Shown: positions 1 to 64,000 of the stretch, one piece after another
Layout of the letters: every line of letters begins with the position of its first letter
Position numbering within the stretch: position 1 is the stretch's first letter
Source: Monocercomonoides exilis PA203
Lineage: Eukaryota > Protista > Preaxostyla
Direction of reading: 5' to 3'
Length of the DNA: 64,000 nt
NCBI GenBank assembly: GCA_001643675.2
Contig: LSRY02000033.1
Span: forward strand, 496,001-560,000
Made by a program: the position numbers and the translations under genes
Notes under the pieces: generated by a model
Database searches by the model: none
Seen by the model: only the letters and a program-made list of their open reading frames with translations
Told to the model about the DNA's origin: nothing

Positions 1-552
1 AAATTGAAAGAAAAATTCACAACGAGGAAAAGAAAGAAGAAGAAAAAAAGATAATGAAAAGAAAAAAAGATCAGTTAAATTAAATTCAAAATATGTCTCT
101 ATTATAAATAAATATATATGAAAGAACTTCAGCCTCATGCACAAGAGCAAAGTCATGCAACGACTAAATGAAAAACAAAGTTTGACTATTTCTCTTTAAA
201 ATGAAGAAGAAGAAGAATTTAATCTCATTCAATCAAAACAGGTTCTTTTCATTTCAATCACGAATAACAATCTGATTCCAAACTAATAAACCAACAAAAA
301 AATTGTGCAAAAATCAAATTGAATCACAGATCTCATTAACATGCTTCATGGTTGTGTAACATTTTCAAATTTCTTCATCCTTTCAAATGCTTTCTCTCTC
401 TTTCTTTCCTTTTTGTTATCGAAAAATCAAACATTTAGGCTTTATCAATAAAAAAAAATCATCAAAGATAATTTCTCGATAAATACCTAACAATTTCGAC
501 TATTTACAATCACATCCATTCATCTCAACCGTCACATCATCACATCATCATT

Positions 553-2611
553 TCATTTCCTTTGCTGCTCTTTTTTTGCCCCCTTGAAATTGAGCACCAT
601 CAAAATAACCAAAAAAATGCTTGCCACAGCAAACGCAGCAGCCAGTGATACAGTCGCTGCGATAAGAGGAGTGTTATTCCCACTCACATTCATTCCACAA
701 ACCTCGTTGAACCAGTGCGAGTCATCTGGCTGATTCAGAAGATCTTTCCACGGAGATATAAAAGTCTGAAAATGGTGAAGAAAAAAAAAATATCCGGTTT
801 TGAGAAAAAGAAAAAGAAAAATGAAAGATAAAAGAAAAGAAGAGAAAGATAAAAAAAGAATGAACTGATGAACTTTGCAAAAACGAGTATTGTTCACACT
901 TCAAAAGGACAGAATTCCTCATTGCTTGGACAATGGTTCGGGACAAATGAAGTCAGATTCAGCCTTTTTGGATCATTGTCAATGTTGAAGTCAGTTCTAA
1001 TTCTGACGAACACATTCGAAGCAGCCGACTTAGAAACAGAGCTATTTTCACGAGGATTATAAATATCTCTTTCTCTTTCTCTTTCTCTGTCTCTCCCTCT
1101 TTCTCTTTCATCTGCAGAGTCGCGATGATGTACCTGTTCTCTTTCATTATTAATGTGAAGCTCGAATGCAGCAATAGCACCATAAGACGGGTTTTGAGCC
1201 ATCTCTAAGCCGAGGCAGCCAATCAGAAAGCGCAGAGAGGAGTCGTGGCAGGCAAAATGAGACAGAAGCATGTGGGAGTCTGGTGGATTTCGTGACTCAG
1301 ACGAAATGACTTCTTTCATTTCCTTTATTAACTTTACAAACAATCAAACATAAAAACATACAATAGGCAAAAAACAAGACAAAAAACCAAAAAATAATAA
1401 AGTTAAAAGAAAATTAAACTCTTTCAAAAGAAATCATAATTAAATGAACCTTAGCCATAAAATATCCAGATGATGCTTCACAATAATTTCTATTACCAAT
1501 TGGTGTGTAGAGGGAGGTTACTAATGATTATGTAAACAAGAGAAAGCAAAACACCATTCATTAGATGATAATGAAAAATACATTTTAACATAATTTCAGA
1601 GAGAGAGAGAAAAAAGCAGAACATAAAAATTTATCGTTGAAATAAATATCGCAAACATCCATTGTAAAGAGATGTAAATTCTCTTAAATCATCTTCAGTC
1701 ATTCCTTTTGGAAGAGGCAAACTTTTATCACAAAATCGCAAACACATGTAATAATAAAAGAATTATAAAAGATAGTAATAAAAAACATCATCAAAAATAC
1801 TTGTGGAATCGTTGATATCTAACAGCATCCACCAATTCTGCTATTTGGTATCCCTCTGCCTTCAATCCAGTTAACTTGAACAATTTTTCTATCGTCTCTT
1901 TGTTTTTTTTCATGAAATTTTCAAGGATGCTGGACTCCTGAATCTTGTAAATTTCATCTAACGCTCTTCGACTATCAAAAATAATTCCAAAACATGAAGG
2001 AATGATGCGCAAAATTAAAAAGATTTGCCAAGCTTCAACCATTTTAATCCGGCAAGCAGAAGATATTCATTATGTTCAAGTACGGAATGTATTGGAATTG
2101 GCTGCAAGCCATCATCAAAAATATATGTTCCATTTTCCTCTTTTGGTCCAGATGAATTTGTAAAAAGTCCATGAGCAAATGAAAGTTGAGAGATTTTCGC
2201 TCTATCCATATATGTTGCATAAAAATAATATTTCTTTGGCGAATATTCAAGAGGCCATTCATTTTGTTTGATATATTCAGTACGCACAAAATCACCTATT
2301 TTTTGAAGCTGCTTCATTCCGATTTCTGTCAATTCACCAAAGTTTGTGAGAGGTTCAACATCCTGAAAAAATAGAAATTGATAAACACAAAAAAATAAAC
2401 ATATGAATAAATAGCAATACTGGCAATTGTATCATAGGAGTTCTATCTCCTATTTTTTCAATGAAAAGAAGATTGGATTTTTTATTGAAGAAACAATAAT
2501 TTGTTAATAAAACATAATTTTCAAGTTAAAACCATGCCGTTCAAGAAGCCAAACAGCAGCAAGTTTAGCATTTGAAGAAGCAATAAAATAAAGAATTAAA
2601 ATTTGGATCAT
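553..2611 (-). CDS. Histidine acid phosphatase (branch 2, lysosomal/prostatic ACP-like); signal peptide and C-terminal TM helix; multi-exon
   Basis: ATG 2611 begins a signal-peptide-like MIQILILYFIASSNA. The catalytic RHGDRTP motif is rebuilt across intron 2532-2450 and micro-exon 2449-2421. Then FGELTEIGMKQLQKIG, ATYMDRAKIS..GLF, HD motif ACHDSS with PSYGAIAAFELH, TM helix LIAATVSLAAAFAVASIFLVILMVL, and stop at 553. Confidence 0.9.
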
Positions 2612-3495
2612 TCTGTTATTTTTAACAAGAAAATGAAAGGAAAAGAGTTTTGCAATTTTACCATAATGAATATATTTTGAAAATCTTTGAAGAGTCAATC
2701 CTTCATAAATCAACATAAAATTTTTTTAAAAATTATTAATTAATAAGCAAACTTCATCTTCGTTAAGAATAGAGAAAATCTGTGATTAAATGATTCATTC
2801 CAAGTGAAATACAACACAAGATATTGGAAAATTATGTTTTTCAGAGCAATGTGAATTTGTTTTGCAATTCTTACTGTGACATAAAGAGCATATAGAATTT
2901 TCCAAACTTTATTGAAATTGTGGAAAAAATTAATTTTGTTTATCGAATTATAAACTCTCAGACAATTTTTAAGAACTCAAACAAGAAAAAAAAAAAAAAA
3001 ACTAAAAGAAAGAAAAAAATCCTCATTCAAACAAATTCATTTAAGAAATGCTAAAAAAGCAAAAAAATTGCTTCATAAAATTGAACCTGAACAATACAGA
3101 ATATACTTTAATTTAATAAAAATTTAAAAATTGATTTACGAATGTTTGAATGTTCATTATAGAGAGATCTCCATCTGCAATATTCTAATAAAATGACGCT
3201 ATATCAGGATAATAAAACCATTGAAATAAGATCTCATTGAAAATAAAAAAGCAATTTTCTTTTCTTAAAAAAAGAAAGCAAAGAAACATAAAACATTCAT
3301 AAGCTTATGAAACAATCAAAGCAAGAAATTGGAATAAACCTCAGACATAATCAAATAGAATAATTATCATTTTACAACAATTTGGAAAGAAAATATTTTA
3401 AAACTCACAAAAAACTAACCCCATTACAATTATAAATAAAAATAAAACAACAAAATTCAGAAAAGAAATTAGAATATGAAAAAGATTCATGCAGA

Positions 3496-5172
3496 TTACA
3501 ATGAAATGATGTAAGACGTGGGTTTTGAAGACTTTGGAGTGTAATAATACGAAGGCTCGCCATCAAACAACTCAGGCTGCGTACCCAAATTCACTGATGG
3601 TATCCTTTTGATCGTGCCGCTGGCTTTCGATGTATCTGGCCGCACAGCCACTCCGCTTTCCCTTCCTCCTTCGCTCCACCCCATCCCACCACCGCCTGTT
3701 TGGTTGACTGCTCTCTCATACAGCAGCGGCTTGCTCATTTCAGGCTCTCCCTCAGAGCCGCGCTCTCCTCCCACATTATGCACTGCCCCAAACATTCCTT
3801 CTTCCCTCGCTTTTCCTTTCCCACCCCCAGACATCCTCCACGGCTCAGAATAGAACCCTTCGTCATCGTCCTTCAAATACGCCGTCTTCTTTTTGCCGGC
3901 GCTCCTTTTCTTATCTTTGCTCTTTGCCCTTGAGCCATTTTTCTCTCTTCCTGTTCGATCTCTCTCTGCATAGCTCACATTTCCCTTTCCTTTTTCAATG
4001 GGATGAGTCTGTCCGCTCATCTGCTTCTTCTCTTTCTTGGCGGATGTGGTGTGAACAGAAAGCATGAAGTATATCATCAGAAGAAGGACAGAAGGAACTA
4101 TTTCAAATATTACATAGAAAACGAGGTAGAAAGAGTTGAATTCCCACCTACACATTAGAAAAAAGATAAAGATTGAATGCAATGTGATGAATAAAATTAA
4201 AAAAAAAATTCTTGTTTCCAGATTATAAAAGTGTTAATAAAAAATAGATATTTCATCATCTTTTCCAAAAAAATTTCAACTTCAACAACTGAAAGAAAAG
4301 TTATCACAAAGTTCATACACTGGCTTTCTTCCAGCTATAACAGCTTCTGAAAGATCTCCCATTTTTGTTTGAATAATATTAACATCAAGAACGTAGCAAA
4401 GCACATAGACTAGCCGAGCAAAAAAGATCGAGCACATTATAAATATCAATATCATTAAGGCTTTAATTCTGGATTGGAAAGGCATTAGTTGTCGAAGTCG
4501 AATGTAGATCTGAAGAAGCCTCACCCAATAAATAAGTATTGATATTACAATCGTTATGTAATTCACAATATCCACATATGCCATGATCTTGTCCTTTGTG
4601 TATGAGCTAGTATTTGAATTAAATACATTCAACTGATTGAAAAATATTCATGAAAAAGAAATATTCAGATTAAACAAACCGCAGTTAAAATACTTGTTGC
4701 AATGGATCCGCCAATAAGAAGCACAAAAATAACGATGAAAAGAATTGCAATCCAAGTTCTTGAAGATCGATTTTTTGTGAATGTTGAAAGAACGGCACTT
4801 CCAAGCCAAATTGCAAGGAATTGCCAACTGAGAAATATAAAATAGCGAGGCACTTGATCGCAAACAAGAAGATAACTGAAACGTTCGAAGGGAAATGGAA
4901 CAAGAAGACATAATGTTCTTATCAATAAAAATATGGAAATAAGTCCAAGAAATGATTTTTTAATTCTGCTTTTCCCCCATTTGCTTTTCTTTATAACCTG
5001 AAGAGTTTCTTGAACAGACACTAAAAGGCACCCGAGATAACAAACAACTAAAATAATCAGAGGGAATCCATGCTCTCCATAAATTACTATAATTTTGATT
5101 AGAATAATAACAACATTAAATAAATTATAAACCTGGACAATTAATTGAAAGATCTTCTTGATTAAAGTCCAT
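3496..5172 (-). CDS. Multi-pass (about 7 TM) membrane protein, TOM1/THH1-like, with a charged cytoplasmic tail; multi-exon
   Basis: ATG 5172 (MDFNQEDLSINCP) splices in frame to VIYGEHGFPLIILVVCYLGCLLV. Hydrophobic ORF segments 4665-5021, 4282-4632 and 3496-4182 are separated by short AT-rich introns. Last TM YVIFEIVPSVLLL resembles TOM1/THH1 (E-x-x-P). Confidence 0.65.
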
Positions 5173-6027
5173 GAAATGGAGATTCTTTATTTTCTAAAAG
5201 ATCAACCCAATATATATTTAATCGAATAATGAAAATTTTCTGAACCGGAAATACTTTTTGATAGCCGTTCTTTCTTATTGAAAATTACATAAAAAATATA
5301 TAAGGGACAACGCGCGTGAAATTATACTGATTGAGAAATTTGTTTCAGCAAATTTATCTTTTCTTTCATAAATGATAAGAACATAACTCACTTTTTCTCA
5401 TCTGACCGAAAAATATTTTAAAATCCAAAAACTGACTATGCACATAAAATTGTTAAAACAAAATTCAAGTTATTATCGAAATCAAAAACAATGTTTTTTT
5501 TCCGTGAAATTTCATTTTGAGCAAAATATTTTGATTTTTGAATATTGTTCAAATGGGACGAAATCTTTTGCTTTTTAAATTTTGTTCCACACAGTTCTTC
5601 AGAATATTTTTCTCGACTTTTTTATATTTCTATATTTAATATTGCACTGGAATGTCAGAATTATAATTATACGATAGCAGAAATAGTTTGGAACAAATCA
5701 TTGATTTTTTCATAAATGCAAGAATACTGTCCCAAATAAACATTATTATATCTTTTTCGTTTCTCAATACTAAACCAATATATATTTTGAGTAGTGATAT
5801 TTGACTCATAAAGATATGATATCAGGATAAGTTTAGCCAAATCTCGTATTTTCTTCTTCAAAGTTCAAAAATCCACACGATTTAATATTCTTTCCCAACA
5901 TATTTAATTCGTTTATCACAAGAGTTTATCCACGTTTTCAAACATTTCACAACTTTTTTGCATCATATTTGTATTGTTCGAAATCAACACAAACATTCTC
6001 TAAATTGGATTATCCCATTTTATTATA

Positions 6028-7479
6028 ATGGATTTCACTTGCATAAAAGCTTTTCGTTGTACTATTTGTGGAAATGAAGTTCCACAAGCAGAAGCTGATG
6101 AAACTTATGTGTGCCCTTACGACGGAGGAAACTACGATGTAATTTACGATTATGACAAGCTTCGCGAAGCGATTAAAAAAGATGGATTTGGAAAAGAAAA
6201 AGATGGAATGTGGAGATACCTTCCCCTTCTTCCAATCCAAAAAGGAGCGAGGCTTCCGCCAATTGTTGCAGGAGGAACTCCCCTTCATCACATACCACAG
6301 ACTGCAACTGAAAAATTGCTTGGAGAGTCTGGATCAAAAATTGACTTTTATCTGAAAGACGAGGGAAGAAACCCTACAGGATCATTGAAAGACAGAGCAA
6401 GTTCTCTTGTTGCCGCAAAGGCCTTGCATGATAAAAAACCGCTTGTTGCAACAGCATCTACTGGAAATGCTGCAGCTGCATTATCTGGGATTTGCGCTTC
6501 ATTGGGCTTACCGTGCATTATATTTGTACCTGCTGCTGCACCTCCAGCAAAGATTGCACAGCTGAGGAGTTTTGGAGCATATGTATTTCTTGTGGACGGT
6601 GTGTACGACGATGCTTTTGAGCTTTGCCAAGAATGTACTAAAAAATTCGGATGGTACTGCCGTAGCACTGGATATAATGCCTACACATCAGAAGGAAAGA
6701 AAACAGTTTCATTTGAGATATGTGAGCAATTAGCAGGCTATGTTTTAAGAGGGACTTCACCCGAGCATCCACTTGCAATGGGAATGTGTGCTGAAGCTGC
6801 AAGGTGCGTTGATATGGGCATTGTCGAGCTTGGAGGAGGAGCATTTTCAGCTCCAAATTGGATTGCCGTATCCATTGGCGATGGAAATATTATTAGCGGC
6901 ACATGGGCAGGAATTAATGATCTGTATTCACTTGGGTTGATCAATCGCAAGCCCAAGCTTTTGGGTGTTCAAGCAGAAGGCAGCGATTATGTGTATCGAG
7001 CATTGAAAACAGCCAAGACACCAACAGAATGGGACAAATTGCCTGCTATTGATAGTACGACAGTCGCTGATAGCATTGAAGCCAACTTGCCGCGTGATCG
7101 TGTCAGAGCATGCAGAGCAATCATGGACAGTGGAGGGATTTGCCTGACAGTTACTGACGAAGAGATTCTCAAAGAAATTCCGACGACTGGACGTGAAACA
7201 GGTGTGTTTGTTGAGCCTGCATCTGCCTGCACGATTGCAGGGATTAAGAAAGCGCTGAGGCAGAAGCTTATTCCATTGTCAGATTCTCCGATATCGATGG
7301 TGGCCATTATGACAGGCACAGGACTGAAAGATATTGCAGCTGCGCAGAGAGCTGTGACAGCTTCGAAAGATGAAGCATCCTCATCTGCAGAAGGGCTGAA
7401 GATGGAAAGAGGAACAGCGATTAAGATTCCTATTAGTGTTAAGGCTGTTGAAGACGCTGTGAAAGGACTTCCATTTTAG
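6028..7479 (+). CDS. thrC: Threonine synthase (PLP fold type II), prokaryote-type, intronless
   Basis: N-terminal CxxC...CP ribbon, GMWRYLPLLP, PLP-lysine motif KDEGRNPTGSLKDR, ASTGNAA, EGKKT, VSIGDG, VEPASA, TGTGLKD. Confidence 0.88.
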   Translation: MDFTCIKAFRCTICGNEVPQAEADETYVCPYDGGNYDVIYDYDKLREAIKKDGFGKEKDGMWRYLPLLPIQKGARLPPIVAGGTPLHHIPQTATEKLLGESGSKIDFYLKDEGRNPTGSLKDRASSLVAAKALHDKKPLVATASTGNAAAALSGICASLGLPCIIFVPAAAPPAKIAQLRSFGAYVFLVDGVYDDAFELCQECTKKFGWYCRSTGYNAYTSEGKKTVSFEICEQLAGYVLRGTSPEHPLAMGMCAEAARCVDMGIVELGGGAFSAPNWIAVSIGDGNIISGTWAGINDLYSLGLINRKPKLLGVQAEGSDYVYRALKTAKTPTEWDKLPAIDSTTVADSIEANLPRDRVRACRAIMDSGGICLTVTDEEILKEIPTTGRETGVFVEPASACTIAGIKKALRQKLIPLSDSPISMVAIMTGTGLKDIAAAQRAVTASKDEASSSAEGLKMERGTAIKIPISVKAVEDAVKGLPF

Positions 7480-7636
7480 TTTTTCAGATAAAAATATTTA
7501 AATTTTTAAATCGATATTTTTTTTTTTTTTGTTCTCTAAGATTTGTAAGTTTTATTTATCACTTCACTTAATTACAAAGCGGAGAATTTTATTTTCTGTT
7601 AAAAGAACTCATTTTTCCATACCCAACATTTGTCAA

Positions 7637-8916
7637 ATGTCTGAACAAAAATCATTTGAATACGAGCCAACACTACAAAATATAATTGATCAAACTTCAT
7701 TAAAATGGATATTTGTTGGAGGTAAAGGAGGTGTTGGGAAAACGACTTGCGCATGTGCGTTGTCCATTCTTCTTTCAAAGTTTAGAAAAAGTGTTTTATT
7801 GGTTTCAACGGATCCCGCGCATAGCACTTCAGATGCTTTTTGCCAACGCTTTTCCAGCACACCCTCACCTGTAACAGGATATCCAAACTTATTTGTCATG
7901 GTTTAAATAAATTATTATTTTCAATTTTTAATAAAAAATATCTTTTTCACTTACCCAATTTAGGAAGTTGGATACGGAAATTCAAAAGACAATGCACTTG
8001 GTTCATCGAATTCTGGCTCTTTGGGGGATTCGCTTTTATCTTCGATTCCAGGAATTGATGAAGCAATGGGATTTGCTGTGTTGCTGCGTGGTGTTAAGAA
8101 AATGGAATATGACACAGTGGTGTTTGATACAGCACCAACAGGCCACACATTAAAATTATTATCATTTCCTCAAATTATTTCATCTTTTCTCGGAAAATTC
8201 GGATCTCTTGGAAGCATTCTCACTCAGGTGCAAAAAATGCTCTTTTCTTCTGAAAGTGATAAAGATGATTCTCCCGAAGTTAACGATAACGCATTGAAAC
8301 TGTTGAAAGAAGCTTCTGAAGACGTCTTAATGACAATGAAAGATCCTGTATGCTTATTGCTTCAATTTATTGAATATTATTTTTTTAAATTCAAAATATT
8401 TGCATATACACATTCATATTTAATAGGAAAGCACAACATTCATCTGCGTAACTCTTGCGGAATTCCTTCCTTTGTATGAAACAGAACGTTTAATTCAAGT
8501 TTGTCATTTTCTTATTTTCAATCTTTTTTCATTTATGGAATATTTGCCAAAAACAAAAAATAATTATGAAGGATTTGGCAGAGGCAGAGATAGATTGTCA
8601 TAACATAATAATTAACCAGCTTATAAATCCACCAACAATTTCTGATGAATCTGGCACGTCATCATCTTCTTCAACACCATCACATTCATCTTTTCAATGC
8701 CCTCACTGCGCTTCAAGGCGTGCAATGCAAGAAGTTTACCTTTCAAAAGCTGAATCTCTATACCCAGATATGCATCTCATTCGTCTTCCTCAGCTCACAT
8801 CTGAAATACGAACTTCAAAACCTTTGGAGGATTTCAGTTGGAGGCTAATTGGGAAACATCAAGAAGATGGCAAAAAACAAGATTCAACAAAAATACCAGA
8901 TGAAAAGAAGAAATGA
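7637..8916 (+). CDS. GET3: GET3/TRC40/ASNA1 tail-anchored protein targeting ATPase; exons 7637-7900, 7964-8347, 8427-8498, 8572-8916
   Basis: P-loop [10 protein letters not shown], switch [15 protein letters not shown], switch [32 protein letters not shown] rebuilt across GT-AG introns, and Zn-binding CPHC. Confidence 0.95.
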
Positions 8917-9239
8917 GATTCTTTCAAAAAACGATTCATATTAAAAGATTAATACTGAGGATACCAAACAAAAAATTTTAACACAAAACCAATTCATTTC
9001 ATTCAGTTTTTTTAACTGCTTTCTTTTTCATATTTTCTCATCAATAATTATTTAAGTTTTCACTTTCAATCACGTTTTGATTCAGATATTATTTTTCAGA
9101 AAATTAAGAACACTTCTTCAATGAACAAAATCACTTTCGTTTTTCTAATTAAAAAATTTGGAACAAGACTCTGCATTCAGTGATATTTTTTGTTATCAAA
9201 TTTACATTTTCAAAAATTCCAAAATGGATAAGATCAAAA

Positions 9240-12200
9240 ATGGATGATTTAATTGAAGCTTTTGAAGAGCTTATACGTCTCAAAAGTGGAAATTTCAATA
9301 AAACTTTAAATTTTGTGTATGAAGATGCTGATTCAAAGTCAAAACTGCAGGATGCTGAGTGTAATTTTCAAATTGAGAAAGTTTTGAAATTTATGGACAA
9401 ATACTCTGATACATTACAAACCTTACAAAATGCTAACTTAAATGCCTCATTATCTGAAGATTGCAAGAAAGTGTTGCAACAAAAAATGCCAGAATCATTC
9501 AATTTACAGCGGAATACAAATTTTCTTGAAAATTGTGCTATTTCTTCAAATACGAATTGTTACTCTCTTTTTACAAATTTAGTGAATCTTCTCACTCGTG
9601 TTTTATCGCTTCATTTGAATTACAAAAGCAAATGTGAAATGAATCTATTGTCAAAAACCTTTCAATATTTGATTTCTTTATCGTTGGAGAAATTCAAGGA
9701 TTTTGAGCAAGTAGCTCACTTAAATCAATTTTTTGCAATCACAAACAACATATTACAATGCATGAAGCTGCACCAAAATGAAATACATTTTCAGACGTTT
9801 TCGTTGCACTTACTTAATTCTTTTTTACCTTATGTGACTCAAGCACTTGATGGGCAGCAACAAGAAGATTCACCAGAGAACATTGAAGGAAACAAGATCT
9901 TTTGTGAGATTGCAGATGAGATTTTGAATTTCATAACAAAGCCTTCTGCGCAATGGACAACTTTTGAAGGGAAAATTTATTTATTTCATATGTGTAAATT
10001 TTTGAATCTTGCCCCAAGAATTTTACTTGAATCAAGTACTATTATCGACGCATTAGTTAAAAGACTATTCATTATAAGTCAGCGAAATTACGATAATGAA
10101 CGGAAGAATACGAATGCTTCTAAACCACTTGAAATAGGACAGTCGCAACAAATTCATTCGAGCGACTGCACTCCTCAGCAACTTGTCAATATATTTCTTG
10201 CTCCAAAATTTTTAAATGATTCTCTGCAAATAGATGTTGGAAAGTGCATTTTCCGTTGCTTTTCTTTGATGCCTTGCAGCTTATGCAACCAAATTTTTTA
10301 TAACGCAGAATCAAAAATGACGGAGCAAACTTCTTCATCTTGCCCCAAAAAATCATTAACAGTTAACAAAATGCAGCATTGTGAAGCAGTGCAACCACCA
10401 CAAGCATTGCTTCAGTTAAGTGATGACGAATTTAAAGAAAGCACTGTTGATTTGAGGGTAATAAGAGCTTTTTCGATGCATTCGATTCTTCTTTTGTTTC
10501 ACACACTCAGAACTCTTAAAGAACAAAAAATAGAGCTTGCATCAGAGCGAGTTATGCAAGGAGACAACTCTTCAGGTGCCTCATCGGTTGAAGCTTCTTC
10601 GATGGCAAACTGTTCATCTTCATCGAATGCAGATTTGGCAAACCTGATTGTTGCTCTTCGTCGGATGCTTCATCTCAGCCGCGGAAACAGACAGAAAACC
10701 ACATGCTTGCTCCAACTTTGCTTGACGCTTGTCGATGCTGCAGTTGGGACTCTGAACATGTGGAGAGCATCTTACATTTCGTGTGAAGAGGATAAAAAGA
10801 GGAAAGAAGAAGAAAAAGAAGAAGAGGCATCTGGAAGCTCGAAGGCTACAGAGATAAAAACACAACAAGAAGATGGTCACGAAAAAAACAGTGAGAATGA
10901 TGAGAAGTTTGTTCAAACAGGCAAAATTACAGACTTGGATTCGCCACACCTGCCTCTATTAGACAATAAAGTGGCTACTTTTACCAGAAACGCCTTTTCT
11001 CCAACACTTGCGAAATTTGCGCAAGAAGTTGCATTTTCTGTGGAACATGCTGTTTTTGATGCTTCTGATTATCCAACTTCACAATCATCTTTTGCTTCAT
11101 CAGCATCGTTATCCTCCCCTTCCGCCTTTCGTTCCGACTGCGGCACAACAAGTTCTCCATCTGATTTGCTTTTCATTTCATCTTCTGCTTCAAGTGTTCT
11201 TTATTCAACAAAGCCACATGAAATTTCAGCTGAAGCGATTGTTTCACTTTCAACATTTCTTCAATCTCTCATGGGCATATTTTTCGAGATGCGTGCTTCT
11301 CCTTCGTTGATTGACACTCGCGTGTCTTATGCGATATTCGCACTGTGCTCCGCGGTCATCAGAACAGCTGCTCCGATAGTTCTCCGTTTTGATCACCCTC
11401 AGATTTCTAATGGTGATTCAAAAGTTTTGATTTCACAATCGAATTTGGAAAGGTTGAACAAAAATTTGACTGATAAAAATGCAAATTCAGATGAAAAATG
11501 CTCCGATGAAGAGAAAATGAATGAAAAGCAAGGGAACACAAAAACAGTTACAGAATGCTCATCATTTCAAGCTGACTTCCAACGAGTTTCTGGAGCATTT
11601 TTTAATCTGCTGTCAGAGTCTAAAGTTTTGATCCGTTCCATTTTATCTAATGTTCCCAAGAAATCTTTTGCAGATGTTTTGCTTCCTTCTCTTTTTGATG
11701 GGACAAAATGCTTTTCCATTGGCAAAAAGATTTTGAATATGCCAAATGTTTTTTCAATTCCAGAAAGTCGTCAGCCTTCAGCCTTTTCAACAAAATATGC
11801 TTCATCTTCGACTGACAACTCTGATTCAACAAAATCTTTCATTTCTTTTGAGTCATTGAAAAGTGCTTCTGCCACAAATCCATTGATGTTTCCTATGTTT
11901 TTCCACGAGTCCTGCCTTTCCCTGCGCGATCGCTATATTTATCGCAACTCTCTATGTGATGTTTTTTCTTTTGTTCGAAGCTTTTTATCTCTCACAATTC
12001 CGCAATCGCATCAATCAGCACACTCATTTTCTTCAACAATTGCAAATACAAAGCTTTCTATTCCAAACTCAACAAGCGAAGATTTATTATCCACACCTCC
12101 TTCTAATTCATCCCTTTCTCAAATCTCTTCCTCCAGTTCTACTCCTGGCTCTGCTTCTTCTCTTTCATCTTTTTCATCATCTTCTACTTCGACTTCACTT

Positions 12201-13403
12201 TCTCCATCACAACTTCTTTCTTTTCTTTCCACAACATTAACATCTTTCTTTGGAGTGGTTGCATCTGCTGTGAAGTTTACGTCTCCTGACGTCGTCACTG
12301 CTCTTGCGCAGCACAGAATGCACACGATTGAAGGAATGGACTATTCTCTTCTTCTTTCGCAAATGGAAGAACTTTTACAAAAGCCGTCAACAGACAGAGC
12401 TCAAATAAAGCTACTCTCAAAGTCAATACACTCCTTGCTCACAAAGCTGAAGGCGGCTGATCGGCAGCAATTTGTAAGCCATTCATTTCTCTCGGGCATT
12501 TCTTCTTTCACAGATTCAAAAAAGAAAGAAGACGAAGCATCTTCAAAGTTCTCATCTATTGAGCCATCAAGCACAATCAAACAGAACGACAAGCTGAATC
12601 TTGAGCAAGACCCGTTGCTTTCTGATTTATTTGTCCAGTTCTTCGACATCTTTCTTCTTCTGACAGAACAGCTCAACACAACTTATCATTCAGCTCGTTC
12701 TTCTTCTCACCCTGCTCCACTGTTGTCGTCATCTCCTCAAAACTCTTCTTTTTCTGCAACTGGGTCATCTTCTCCTTTCACGCCGATGTCATCTCCCATG
12801 TCGCCTTCTCCATCAACAGCAGCACAAGCATCTGAGATATTTTCTGCACTTTTCATTTCTTCAGACAATTCACCTTCGATTCTCCATATTTACTGCCACA
12901 TCCTGTCTCTCCTATCACTGCTGCCTGCCCAGCGAATACTTCCTCATCGCTCCTTGTTTTCGACCAGGCTATTTTCTCTTATTTCTCGCACTGTGGTATG
13001 CTGCTGCTCTTCAGTCACACAATTCTCAAGACCCTCTCATTCGCCTCTCACCACTTCTTCCACTGTTCTCATTTCATCTCCATCTGAATATCCCGAAGAA
13101 ACACCCGCATCCTCACAAAATGAGGATGCACAATCTTCATCACAACAGCGCCTAGTTGATCCACTTTCTTCTCCAGTCAAAGGAATAGAAACTATTCCTT
13201 CCTCTGTTTCAACAACTGAAATAAAAAATAGACTTCTTCAACCTTATATATCACCTTTCTCATTTGCTAATGAGACAATGGCTGCTTTTATTTTCCATGA
13301 TTTATTTGCGCTTTCATCTCTTCATCCGCTATCCTGTAAAAATTGCACATCTTCTCTTTTAAGTTATTGGGAAATTGTGAAGTCAATTCATAAATGCTCA
13401 TAA
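9240..13403 (+). CDS. Large hypothetical protein (alpha-helical with Ser-rich inserts); probably the 5' exon of a gene continuing to 19952
   Basis: About 1,390 uninterrupted codons from ATG 9240, with no recognisable domain. Phase-compatible small exons at 13511-13574 and 13704-13733 can link it to the next ORF. Confidence 0.75.
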   Translation: MDDLIEAFEELIRLKSGNFNKTLNFVYEDADSKSKLQDAECNFQIEKVLKFMDKYSDTLQTLQNANLNASLSEDCKKVLQQKMPESFNLQRNTNFLENCAISSNTNCYSLFTNLVNLLTRVLSLHLNYKSKCEMNLLSKTFQYLISLSLEKFKDFEQVAHLNQFFAITNNILQCMKLHQNEIHFQTFSLHLLNSFLPYVTQALDGQQQEDSPENIEGNKIFCEIADEILNFITKPSAQWTTFEGKIYLFHMCKFLNLAPRILLESSTIIDALVKRLFIISQRNYDNERKNTNASKPLEIGQSQQIHSSDCTPQQLVNIFLAPKFLNDSLQIDVGKCIFRCFSLMPCSLCNQIFYNAESKMTEQTSSSCPKKSLTVNKMQHCEAVQPPQALLQLSDDEFKESTVDLRVIRAFSMHSILLLFHTLRTLKEQKIELASERVMQGDNSSGASSVEASSMANCSSSSNADLANLIVALRRMLHLSRGNRQKTTCLLQLCLTLVDAAVGTLNMWRASYISCEEDKKRKEEEKEEEASGSSKATEIKTQQEDGHEKNSENDEKFVQTGKITDLDSPHLPLLDNKVATFTRNAFSPTLAKFAQEVAFSVEHAVFDASDYPTSQSSFASSASLSSPSAFRSDCGTTSSPSDLLFISSSASSVLYSTKPHEISAEAIVSLSTFLQSLMGIFFEMRASPSLIDTRVSYAIFALCSAVIRTAAPIVLRFDHPQISNGDSKVLISQSNLERLNKNLTDKNANSDEKCSDEEKMNEKQGNTKTVTECSSFQADFQRVSGAFFNLLSESKVLIRSILSNVPKKSFADVLLPSLFDGTKCFSIGKKILNMPNVFSIPESRQPSAFSTKYASSSTDNSDSTKSFISFESLKSASATNPLMFPMFFHESCLSLRDRYIYRNSLCDVFSFVRSFLSLTIPQSHQSAHSFSSTIANTKLSIPNSTSEDLLSTPPSNSSLSQISSSSSTPGSASSLSSFSSSSTSTSLSPSQLLSFLSTTLTSFFGVVASAVKFTSPDVVTALAQHRMHTIEGMDYSLLLSQMEELLQKPSTDRAQIKLLSKSIHSLLTKLKAADRQQFVSHSFLSGISSFTDSKKKEDEASSKFSSIEPSSTIKQNDKLNLEQDPLLSDLFVQFFDIFLLLTEQLNTTYHSARSSSHPAPLLSSSPQNSSFSATGSSSPFTPMSSPMSPSPSTAAQASEIFSALFISSDNSPSILHIYCHILSLLSLLPAQRILPHRSLFSTRLFSLISRTVVCCCSSVTQFSRPSHSPLTTSSTVLISSPSEYPEETPASSQNEDAQSSSQQRLVDPLSSPVKGIETIPSSVSTTEIKNRLLQPYISPFSFANETMAAFIFHDLFALSSLHPLSCKNCTSSLLSYWEIVKSIHKCS

Positions 13404-13510
13404 TTGTATTTTAACACTTAAAAATTTTTATTTGAATATATATATTAAAATTATGACATAAATATGACATTTATTCATATTTGGATTTTGCTTTTTTATT
13501 AAAAATCAAG

Positions 13511-16500
13511 TACCATCATTTAGATATGAAAATTCAATGATAAATTACATTCGCTTATTTCTGGCTCATAAACGGTTTAATTTATTGTTTAACGGATTTA
13601 TCCTCATTTATTTATAATTTTAAAACTTTTTGTTGGTTTATTTTTTGAACTATTTCTGGTTGTTGTGCGATGTGATTAAACTGAATAAATTAAATTTTTT
13701 CAGTAAACAAAGCGACCAATCTCATGAGATGAGGTTTATTATTATTTGATATGAATTATTCTTTCAAGCTTTTCATTTTATTTTGAAATCGTTTGCCATA
13801 TTAGAGGAAGAATTTCAAAAGTGGCATCTTTGTTTTTTCCGTTTCCTTTGTCTCTTCCACAGTCAATTGGGCTCTATCCTGTTTTGACTCAAGAGGAATA
13901 CAATTTGCTTCCAAAAGATCAACCACTTGCAGCTCTTGAACGAGAAATAAACGATTTTCGTATTGGAGTGATTTCATTCTTCAGATCCTTTTTTATTCAA
14001 CCAGAATTTCAAAATCCCCATGACGATCCTCTTCCAGATGCAATTTCATCAAGATTTTTCAACCAGGTGTTGGTCCTTCTTCAGCCTCATATGAAAAATC
14101 CACACAATTCATCGCTTCTTTTTAGTCATTTAGTGACTCATTCAATGGTTTATCCTTCACCACTTATTTCAAGTTGCTTCACTCAAGAACTGCAGGTTCA
14201 TGATGCTTTGCATCAAAGCAACAAAGAGAGTTATGGATCTACATCATTTCGCTCTTCAATAGCTTCTCTAAAACCTCATAATCCTCATCTTCTTGCCTAT
14301 CAGGCTTCTTCGCATTCGCTTAGATCTCATTATGACAACTCTCGTATCACGTCATATGAACAAAGTTCAATCACTTCACAAGCATCACTTCGCACTTCAG
14401 TGCCGGCATTGCCACTTCCATCAAGCGCAGAGTCTTCATTTCGCAGCGCAAAACGAGCCATTTCATCATCTCACAGATCTTCATTACAAACCACTTCAAT
14501 AAATTCCAGGCAATCTTCATCACGATCACCTCATTCTTCTCCTTCTGCTTCTCTTTCACGTAGACGACATCCTCGTGCTTCATCAGCACCGAGAATTCGA
14601 TCATCTTCAGCAAGGAGAAGTGATTTCGCTAATTCCAACGATTCACATCGACGCACTTCGTTGACGAATGATCTAGAGAATGAACTGCTGGAAACACAGG
14701 AAAGAACCAATCGGTGCGTGGCGTCTGCTTTTTCAGGCAGTTTTTCGAAAATGCTTTCATCTTCTCGCTCTTCTTCATCTCGTGCAAACGGGGCTGCACA
14801 TTCAGCTCGAAATCGTCCTCAGACGACTAGTTCTTATCTCACACAGCACGCAGCCTTAAATGAGCAGAACAGAAACAATAAACATATCGATGAAAAGGGG
14901 GATCCGTCCGTTTTTGAAGAAGCAGCAATGCAAAGAAGTGTGAGCCAAAGGAAAGAGCGCCCTCGTCCTTCAAGTTTTTTCGAAAGACGAGAGAAAATCG
15001 AGAAAGAACAGGAAGACGAAGTGGAACAGGGCAAATACAGATATGGCTCTGCTGACTATGATTGCAGTGATGATGAATGGCAACAGGGAAGAGGAGATAA
15101 TGAAGAAGATGATGATGAAGCTTTTCGCAACAAAATCAGCTCTATTGGCCAGGCAAATCGCAAAGATTCAAACTTATCCAACAACGATTATATTTCTGCA
15201 TTCAACCGACAAGAAGAGCCTGACAACCAGTCGCTCGAAAGTGCACTTTATTACGAAGACGAGGACGGAGCCAGCGACGATGACGACTTCAACTGGGAAT
15301 TGCTGCCAAGAAAGGGAAGCCGAGGAGAAAGGGCAACAGAAATTGAACAGCTGAAAAGAGTTCAACGCGGCTCAAAAAGACCAAAGGGAAGAGCAGCATC
15401 AGTCTCTTCGAACAAACAGACACAGACTCCAAAGCTGTCGCGATGCAAGAAAAAGGAGAAGACGAAGAGTAAACAAAAAGAAAGTGCAACACAAAGGACA
15501 AAGCAGAGGGAGCCTCAGACAATCAAAGAGTTGGTTGAGCAATACAAACAGCGTGCTGCATCAGCTCCGCGTTCGCTTCTACTGAAAAGGCCAGCAACCA
15601 GCCGTCAAACATCTTCTCGTGCGTCATCAGCTCGCCGGCAGCCGCAGAATGCAACACATGCTGCTCCAAATGAACGAGCAAAAGGAAGACCTCGTCCGTC
15701 TTCTCAGTTGAGTGGGAGTTCACGCCCAGTTACTGGACGAAGACAAGAGTTTCACTCATCATCAACATCTTCATCCTCCTCTTCATCTTCTACTGCTTCT
15801 TCCATTTCATCGCCTCAAGCCACTTCATTCCCATCCAACGGCATTTCATCACGTCCACGTCCCCGCTCGTCTGCTCGCAAACTCCAAAGCACATCATCCC
15901 AACCTTCTTCATCCTCAATCAACACTTCATCTGAACACACACACAACTTATCTCGTCAAAGCACTTCACATCATCGACCTGAAAGCTCTCCTCGTTTGCA
16001 GTCGCGGAAAGCAATTACTCGCGCTTCATCTTTATCACCCGATTCATCCACAGCACATCACAATACATCTCATCCTTCCATTCCTCCATCCTCCTCTCGT
16101 TCGTCTTCTTCATTCTCTGTTCAGAAGCCTTCGATTCTGCAATCATCTGCCTTCCTCGCCTCACATGGCATCTCCCATTCACCATCCAACATGGCTCTGG
16201 CTGTTCTTGAGCAGCAGCAGCGCAAGAAGCGTGTGCAGCAGCTTGCTCAGATGGACGCTGCTGCCTTTGAGGCTGCACAGAGAGAAGCAATCAACGAAGA
16301 GAAGACGCTTCTATTCTTTCTTTCGCAGACAGCGCTGCATCAGCAGATGAACACAAATGTCTTCTCGTCGTATGCCGCGCTGCAGTGCAACTACATCATC
16401 CGCTCCCATTTCTCAGAGTTCCTCTCACTTTTCTCAGATGCTGTCAAGAATGCCCATCGTGCTCTGCATCGCCCGTCTCATATGAAGTTGACTTCTCCTT

Positions 16501-19500
16501 CATCTGCTTCCTCACCGTCTGCAATGTCATCTTCTCCACATTCACAGACACATTCAATGTTCGCATCGAGAGAAAGACAGAGAAATAACGAATGGATGAC
16601 ATCCATGCAAAATCAAGGCAGATGGATGAAGTCTCCAACTCGGAATGAAAGTTGGCGACAGTATTTTCCTTCTTCTGGGTTGACTTCTTCGACATCCCCT
16701 TCATCATCGTCTTATTATCCTTTTGCCTCTCCATTTTTCCCACCATCCTCTTTAACTTCGTTGTATCTCCAGCCACATCCTCTTCTTCCTCTACCAGAAG
16801 CAGCAGTCGTGGCATCAAAGTCATTACGTGAGTACACCACCCAGCCAATGCTCTCAACTTCTTCCCTTCCTCTACATTTGAAGCAGCGACTTGCCATTCG
16901 CTTCATTGCAGACACGCGAAACCGATTAGCAAGAATTGCAGAAAGCAACGATGCGATCAGACGGGCAGAAGAGATCAACAGAGAAAGCAGGCTATTCACG
17001 GATCTTGTGGCGCAGTTTTTTGAGGAAAAAAATAGAGGAGCAAGCCAGCAGCATACAAACATCAGCAAACAGATTCATCATCAGACAGGAGGAAGTGTTA
17101 TTGGAGAGCAAGGATGGCAGAACAAGAACAAAGAAGCAAGGAGATACGGGTGGAATGAGGAGAAAAGCGGATACAGCAGCAGTCCAACAGACTCATTCTC
17201 AGCAGGAAATTCAGTTTATGAAGCAGATCCGAACGATCAAAACAGCAGTGAAGAAGATCTCAATGGAAAGTTAATTGCAGATCTGGGCTTTGAACCACCT
17301 CCAAGCACACCAGAAACGAACCATGCAGCAACTGTGATCCAAACAGCTGTTCGAGGGTATTTGTGCCGCTTGAAGCGGAAACGAAGGCAGTTCCACACGA
17401 ACCGGCGGAAGGAGAAAGCCAAGCGGCGCATGTGGATGGACCGGATGGCGCTGCAGCAGGTGATTCAGCCGTCGTTTGAGGAGAAAGCGCTGATGCGCGA
17501 TGTGGTTGGGTCTGTTGCTGTGGTCATGGGGAGAGTGGGCGCCGAATCGAGAAAGCTGATTGAGGAGAAAAGGAAACGAATACTCAGCGCTATGCCTTCG
17601 GTGGCAAGGCACCATCTGATAAACAAGATGAAGAACACACAGAGAAAGGATAGCAATGAATTGGCAGATGGGAAAGCAAGCAGCACAACACCCCAAAGAC
17701 CCCCATCGATGGCTGCGTATGTCATGTTGGGGATCAATTCCCGCACTCAAACTTCTGCTGCTGGTCAGCACTCAAGAGCTCCTTCTCCGCTGCTTCCTCA
17801 GTCGCTTTTTCCTGCTCCTCTTCTGTCAAATCAAACTATTTCTCCATCGTTCCCAACTTTTGCTGCTCAAAAGAAAACTATTCCATCGCTAAATTTGCAG
17901 CCTGTTCCATCATCCTCCTCTCCACTGCCTTCTCCACTCTCCACCACCTCCTCCATCGCTGCCTCAAACTTCCCATCTGCCGCCCAGTCGCGCACATCCT
18001 CAGTCTTCAGCAACACAACCGGCCGGCCAGCGTTTGCATCTGAGTATCACAGCATCTCCCTGCCTCTTCCACCGCAGTGGGTGCCGCAGATGGACCCAAT
18101 GACAGGAAGGCAGTTCTTCATGAACACCCGCACAGGCGAGGAATCAACCGTGCATCCACAAATCACAGCCATCTGCAATGATGTGGAGAAGAAGCTGAAC
18201 GAGTCGCAGGAGGAAGAGGAGCGGATGAGGGAGATGGTGTACCGCTTTATGGATGTGCTGCGGCGCGATGCGATCGACAGGATGCACCAATGCGATGACA
18301 GGTCTCTGCTGTTTGCGTGTTTGCAGGAAAAACGAAGGCTGGTGGATGCGTTCTGCAGGCTGCGCAACATTGTGCATGAGACACACGACAAGTCGGATCT
18401 GTCGGACTTCTCGTTCTTCTCAGACATTGTAGAGATGAAGGAGATTCTATCTCCACCTGAAGCTGTGGAGAGACAAAGAGAAAAGAGAGAGAAGAGAGAG
18501 ATGTTTTGGCTAAAGGTCTCAAAAGTGCTGCTGCCAACAGACACATCTGAAGCAGCAGTGGAGCGAAGGAAGAAGCGATTAGAGAACAAAAAGAAGAAGA
18601 AAGCGCAGTCTACAAATGCGCTCGGGCAATCATCTCCAAATCAGTCAGGCAATCCATTTGACGAGCCTGGAGACCCATTTTCAGTCGATGGTGGCTCTTC
18701 ATCCTCCTCCTCTTCTTCTGTTCCACCTCCCATCAACCTTTCGTTCTTCGAAGTGCCAGATGCCGGGGGATCTTCTCCGTCTGGTTCGTTTCATTCACAA
18801 AATTCGCCTATGTCACCGCAGAGTCCATCTTCTCCAACTGCTCAATACTTTCCAGAAACACCACGCTCTCCTCCACAAAGTACGTCTGATAACCTTCAGA
18901 CAGGAACGCAATATACTCTTTCTTCTGTTCCGCCCTCTCCAACATCTCCTCCATCACCCAGTGGAATGTCAGTCAGCTCCATTCCAGGCACAAACGCATT
19001 TATTCCTCCGTCTCCTCCTCCTCTTCTGGAGGATTCATTTGACTCAACACGCTCTCCTCCTTCTCCTGTTGTTGTGGTATATCCACCCACACCTCCTTCT
19101 CCAGCTGCCTCTCCGAGCGCTCCTTTGCTGCAATCCTCTACCTCTGCCACCCTTCCTATCAGCACTTCCCCACCTCGATCACCCACTCCTTCCTCCAACA
19201 CTCCAGCATCCCCTGCTCTTGATGAGCAGGTTCCTTATTCCTTTCATTCTCCTCCAATGGAGTACAACGACGACTCTCCTGGCTCGCCTCCTTCACCTGT
19301 TGTGTTTGAATACCCAGAGCCCTCTCCGGACGAAGAGCAAGAGACTGAGCAGCAGGTTGCTTTTGAGAATCCACCAGAATTGCAGTCTGTTCATTCATCT
19401 GGTGATATCCGTGCTTCTGACGCTTCGCAGGAGCAGTTGGCACAATCACAAATAGAGATCTCGTTGAACATACCGGAAACTGATTTTTTGAAACTGGATG

Positions 19501-19952
19501 AAGAAGAGGAAGAAGGAGGAGGGGAGGCATTTGAAATTGCACCAGACAAAGCATTCAATGAAGTTGCAGAACAAAACTGGGATAAGAACAGAATTGTTCC
19601 AAAGGAAGAAGAAGAAAATAGCAATGAGTCAGTCTTGGAGCGGGATGATACAGTGAAGATGGATTTGCATGAGTACTTGTCACGCTCAGCTACACTATCT
19701 CAGCGTTCTATTAGAAGCGTGCGCCAGTTTGATGATGATGATGATTACGATGATATTCATAACATGAGCAGCTTTGGAAATGATGAAAGCGACAATGAAT
19801 ATTCAGAACAATTAAATATAGACGACGATGATGATGATACGTCGACTCTTGATGGAAATATTAGAGGAGCAGATTTTTCGGATGAAAATCAAAGCCTGGA
19901 CGAAATAAACGTTGGATTAAATTGGAAAGAAATCCAACCGGAAGATAACTAA
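13511..19952 (+). CDS. Large Ser/Pro-rich protein with an IQ calmodulin-binding motif and a WW domain
   Basis: 2043-codon ORF entered by splicing at 13805. IQ motif HAATVIQTAVRGYLCR at ~17322-17369; WW-like LPPQWVPQMDPMTGRQFFMNTRTGEESTVHP at ~18057-18160; acidic C-terminus. Confidence 0.82.
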
Positions 19953-20157
19953 TAAAATTTGTATATATGTTCTTTAAATTTTTAAGTTATTAGAAGCGTT
20001 AATTTTTTTAAATGAATAATTGTGTTATTTTAGTGATTTTTTAGTTTTGTATTGAGATTATATTGTTTGTATTCTTGGTCTTGATCTTGTTTGATCAAAG
20101 ATTACATCAATTCACTGCTATCTCTTTAAATAGAAACATAATAATTATAGCAAGTGA

Positions 20158-23100
20158 ATGGTATGCAATTTTTTATTGAATCTACAAAATTTGCAATTTA
20201 TGAAACTTTTTTCTGTTTCAGGCATCTGCTTCCTCATCAGGAGGAAATGTCAAGGTTCTTTGTAGGTTCAGACCTTTAAATACACTTGAAATTTCTAAAG
20301 GTGGAACAATATGTGTTGACCTTGCTCCTGACAATCGCAATGTGAGATTAAAGGTTTTCACCTTTTTTCTTTTAAACATTTTTCAATTTTTATTCTAATT
20401 TTCCATAAACAAAACAATTCAATTGCAGATTGCTGGAGGCGATAAAGATTTTACATACGATCATATATTTCCAATTGAAATCACGCAATCAGAAGTATAT
20501 GATGTTTCAGCAAAGGCGATTATTGAAGGTTTAAAATTTTTTGTTGTTTTCTTTTCATGCTCACACTCGATTTTTATAGATGTTTTGAATGGAATTAATG
20601 GAACAGTTCTGGCATATGGTCAGACTTCATCAGGGAAAACATTCACTATGATGGTATGTTTTTTTTAAAATAAACTTTTTAATGAAGAATATTTATTTTA
20701 AAATCTTCAAATTTTCTTTTCTAGGGTCCGGACAATTACAATGAAGCTTCAGCTGGTATTGTTCCTCGAATGATTTCACAGCTTTTTGCTGCGATATCTC
20801 ATGCATCGCGTGAGCTTGAGTTCACTGTAAAAGTGAGTTATATCGAAATTTATATGGAAAGAATTTTGGATCTTTTAGATCGTGTGCTACTTTCTTAATA
20901 AAACATTTTTTATATTTTCCTTACTAAATATTCGACTATTAGCGTCAAAGGGAAGCTTAGATATCCACGAAAGTGTTGAAAGGGGTATATATGTTGCAGG
21001 ATGTACAGAAGTGTTCTGTTCAAATCCATTGGAATTTATGGAACTTCTGAAAAGAGGAGACCAAGGAAGAAAAACAGCTGCTACAGGTTTTCTAAACAGA
21101 ATTTATTTAACACTTTTTAAAGAATGATTCATTCATGAAAAAAATTTTTTTCTCAAATCTCACGATTATTCCATTTATCTATCAATTTTGTAACCTTATT
21201 TGTAATTTCACATTAGGAATGAACGAGCGGTCATCTCGTTCGCACAGTGTGTTTATGGTGACAGTGCAGCAGAAGAATGTGATCAACGGTGCAGTCAAAA
21301 CAGGAAGGCTGTATCTGGTTGATCTTGCTGGTTCAGAGAAAATCGCTCAATCAGGTGCAGAAGGGCAGACACTCGAAGAGGCTAAGCGTATCAACCAAAG
21401 TCTTTCAGGCAATAACTTAGCTTTTTATTCAGAAATTATATTTTTTTATTTTATTATTTTTATTTGATATTATTCTCAATTGGCATATCATTTCTGTTAT
21501 ATCTTCCCTTCTAAAGCACTTGGAAACGTGATCAATGCACTCACTGACCCGAAAGTGAAGCACATCCCCTATCGTGACTCCAAACTGACGCGTATGCTGC
21601 AGGAGACGTTTGGAGGCAACAGTCGCACCGTTCTCATCATCTGCTGCTCTGCTTCAGACACAAACTCAGCCGAAACCCTCTCCACTCTGCAGTTCGGGCA
21701 GCGGGCGAAGAAAGTGAAGAACGAGGTGCGAGTGAATGTGGAGCTGTCGGTGGTGGAGCTGCGGAAGCTTTTAGAGAAAGCGCAGAGGGAGATTGTGTCG
21801 CTGAAGAGCCAGCTGCAAATGGCAGAGCTGGAGCTGTCGCTGTTCCAGGCAGCCAGCGAGAACGAAGGCGGACAGCCAGACGAGGCAACGATGGCGCGCA
21901 TAAGAGAGCTGAGGGAGAACAGGAGGAGGAAAGCAGCAGAGACGGGCACGTCGTCAGCGGGGGGAGGGATTATGGGCGGGGGAGGAGGAGGAGATGATGA
22001 AGAGGATGAGGAGGAGATGCTGTCAGGGCCAGCAGGGATGTTGAGGCAGCTGAGGAAGATGAAGAACCGGATGAAAGAACTGGAGGAGGACAAGATCAAA
22101 TATGAAGATCTGAAGAAGGAGATGCGGGAGCTGCAAATGGCGAAGGACAACATGTTAGACGAGCTGGAGAATGCAGAAGAGCAGGCTATGAACTATCCAG
22201 AGCTGAAGAAGCGGTATGAGGAGCTCACACAAGAACACGCTGGTGCTGCTGACCGGATAAAAGGGCTGAGTGACAACAATGACGAGCTGCGGAGGCAGCT
22301 CAGCCAGAGCGAAGGGCAAAAAGCAGCGCTGGAGAAGAAAGTGAAGGAGCTGATCACAATCATGGGGGCGAATCTGAACGACAAGGCAGTGACAGCTGCA
22401 CTGCTGAAGGAGAAGAAACGGCAGGCAGCGCTTTCGGCACAGTCTTCTGGTGCTGCGGGTGCTCAAAGCAAAACAGGAAAAGCAGACACTTCTGCTTCTA
22501 CGTCTGCCTCTGCTTCTTCATCTGCTTCCTCTTCTGCTTCTGCTTCATCATCCTCAAAGCCATCTGCCTCCAAAGCCGAAGCAGAACAAGATCCCTATCT
22601 GGCATCGCCAATGATGCAGTCAATGGACCGGGCGCTGATTCTGTCGCGTCGCACGTTCATGAAGAAATACAGTTCGAAGGATGTTCAGACAGAGCAATCA
22701 GCAGTGCTGTTGAACCCTCTCTATGACGAGAGAGCGAAAGAGGCGCTGCAGATCAAAGAGAACTTTGAGACGAAGGGAGAGGCGGGTGTGTTGGATGAAG
22801 AAGATAATGATGATAAAGACAATACATTGATTAAATCTGGCAGTTCAACAGGAGAAGCCAAGAAGGATGGGGAAGAAGGGAAAGAGGAGAAAGAGGAAGG
22901 AAAGCTGACTGAAGTGCCTGTGAGTGAGGCAGCGCTGCTGAAGAAGAAGAGGCAGCGAGATTATCTGAGCCCGTTCTTTGCCCTCACATCTGGTTGTCGT
23001 TGTGCCTGGATCTCAGGCAAAGAGCGTTCAGACCGAACATTTGCGCCTTCTTCTTCTTCTTCTTCAGCAACTGGCAGACTGAAGGAGAAGAAAGACGCAA

Positions 23101-26100
23101 GAGATCTCAAAACAAAGAGAACTGGATTGTCATCTTCATCTTCTTCTGCTTCTTCTGCCTCTGCCTCTTCTTCAATGAGCACCCCATCATTTCCCTCGAC
23201 GTTATATCATGGCTCCCCAGCCTCACTTGTAGTGATGAAGAAGAAGTCCTCTTCTCAATTGATTGACTCACTGGACTCGCTCGCAATGTCTTCTGGCTTG
23301 TCTTCTCTCTCTTCGATGGGCGAAGAATCACGCCCGACGTTTTTGTGTGCGAATCTTTGCAGAAAAGTGAAGGATGAAGACGAATTGGCAGCTGAGAAGA
23401 AGGCGAAGGACAAGAAAAGCAAGCTTGGGAAGAAGGATTCTGCAAGCACTGGGGAAGAAGGGAATGACAAGGAAGAAGGCAAATCATTGATGGGTTCTTC
23501 TTCTTCTTCTTCTGCCTCAGCTTCTTCCTCTTCCTCTTCTTCTTCTACCACCTGCTCAATCTCCGAAGCTGATGTGTTCTGTCTGAAGTGCCATGCTCCT
23601 TTTTGCCATGCCTGTTTTGAGGCGTTCCATTCGCGTGGTGCCTTCTCCTCACACACCACACTCGATCTCAACATGTGCTCTCAATCACAACTGTCGCGTG
23701 TTGTGGCGTTCTTGTCGTGCGACGTGGGCTCGCCGGACTCGCACATCTTTGACGATCAGCTGGGGATTGACCCGATGCTGCTGAGGCAGGTGAGACAAGG
23801 AGGAGGAAGTGGAGAAGGAAGTGGAGGAGGAATGGGAGGAGGTATAGGAGGAGGTGGTGGTGGTGAATATGGAGATGATGAGAGAGGGCTGGATGGAGAG
23901 CAGGAGGATCTGGAGAGCCGGATAGAGCGTATGGCGAAGCAGGAGAAGAAGAAAGGGCTGCTGCTGAAGAAGAAGCTGAAAGAAGGAGAAGGGAAAGATG
24001 GAGTGAAGAAGAAGCCATTGAAGAAGTGGGAGAAGCAGAAGCGGACGGAGCTGTCAGCAGACCTGATTCTGCTGCAGAATCTGACGTATCCAGAGAAAGA
24101 AAGAGATTCGATGATGTTTCGCGAGTTTGAGTCGCGTGTGAATGACACACTTTGGTTTGAGGAGCGGCTAAGGCAGGAGAAAGAGGCAGCAGATGTGCGG
24201 GTAATGAAGAAGGAGGAGGCAGTGAAGGAAGAACTGGCGGTGTCGAGAGAGAGGGAGAGGATGATCAAAGTGAAGGAGGAGGAGCTGAGGAAGAGCGAGC
24301 AGCTGTGCAATGAGAAAGAGAGCGAGAAGCAGAGGCTGAAGAAGGAATTGGAGGAAGAAAAGTTGAAAGAGGAGAAACTGATGGATGAATATGGGAAGAA
24401 AGAACAAGAATGGAAGAAGAAGTTTGAAGATGAAGAAGCGAAGATGAAGGCTGCGCTGCTTCTGAAGGACAATGAGAAGGCAGAGGCGAAGAAGCAAAGC
24501 GAAGATGAGCTGGCGAAGATGGCAGAAGCACACCAACAGGCAGTGGAGGAGCTGAAGAAAGAGCACAGGGCGCTTGTGGAGGCGAAGGAGAGCGAGCTGA
24601 GTGAAGTGAGAAGGGTGATGGAGAAGACAGAGCTGCAGTTGAGAGAGACAGAAGAAGAAGTGAGGGAGAAGGAGAAGAAAGTGCAAGAATTGACTGAGGA
24701 ATGCCGTGTTCTGACTGAAAAACTGGAGAAAGCCAAAGAAGAGAGAGAAGAAGAGAAGAAGAGGCACAAGGAAGAGATGGCAGATGCCGAAGCAAAAGCC
24801 GGAGAAACTCTGCTGCAGACAGAGGAGCGGCTGAAGAAGGAGATCGGAGAAATAGAAGAGCGAGTGAAAGAGGCGCGCGGAGAAACTGAGGCGGAGAAAG
24901 GGAAAGTGGATGAATTGGAGAAAGACCTGGCGAGTGCAGAAGAGAAGCTGCTGGTGCTGGAGCATGCGATGAAGGAGAAGGAGAAGGAGGTGAGTGTGAT
25001 GGCAGCAGAGAAGGAGAAGAGCGAGAGAGAATGGGGCGAAGCAATCGAAGAGAAAGAGCGGTTGCTGGAGAAAGAGAGGCAGAGCTGCGAGAAGAAGCTG
25101 AAGGCGCTGGAAGAGAAAGCCGCAAAAGTGAAAGAGGGATTGGAAGAGGAGAAGAAGACGATGGAGGAAGAGATGAAGAAAGCAGCAGATGAAAGCGAGG
25201 CGCAGCAGAATGCACTGAATGCCACGATTGAAGAGCTGAAGAAGTCGATTGTGGAGATCCGGCAGAAGATGGAGGAGAAAGAGAAGGCGATCCAGGAGGA
25301 GAGGAAGGAGACGAGCGAGATGAGGAAGAAGTGGCGGAAGGAAAAGGAAGAGCTGACAAAGAAGACGGAAGATGAGAAAGCAGCACTCACACAGGAAAAG
25401 CGGAACATGGAGGCGAAGCTGCAGAAGGAGAAAGAAGATCAATTGGAAGAGAAAGAGTCAAAAATAGCTGAAAAGGAAGACGAAATCAAAAAGAAGGAAA
25501 AACAGCTGAAGACCGCGCAGGCAGAGCTGGAGTTGCTGAGGCAGACGGTGGCTGACTTGGAGAAAGTGAACAAAGAACTGGCAGTGCAGAACGAAGAGAA
25601 AGAGGTGAAGATGAAGAAAGAACAGCAGAGGTCGGCAGAGGAGAAAGAGGAGATGGAGAAGGAGAGAGAAAGCGAGAGAGTGTGTGCTAAGCAGAAGATG
25701 AATGAGTTAGAAGCACAAAGAACAGCAGTGAATGAGACTCTTATTGCAACACAGGCGTCGCTGGCAGCGCTTGTGAAGGAGAAGAAAGGGCTGGAGGAGC
25801 AAATGGAGGAGATGAGGAAGAAAGAGGAGCAGCTGAATAAAAGAATTGCAGAGATGGAGGCAGAAAACGAGGAAGAGGTGAGGCAGCTGAAGGCGAAGCT
25901 GCAGAACGAGAGGGAAGAGAAGCTGAAAGAGATTGAGAAGGCTAAAGAGGAAGGGAACGAGATGGTGAACCAGATGAGGAAAAGGGTGAGGGATGTGGAA
26001 GAAGAAGCAGAAGAAGAGAGGCAGAAGAGGAAGGAGAAAGAGGCAGTGATAAAGGAGATGCAAGTGGAAAGGGAGGACAATGAGAGAGCGATGAAGGAGG

Positions 26101-29100
26101 AGAAGGAAGAGATGGAGAGAGAAAGAAATGAGAATCTTCAGCTGTTGGAAAGAGAAAGGCAGGTGATGGAGGAAGAGAAGGCGTCTGTGATGAAACGGTG
26201 TGGAAGAGAGATTGAAGAGCTGAAGAGGCAGATAAGCGAGTTGGAAGAAGCGAAGAGGAAGAAAGAAATCGCACTGAGCGATGCGGAAGAAGCGCTGAAG
26301 GAAGAAACGCAGGCGAAGGAAGCGATTGTGAAGGAGAAAGAGGAAGAAGAGGAGAAGAAGAAGAAAGAGATTGCGAAGATGAAGGAGACGCACGAGAAGG
26401 AGAAGAAGAAGGTTGTGGAGGAATATCAGTCGAAGCTGAAAGAGATGAAAGATGAATTGGATGCGACGCAGAAGGCGCTGGATGAAGCAAAGCATCTTTT
26501 GGAGGAGAAAGAGAAGGTGCTGTTTTTGGAAGGGAAAGAGAAAGACGAGTGGAGAGAAAAGACAGAAGATGAGATTTTGCTGATGCGAAGGGAGTTGGAA
26601 GAGGCGAGGCAGAAACACGAAGAAGAACACCAGAAAGCACAGGAAGAGGCAGAAAGAGCAGTAAATGAGGCGAAGAAAGAGGTGAAGAAGAAAGAGAAAG
26701 AAGCGGCAGAGCTGGCAGCTGAGATGGAAGAGGCGCAGAACAAACTGAATGAAGCTGAGCAGGCGAAGAGGCAGCTGGCGAAGGAGATTGAGGCGAAGGA
26801 GGTGCAGATACATCGTCTGGAGGAGACATTAAAGGAAGAGGAGAAAGAACTGGAAGAGACGAAGATGAAAAGCAGCATGATTGTGGAGAGCCAAGTGAGC
26901 CAGATGAAGGAAGAGCTTGAAGGAGTGAAGAAGTCGCTGTCAGAAGCAGAAGCTGCGTTGGAAGCGAAAGAAAAAGAAAAGCAAAAACTGATTGAGCAAA
27001 AGGAGGACGACACGAAGACGCTGCAGCAGACGCAGAAGGAGCTGGAAGCGCTGAAGACGGCGGTGGAAGAGGAGACGGAGAAGATGAAGAAGAAGTTGCA
27101 GAGGGAGAAGGAGAACATGGCAGAAGAACTGGCACATTCAAAGGCAGAATGCACACACCAGGTGGAGTTGATGAAGAAGAGGGTGAAGGAGATGGAGGAC
27201 GAGGCAGACGAAGAGAGGAAGAGAAGGAAAGAGAAAGAGGTGTTGTATCGAAAGCTGGAGGAGGAAGTGGATGTGAAGGAGACGCAGCTGAAGAAAGAGC
27301 GGGTGGAGATGAGGGATCAAAAGGAAGAGATGGAGAGGCTGTTGAGCGAGGCAATCACAGAGAAAGAGAGAGAGAGAGAGGAAGCGCAGAGAAGAAGAGC
27401 GAAGGAGAAGGAAGAAGAAGAGGAAGAGAAGGAGTCGATGCGAAAGAGCCACGAAAGAGAGATAATGCTGCTGAAGGAGAAAGAGGAAGAGCTGGAAAAC
27501 GAGAAGAAGAAGAAAGAGGAAGCGTTTGGGGTGGCAGAGCAAAGGATGAAGGAAGATATTGCATTGCTTGAGAAGCAGCTGAAGGAGGCAGAAGACGAAA
27601 GAGAAAGACTAACACAGGAGCTGCAGACAGTGAAAGAGGAGAGAGAGAGAAAGAAAGAAAAGGAGAAGGAGAGGATGGAAAGGACAGCCAATGAGGCAGA
27701 GAAGGAGATGGAAGAGCTGAGAGAGAAGATGGAGGCGATCAAAGCCGAAACGACAGAGCACATCGAAGAGATGGAGAAGGAGATTGAGCTACGGGATGAA
27801 AAAATAGCAGAGTTGTCAGCACATCTGGCAGAGACGCAGGAGGCGAACGACACGATGAGCAAAGAGAAAGAGCTGGTTATTCGTCGACTGAACAGCGAGA
27901 TTGAGTCGCTTTCTGGACGACTGCTGGCTGAAAAGGGGCAGCTGGCAGAGCTGACAGAGAGGGAGATGAGAGAGCTGAGAGAGGAATGTGAAGTGCTGCG
28001 GGAGCAGATGGAAGAGCAGGCGAATCTGAACGGAGAGAAAGAGGCAGCGAACAAGTCGCTTCATTTGCAGATTGAGCGGATGGAGAAGAGTCTGAAGGAG
28101 GTGGAAGAGAAGAAGAATGAGCTGGAGAAGAGAGAGGAAGAGCTGCAGAGGACACATCTGGAGGAGAAGAAGAAGCTGAAGGAGGATCAGCAGAAGGCGG
28201 TGAAGGAGGCGGATGAGCTGAGGAAGAAAGAGGAAGGGCAAAGGAAAGCAGCAGAGGAAGAGAGAGAAAAGGTTCGAGCACGGTTGAATGAAGAAGTGGC
28301 GAAGATGAAGCAGCTGATGGAGCAGCTGAAGGAGAAAGAAGAGTCGATAGAGAGGATGGCAGCAGCCAATGAAGAGCTGGGGAAGAAGAAGAAAGAGGCA
28401 GAGGAGAGGGAGATGGAGCAGATGAGTAAAAGGAAAGTGATGATGGAGGAGCTGAAGAAGAAAGACGAGGAGCTGTTTGAGCTGAAGGAGAGAATAAAGG
28501 ACAAAGAGAAGTCGATGAATCTGGGAGAAGAGGAGAAGAGCAAGCTGGGCAGAGAGATGAGAGAGAAAGAAAGGCGCCTGGAGAGAGAGAAAGAAGACCT
28601 GGCGAGGCTGCTGCAGGTGAAGGAGAGCGAGAACGAGGAAGCAGCAAACAAGCTGAAGAAGAAAGAGGAAGAGCTGGCGGCGCTGAGGGAGGACACAGAA
28701 GAGCAGCGGAAGAAGCTGCGGGCAGTCAACACGAGCCAGGCGGAGCTGAGTGAGAAGATGGAGCAGCTGAACGAGTGTTTGGAGAGGGAGAAGGCGCTGA
28801 AGGAAGAGGAGAGCGGGCAGAAGGAGAACTTGAAGCAGAAAGTGAAAGAGTTGGAGAACAGAGGGGCAGAGCTGAAGAACCAGCTGGAGCAGATGAAGGC
28901 GCTGTGTGAAGAGCAGAAGCAGCAGATGTCGCAGCTTCAGTTCAAACTGGGTGCAACTAATGAGTCTCTGCAGTTTGCACAGGAAGAGGCAGAGAAAGAG
29001 AAGGGCAGGGCAGCCGAGGACAGGAATGCGAGCGATGTGAGAGAGGAGAAGCTGAAGCAGCGGGTGCTGCTGTTCACAAAGAGGGAGGGAGAGTGGCTGC

Positions 29101-30275
29101 TGCGTGTGATGCGGGAGAAGAACCGGGCGAGAGATGCAGAAGAGGCGCTGAAGGAGGCCGAGGCGCTGAAGGCAGAAGTGGAAGAGCGATGGCAAAGAGA
29201 TCAGCAGACGTACCAGCAGCTGATCGGGAAGATGAACAGCGATCTGAATGCAGCAGTGAAGAAAGTGCTGGGCTTGGAGATGAGCATCACAGCACTCACA
29301 GACACGAACAAGGCGCTGTGTGAGTCGAATAAGCTGGTGACGTATGCGCAGATGGGCACAGACATTGGAGACCAGCTGCTGAGGAGAGAGAAAGAGAGGA
29401 TGATGGAAGAGGCAGGAGGGGAGGGAGAGAGAGAAGGAGAAGGGGTGTTGAGTAATAATAATAACAACAATAATAATGTTAATAGAAATACAAATGGTAA
29501 TGAAGACAGAAACACGAATAAATACACATCTGCTATTTCACGAACAGCCACTCCTTCATCTTCATTGATGAATAATTCAACAACTTCATCATCTTCCTCC
29601 TCCTCGTCATCATCTTCTTCTCAGTCAGAAGAGTCGAGCAACATCGACATTGTGGTGCAGCCTCTGAAGCGCCGAGTGATTCAACTGGAGTCCTCATTGG
29701 TGGAGATGAACAGCAATCAGATCGAACTGAGCAGACAGAATGTGCAGCTGAAGGAGCTGAAAGAGGAAGTGGAACAGAAATTGAGTGTGTATGAGAGAAA
29801 ACTGGAAGAATTGGAAGATGCTTTGTTCGATGCGATGATGGAGAACCAGTCGCTCCGCGCGCAGATCGAAGAAAGAAGCAACACAGCTTCTCTTTCTCAC
29901 TCTCCCTCTGCTTCTCCTTCTCCTTCTCCCTTAGCTCTGCCTCTTCCATTCATGTCTCCCTCATTGCGTTCATTTGCTCCTGTGGCAAAGAGAGCATGTG
30001 GAACTGTCTCTACGCCCTCCTCTGCTCTGCCATCGAGAACGACTTCTCCCTCACTCAGACCTTCTCCTCAGACATCCTCTTTCTTCAGCTCGCCCAGCCG
30101 CCAGACATCTCCATCTCCGTCTCCTTCGCTTTTCTCGTTTGCTGCTTCTACTTCTTCGACTACCTCTTCTGCTTCTTCCTTCTTTTCCTCTCGCCCTATC
30201 GCCTCCTCTCCCTTTGTCTCATCCATCGGACTAACTTCATCTTCTCTTAATGGATCATCATCATCAACAACATTG

Positions 30276-30307
<32 letters not shown>

Positions 30308-30845
30308 CATTCAAAAGCCTCTTTCTCTCTCTCCTTCTGTTTCTGCCTCTTTCCATCCGCTTCCGTTTCTGGCGATTGCTGCAGCGCATCACAAACAAGC
30401 AGAAACATCTGCGCCTGTTGAGACGCCCCTCTCACGTGCTCAGTCACCTGCACTGTCTAGTTTGATATCTTCTGCTTCATCATCATCATCATCTTCTTCT
30501 TCTTCTTCATTTTCTTCTTCTTCCTCTCAGCAGTTATTACCAGCACTTGAGACAGCATCGCCAGATGTACCTACTCCTTTGGTTGTGTTTGCCACTCATC
30601 CTCTGTCGCAATCAGCAACAGACTCTTCTTCTCTTCCTCATCATCTGCAGCCTCCTTCTCCTTTATCTCCTGCTTCTTCTACATCTTCCACATCTTCTTC
30701 TTCTATTTCTTCTTCCTTCTCTTCCTTCTTTTCACACACCAGCACAGTTGAGAGTGCTGTGCCTTCTCTCCCGTCTTCTCGCTTTGTTCCAAAAGTTCCT
30801 GTTTCTTCATCTCGCTGGAAGAAAAAGAAGCTATTTCTCTTTTGA
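20158..30845 (+). CDS. Kinesin-1-like heavy chain, ~3,350 aa: N-terminal motor, B-box Zn finger, ~1,900-aa coiled coil, Ser-rich tail
   Basis: [13 protein letters not shown]-loop [21 protein letters not shown], switch I NERSSRSH, switch [19 protein letters not shown], and a KIF5-like neck [19 protein letters not shown]. The motor is split by several short introns; the terminal exon is 21517-30845. Confidence 0.92.
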
Positions 30846-31144
30846 GTGAAAATTAAAAAAAATAAAAAAATAAAAAAAATAAAAGGATTATTCTTCATAT
30901 TTTGTTAATTCTTTGGTAATAAAGTATTTTTTTAATTGTGGCATATATATTTTATTGATATAACTTATCAATAAGTATTATTATTATTATTTCTTTTTAT
31001 TAAGTGATGTCTCTAAGATGCGTGCTTTTCGCATTAATCGTAGATATTTCATCGAGTTTGATCATTTCGAATTATCTATTGAATTATCCTTTATTTTTCA
31101 AACAAATGAATAGCAATTTTTATCTTTTTATTTTATTATTATTC

Positions 31145-31203
31145 TTTTATTTTATTTTATTTTATTTTATTTTTTTTTTTTTTTTTTTTTTTTATTTTAT
31201 TTT
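31145..31203 (+). repeat. (TTTTA)n plus poly-T tract between convergent genes
   Basis: Directly visible. Confidence 0.7.
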
Positions 31204-31844
31204 CTAATTGAATATTTTTGTATGTTTAGTCTTCATGTCAATTACAGCACATGTCTTATTGCATTTGTTATGCTGTTGATATTCCAACAACTTTTGAATT
31301 AACGTTGGAGTAATTTTCTTTCTTTTTTTTTTTGAATGAAGCTTTAAGCTTCAATTTTTTTTATTCCTTTTTTTTTTACAATTTTTTTTATTATTATGTG
31401 TTGCTTGATGCTCAATTCAAGAGATCATATGCACACACATATCACACACATTTTGTATGAAAGTGACATTTGATTCCTCAGAACAGATGTTTCGATTAAT
31501 TTTCGCTTTATTTTTTATCCTTTTTCTTTGAGAACAGAGGAAAGAAATGAAAGGAAATGAATATTTTTTTTAACATTATAAAGTTTTGTATCCGATATTT
31601 TTTGTTTATGAATGGCAAAAATAAGTACAAGAATAGAAAGGAGTGTGTGATATGTTAATAAATAACACCTGTCGAACCTCAATGAATGAATAATTGTATT
31701 CAGCCGGAACTCTTTTGATTGATATTTATCAAAGCATTCTCTTCGCGTGTCTTTAACTTCTTCTCTTTCTCGTTAATTATCATTGTTCGTCTTACTCTTT
31801 CTTTTTCATCCAATTCACTGCTCTTTTCTTAACCACTCAGGTTT

Positions 31845-32732
31845 TTAGTTCTTTTCCATGAAATAGCAATGGTATATCGATGCTTCTTTTCTGTCTTCGT
31901 CTGAAGATTTCACTTCCTTTGCTGTAACTATCCAGTCAAATGCTGGATCTTCAAAGTGCAGAATACGTGATTCAGGATCACCATATGTCATAACCAAATA
32001 TGTACTTCAAATGATGAAAAAAACAATGAAAGAGATAGTATTTTTTATTTTAAAAAAAGACATGTTAAGTTGAAGCTTGAAAACGCATATAATTAATATG
32101 TATTTCAAACCCTCCTGGTTTAAGAACACGACTCACTTCTGAGTTCATTTTTTTCGCATTTACGAAACTGTTAGATCCACATAATATTGCATCCAGTGTA
32201 CCCTTATCAAAAACAACGTCAAATGACTCTGATTCAAAGGATAGTTGGCGAGTATCCATTGTGATCCCTGAATGAAAAGTTTGAAAAGGATACAATTGTT
32301 GCATTACGCATACACTTTACTGTTGGCAGCATTTCATGATATTGTTCTTCCATTTTCTTTATAACAACTGGTGAAATATCAACATTTGTCACATCTTTAT
32401 ATCCGTCACGTACTAAAAATTCGGCAAAAGCTGAAGTAATAATAATTATTCAAAATATCATTTGTGAAGAAAAAATAAAAAAAGCAAACTGGAATTTCCA
32501 CAGCCAATATTCAAAATCTTAATATCTTTACGATCGTATTTAGCTAGTAAATCTGTAACAACTGAATGATAATTAAAGTACCAATCAAAGCTTGTTGTTG
32601 CCTCAGAATAACGTTTGTCCCAGTAATCTTATTAAAAACGCAAATGCACGCATAAATGAATTCGATATTAAATTTAATTCTCTGTGAAAAAATGCTCAAA
32701 CCAGCTTCACCGTATCTAGCTCCGCTAGACAT
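31845..32732 (-). CDS. Class I SAM-dependent protein-lysine methyltransferase, EEF1AKMT4/METTL13 N-domain family; multi-exon
   Basis: Spliced product reads MSSGARYGEADYWDKRY...FDWY...KILNIGCGNS...VTNVDISPVVI...MDTRQLSFESESFDVVFDKGTLDAILCG...VSRVLKPGG...TYGDPESR, with TAA at 31847-31845. Confidence 0.9.
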
Positions 32733-32788
32733 TTTCAAATAACAAATCAAGGATCAATTTCCCCTTAAGTTCATATCACCTTTCACAA
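32733..32788. promoter_or_regulatory. Putative 56-bp bidirectional promoter region
   Basis: Only 56 nt separate the divergent predicted start codons at 32732(-) and 32789(+). Confidence 0.45.
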
Positions 32789-34804
32789 ATGTGTATATCC
32801 AGTGACTCGCTCACCTCCAGGATTGTACACTTTTGCATTTGCTTAATATTAATAGCATGCGGAAGCGTTCTACTGGGGATGAGCGTTGGATTTGTGGGTG
32901 ATATGTTTTTCTTTTGGATTTTTGCTTTGGTTTGCTTTTTGTCATCTTTTTTTTTTCATTATTATTATCATATCATATTTTTATAGCTAGGATTATTGCT
33001 GCTTCTGACAGCAATGCTTTCTTTCGCAACAGGTTTTATTTTTGTTTTTCAACTATTTTTATATTTTTTGACCTTTGAAAGCATGCTGTTGTGGTGGAAA
33101 AAAGCGACACACCGTAATTGCACATTTCTCGCAATTCTTAACTTTATTTTTAACATTTGTGACGCCAATTGTTGCGATTGCATCGTTTTTGTCTCCTGTT
33201 ATATTCTATCTCGGTTTTCTTTCTTATAAATAATTTAAATTAGAGTTATTTTTCATTTTATATTTTTGAAGTGATTGGAACTGAAGAAGGACTAGAAAGC
33301 ATTGTAAAATACTCAGATGCAGAGTGTCTGATGATCACAATGGATTGCGCTTCTTATGTTTGATAATTAATAATAAACAATCATTCAATAATTTTTTTTT
33401 TTTAATTTGTTATTTTTGCAAACACTAGATTGTTGACCACTTTTACACAAAAATTTTATTTGTCCCACTTACCACTGTAATCTCCTTTTTTCTTCTTATC
33501 ATATTGTTTTATTCTTCGTGTATGCAATTTGTTTTTTAAAAGTTAAAATTTCCTTTTTGCTTCATTCAAATGTTTTAGCTATCATCTTCAATCGCTTTGA
33601 CTTCTCCAAATTTTCTCTGCTTTTTACAACTATCGTCATGTTTTGTGTTGGAATGGTCGTTCTGATTTTTGCATCGATTTTGCTTGAGCAGCTTGGAAGA
33701 CTTCACTTCATGTCAGTATGTTTTGTTTTTGAAATTTATACAGTATTTTTTAATAATTTTTTCAATCCTTAATGATTTGCTTTTACGTAAATTTACGATA
33801 CTTTAAATAACAATTGTTGCTATTTGTTATTTGTAATTACAGTTTGCATTGGTGGCAATTGTGCTGGGGGGATGCGTTATTCTTTGCTCGATTATTGGAA
33901 TGGTTGCATCTCTGTTGCAGAAGTGCCAATTTCCCATGCTCACATTCCATGTTATCTTCACTGTCACATCTGCGCTTGGCATATTATCTTTTGTCATTAT
34001 TTGCTTTGTCACAACTGGAGAGCAAGTGAAAAGCATCGATGGGGATGCTGAGGTATTATATTTTTGAGAACATTTTTAGATGAATTAAAATTACTTTTTT
34101 GTAACATCCAATGAATGAAATTCTATCCCAGACATTGAGTATTTTTCTAAACAGGTTCGAGATGATACAGGCTTTTCCTCCAGATGACCAGAACGCTTAT
34201 ATGAAAACTGTCATTTCGCAAATGATGAAGATGGTGAGTGCTGTTGGTTTGCTTCTGCTTTATTTGCTTTTCAAGATATTTCTTCTTCTTCTTCTTCTTC
34301 TTATGTAATTTTTTTCTTTCTTTCTTTCTTTTTAACACTATTCACAAAGGCGCAATTGTGTGTTTCTATGAGTTTTTGTCGCTGTTCCCATCTCTCAGTT
34401 TGATCTTCAAAAGAGAAGATCGTTTTGTTCACTCGACTGCATCTGAAAGCTCCGTATTCTATTCTGCTTCATCTTCTGCGACTGCATACACTTCAGATAC
34501 TGACTCTTCCTCTGATTACGGCTCTTCGAACGCACTTGGCAGAAATGTCAGAATGAACGGCAATGCGGCTGTTAGTTCGCCTGCTCATTCATCTGCTGCA
34601 CACTCGAATCTTCTAAGTGTGATGGAAGAAGCGATTGTGTCAAATGCGTCTGACATGCTATTCTGCTCTGAAGCCTCCCAACAGGATTCAATGAATCGTG
34701 CTTTCCTCACGACATCAGAAAGAATAGAAACGTTGGCAAATGCTTATGAATGCGGAACTGCCACTCCAGAAAGTAATCGCATTCAATCTGTTTATTCTCT
34801 TTGA
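32789..34804 (+). CDS. Multi-pass membrane protein (about 8 TM, possibly two tandem tetraspanin-like units) with a Ser-rich tail; multi-exon
   Basis: Successive hydrophobic exons (CICLILIACGSVLLG...; FTTIVMFCVGMVVLIFAS...AIVLGGCVILCSIIG...) separated by short T-rich introns; last exon ends at TGA 34804. Exon boundaries are approximate. Confidence 0.6.
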
Positions 34805-35087
34805 ATCTTTCAATAACAGGAAATTTTATTCCTTTCAAACTGTCAATTACGATATGTACAGGAAATTTTTGACTTTGACGAATTTTGAGATAAAGTGTGT
34901 TTTTGCCACTTGTTTGCTTTCAATGAACAAGTTAGCGCTTAATTAAAGATAATCATTTATTTGTTTGTTTTGTTTGAAGTCTCTTGTGTTATTTTTATTT
35001 TTTATTCTTTATTCTTTAAATTTTTTCGGCTTATTATTTAATGATTAGTGTGTTCAAAAATAACTCTTTTTGAAAGTACATTGTGTT

Positions 35088-35131
35088 ATTTTGTTTTTGT
35101 TTTTGTTTTTTGTTTTTGTTTTTTGTTTTTT
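35088..35131 (+). repeat. Imperfect (TTTTTG)n microsatellite
   Basis: Directly visible tandem T5-6G units. Confidence 0.7.
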
Positions 35132-35464
35132 GAAGGTTTTTATTAAAGTTGTTCGAAGTAATTATTTGTTTTATGTAACTGTATGTTTTCATCAATGTAT
35201 TTTGCATCGCAACAATCATGATATTTAAGTTGTTTTGGAATCTACATCAAATTTTAAGAGTATTTTTTGCTTAAAAAACATTTTGTAATTTGCGAAATTT
35301 TCAAAGAATTTTAGTTATTCTTTTTAAAATCAAAATTTTTTAATATATTTCTGCATGAAAATTTCAATCTTCAACAAATCTGATTTAATTTCATATTTAT
35401 TGATTATTTTTTATTATTATTATTTCATAAAATTGATAAGATAGATGTTTCCTCTGTATTTGTT

Positions 35465-36300
35465 TTTCCAAAAATTCAAGTTTGTTTCTGTTATCGGCAA
35501 CTTCAAATTATCATTTTTATTGTTCAAAATACACCAAAAATAATTCTATTTCGAAAAATAATAATTCATTTTCGAAAATTAATAATTCAATTTCGTAATT
35601 TATTAATTCGATTTCGAAAAAGAATAATACAATTTCGAAACGTTAAATTTTTTGATTTGGAGTATGAATAACTTGTGTTTGGGGTTTTAATTCTTTTAAT
35701 TCTTATCTCATCAGCAAATTTTGTTAATCAATATTTGAAAAATGATGCATTTTCATTAAAAAAAGTCTCATTCATTTTTATTGAAATTTATTTATTTTGA
35801 AGTTAATTTGAAAATGAAATAAATACTTTTTCGTGTTGAAAACCGATATTATTCAAAATTATACCAAAGAAACAATTACATTATTGTGAAGAAATTATTC
35901 AATAAACGTGATTGATTTTTTTCTATTTTAATTTAGTTTTCCAATAAAATGAATTTTTTTATTTCTTTTATTATTTTAGTGATGATTTTCGAAAATGAAA
36001 AAAAATTTAAAAATATGATTTATTGATTGTTACAATTAAAAAAAACAGATTTCTTTGAGTTATAATATTTGCTTGATTAAAAAATAACTTCAAAATTTTT
36101 GTAATCCATTCTCGAGATTAATTAAAAATTTCAGAAATAAATGAATTTCGAAATTGAATTATAAATTTTCGAATTCGAATCAATAATTTTCGATTTTGAA
36201 TTATTAATTCCGAATTTGAATCATTTTTGGTGAAAAACTTCAATAAAAAATCTGAATACACCGATATCTCAATAAGAAAACTTGAACTTTTTGATATTTG
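35465..36300. mobile_element. Degenerate foldback-like element: long imperfect inverted arms built from ~19-bp tandem repeats
   Basis: Left arm has repeated AATAATTCAATTTCGAAA-like units (35550-35640); right arm has the reverse complement TTTCGAAATTGAATTAT (36146-36220). Outer segments also pair: CACCAAAAA/TTTTTGGTG, TATCGG/CCGATA, TTCAAGTTT/AAACTTGAA. Confidence 0.6.
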
Positions 36301-36339
36301 AAAAATGTTTTAAAAAATGATCACACATGTAGAAAAGAA

Positions 36340-36720
36340 GTTTGTAGTTATTTGGCCTTGAAAGATAATAAAAACACTAATCTTTATAATCAAAAAATCG
36401 AATAAAAGAAGAAACAACAATAATCAGCAACGAGTGGAAAGCACTTTCATGCTTAAAATAAAAGGAATGCAGGAAACGTACTTTGTCAAAAGCTCCTCTA
36501 AATTAATCCTGTTATAAAAGTGAATATGAACTCTGTTGAAAGATAATGAGCGCATATAAAGTCTGTCTTTATAATACATGGAGTCAGAAAGCTATTTTTC
36601 CGGAAGTTCTTGTTTCATTTGTTGAGAAACGATCAGGTGCTTTCTCGGATGGAAAATTTAATGTCAACATGAAAATATATCAATCATAAGAAGATTTTGA
36701 ATTGAAATTTGATAACAAAG
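36340..36720 (+). pseudogene. Highly degraded Merlin/ISXO2 (IS1595-like) DDE transposase remnant
   Basis: Frameshifted translation KTLIFIIKK../IKEETTIISNEWKALSCLK...NPVIKVNMNSVER**AHIKSVFIIHGVRK matches the ISXO2 pattern TLLPII...SDxWKAY..L...DP...TNTIE.W and the copy at 38.3-39.1 kb (shared GVRK). Confidence 0.65.
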
Positions 36721-36972
36721 AAGATGAAAACAAAGAAATTCTTCACGTGTTTGCAATTATTTGACATGCTCATAAAGTATATTTTTCGTCGAAAAATGCG
36801 AATTAAGTATTATCATCAAATTTTCATTTTTGCACACAAAAATTTAATGGAAAACAAATAATAACATCACCAAGTTTTTGTTTTTTATTCGTAAATTTTT
36901 GTGAATTTTAATGATATTTTGATGATAATATTAAAGTTTTATGTTATCTTACAAAGAAAACATTATGAACTT

Positions 36973-37227
36973 GGGTGATTATTTATGAAATCATATTATT
37001 TTATTCAAATTTTTCTGTTCAAAAATATCCTTTGGATAAAAATAAATGAATACAAAAGAGTGAAAAGGCTCAATAAAGAATTATTTATCTTTTTTTCAGC
37101 TGATTCACTTATCCTTAATGCATTTGTGAAAAATAAAGAATTTGAATTCAAAAGCTTTTACCAATAACAAGCAGAATTTGAAAAAACAACACACCGAAAA
37201 AAGTTATGATTTCAAAAATAATCACCC
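36973..37227. mobile_element. MITE-like element, 255 bp, 23-bp TIR
   Basis: GGGTGATTATTTATGAAATCATA at 36973-36995 and its inverse TATGATTTCAAAAATAATCACCC at 37205-37227 (1 mismatch). ACTT flanks both ends. A further copy of the right end lies at 38310-38332. Confidence 0.6.
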
Positions 37228-39061
37228 ACTTTTTGAAAATAATTCGACATGATAAAGATGTTTTTGGTATTCAAGGCGAAGAAGACACAGACGAAGAATT
37301 TTTATTTCCTGAATACAAGAGCACAAAACCTTTCGGATATGAAACAGGAGAGGTATTTTAAGAATAAAAACAATTAATGATATTTTCTTAATTATCTTAA
37401 TTAATAAATCAAAAAAATCCATGTTAACACACTTTTTCACAGATTATTTCACTTTGAATATTAACAAAAACATCAAATGGAACAAACTCATAAATTTGAA
37501 AATCATATCAGATTGTTTGTTTTATTTGCATTTATGAAACATTATCTTTTCTTTAATTCAATTGGCTGATTAGATAGATAAAGGAACATAATGAAGATAT
37601 TTCGAAATCTGAATAAATACGAAACTATTATTATCAGATAAAAAAAATCGAATTGATAAATTCAGGTAAAGAATTGGTTGATTAAATCATTTTAGCGAGT
37701 ATTTTTTCATTTGAAACTATTATTATTTTTTATGAAAAGTTTGAAGAGGTTTTATTGGTTTTTAAATGAAGATATATATCTTGAGAAGTGGAGTGATTAA
37801 ACAAAACAAATGTATTTGCGTTTAATATAGGAATTTTCAAAACTTATTTGAACTTATTCATTTGATATTTATATGATTATTAATCATCATTATTCGTGTT
37901 TATAATCATCGAAAATTCATAATTGCAATTTTCAAATTTTTGTATGAAAAATGTCAATTTCAAGTTGTTACGGGTTGCGATAAAAATTGATTCATTGAAA
38001 TGCCAATGCCAGATCTACAGATAATGAAGACTCACCAGTTGGATATTGTTTTCACAGACAAAGACGGAGAGTGGACATGGGTAATTATTAATGAAACCAT
38101 ATTTTCTCTGTCAAAACTTTCGATTCTTAAATTTCACTTGAATAAATATTATTAATCAATGAAAAGTAAATAGTCATATTCAAAACATAATCTTCTTTAT
38201 TTTTGCTGATTCAATTATTTTTTAACATTTGAAAAGAATAAATCATTTGAATTCACAATCTCATCCCAATGACAAACAACCTTTGAAGAATCAACTCTCC
38301 GGAAAAAATTATGATTTCAAAAATAATCACCCACATGGTTTAACGAGAATGTTCTGAAAACCGAAGCGAAAATGTGCGTCCGTAGCAGAAGAAAAATGAT
38401 TGTTCTTAAAGGCGAAAAGTTTTACAGATATTGGTACTGTTCAAAATGCAATAGAAAGAAATTTGTTTATGATGAAACAGTTTTCTCTGGGAATAAATTA
38501 GGATTAGAGAAGGTTTTTAGAATCATTTTGTGGTATTGGGAAGTATCAAATATAAAGTTCATTTCGAAAATGCTGGGAGTGGATAATAAAACTATTGGAT
38601 TTTTTTGCAGTGTCGTTGGAGTTTCCAGTATGGAAATTTGGAATTTACTTCAAAACCCAATAGGAGGAGAAGGAAAAGTGGTCGAAATTAATGAGGCTGT
38701 GCAGAGAATGCGAAAATACAGATGGGGAAGAAGAAAGGAACAAATTTGGATATTTGGTGGAATTGAAAAGTTGAAGAGAAGAGGAGCTGGCACTCGTAAA
38801 GTTAAAATTGTTCCTAACAAAAAGATAGAAACCCTTCTTCCCGTTATTTTGGAAACAATTCGAAGCCGTTCACAATTATGAGCGAAGAGTGAAAAGCACA
38901 CTCTCCTTTGGATTAATGCATTCACACTCATAAAACTGTTTGCCACAATAGAAATTTTGTTGATCCTGTTTTGCGAGCATTCACAAATACGATAGAGGGC
39001 TTGTTGTGTGCATTGCGCAAATCATTCCCTCAGTATGGAGTGAGAAAATCATTGATTGCAG

Positions 39062-42000
39062 TAGACCTCTGTGACATGACAAAAGAAAATTGAAACAATG
39101 ACAAAATGACAGACATGATTATCTCAATTTGTCATTTTTTTGAATCAGATAAAATTTCCAATTTATGAAGCAGTTTTTGAAATGATAGAAATATTTATAA
39201 TTTTTTTATTTTAATAATAATATTGTGGTCAATATTTTTGAATAATCGAAAGAAAACTGTGCATTTTTTCATGTTTTTTTTTTTCTTGTGACAAAAAGAT
39301 CAAAATTAATTATTGTGGTTAGTCATTCGTCTGATCTGTCACTGACAAGTCAATTCAGTCATTTTGTCATTTTGGAAAACTCTCCTTAATTCAAGCTGAA
39401 ATTGAATAGCTTTTGCATTTTGCATATTTCTGAGAAAAATACTCATTTGTCACAAAATGATCTGAATAGATGAAATGTTTTTTATTTGATTGTTTAATTG
39501 GGCTTTTATTGTCTTTGAAGTGTTTTTTGAAAAGCATTCATGTTTTTTCTGTTGAAGCTTCAATTTTTATTTTGCATTTTTTGAAAACAAAGAGGAATTT
39601 GCTTTGCTCTTCGGAGCTTTCATCAATCTAATCAAATATTTTGTTTTTTATTGCCTCTGTGGAATAGAACACTGAAATAAATAAGTATTAATACATAAAT
39701 GCTTTTATTCACATATCAAACGATATTCAACGTTCGTCACTTTCGATACTACACAACTGTGATATTTTTTTCAATTAACAGAAATCTTTGTTTAATAGAC
39801 AATTTTTTTTCAGTTATCAACGTTAAATGAACAACAAAATTTTTATTAAAAATATATTAAAGAACCTTCCTTTTGGTTGTTCATGCTAAAAAAAAATAAA
39901 ATAAATTCTTTGGAATGGATGATAAGATTCATTGTTATCATCTCAAATACAAACCATTTCTTGTTCTTTAAAATATTGATAAACATTCAATCTTCCAAAT
40001 TCCTTATCTTTGCCTCTGTTTTCTCACTTCTATGAAGCAGCATGAATAGCGAATCCCTCAAGTCCACAATCAATTTCTCATGAGGCGATGAGCATGCCAT
40101 TGCATCCACCAGATTCGACATGGACGAAGTGGTTGGACACAGATCCTCCCCACGAACAAATGTTGAATCTGAATCTGTTGTTGAAGTGGTGGAAGTGGAT
40201 GAAATGGATGGCGAAGGAGTTCGTTTCCTCGTCTCTTCTTCCTCCTCCTTTTCCAATGCCCAATCAGGGATCTTGTCTGAGTCTTTTCCCAAGATGTATT
40301 CTGTTGAGCCACTCTCAGAGAGAAGATGTTCTGATGATTCTGAATGTCCTAAGCTTTTCTCATACACCCTCTTCTTCATCCTCTCTTCATTCTTCTTTTC
40401 AGCTTCTCTCTCTGCTCTGCTCCACCTCTCTTCAGGTGACATTTCCATCGTCATCATCTCAATCAGCTTCGGGTCCTTTCTCACCGTATCCTCCACAATT
40501 ATCTCCAATTCTTCTGTTCTTTTCTTTTGCTTTCTCCATCGAACAATGAATATCACAGAAATTATTAGAACAATCAACAATATCACAACTAATGCCCTTA
40601 ATGATTTTCCATCATTTCCTCCTTCAGCAATCTTTTCTTATCTTTTTAATTTAGATTCACTCCTGTTCTTTTCAATCAATGATTCTGTTGAAGTTGATAG
40701 CTTGGAGTTGTAAAAAAAGCAGATATGCTAACGTCTCAACTTCAGCTGGCGACTCTTGAAGAACGCCTGCATGAAATTTTCCAAAGGCATCCATTTTTTA
40801 GGCAAACATTTTCGCATCAAGCTCATGTCCATGCAGCAGGGCCTCAGCTACCGTGGTTGTTTCCAATCAGAATGACAAATGGTGTTGACAAATGAGCTCT
40901 CCTTGAAAATCCTTCAGACATTGCTTATATTTTAACTTTTCGTTGCTTCATTTTTTGATTCTTTGGCAGAATGAAAGGCTGTGATGAAGAAGAGTAATTG
41001 TCTTTGGCAGGAGATGCTAACAAGTTTGTTTCCGCTGGAAAGCATCCATATGGAGGCGTTGCCCTTCGCACCGAATACTCCTTTCAATAAAGCCAGCTTC
41101 AGAGAAGCCACATCAGAGCAGGCAATGTTTTGGCGGGAAGATGGATTGCTGCTATCTGAATGGCTGTAGCTAGCAGAGGGACTGTAATCTTCATGTTTTA
41201 CATCATCCTTTCTGATTATGCATCCAGAGGAAGACAACTGTTTTCTTGCCTCGCTTGCAGATGCGAAATTGTTGATGGAAGTTGTTATGCTTGTTCATAT
41301 TTTTCATAACCGAAAAATGGGGCACATTGCAAGCAGGTGCAATTGGATAGGTCCACGTGGGCAGACGTAAAAGACATTGAAAATACTGGTCAATTAAAGA
41401 AGGCATAGGTGCTAGCGATTGTGTTTGCGTTGTTGCGGAAAGATGAGCCGGAAAAGGAAATGTCTCATGTGGCAGTGGTAGGGAGACAGAGGATGCTGCC
41501 CTGTGAAAACACCAGACGCTCGGCTGCCAATCTGTGTGCCAAGGCGCTCTGGCACTGGTGGAACTTGAAGGCTCCGGCTGACAGCTGGAGGCGCTGAAGG
41601 TTTATGTTTGCGAGGGCGATATGGTTGGAAGCGGAGAGGAGGAAAAGCAGAATAGCGAATACGAGTTGTTGGATTGAGCAGTTGTTGACAGTCAATGGCC
41701 TCTCTCGATGGCTGGCAGGAAGGAATTGAGGAGTTCTGGATGAGCAGATGGCAAGATAGCTGAAGAAGAAAACTGGTCAAAGGAGAGCGGAAGGCGATAG
41801 AAGGCGTTGTGCACAACAGCGCTTCCTGTGTGCAAGAAGGGCAGACTGGAGAGGAAGTCGAATCGTTCTATCCAGGCATTTGCAGAGGTTGAGATGATAT
41901 CGAGATTGAGCTGGATGGCTGGCTTGAGGTGGACGAGCGCAGAGGATGTGAACTCCATCAAGCGAATTAATATTAACAGTGGTTGTTTTGTACGTAGCGC

Positions 42001-43042
42001 AAATGGCTTTCTGGAGCTGCACCAACACCTGGGAGTATTGAGACAGAATGATGTATTGCACCCCCTTATTCTGAAACTCACAGAGCTTGCGAACTTTCCA
42101 CATTACCTGCTATTTGCATGATTGCCTACCATGGAAGACACAAAGATCGTCTCGATCTTGTAATTCATGACTCTTAATAAAAGATCTTCTTTTCACACAA
42201 ACAAGTCTGACGTGCAGCCACGTAACGCAAGCTCTTTCACAAATAATAATCTGAAATCCAGCAAGAATTGCACTTCAACTATTCGTTCTTCGGTCTTAGG
42301 GTACGTTATATACACGTTTCCCACTCTGAATGTAAGTAATCAGTGAATGAGATATTTTATAAAGCAAATGCAACTGGCTCGGTTGTCGCAGATGTGAACT
42401 TTACAAACAAGCCGCACCCTTTCTTGAGGATATGCAGAATTACTCCGTTATTGTTGAAAACACATAATCAAAGCACCGTCCTTTCTGAAATTTGAATAAA
42501 AAAGTCTTTCTATCTCAACAGATAGATTTTCCACATTTTTGGTTCTTGTTTTGTAGATGACCATTTTTGTTGCGTCAACACATGTTCTTCAGAGCAAGAC
42601 GATGCTGTTAATTGCCATCTTAGTGACTTTCTCAAATATGATTCATCCAACCATGATATTTCCATCGTCATTATCATTCGCATTCTAATTTTTGGCAAAA
42701 GCCTTTGCAACACTTTATCAACTTCCTTTTTCGAGCTTGATGCTTTTCATTGAAATGCTACTAAATGAAAAGGATTACGAAGATGATAATGGCATTATGA
42801 TACAGAAAAAGGAAAGTATATGCATAGTCACAAACTTATCCAAAACTGCATTAACATCTGCTTTGATAATCATAAAGTTTATAGTTTCTTCTTTTCTTTT
42901 TTCTTAAAAAATTTTAAACATTTTTTAACAGTCCTTTCCATGCTTTTAGAAAAATGATTTGAAATATTAATTTTATTTATGGGTCACTCTGATCAAATTG
43001 ACCGACAAGTAATTTTTCATTTTGTCACGTCACAGAGGTATA
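39062..43042. mobile_element. Non-autonomous TIR DNA transposon (hAT-like, Pack-type), 3,981 bp, with 8-bp TSD GATTGCAG
   Basis: Left end TAGACCTCTGTGACATGACAAAAGAAAATT; right end reverse complement TATACCTCTGTGACGTGACAAAATGAAAAATT. GATTGCAG at 39054-39061 and 43043-43050. Subterminal TGAC/GTCA clusters; no transposase ORF visible inside. Confidence 0.9.
39900..42880 (-). pseudogene. Decayed fragment of the beta-helix/TM/pseudokinase receptor family, carried inside the TIR element
   Basis: ORF 39987-40586 (TM plus cytoplasmic segment) is nearly identical to the 61.4-62.0 kb part of gene 54589-62736. The upstream part shows frameshifted ectodomain motifs (NPSSRQNIACSD vs NYPSARRNIICSD). Confidence 0.85.
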
Positions 43043-43855
43043 GATTGCAGATCATTTAGCTATGTTTCTGGTTAAAACTTCTTTGAAATATAAATTTCAA
43101 GATATTTCACCAACTATCGTTAAGCATAAAGCAGTGGAAAAGCCAGTGGAAGGTCTTGCGGAAGAGGAAGCGGAAGATGAAGATTCCGAAAATTTTCTAA
43201 TTGAAGATATTTCGAGAGAAGAAGAAACTGAAGAAGAATCGTCAGTGCTCGAGACAGAAAAAGAAAAAATTTTTGATTATTAACCATAATTGAGTGTTTT
43301 TTTTTTTGTTTTTTTCTCATTTTCAGTTTTTCATTCACACACATTTCCGATAATTATGAACATGAATAATGATGATTAATAATCATATGAATTACAAATG
43401 AAAATGTTTAAAGGAGTTTTGAAAACTCTCATATGGTACCCTTATACCAAAATCTTAGCATTTAGCGTTTAAGTTGAAAAAAATGAAATGAATAAAAATT
43501 TCAAAGTTCAAAAATTATCAACAAAAGTTGGTCGTTTAAAAATTGCTGAAAAATGATTGATAAAATAAACAAAAATCATTTTATCTTTACATAAAGAAGC
43601 AATGGAGCAAAATACAAACAGAGACAAAGAAAGGAATAATAAAGAAGAAGAAGAAGAAGAAGAAAGCTCAATGTTAAAATGGATGTTAAAAAAGCACAAG
43701 CTTGCTCAAATTACAAAAGAATAATTTGAATCTTGAATGTTAAAACAAAGACAAGTTCTGTTTAACAATTGACTCCATAAATAATACTCTTTCAATAATT
43801 ACAGTTAATTTTTCATCAAAATACTAAAACAAAAAAGATATTTCCAGATTACTTA

Positions 43856-45395
43856 CTAAAAAATTTTCGCAAAAACGTAGTAAAAAGTACGTCGTTCATG
43901 AAGAAAAATTGATGTTGGATGAGAATCATAAAGATCTTCCAATCCATTCTCCTCCAAAGCATCATATAAAACAATTGAGGATTTGTGCGCTTCTGAATTA
44001 CCATGCAAAAATTTTTGTTGATTTTCAAACACACAATCACCCAAATGCTTATCAATCAAGCTAATCATTGATCTGAACGCAAATCTCACATTGTTATTGT
44101 CTATTGCTTTAAAGACGATGCCACAAAATATATCGCAAAAAAGAGGAAGAACTTCAATTATACTTGGTTCGCTATTTGACACGCTCCAATTACTTACAAT
44201 AAAAAGAATTTCATTGTCAAGCGATCTGATTTGGATATTTTCGAGAAACCATTTCAGCAATAATGTTACACATTTCACATGAGGAATATCAACTTTAACT
44301 TTCAAATCATTAATAACATGTTTAATTGCGAATATCATCCGCTTGAACAAATCAACATGCTCGGAGGTGACTGAACGCCGACTAATTGGCGTAAAGTCAT
44401 CAAAGATTGACAGCAGTTTTTCGTCCTTTTCCACACACATTTCTTGTTGGCTTTTCTGACCCTTTCGCTCAAAGAAGTCAAATGGCTTTTGCGTAAAACA
44501 GCATATTGTCTTCTCCATCAAAATTGTGCAGCATTCTGCAAAAGCACCACTCAGCCGCTCACCCCTGTTCACCCGCGAAACGTACTGATACAACTCGAAC
44601 ATGCATTTACATGAAAAAAAAGGATTCTTATACGCAGCCTTGTTGAGTAAAGATATAAGATCCGAAATAAGTTGAAAATTGCCATCGCGAGGCGGATAAA
44701 CTTCAAAATTAAAAAAAAAAAAAAAGCAAAGACAAGATTGCAAAAACATTTTTTAAAAAAGAAACTTCATACCACTAAAGCTACGTGTCATTATTGGTAA
44801 AATGTGTGTTTCGAAATCTTTTGATTCGATGTTAATTTCATGGCGAAGGAGTGTCATATAGCTATCCCAAATGGATTTATCTTTAATCGCACAATCAAAG
44901 TATTGCGGATGTGCAAATAAATAAATCACAATCAACTTGTTTTTGCTTTCGAATTCTTGAGTATTCTCAACCAATGAAACATATGAGTAAGATCGAAATG
45001 CATTATGCATTCGTATTTCCAATTCGCTTTTTTCCTCATATTTTGCTTTTATCGCCTTGTTAACTAAAGTGTAAATAATGTCAAGTGCTAGGCGCTCATC
45101 TGCACTTCGTAACCCCCCAAACAAGCCAACAAAATTCACAAAAAACGTCTGCGGAAGGTCTCTCACATAATCGCGGCAGTTTCGGCACCGAACATATTTT
45201 TCGAAAAACAACAACGTTTGGTGCCGCTCTTCGTTTGAAGAGCCGTGGATGCTGTCAACATAATCTGTTTCAGCAGAAAATCATCATTCCAAAAATATCA
45301 AGCAAAACCAAACCGCTTATCTTCATCGGCTTTTCATTTTCAAATCGTTTCTTTTTAAAGGTTTGATGGTGATTTACCGGTCTTTGCCGCTGCAT
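43856..45395 (-). CDS. Hypothetical alpha-helical (ARM/HEAT-like) protein, 3 exons
   Basis: ATG 45395 (MQRQRPVNHHQ...KIS) splices in frame to DYVDSIHGSSNEERHQTLLFFEK (ORF 44753-45214) and then to VYPPRDG (ORF 43856-44749) through phase-consistent GT-AG introns. Confidence 0.65.
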
Positions 45396-45831
45396 CGCCC
45401 TAATCACTTAAAAAACAGTTAAACTTAGAATCTATTAATTAATAATTGGACATTTTGATCTTATTTGAACTTTCGAACTCTATTCTCTGAAGCACTCGTT
45501 TGTTGTGTCTTTTATTAGCAAGGTTGATGTTCCAAAGCAAAAACCAGTCTTTAAACAGAAAAATGACAGCTCATCAAAAGAGAGTGATTTTTTTGAGCTG
45601 AACATTTCAGCTCATAAATATTTTCATCCTTCTCCAATCTTTCAAAAAACCAGCCGACTTCGCGACGCAATCAATGCTCTGATGCCGGCATCCAAAATGC
45701 ATTTCTGCCATTCAAAAAATATTCAAATACTCGAAAAACGATAAAACTTTCAAAAACTTTTTTGTGAGATGAACACGAGAAAAATAAAAAAGATAACAAG
45801 GAAGTTGAGCCTTCACACGCGAGTCATTCCC

Positions 45832-46690
45832 TTACGCAAGCTCCTCTTTAGCCTTTTCGTTTTCTTCCACTTTCTGGTCTTCCCTTTTCTCTTCAGAAGC
45901 TTTTATTGCTGTGAATCTCGCCCACTTTCCGGCCTCTGTCTCCTCCCACACGCTGTCGCTGTCTGTTCCTGCTGCCACAAGCACCTGCCTTTCACTCTCG
46001 CAAAAACGCACTTTGAAGGCTGGCGAACGCGTCGCTATTTCTGCAACATCCCAATCTTTGCACAAATGCTCCTGCGAAAGCGGAGCCGAGTGTGTGTGAA
46101 TTTTGACTGTGCCGTCCTCAGACGCCGACGCAAAGCGAATTCTTGGAATATTTTTGGTGCATTCAGTAGCATCAGCAGATGAAGAAGAGGATAGTGCTGC
46201 AACTGAAACGAAAAGAAGAAACTTGAAAAGGAAAAATTCGAAAAGATGGAAGAAAAAGGATATGAAGATGTTTTCACAAACTTTCATGAAATATTTAATT
46301 TTCAATTCGAAGAACATGACAACGGTGCATGTTTTCTCCACACAACATTGCCAGTAGATCGATTCATTTTGTCATTCAATTCAAATTGAAAATATTTACA
46401 CTAGCGTGGAATTTATTCTTTTTAATTATTGAGTTAAAAAAAAAAAGGCTCTGAAGAAAAAACAGCAGAATTTAAATTACTATCCAAAAAAGGAGGCAAA
46501 CTTCTCTTCGGATTTGGCGGCATTCCAACAACAAATGATGTGTGGATAATAATTGGTGAAAGTTCTCTTTTTTGAATAGATGCTGAATGAGGCATCGCTG
46601 AAGCACTTTGAGAAGAATTGCCATATGTATTGTTTGAAGCACATTTAGCAGAAAGCAGAATGAAAAATTTTCTCATATCATTTGAAATAT
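45832..46690 (-). pseudogene. Fragment resembling the C-terminal WD40 blades of Sec13/Seh1
   Basis: RFASASEDGTVKIH...PAFKVRFCESERQVLVAAGTDSDSVWEETEAGKW parallels the Sec13/Seh1 C-terminus (IASxSxDG.V.IW...VW.VSW...G..L...GD..V.LWKE...GKW). There is no room upstream for a full propeller. Confidence 0.45.
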
Positions 46691-46887
46691 TCAACTTGAA
46701 AAAAAAAATTGGAGAAAAGAAATCGTGAAAGAGTCATAACTTTAAAATTTTTCTTGTGATTAGGTTCCATTTCGAAGTGATGAAAAAAAAAATCTTAAAA
46801 ATAGCATTCAAATCTGTTTATTTCCCATTTTGTGAATGACGCAAAAAGAAAAATAAAAAATTTGGATATAAAATTCAATGAATTTCC

Positions 46888-48214
46888 TCAAATAAACACA
46901 AAATATTCAGGAATATTCAACGATAGAGCACGATAATATAGTTCGTTAAAAACATGAAATCTTTTATGAAAACTTGTGATGATATCTTCATAACCTTCTT
47001 CTTCCATCTTTTTGAATATTTTCCTTTTCAATTCTCTTCTTTTCACTTCAACTGCCTTATTATCAATCTTTCTTTTCAATCTTCTTGAAATCGAATGAAA
47101 AAATCTCAAGGTATCACATAAATATATATTATCCACAGTTTGCTGTTGAATCTCTTCCAAAGCAGCATCAACTGCTCCGCCTTTCAAAAAGTCAACAACT
47201 TTCATGGCTCTATTATCCACTGCTCCTTGAAACAAACAAATGCATTTCCAGCCAATTGTTCGATAATTTTCCCTTGATGCTCGAAATATCTGAACAACAT
47301 GGCCAATGAGCTCAGCAAATTCTTCGTTCCACAAATTGATTCCATAGAAGAAAGATATCAGCGTTTTAAGCCATCTAACCAAAATATATTTTTCTTTCGC
47401 TTCTTTTCCTTTTTCCTCTTCTTCTTTTTTCTTCCAATCCATGCATTTTATTAGTTCTTCCAGTTCTTTTGTTGCCTCTCTCGAAAAATGTAATTCATTC
47501 GTAATCACTTCTTCCAATCTTTTGTCTTCGTAAAATCTATCCATCAAAAACTTCCAAGCAGATTGATACGCAAGTCGAGTCAAGTTGCAATGTTTCTGAT
47601 GATATACGATAATTTCTTTGATTTCCTTTAAATACAGTTTTTGTTCGATATACTTATCAAAAATGAGTGAAAAAAATCAAAAACTTTAATGAAATAGAAT
47701 TTCACACATAATCTCGAATGCTGCTCAACGCCAGCAAAGCAATTTCCACTTCTTTCTGTGTCTTCTCGTTTTCCTCTTTGACCGATACAACTTTCAGAAG
47801 ACAGGGCACACAAATTACCGTCAATTCAAACGAGAGATGGTAACTTAGAGAAACATAGCATTCACAAAGATCAACAAGAAGCATTTCATTTTTTTCCTCT
47901 TTCTTCTCCTCTTCTTCAACTTTCAACTTCTCAATCTTTTTCTTCAAGGAAGATTCTTCAAAGCTCCTACTCCACAGGTCCATCAGCACGTTGCAATATC
48001 CAATTTGTTTCAACAGCACGAGTGCATTTTCCATCGATATTTTCCTTTCTTCAATCATTTTGGATATTTTGAACAACAGGTCTTTCTTGAAAACAGAATA
48101 GTATTCTTCTTTCCCCATATCTTCCATTATTTTATTCATTTCTTCGATTTTCTGTTTCTGCTTCTCCTCATCGCAAGCTTCAAGTTCAGAAAACAATTCT
48201 GAAAAAAAATGCAA
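46888..48214 (-). CDS. Member of a lineage-specific expanded helical-repeat hypothetical family; 5' end uncertain (possibly ~48318)
   Basis: FSELFSELE...KEVEIALLALSSIRDY splices (phase 0) to YIEQKLYLKEIKEIIVYHQKHCNLTRLAYQSAW...MEEEGYEDII. The family pattern is recalled from Monocercomonoides hypothetical proteins. Confidence 0.7.
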
Positions 48215-48849
48215 TTAGCAAGAATCAAAATACAACATCAGATGCACACCAAAGTATTTCTCGATGATGCCCTTCGTCTGCTTTTTGAAAATGTAATGGA
48301 GTCAGAAAGCAACATCATTTTGATTATCGCATTGAATTCGCATAAGTTTGAACAGGAGAAAATTGATGAAAACAAAAACTCAAAATAGTCGTATAAACAT
48401 GAGAGTTCACACCGTCATTCTATGTATCAGTATTTTTTGTTGGTTATTAAAAGAATAACAGCTATTTTTTCAATTTGCTTTATTTGTTATGGATTCAACG
48501 ATCGAACAAAATATTTGAAAAAAAACGTTTTTATTCATCCCCAAATGAGAGATTTGTGAATGAATATTCCCCAATGAATTGGGAATGTCATCTTTTATTG
48601 TGACAAGGAGGTTGAACAACATTGCCAACAAAGGAAATGAAAAAGAAAATAGTTGTTATTGGATTGCTGAAGGCAACACAACAATGTTATTTTGGAAAGA
48701 AAAACTCCACATATTTGTATTTTTAATTGTTCTTTAAATTACAAAGATATTTTCAACGTAACTTTTCAGACTTTCAGAAAAATAACTGATTGCTTTGATG
48801 GAAAAAAATCACTTTTCAGTGTGAAATTAAAAAGCATAGGGATGCATTA

Positions 48850-51800
48850 ATTGAACTTCCAATTACGGATTGCATGATGAAGAAAGTGATTGGAAAATGG
48901 ATGAAGGATGGATGCGTGGTGGAAGCGCAAGCCTCCTTCTCGGCACTCACTTTTCATTTGTTTTTGTGAATTAAAAAAAATGGAATATTGAGCAAGCATT
49001 TCCACGAATACAAATGTTATTTGCCTCCTCAGTGAGCAGTCATTGCAGCACACACATGGGTTCTTCTGAGGCTGGCTGAGGAATGGCGCATTGGCTGCTT
49101 CTTCGAAAATCTCGTTTCTGGAACGGATAATCACGGCAGATATGCTTTTTCGGATGATGCAAAAGTTGAGCATTGTTGATGAGAGCTGCTGCGTGCTATG
49201 AGATCAGATTCAAAAGAATTGAACAATCATGTTTGAAAGATCAAAAAGGAGATGTTTTCGAAGCAATAACGAAATGTGTGGAAGAAAAGAGCCTTGCCTG
49301 AACGGTTGGAATTATTGGATAAATGAAAGGAAATGACTCGAGAGAGTTCGAAAATATCGTTGCAGATTTTATTGCTGCTTCTCGAAAGCGTGATGAAGGC
49401 TTTTCCATTCTGTTGTTTGCTGATCGCGACTCATTCGGTCTTCTGTATCAATCTGATAATGAGCAATTTTAAAGCAGCAAACGGAACTCATATCTTAGGT
49501 TGCTCGCAGCTAAACGTCTTCAGATTTTGGAGCATCAAGGCTTTCACATGCTGTTTATTCATTCCACATTAGTATTCATGCTTTTGCGAATGCCCACCAT
49601 CGGCACACAGTCTGATGTATCAAATGCTTCAGCGAAACAAGATATCGGCTTTTCTCTTTCATATCCTTCAGAGCGTAAGCCTTCAGAAATTGAAAACAGA
49701 ATAGAAAATGCTGTTCAACAAACAGATCATTTTTGTGTTCCAGGAAAAGAAAAAACAGTTTCATTCGCTCTTTTTCTTGCAAGAACAATCGTTATGTCAT
49801 CCTCCTTTTCATCTCTTGTTCACGAATTTTGAAATGAAACTTCCTATTTGCCAATTACGTTTTTTCATTTCAATAACATTCCACTTCACTGCCTTCTTCA
49901 AAAAGTGAATAAAAAACATTGATATTTCCTTTTCATTCAACTGTGTTCGAATTCAGCTTCGGACCATGTCTTTTATTAATGTGAGAGATCAAAAAGAAAT
50001 ATTCATTTTATCAAATAGTTATGGAGAAATTATACTTCAACGAAATGGGTAACTTTGAACCAAAAAAACACATAAAGGCATGTGTGCAATCAAAAATTCA
50101 CATTAATTTTGACTTTTTCATTTGGAAGTTGAAGGATGCCCCAAAAAGGGAAGAGCTGGATAAGAAAGGACATTTGGAATGAATGATTGAAATGATATTC
50201 TTCTTCAGATCACTCAACACCAAATATTTTCAATGAGCAATTGAAGATGAGACTACGAAGGAAAATGTTTGAGATAAAACTCATTTTTAAAAGAAAATTT
50301 CAATGAAACAACAGAATTTACAGCAGACATGTGATGATTAATCCATCAAAAGTGTTTTTGAGTCAATTTCTCATTTTTTGTGTTTGTGCCTCCTCTTCTC
50401 TTCGAATATCTTCGACTTTGCCTTCATTTGCACATAAATTCACAGACAAGTCAGCTCATGAAATGATTTCTGCCTTATGATCTGCACCTTCTTTAGAAAA
50501 CCCATCGCATTGCGTGTGCTCTTGAAGGGCATTTTTGATAGCCAACAATGCATTGCTCTGATGACAAGATGACCATTCACGTGTTCATCATCAACTGTAT
50601 GCCCGTTGATAAAGATTTATAAATCGGCATTCCAGTTGCTTCTGTCATGTCCAACAACAGAGTTGTCTTTCTGAGTGATGCTTGTCATGAAGGTGAACAA
50701 GGGCTCTTTCACAGAAGCGACAAGGGATTCACACACAAAATACACATCTCTTCCGGCACAGGCCTTATTTGTTGAAAACACGATATTGGTGATGGAAAAG
50801 GAGGATTCTGACACGTGTGAGCCATAATTGTACTCGATCATGAGAGCACCACCTCTTCCTCCAGAACTTGTATCCTCGCTCACAGAGCAGGTGGAGAAGA
50901 TTGTGTCACTCACCGAAAATGTGTTGGCAGGGGCAGATGAGGTGAATGAGATGCACCCTCCATTGGTGGCAGTCTGTTGGCTCAACTGTTCTGAGTTGAT
51001 GTTGGTGATGGTGCAGTTGGCGAGGGAGAGGGAGAGGGCAGGGGAGGTGGCAGAGGAGAGGACACAGCTAGTGGGGGTGGCAGTGGAGGTGATGTGGGTG
51101 ATGTTGGAGGAGTTGAGAGCGAGGGGAGATGTGAGGGAGGTGAGGTGGAAGATGCTTTGGCTGTTGAGGGTGAGATGAGTGATTGCTGTGCAGTTGAGGG
51201 CGAGGGAGCCAGCAGTGAGGAAGAAGAGGGGGGTTGTGATTGATGATGAAGATGAGGTTGTTCAGCGATGGTGGTTGTGTTGAGATTGAGGGACGGGGAG
51301 TTTTGGGAGAGGTGGAAGAGGATGGGGGTGATTTCATTTGTGGAGTTGTGGGAGGTGGCGAGGACAGAGACTGTGAGGGAGCCCTGAGTCTGTTGGAAGA
51401 GGGCAGAAGTGGCAGATGGATCTGGTGAAGAAGATGTTGATATTGATGAAAATGAAGAAAATGATGAAAGAGATGATGTTGATTGTGATGAGTGTGAAAG
51501 TGAGTTTGGTTGTTGGGGAATGCCACTGGAGGCGATGGTGGTGGCAGTTGTGCCATTTCCTGTGATTTTTGTATCAACTGCGCTGAAGGTTAGTGTTTGT
51601 GTGGGAACAAATGTTGAGGTGAGGAGGGTGAGAGATGCGTCTTGGAGGAGGGAAATGAAGCCGTTGAGGGCATACTCGATGGTGGCACATGGGGTCTGTT
51701 GGGGTCTGCCACAGCCATCAACATCAGTTCCGCTGTTTGAAACGATTTTGTTCTGGCTTATGAGAGGGAGCGAGCTGTTGACAGTCTCATTATCTGCTGT

Positions 51801-52913
51801 ATTGCTGTTCCACACTCTTTGTGTTGGAGTTGTTGAGCCACATTTCTCGAATGGAAATTGAGTGATATCACTTCCACTAAAGAATACATCATTCCCTCTG
51901 CCATTTGTAGCTGCATTTCCATCGAAAAAGCAGAATGTGATGAATTTAACTCCATTCATCAAGGAATAAGTTGCTGTGCAGCACAGCGCAGCTCCTCCCC
52001 ATGAAGATGACGAACTTGCCAATTTGTTTTTGATGAATTGGCAATCATCTATTTAAAATTTCTCAGGTTTATATTGTGGAGGATTTGCAATTGTTAAAGA
52101 GCCAGTGGAATCGCCCCCTGTATTTGCGAAATACTTGCATTTCGAAAACAGAAATTGACAGTTTGACTGAATTTTTCCAATATCAAAATACCAACCAGTT
52201 CCATACCAGTTTGTTATCTAACAACTTTCCACAATGTTTTCTGAAAATGAATTAGAAGAATAAGATTGTGGATTCCATATTTCCACAGCGCCTCCATATG
52301 CAGCTGAACAGCTTGTGAAATTGGATTTTATGAGATCAATTTTTCACAAACTGTGACAATTCAACGCTCAACCATGATCATTGGTTGAACAATTTGTAAA
52401 TGAACAGAAAGTTATTGTGAGATTTGCATTTACGCAGGAAACATAAAGTGCACCGCCATTATCATTCCCACTGTTCGAATCATTCCATTCGCGCCATTCA
52501 AAGCAATGGTTGTTAACATCAAACGAAGTCAATCTTCCAGGTGTTTTTCTTAGGATTCTGTTCCAACATGAACCACTGGGCCTTTTGGGGAAGAACGAAT
52601 GTGGAGGAAGAAAGAAGGGTTGAAAACAGATTGAGAAATGAATGACTTGTCAATGGAGAAGAAAATGGAACCATCGATTGGGTAGCAAGTGCTGAGGAAG
52701 ATGATTGAGCGGACAGAGATTGATGAGTGAAGAGAGAATGAAGGATTAGATTTATTTTGATGTCAAAGATGAATGAGTTGTGCAAATATGGGAGAGAGGA
52801 GATGGAAGAGTGAAACTGGAATGGGAAGAGGTGATGATGTTGAAAATGAGGAAATGCTAAAGATGAGGATTGATGTGAAGATGGAAAAGTGACAAAAGGG
52901 AAATAAATTTCAT
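48850..52913 (-). pseudogene. Decayed N-terminal/ectodomain copy of the beta-helix receptor family
   Basis: ATG 52913 followed by an early TAG. Broken ORFs carry GGAAL, GGCISF, GRGGALMI, GRDVY and the module SGTDVDGCGRPQQTPCATIEYAL, as in gene 54589-62736. Multiple stops and frameshifts; the 3' limit is approximate. Confidence 0.75.
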
Positions 52914-54588
52914 TTTCAAAATGTTTTTATTTGTACAAAGAATTGGCACGGTTTATTGCATTTGAAACATTTAATAAGCTCAAAACATTTTTTCCTCTGA
53001 GAATCAGAAACATCGTTGACCGATTCAATTCTTCGTTGTTCCATCAATAATATCGGGTTCTTTCAAAAAGGCACTTTTAATCTTCGAATCAATTTCCTTT
53101 ATTTTTGCATCACAACAATGTTTTGATTTGTCACTTGGCATTCGAATTGAAGTTTAATTAGGGTTGTGATTTTATCTTGACTTTTTTTCTTTATCTAGAC
53201 CTTTTTCTTTTTTTCCCTGGTCTCAGCTATACACAAGCCTCTTTGAAATAAAAAATAACCAGAACTGTTTGTTATATAATAATCTATTAATTCTGAAAAA
53301 AAATTTTTTTTGAATATTTTATATTTGACAAAAAGATCAAGGATTATGAAAATTTTATGTTTTGATCATTGATTTGCTGCTTTTCCAGTGATAACTCAAC
53401 TTCAGAAGTTTTGAGCTTGAATAACATTATTCTTTATTTCTTATGCATATATTTTTGTTGTTTTTAGACTTTCTCAACTTGTTTTTTTATCATTTTTTCT
53501 TATTTCACACATTTTTCAAAAAAACATGATTTCCAAAGTTAATGAACCTTTGTTTTTAAAATCTTTGAAACAAAATAAAAATAAAATTGTAATAAAATGA
53601 TATCACAAAGAAAAGATAACTTAGCATCCGTATTTGACGAACAATTTTCAAATCAAAATTTTGAAATGTTCTTCCATTTCTCTTCAAATTCTTGTTCAAT
53701 TCTTTTTCATTTCAACACTTATCACAAATAAATGATAAATAAGACTTTGTACATTTTTTTCATTTTAATAAATTTTGACGCAAACACTTGTTAATATAAA
53801 AAATCGTGTTTTGAGCAAAAACAGTGAAATGAGAAAAAAAGGTCAAAAATTTCATTGAAAAAATTGAAACAATATAAAATAAAAATATATGAATGTGGAA
53901 TTATGATGTTGTGGACATTAACGTTTAGTATAAAACATCCACTTCATTTCCAGCAAGTCTTTGATCTGGGTACTCAAATAAATTAAATAATAACAATTTA
54001 TATGAACAAAAAAATTTCAAAATTTTTTTCAATAGAATTCTGAAAAACAAAAAAATCAAGAAGTCTATTTATTTTGTTTTTGTTTTTAGCCTTTACTAAG
54101 CTCGAAAAAAGCTTCAGAAAGTTTCAAAAAAAAGGGTTGAGATTTATTTTTGAGTTCAAGATAAAATATGCACCCTATTTTTCTTTTTCAATAGCAAGAA
54201 CATGGCAAATATCAATTTCCAATATACATTGCAATCATCAACAGAAACAGTTGCTCTTTTCAAATAACATTCATTTCAAGTGAAATAACAAAACCTTAAT
54301 TCGTATCATTTAAAATGATGTTGATCAGAATTATAATTGCTTTCGCTAATCCTTTTCAGATCCATAATAGCAATCATTTTTTACGAACATTGTTCAGAAA
54401 TACTTCAAATTCATCTGAGTTCACCTTCTTCATTTAAAAACAACAGCCTATTTATTCAATTAACAATTGATTATCTTGAATTCAACAAAAAACAAGAAAT
54501 CAATAATATTTCGCAAATCATCAATATTGATTTCTAACAACAGTGAAGAACAGATAGATTCGTGAGGAAAGCTTGTTGAAGTGGAAAT

Positions 54589-57500
54589 ATGAACATTCAT
54601 CAATTCCACATAATTTTGACAAAACTTGTATTAACATTAACATTTGCATTTGCTTTTGAAGTTTTCTCGCTTCAACCCATTCATGGCACACACTTGTCTG
54701 CTCGAAATGTGATTGATTCACACTCACAATTTTGCCTGAAACAAAATCTTTGTCAATGCACATTCTTGTCCACCAAAACTGCAGAAAACACTCTGCACAA
54801 GCCTTCTCAGCCAATTCATCAAAAGCGCAGTTCAGTTTCTTTGGAAAATTCATCATTCACAATTGCAGGATTAAATATCGAATGTCAATCACACAACTCA
54901 TTCATTGAAATTGATGGCAAATCGCAATGTGAAATGGGGAGAGTAGTTCTCCTGCTTGAGCAACAAAATTCATCACCCTTTGCATCATCTGGGTTTTTGC
55001 TGTTTTGCAACACAACCCTTGCACATGCTGGGCTGCCACATGAATTGTCGAGCAGCCTTGTGTGTGCATCAGGGAACAGCCACACCCGCTTCAAGGGTTG
55101 CTCTTTTCATGCTCTGTCCCACCTCCACCCTCACCCATTTCTTGTTTGTGGTGCTGCCTCTTCGCTCTCCCTCTCAGACTGTGTGTTTTCCAACATCACA
55201 TCCCCTGCCCACGCCTCCACCCAGCAACACCCAAACCCATGCTTCGGGAGCTGTGATGTTGCCAGTTGTGTATGCGATGTGGCAACAGACCCGCTTTTCT
55301 CCATTTTCCCACTCTATCTCACAAGCCACTCGTTTCGATCCTTCAACAGCTCATTCTCCAGGATCTCGAACAACAAGATCACAAACAGAACTGTCATCGA
55401 GTCTTCGGATGAGGAGGAGATTGTGTTTGAAGATGATGAGTTTGAGGTGAGTGAGACTGCATATGATGGAGGTGCTCTTTATGTAAACGATGCAAACAAA
55501 TTGATCATTGAAAGATGCAGATTCTCTCATTGCTCCTCCCAACACTACGGAGGAGTATTATATGCCAACAACATTAAAACACTCCAAATCTCCAAGTGCA
55601 ACTTCTTCAATTGCAGTGCAGGGGTTGATGCTGGATCATTTCGCGTTTATGGATCGGAAAGTGTTTTGATTGAAAATTGCTTGTGCTCAGAATGTCATTC
55701 AAATAGCCATTATGGATGTGGAGCTATTTTCGACAGCAAAATTTCTGTTCTTTGTTCGAACAATTCATTCTCTCATTCTTATGCAAAAGGCGATGCAGGT
55801 GGACTGATAATAAGAAATACGAACATACACACTATTATTACAAGTTGCATGTTCAACAACTTAACCGCTTCATGGTGCGGTAGTGCTTATGTATTTCACC
55901 AAGTTACATCACCCGTTGCACCACAAAGCAGGTTTCTGTTTTTCATGAACAACACTTGCACAGATCAGTATTCGGGGGCAGACTTTGGGTGCTGTGAGGG
56001 ATGGGACGGGGTGGTGAACTCCACGCACTTTGAGCACTGCTACTCGCTCAGCACAGGCATCCGCAGCTTTGTGTGCACGGCCGGCTTCCGCCCCTGCACC
56101 GCCGGCTACGAGGCCGACTTCATCCGCGCCCCGACCTATTCCACCATCCATGTGGCCCAGCCTGCCCGCGCCTCGGGAGGCGACACGCCCCACTGTGGCG
56201 AGCTCGGCAGCGAGTGCGCCACCATCGCCCACGCTCTCACCAGACTCGCCCCACCTGCCCCAGATGCCTCAGATGCCCCGCAGCCAATCGCCGTCCTCCC
56301 GGGGTCGTACCAAGAGCCGGGCGTGGCAGTGGCCCAGACACACATCCGCATCAGCAGCAAAGACCCAGCCAGCCCGGCCGAGGTGCGGTGCAACACCACC
56401 GGCGCAGTGCTGTTTGCCACAGCCAGCGGCGCGCTGGAGCTGGCGCAGCTGGTGCTGGTGGCCGACTGGGGCGTGTGCCCAGCCACCCCGCTGCTGGTGC
56501 TGGACGGGGACGAGGGCGCAGTGGCTGTGGCCGAGTGCACCATCACCGGCGCCGGCCACTCGGCTGCCAACCGGTTCCGCTCGCCGGTTGTTGTGCTGCG
56601 CAGAGGGGCAGGGCGGATCACCAGATGCACCGTCACAGCGCTGGTGCTGGACAGTGCGTGTGCAATCTGGGTCGGGAGGCGCTGCGCTGCTGCTGTGGAG
56701 TGCACTGTGTGTGCACACATTGTGCGATCCTCGGGGTGCGGGGGAGCCATTGTCCTCGAGGAGGAGGAGGAGGATGGAGACAGCAGTGCCAGTGCCAGTG
56801 CCAACACAAACGAAGGGGATGCTGCACAAGCGATATCTGGGTGTGTCTTTGAGGACTGCTGTGCAGAAGGGGATGGGAGTGGCGGTGGGGCAATATGCGC
56901 CAGGCTCCGAGGCAGAGGCTGCTTCACAGTGAACGCGTCAGCCAGCTCGGGGTGCACCCTGCCTCTTGTGCGCCATCACAGCCACAACAGCAACACCACC
57001 AGAGCCCCTCGTGGCACAAATGGCGGCGATGATGGGAGTGGAGGCGAGGCACTGTTCAGCAGGTGCAAGAGCAGCGGATATGGCGGGGCGGTGTATTTGG
57101 ACTTGGCCGAGGGCTTCGGCACACTCCTGCTGGACGGGGTTGTGTTTGGTGGCTGCGAGGCTGCGCTGGGAGGCGCCAATGTGTTTGTGAACGGGTGCGC
57201 CCTCACCCCGGCCGAGATCAGCACCTCCACCTTCTGCTTCCCCTTCGACCAATCCTCTGCCGACGATCTCGTGGGTGTCGATCGCGCGCTGCCAGAGGTT
57301 GCCCCGTTCACCCTCGCAGTGTTTCTTGTCCCGTTCCCATGCGCTGCTCATGTGGCTGGCCAGTCCTCCCGCGCATCCAACACCCCCTTCTGCGGCTTTT
57401 CCTTCTTCCCCTGCCTCACCATCCCCCATGCTGCCCGCACCCGCTTCCCCGCTGCTGACCCTGCCATCCTGCTCGATGAGGGCTTCCAGCTCTGCGAGAG

Positions 57501-60500
57501 GCTTGCTGCCGATGCACATGCTTGGAGCATCTCGTGTGTGCGCAAAGGGATGGAGGTGCCTGTTGGTGCGCCTCCGGGCTTTTCGTCGCCCTCGCTCGTC
57601 GCAGTCAGCACCGAGGCAGCCATCGCAGACATCCGCTTTGCTGTGCCGGCCTCGCTCGGCTCAGCCACAGCCCTGGTCGAGGTGGCAGGGGCTGGCAGCC
57701 TGCAGATGGCCAGCTGCAGCGCTGTGCACAAGCGCGACGGAGCCACAGCACCTGGCGATGGCAGCGAGGAGCAGCTGACCTTCGCGCTGATCGCTGTTCG
57801 CTCGGGGAGGCTGGTGCTGAGCGAGTTCGAAACACTGGGCGAGGTGGCGAGCACGATGTTTTCGCTGATGGAGTGCACAGGGAGCAGCAGCGTGGTGGAG
57901 TGCAGCGGGTGTGTGATTGGGGGTGGGGAGAAGGGGAGCGGAGACGGGGGGTGTGTGAAGATGGCCGGGGTGGGAGGAGGCGGTGCAAGGCTGGAGATGG
58001 AGAACTGCACAGTGGCGAGGTGCAGCGCCAGAGGCAGCGAGGCCAGAGGAGGCGGCGTTGCGGCCGAGCTGGCAGCCGGGGCAGCCCTGCTGATAAACGG
58101 CTCGACCTTCGAGGACTGTGCAGCTGCTGCGGCGGCTGGCGGAGGCCAGGCACAGACCCATGGCCTGGGCGGCGCGGTGTTCGTGGGGGAGGCAGATGCC
58201 GCCAGGCTGTTTGCCCTCGAGCACGTGGTGTTTGCCAGATGCGATGCGTGGAAGGGCAGAAAGGTGTTTGTGTCCGCCACCGTGCTGTCCGCAGTGGCTG
58301 ATGCCGCCCATTTCAACTGGGCCATGACCAGCGCCGACCTCAGCACCCTCGACGAGCTCGGCGGATTCGAGCTGGCCACAGCCGATCCCAGCCGCCCCAT
58401 CCCGCTTGCCGTGTATTTCTGGACCAACATCACCACCCACGTGTTTGTCGACGGAGACACAGGCTTCGATTTCAGTGCATGCGGGCACTCTGCTGCTCCC
58501 TGCCTGACCATCCCTCGCGCCCTTTCCCTCAGGCTCACCCCGCTTCCCCTCCCCTCCTCCACCCTCTCCATCGCCTCCCACTCCTCCATCCCCGAGCCTC
58601 TCGTCCTCCTCCTCCCCCCTGCCCCCACCTCCCCCTCGCCCACCTCCCTCCCGTCTCTTCGCCTCCACGGCTGCGCCCCAGACACCCCGGTCCACATCTC
58701 CGATCCCACACCCAGCCAATCCGACGCCCTCCTCGCCTCTTCTGTCGACCTCGCTGTCGACGCCATCTCCTTCCTCCTCCCTTCTGCTTTCCCCCACCAC
58801 TCCTCCTTCATCCTGACATCTGCCCCAGACGCTGCTCTCCTTTTGCAGCGCTGCTCCTTCTCCATGCTCACCCCCCAAACACCCCTTGCCTATGTGATCG
58901 TGCTGGCAGCACAAGGCCGTGTGTCTCTCGACCACTGCACCCTCGCCTCCGTGTCCTTGTCGCGCCCTTTCCTCGAAATTTATGATGCATCCACTTCTGC
59001 GGCACTCACATCCCTCTCGGTCTCCTCCTCTTTGCTCGCTGGCGCTCCCCTCGTGGCCATCTATCCACCTGCTCTGGCTGCTTCGACTGGCTTGGCTGGC
59101 TTGGCTGGCTTGGCTGCCCCAGACCCCAGGACAGCCATCGTTCTGGACTCTGCCAACATCACCAACATCGTGCGCACAGGCAACGGGCCGGCTCTGGTGT
59201 GTGCAGAGAGGGGATGTGCCATCGACTGTGCTGCCGAGGCGTGTGTGCTCACCAGCTGCGTGAGCGAAGAGTCGGCCGAGGGCGGAGCCGCAATGGTGTG
59301 CCTCGACTGCGACAAGTCGCAGCTGCGCGTGTCGGCGTGCATCCTCACCCAGTGCATCTGCTCCCGCACAGCCGGCAGGGGCGGCGGCCTCTTCCTCGAC
59401 TGCTCCCGCCCTGCTCGCGCCCTTCCCATCCCCCTCTCCATCCTCAACCTCCGCTTCGCCCTCAACGACGCCTTCCGAGGAAAGGACCTCTTTCTCCGGT
59501 GCTCCTCCATCCCCGCCCAGATCAACGAGTCCCTCTTTTCCCTCGACTTCACCCAGCCCTCTCTCGCCACCAACACCTCCATCTGCGGCTCCGACTCCTC
59601 CCCCACCGACCCCGACCTCGATGTCGACCTCGATGTCGACCTCCTCCCCTTCATCACCTTCTACCGCGCCCACCAGATATTCGTCGACCAGGACACCGGC
59701 TCCTCTGCCCGCCAGTGCGGCTCCCTGCTTGCCCCCTGCGCCTCCCTCTCCACAGCCGTCCTCCACATCGCCCCTTCCATCGGCAACATCCTCTGGATCT
59801 GCTCCTCCTCCTCCGTCGACGCCCCGACCTCCCTTGCCGACATCCGCGTCGAGTCTGTCTCTGCGAGTCTTGTCCCTGTGCACTTCGCCACCCCCATCCC
59901 CATTTCTTCTGATCTGTCTTCAGACCGCTCTGCTGTTGTCGCCTTTCTCAACACCTGCATCCTCACCCACTGCCACTTCTCCTTCCACACCTCCTTCGCA
60001 TCTGCCCACTCTTCCCTCTTCTCCCTCCTCGACGGATCCCTCACTGTGTCCTCCTCCCTCTTTTCCGCAGCCGACCAGCCTGTCAAGCTCAACTCCACCC
60101 TCCTTTGTGCTTGTCGAGGCACCCTTCGCCTCTCCAACATATCTGTCCATTCCCTCCACCTCGCCTGCCCTGCTCTTCGTGCTCTCCCCGCTTCCTCCCT
60201 CTTCCTCTCCCACGCCAACCTCTCTGCCCTCAGTGCTGCCTCCCCCGTGCTCCTGCTCGACGATGGCTCCAGCTGCTCCATCGAGCATCTCATCGCCACA
60301 GATCTTGCTGTCACAACGGGCAGTGTTGTTCTTCTCAATCCCCCGGCCAATCCCCCTTCTTCTTCGTCTTCCTCTTCTTCTTTCGAATCAGATCAGCCAG
60401 AAGGCTCCTTCAGCATGATGCACTCCATCTTCACTGCCATCTCGCTCGCCCAGCTCGGCTGCAGCGTGTGCCAGTGCAACCACACCACAGCCCCAGTCTA

Positions 60501-62736
60501 TCTCGCAAACTGCACCATCGCCCAGAGCGGCGCTCCCTCCGCCCTTGGGCGTGCAGCCCTGTTCTCCCATTGCCCTTCAGTCACACTCGAGGCCTGCTCA
60601 ATAAATGGAGGCGCTCCCCAGCCGCCACAAGCCTCCACCAGCAACTCCCCAGACACCATCACCAGCAGCAGCAGCAGCAGAGTGACCATTGAGCCGGATG
60701 CATCAGATGCACCAGAGAGTGTCTGCGAATGGAATGCCTCTCTCATCCACTGCCAGAGCACCACAGCTGTCCTCAAAGACACAACCATCTCTGGCGCACA
60801 GCTGGGCGCACTCTCTGCAGCTGCCGGCAGCATCCGTGTCGACCGCTGCGAGTTCGCCAACAACAGCCCCGCCATCCCCAATTACCCCTCTGCCCGCCGC
60901 AACATCATCTGCTCCGACGCCTGCACCCTCACCATCCCCTCCCTCTGGCCTGGCGACCCCTTCCTCCCCGCCTCCTCCTTGTGGCTCCTCAACCGCGGAT
61001 GCACCCTCCACGGCATCCCCGCTCACCACCCTTCCCCGCTCTTCGTCCCTGTGCTCCACAGCGTGCAAGCCAACCACACACCTGACGCCATGGCTCTCAC
61101 GTTCAGCGGACTGCTCCTCGCTCCCTGCAATCTGTCCTTCGCTGTTGTGAAGAGCAACGGCGAAGAGAAGGAGATCGAGAAGCACAACTTCGATCCCGAC
61201 GGGTTCCTGTCGGAAACAGAAGCCGAAGGGAGCGTGGCAAAGGACCTCGTCAGCAGCTGCGGAGATGAGATAGAGGTGAGTGTGTGCATTCTGTTTGGGG
61301 ATGCGGATCGCCCTTCTTCAACCGATTCCTTCATCCTGAAGAACAGAAGCGTGCCCAAGGCAAATGGAGACGAAAGGGTTGTTGAGGGAGGAAAAGAAGA
61401 GAAATCTTATTGGCTGTTGGTTGTGATTATGCTTGTCGTGATGTTCTTGATTGTCTTCATAGGATTTATTATGTTTGTTGTTCGATGGAGGAAGGTCAAG
61501 AATGAGGCAGAAGATCTGAGAGAGATTGTGAATGACAACATCAGAAAAGATCCGAAGGCGGTTGAGATGGTGACGATGGAGATGTCTCCCGAGGAGCAGT
61601 GGAGGAGAGCAGAGAGGGAGGCAGAGAAGAAGAATGAAGAGAGGATGAAGAAGAGGGTGTATGAGAAAAGCTTGGGACACTCGGAGTCGTCAGAGCATCT
61701 TCTGTCTGAGAGTGGCTCCACTGAATACATCTTGGGAAAAGACTCAGACAAGATCCCCGAATGGGTGCTGGAGAAGGTTGATGATGAGGAAGAGACAAGA
61801 AAGAGAACGCCTTCACCATCCATCTCATCCACCTCAACCACAGACACTTCAGACACTGAATCCACGTTTGTTCGGGGGGAGGACCTGTGCCCCACCACAT
61901 CGTCCATGTCGAATCTGGTGGATGCCATGGCCTGCTCCTCGCCTCACGAGAAGCTGATTGTGGATCTGAGGGATTCGATGTTCATGCTGCTGCATGGGAG
62001 GAACAAGACAAAGGAGATGGCGATCGGCACTCTCCAGGAGCGGCAGATGACAGCTGCCCAGATCCTGTTCTGGGTGGCCAATCTGGCACTCCATTCATTT
62101 GATGAAATGATCAATCCACTTCAGTCACTGACAAATCTGAGTCCCCACGTTGTGCTGTTCTCAGAGCACATGGTCATCTGCATTGCTCTCCACTCCGATT
62201 GCTCTTCTTCAGATTCTGATTCATCCTCCATCTCTTCGTCAACTGTTGTCACATCAACAAGTGATGATGATAGAGACTCTCTGCCCTCGTCTGCCTTTGA
62301 AGATGAGGACGATTACAAGAAAGAGTGTTTGAGGTGGAAGGCGCCGGAGCTGCTGAGCGGCGCAAAGAGCCACGCGACAAAGAAGACTGTGGTGTTCTCC
62401 ATCGGGATGATGGTGTGGGAGTGCCTCACGCTCCAGATCCCGTTCGCAGAGTACGAGGCAGAAGCAGCCGGCCGCAAGATTGCAAACGGCGAGAGGCCAG
62501 CCCCCTGCACCTCCCACGACATCCCCCTCGCCCACACTGCCTGCGCCGCAACCTCCCAGCAGCCCCACGCCAGGCCCACCCTCCTCGACCTCAAGAAGGC
62601 CTTCATCGCCCTCTTTCCGCCTGCCTCTGCCATGATCACCGCCTCCGACGCAATCGACCTCCTCGACCCCACTGCCGTCCCTCCTCCCTCTGCTTTGCCG
62701 GCCTCTGCTGTCTCCCAGGCACTCACCTCGTTCTGA
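54589..62736 (+). CDS. 2,715-aa intronless type I membrane protein: Cys-rich right-handed beta-helix (Pmp/pectin-lyase-like) ectodomain, single TM, degenerate TKL-type pseudokinase
   Basis: N-terminal hydrophobic leader; about ten GG(A/G)(L/I/V) motifs; four CG-x4-(P/E)C-x-(T/S)(I/L) modules; TM at 61411-61482; kinase C-lobe LRWKAPELL...VVFSIGMMVWECLTLQIPF...GERP; no GxGxxG, VAIK, HRD or DFG. Confidence 0.85.
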   Translation: MNIHQFHIILTKLVLTLTFAFAFEVFSLQPIHGTHLSARNVIDSHSQFCLKQNLCQCTFLSTKTAENTLHKPSQPIHQKRSSVSLENSSFTIAGLNIECQSHNSFIEIDGKSQCEMGRVVLLLEQQNSSPFASSGFLLFCNTTLAHAGLPHELSSSLVCASGNSHTRFKGCSFHALSHLHPHPFLVCGAASSLSLSDCVFSNITSPAHASTQQHPNPCFGSCDVASCVCDVATDPLFSIFPLYLTSHSFRSFNSSFSRISNNKITNRTVIESSDEEEIVFEDDEFEVSETAYDGGALYVNDANKLIIERCRFSHCSSQHYGGVLYANNIKTLQISKCNFFNCSAGVDAGSFRVYGSESVLIENCLCSECHSNSHYGCGAIFDSKISVLCSNNSFSHSYAKGDAGGLIIRNTNIHTIITSCMFNNLTASWCGSAYVFHQVTSPVAPQSRFLFFMNNTCTDQYSGADFGCCEGWDGVVNSTHFEHCYSLSTGIRSFVCTAGFRPCTAGYEADFIRAPTYSTIHVAQPARASGGDTPHCGELGSECATIAHALTRLAPPAPDASDAPQPIAVLPGSYQEPGVAVAQTHIRISSKDPASPAEVRCNTTGAVLFATASGALELAQLVLVADWGVCPATPLLVLDGDEGAVAVAECTITGAGHSAANRFRSPVVVLRRGAGRITRCTVTALVLDSACAIWVGRRCAAAVECTVCAHIVRSSGCGGAIVLEEEEEDGDSSASASANTNEGDAAQAISGCVFEDCCAEGDGSGGGAICARLRGRGCFTVNASASSGCTLPLVRHHSHNSNTTRAPRGTNGGDDGSGGEALFSRCKSSGYGGAVYLDLAEGFGTLLLDGVVFGGCEAALGGANVFVNGCALTPAEISTSTFCFPFDQSSADDLVGVDRALPEVAPFTLAVFLVPFPCAAHVAGQSSRASNTPFCGFSFFPCLTIPHAARTRFPAADPAILLDEGFQLCERLAADAHAWSISCVRKGMEVPVGAPPGFSSPSLVAVSTEAAIADIRFAVPASLGSATALVEVAGAGSLQMASCSAVHKRDGATAPGDGSEEQLTFALIAVRSGRLVLSEFETLGEVASTMFSLMECTGSSSVVECSGCVIGGGEKGSGDGGCVKMAGVGGGGARLEMENCTVARCSARGSEARGGGVAAELAAGAALLINGSTFEDCAAAAAAGGGQAQTHGLGGAVFVGEADAARLFALEHVVFARCDAWKGRKVFVSATVLSAVADAAHFNWAMTSADLSTLDELGGFELATADPSRPIPLAVYFWTNITTHVFVDGDTGFDFSACGHSAAPCLTIPRALSLRLTPLPLPSSTLSIASHSSIPEPLVLLLPPAPTSPSPTSLPSLRLHGCAPDTPVHISDPTPSQSDALLASSVDLAVDAISFLLPSAFPHHSSFILTSAPDAALLLQRCSFSMLTPQTPLAYVIVLAAQGRVSLDHCTLASVSLSRPFLEIYDASTSAALTSLSVSSSLLAGAPLVAIYPPALAASTGLAGLAGLAAPDPRTAIVLDSANITNIVRTGNGPALVCAERGCAIDCAAEACVLTSCVSEESAEGGAAMVCLDCDKSQLRVSACILTQCICSRTAGRGGGLFLDCSRPARALPIPLSILNLRFALNDAFRGKDLFLRCSSIPAQINESLFSLDFTQPSLATNTSICGSDSSPTDPDLDVDLDVDLLPFITFYRAHQIFVDQDTGSSARQCGSLLAPCASLSTAVLHIAPSIGNILWICSSSSVDAPTSLADIRVESVSASLVPVHFATPIPISSDLSSDRSAVVAFLNTCILTHCHFSFHTSFASAHSSLFSLLDGSLTVSSSLFSAADQPVKLNSTLLCACRGTLRLSNISVHSLHLACPALRALPASSLFLSHANLSALSAASPVLLLDDGSSCSIEHLIATDLAVTTGSVVLLNPPANPPSSSSSSSSFESDQPEGSFSMMHSIFTAISLAQLGCSVCQCNHTTAPVYLANCTIAQSGAPSALGRAALFSHCPSVTLEACSINGGAPQPPQASTSNSPDTITSSSSSRVTIEPDASDAPESVCEWNASLIHCQSTTAVLKDTTISGAQLGALSAAAGSIRVDRCEFANNSPAIPNYPSARRNIICSDACTLTIPSLWPGDPFLPASSLWLLNRGCTLHGIPAHHPSPLFVPVLHSVQANHTPDAMALTFSGLLLAPCNLSFAVVKSNGEEKEIEKHNFDPDGFLSETEAEGSVAKDLVSSCGDEIEVSVCILFGDADRPSSTDSFILKNRSVPKANGDERVVEGGKEEKSYWLLVVIMLVVMFLIVFIGFIMFVVRWRKVKNEAEDLREIVNDNIRKDPKAVEMVTMEMSPEEQWRRAEREAEKKNEERMKKRVYEKSLGHSESSEHLLSESGSTEYILGKDSDKIPEWVLEKVDDEEETRKRTPSPSISSTSTTDTSDTESTFVRGEDLCPTTSSMSNLVDAMACSSPHEKLIVDLRDSMFMLLHGRNKTKEMAIGTLQERQMTAAQILFWVANLALHSFDEMINPLQSLTNLSPHVVLFSEHMVICIALHSDCSSSDSDSSSISSSTVVTSTSDDDRDSLPSSAFEDEDDYKKECLRWKAPELLSGAKSHATKKTVVFSIGMMVWECLTLQIPFAEYEAEAAGRKIANGERPAPCTSHDIPLAHTACAATSQQPHARPTLLDLKKAFIALFPPASAMITASDAIDLLDPTAVPPPSALPASAVSQALTSF

Positions 62737-64000
62737 CCGGCTCCCTCCTGCTCCCTTGATGAAAGAGGAAAAAAGAAAAAAACAAAAATAAAGGAGGGGA
62801 ATGGAAAGAAATGAAGAAAGAAGCGTCTGAAACAGTTGTTTTTATTATTATTTATCTTTTTTGTGGCATCCTCAGCGATGCAAGTTTTTCGTGTTTGTGC
62901 TGCATTCCCAGGCCAGCAGCATCGCCACTTCGCTTCTGCGCACCTCCCTCCAGACAACGTGTGATCTCGCAATCACCCTGTCTTTTCCGCGTTTTTTATG
63001 TGTTTTTGTGATTTTGTGTTTTTGTGATTTTGTGTTTTTGTTTTGCTGGCCAACCTTTTCGTTTTCGATGGGGTGCAGATGCGCAGATTCTGCCAAAATA
63101 TTTATGAAAATTATTTTTTCCCCTCCCTCAATTCGTGGAAATCAACAAACATGCAGAAATCTTTTTGTTGAGGTTTTTGAAAAAAACGTTTCTAAATGAA
63201 AAATGCAATTTTTATGAAGCATTTCGAAATCATGTTTTATAATTGGAATAAAACTGACATATTGTTTGAAGTGATTGCTTTTTAAAAGCTTGCAAAGTAA
63301 TTTGTGGCAAAATTTTTACAACCATGAAAAAAACTGAGATTTGTTCCAAACTTTTTCTACAATCATTTCATTATAAATCAACCTAAACTATGCAAATAAT
63401 TACAGAAAAATTGAAAAATTGAGAAAAATATTTGTTAGAGAAGAATGGAACAAAGTTCATAAAGCAAAATATTTTGTCCCATTTTTTTCAAAAATAAGCA
63501 AACAATTATGGGACAGGTATTTTTTCAAGTGAAGTTATAAAGTTTTTAACAAATTTTTGTAATTCTTTTTCCTATTGCTTTTGAAGATTTCAAATTATAG
63601 AAAGAAACAAAAGAAAAAAGTTTGGAAAGTTAAATATTGTTTAAAATTTTATTTGTAGTTGATAAAAATCGTGATGAGCTTTTAAAAAAGGAAGAATATA
63701 AATTTGAACTCCAGCAAATATTTAAATAACATATACGTATATTCACTTACACAAAAAATTAACCCCAACATTATTTCATATTCAAAAATTCTCAAAAAAT
63801 CAAAAAGCTCAATTTTAATTTCATTCAACTCAAATATTTTTAAATTACAGATTTTGCTCTTTGAAAAGAATTGTCAATTAAAAGAAAATATGATGTTTTT
63901 AAATGGCATCACTATATCTTGTCGGTCAATTCTTCTAAATTGGGTAATGCCTCTGCTAATCCTTTGAATTTTCTGACAAATTTGACAACAGCTCCAGATT

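Follow-up and report, generated by a model that had tools for sequence, protein, structure and literature searches.

Capture of host-gene sequence by hAT transposons is an event of a known kind, documented in plants, frogs and fungi. Pack-hATs, which belong to the Pack-TYPE elements, are known in maize and rice (PMC8903248), multicopy Pack-TIRs such as Pack-hAT-N8_XT of Xenopus have been described in animals (PMC8277862), and in Pseudocercospora fijiensis and its relatives a hAT element amplified a captured histone H3 gene, the carried copies of which are inactive (PMC6710886). Members of the superfamily have 8-bp target site duplications (TSDs) and short terminal inverted repeats (TIRs) of about 10-25 bp (PMC3942097). 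For Monocercomonoides exilis, the genome papers describe a large kinase family that overlaps with unclassified repeats (PMC6759080, PMC8767320). Both the sequence discussed here and the gene at 54589-62736 belong to this tyrosine-kinase-like family, and in the passages searched its members are not described as transposon cargo. A limited literature search returned no report of gene capture by hAT elements in oxymonads.

Here we describe a hAT-type element of 3,981 bp (39062-43042) on contig C29 of M. exilis, found within a window of 64,000 nucleotides, the whole stretch of DNA that was analysed (Table 1). C-numbers denote contigs of the M. exilis assembly, and the genome searched comprised 82.3 Mb in 101 contigs. 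The element is a clean further case of Pack-hAT capture. Like the maize and rice Pack-hATs it is a non-autonomous hAT with TIRs, an 8-nt TSD and captured gene sequence, occurring in multi-copy clusters, but its host is a metamonad protist, one very large family is the source of the cargo, and that cargo appears to have been re-templated after capture. As with Pack-hAT-N8_XT, one captured piece recurs at several sites where the TSDs differ, a sign of transposition after capture; the piece carried here, however, is a dead stretch of coding sequence of about 2.9 kb and is older, its copies differing by 14-34%. The H3 hAT of P. fijiensis is similar in that a captured host gene was amplified and the carried copies are inactive, and it also parallels an autonomous, cargo-bearing hAT family of M. 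exilis with 923-aa transposases. There, however, the transposon made hundreds of copies, whereas the M. exilis family is large independently.

That the element is a real cut-and-paste transposon without a transposase was confirmed. Its TIRs are 28 nt long and 86% complementary, with 21 of the outermost 23 bases matching, and no longer inverted repeat was found in 38000-44000. The 8-mer GATTGCAG is identical on both sides, a match expected by chance with a probability of about 3e-5. TGAC/GTCA motifs are enriched in the first 420 bp of the element (14 against 2.0 expected, P 3e-8) and in the last 120 bp (4 against 0.6, P 0.003), while the middle is at background (17 against 16.5). When the translated interior was compared with proteins, no transposase was found within 39062-43042, and a decayed transposase was rejected as the identity of the middle part, which is receptor ectodomain. 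The first-pass annotation had described imperfect TIRs of about 30 bp, an exact 8-bp direct repeat on both sides, subterminal TGAC clusters and no visible transposase, and each of these features stands.

Table 1. Coordinates of the element, its cargo and its insertion target in the window
Feature	Position	Strand	Remarks
Merlin (IS1595-type) target, left part	37825-39053	+	arm 37825-37916; transposase pieces 38327-38878 and from 38917
Left TSD copy, 8 bp	39054-39061		exact repeat; empty sites have a single copy
Left TIR	39062-39089	+	19-mer with 127 matches genome-wide, control 0
Long arm with TGAC/GTCA clusters	39062-39600	+	resembles the C8 sister (83-95%) and, less closely (about 70%), 11 or more other arms
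AT-rich spacer	39600-40030		present at C29, C8 and C11 only
Intact cargo block	40030-40640	-	217 codons without stop or frameshift; helix about 40542-40595, then juxtamembrane part to start of pseudokinase
Broken distal ectodomain	40641-42903	-	many stops and frameshifts; 86% like C45:156617-159641
Short right arm	42904-43042	-	right TIR 43015-43042 at its end; outer 67 bp 79% like the C8 sister
Right TSD copy, 8 bp	43043-43050		exact repeat
Merlin target, right part	43051-43434	+	transposase frame continues to 43280; arm 43343-43434

Repeated subterminal motifs are characteristic of the hAT superfamily, and its transposases have a C-terminal dimerisation domain and a DDE triad with a CxxH motif. 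An 8-bp TSD, short TIRs and subterminal motifs are all present here, and hAT genes adjoin related ends, so that the type proposed at first pass is supported. The ends belong to a group of more than 120 termini, most of whose pairs, as read, are MITEs of 460-550 bp (about 480 bp); 10 of 18 distinct paired ends have an exact 8-bp TSD, and two more have one with a single mismatch. The genome holds over 100 PF05699 candidates, many within 900-aa frames. On C21, a TIR nearly identical to the element's right TIR lies 540 bp upstream of a frameshifted hAT-type ORF, which has its PF05699 match 3.1 kb in and the 900-aa PF05699 frames as its homologues; judged by eye, this ORF has candidate D, D and CxxH motifs, and the C-terminal halves show an E motif. 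The N-terminal hAT piece had no Pfam or PDB match. Pairing of the C21 end with a TIR 7.8 kb away was rejected, the TSD test having failed. Further arms, about 70% like the left arm and placed by coordinates, are found 4-7 kb past hAT genes on C12 (twice) and C62, so that together with C21 and C44 related ends adjoin PF05699 genes on four contigs, and the related TIR of a sister family brackets hAT genes at no fewer than six sites. In searches for PF05699 and PF12762, hAT was the only transposase type adjoining these ends; Merlin is the target, not the carrier. The hAT label is well supported, the ends read being related ones rather than those of an intact partner with exactly these ends.

Several further elements came to light in these searches. 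The hAT copies with the related TIR (C6:270802-277689, C8:223642-232250, C8:1518597-1523276, C9:872484-880918, C17:140227-149474 and C17:608865-616870) have a constant 5' part and 3' parts of 1.4-5.5 kb, which suggests variable cargo or nested insertions. About eleven elements of 2.8-3.5 kb with another TIR variant and no hAT match inside occur on C15, C16, C17, C36, C38, C45 and C62, and an 869-bp element at C23:102808-103676 has the same end type at both sides.

The cargo runs on the minus strand from 42903 to about 40030, some 2.9 kb, and is colinear with the part of M. exilis receptor proteins that begins about 1,290 residues, and ends about 240 residues, short of the C-terminus. It contains the distal ectodomain, the membrane helix, the juxtamembrane part and just a few opening residues of the pseudokinase region. 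Near 40030 the receptor sequence is fused to the AT-rich spacer, from which the final 14 codons of the cargo frame and its stop (39987-39989) come. The first-pass reading of a minus-strand receptor piece of about 3 kb thus holds for its extent and colinearity, but the pseudokinase is almost wholly absent. The gene at 54589-62736, which the same annotation had taken as the intact representative, is of the same family, although its ectodomain belongs to another subfamily than that of the cargo. The 120 best homologues of this gene are all M. exilis proteins; HRD is absent from all of them and DFG is present in two, so that the term pseudokinase seems fair and the family appears catalytically dead. 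Against the fragment on C45, mismatches in the cargo ectodomain are spread evenly over the three codon positions (85/95/101), pointing to neutral decay. By its sequence, then, the cargo is a dead passenger, a pseudogene fragment of a giant receptor-pseudokinase gene. The C45 fragment was rejected as the donor: it is itself dead, has no TIR and starts within about 20 bp of the cargo boundary, and it may be a stripped sister of the element. It also contains an insertion of 1 kb whose inverted arms, 380 bp each, are 89% alike. The exact donor gene was not found; copies of parental type do exist outside elements (more than 1,100 candidates). With host-gene sequence between its TIRs, no transposase and copies of the parental family elsewhere, the element is of Pack-TYPE or Pack-TIR kind, in line with the Pack-type cargo first suggested.

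A sister copy of 4,249 bp at C8:1092205-1096453 has its own exact 8-bp TSD, differing from that of the C29 copy. The two are 86% identical across their opening 1,087 bp, a stretch that takes in the arm, the spacer and the identical fusion point, and the junction of arm, spacer and receptor is common base for base to C29, C8 and C11, with a simple repeat in place of the arm at the capture junction on C11. Beside the C11 junction copy lies a run of simple repeat, followed by reverse-transcriptase/RNase H-like fragments. The same arm-cargo junction with different TSDs shows that the unit moved after capture, as the first-pass annotation had expected of copies with the same cargo and different TSDs; nor do all other TIR-bounded copies lack receptor sequence, which it had named as part of a ground for refutation. 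The same capture with different TSDs is also what characterises multicopy Pack-TIRs. Four more copies, on C14, C17 (twice) and C35, were recognised by coordinates, with a related arm and related receptor sequence at nearly equal spacing and, in three of them, a facing TIR. Cargo-bearing elements of this group measure 3.6-5.3 kb. We infer that at least six copies go back to a single old capture, those four being placed by coordinates only.

Taken as a whole, it is very probable that the locus is a non-autonomous Pack-hAT with a history of old capture, mobilisation in trans, insertion into a Merlin element, death of the cargo and later overwriting. An old ancestor would have taken part of a receptor-pseudokinase gene between its arms, its own transposase having been lost or never held. 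A hAT transposase, presumably acting in trans, would then have moved copies by cut-and-paste to six or more scattered sites, and the C29 copy landed in a Merlin transposase gene. Pieces of the cargo may later have been overwritten through ectopic recombination or template switching in gap repair, as the patchy identity suggests. More than 1,100 homologous templates would allow such overwriting, and this would be why the sisters carry sequences of different paralogues and why the best-conserved block looks fresh.

Between the sisters the arms are 83-95% alike but the cargo is far more divergent: outside the first kilobase, which they share, the cargoes of C8 and C29 are no more than 45-70% alike, and the far breakpoint at C8 is different. 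This points to overwriting by paralogues, and overwriting from intact paralogues is the simplest reading of the membrane and juxtamembrane block as well. The rival to it is selection, with the block maintained as a truncated, kinase-less receptor piece that is functional now or was so recently. Such a reading would fit the 217 codons free of disablement (4.8 expected, P about 0.003) and the concentration of differences at third positions, both against intact genes and against the C11 copy (13/17/56). Third-position bias is, however, also expected if a different intact gene overwrote each copy, and the expected count of disablements is perhaps inflated by assembly indel errors. Moreover, the helix has no start codon or signal upstream of it, the upstream ectodomain is destroyed and the C8 copy has a 236-bp deletion in the block, which makes selection improbable. 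A bolder extension of the preferred overwriting is that hAT elements serve as mobile reservoirs in which a conserved receptor block swaps sequence with intact genes in both directions, similar to the pseudogene archives that feed surface-antigen variation in other protists; we regard this as doubtful.

Could the elements nonetheless have served as an effective route for the spread of the receptor family by carrying usable genes or exons to new places, the strong form of what the first-pass annotation had suggested? The family is the largest receptor gene family of M. exilis (assigned to PF07714, tyrosine-kinase-like), and most of its more than 1,100 candidates have open frames of 2,000-4,200 aa. 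Cargo-bearing copies did move, as C8 and C29 attest, and at 9-10 sites the separate family of 923-aa hAT transposases also has receptor pseudokinase sequence, located about 1 kb beyond the stop codon of the transposase. In that family the receptor piece, convergent and cut at one common point, would lie inside the element; five close copies have transposases 92-97% alike and receptor parts 62-81% alike, repeating the contrast of arms and cargo seen between the C29 and C8 sisters. Every cargo read is broken, though, the receptor frame of the autonomous copy on C91 reaching only 285 aa, and elements of the size given above are too short for intact genes with ORFs of 6-12 kb. Nor do the receptor loci sampled lie between such TIRs: none of 149 other family matches lay inside the TIR pairs listed, in a comparison of incomplete lists by eye, and none of 25 ordinary loci had an enclosing TIR within 1.5 kb. 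Instead, about 13 inverted local pairs among 150 family matches, 2.5-55 kb apart with equal scores and often consisting of one long and one short frame, point to segmental duplication, and inverted local duplication is the likely main route of family growth. A spreading role is therefore not supported and is, in our judgement, decidedly improbable; the element did not build the family. Such elements might still have had some share in shuffling sequence among paralogues. Elsewhere in the genome, two hAT copies 99.9% identical stand back to back in mirror orientation at C50:456257-465674, and the window itself contains, at 21480-30845, a 3,121-aa ORF with a B-box-like match and a strongly skewed purine-rich stretch at 24000-29000.

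Single-copy Pack-TIRs of animals usually originate by transposition-independent gap filling (PMC8277862), and the cargo here might likewise have come after insertion, if a double-strand break in a MITE or cargo-free element already present was repaired with receptor-gene sequence. The present dissimilarity of the cargo to that of the C8 sister would agree with this. The junction shared with C8 and C11 speaks against it and, together with the differing TSDs, largely refutes it. In addition, the arm is not that of the 480-bp MITE, which it matches over 58-73 bp only, and within the window no family gene lies closer than 11.5 kb, the nearest one belonging to another subfamily. We therefore consider arrival of the cargo after insertion very unlikely at this locus, although the idea survives in part as the later overwriting of a cargo captured earlier.

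The C29 copy is inserted in a Merlin transposase gene. Once the element and one 8-mer are taken out, the reading frame is open again through the insertion site, and the surrounding unit is bounded by inverted arms of 92 bp. The joined empty site has 13 paralogous matches in the assembly (4 exact and 9 near-exact, against none for the control), and the coincidence of four of the 13 with PF12762 matches identifies the target as a Merlin transposase gene. An empty joint from 39053 to 43043, with 8 letters in common, was seen in three read sets, at a depth above single copy in two of them; given this depth and the four exact empty paralogues, the joint does not count as evidence of excision, and it is explained by paralogous Merlin copies. 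All internal junctions of the element are crossed by read contigs at single-copy depth, and the right end is crossed by a read contig with 30 letters. Chance pairing of unrelated ends, or an assembly join, might be suspected as MITE ends of the same group are common and the left end has no spanning contig among the read contigs listed, but the exact TSD, the empty paralogous sites, the restored Merlin frame and the contigs over all internal junctions make it extremely unlikely. The Merlin target measures about 1.6 kb, and PF12762 candidates in the genome number up to 575. Repeats from other MITE-like families, short and AT-rich, occupy 36800-38340, including a 134-bp palindrome near 36803-36934 and a 266-bp unit at 36966 and 38072.

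In summary, this element extends Pack-type hAT capture to an amitochondriate metamonad. It does not explain the expansion of the receptor family, but it helps explain the published overlap between kinase genes and unclassified repeats in M. exilis and gives warning that the annotated kinase genes of this organism include some that are dead cargo. With arms that are conserved and cargo that is exchanged, the elements offer a convenient marker for measuring ectopic recombination within a family of 1,100 members. What deserves genome-wide attention is the exchange of sequence between the cargo of elements and intact genes: if the elements did act as reservoirs, they would feed mosaic receptor alleles or kinase-less membrane forms.
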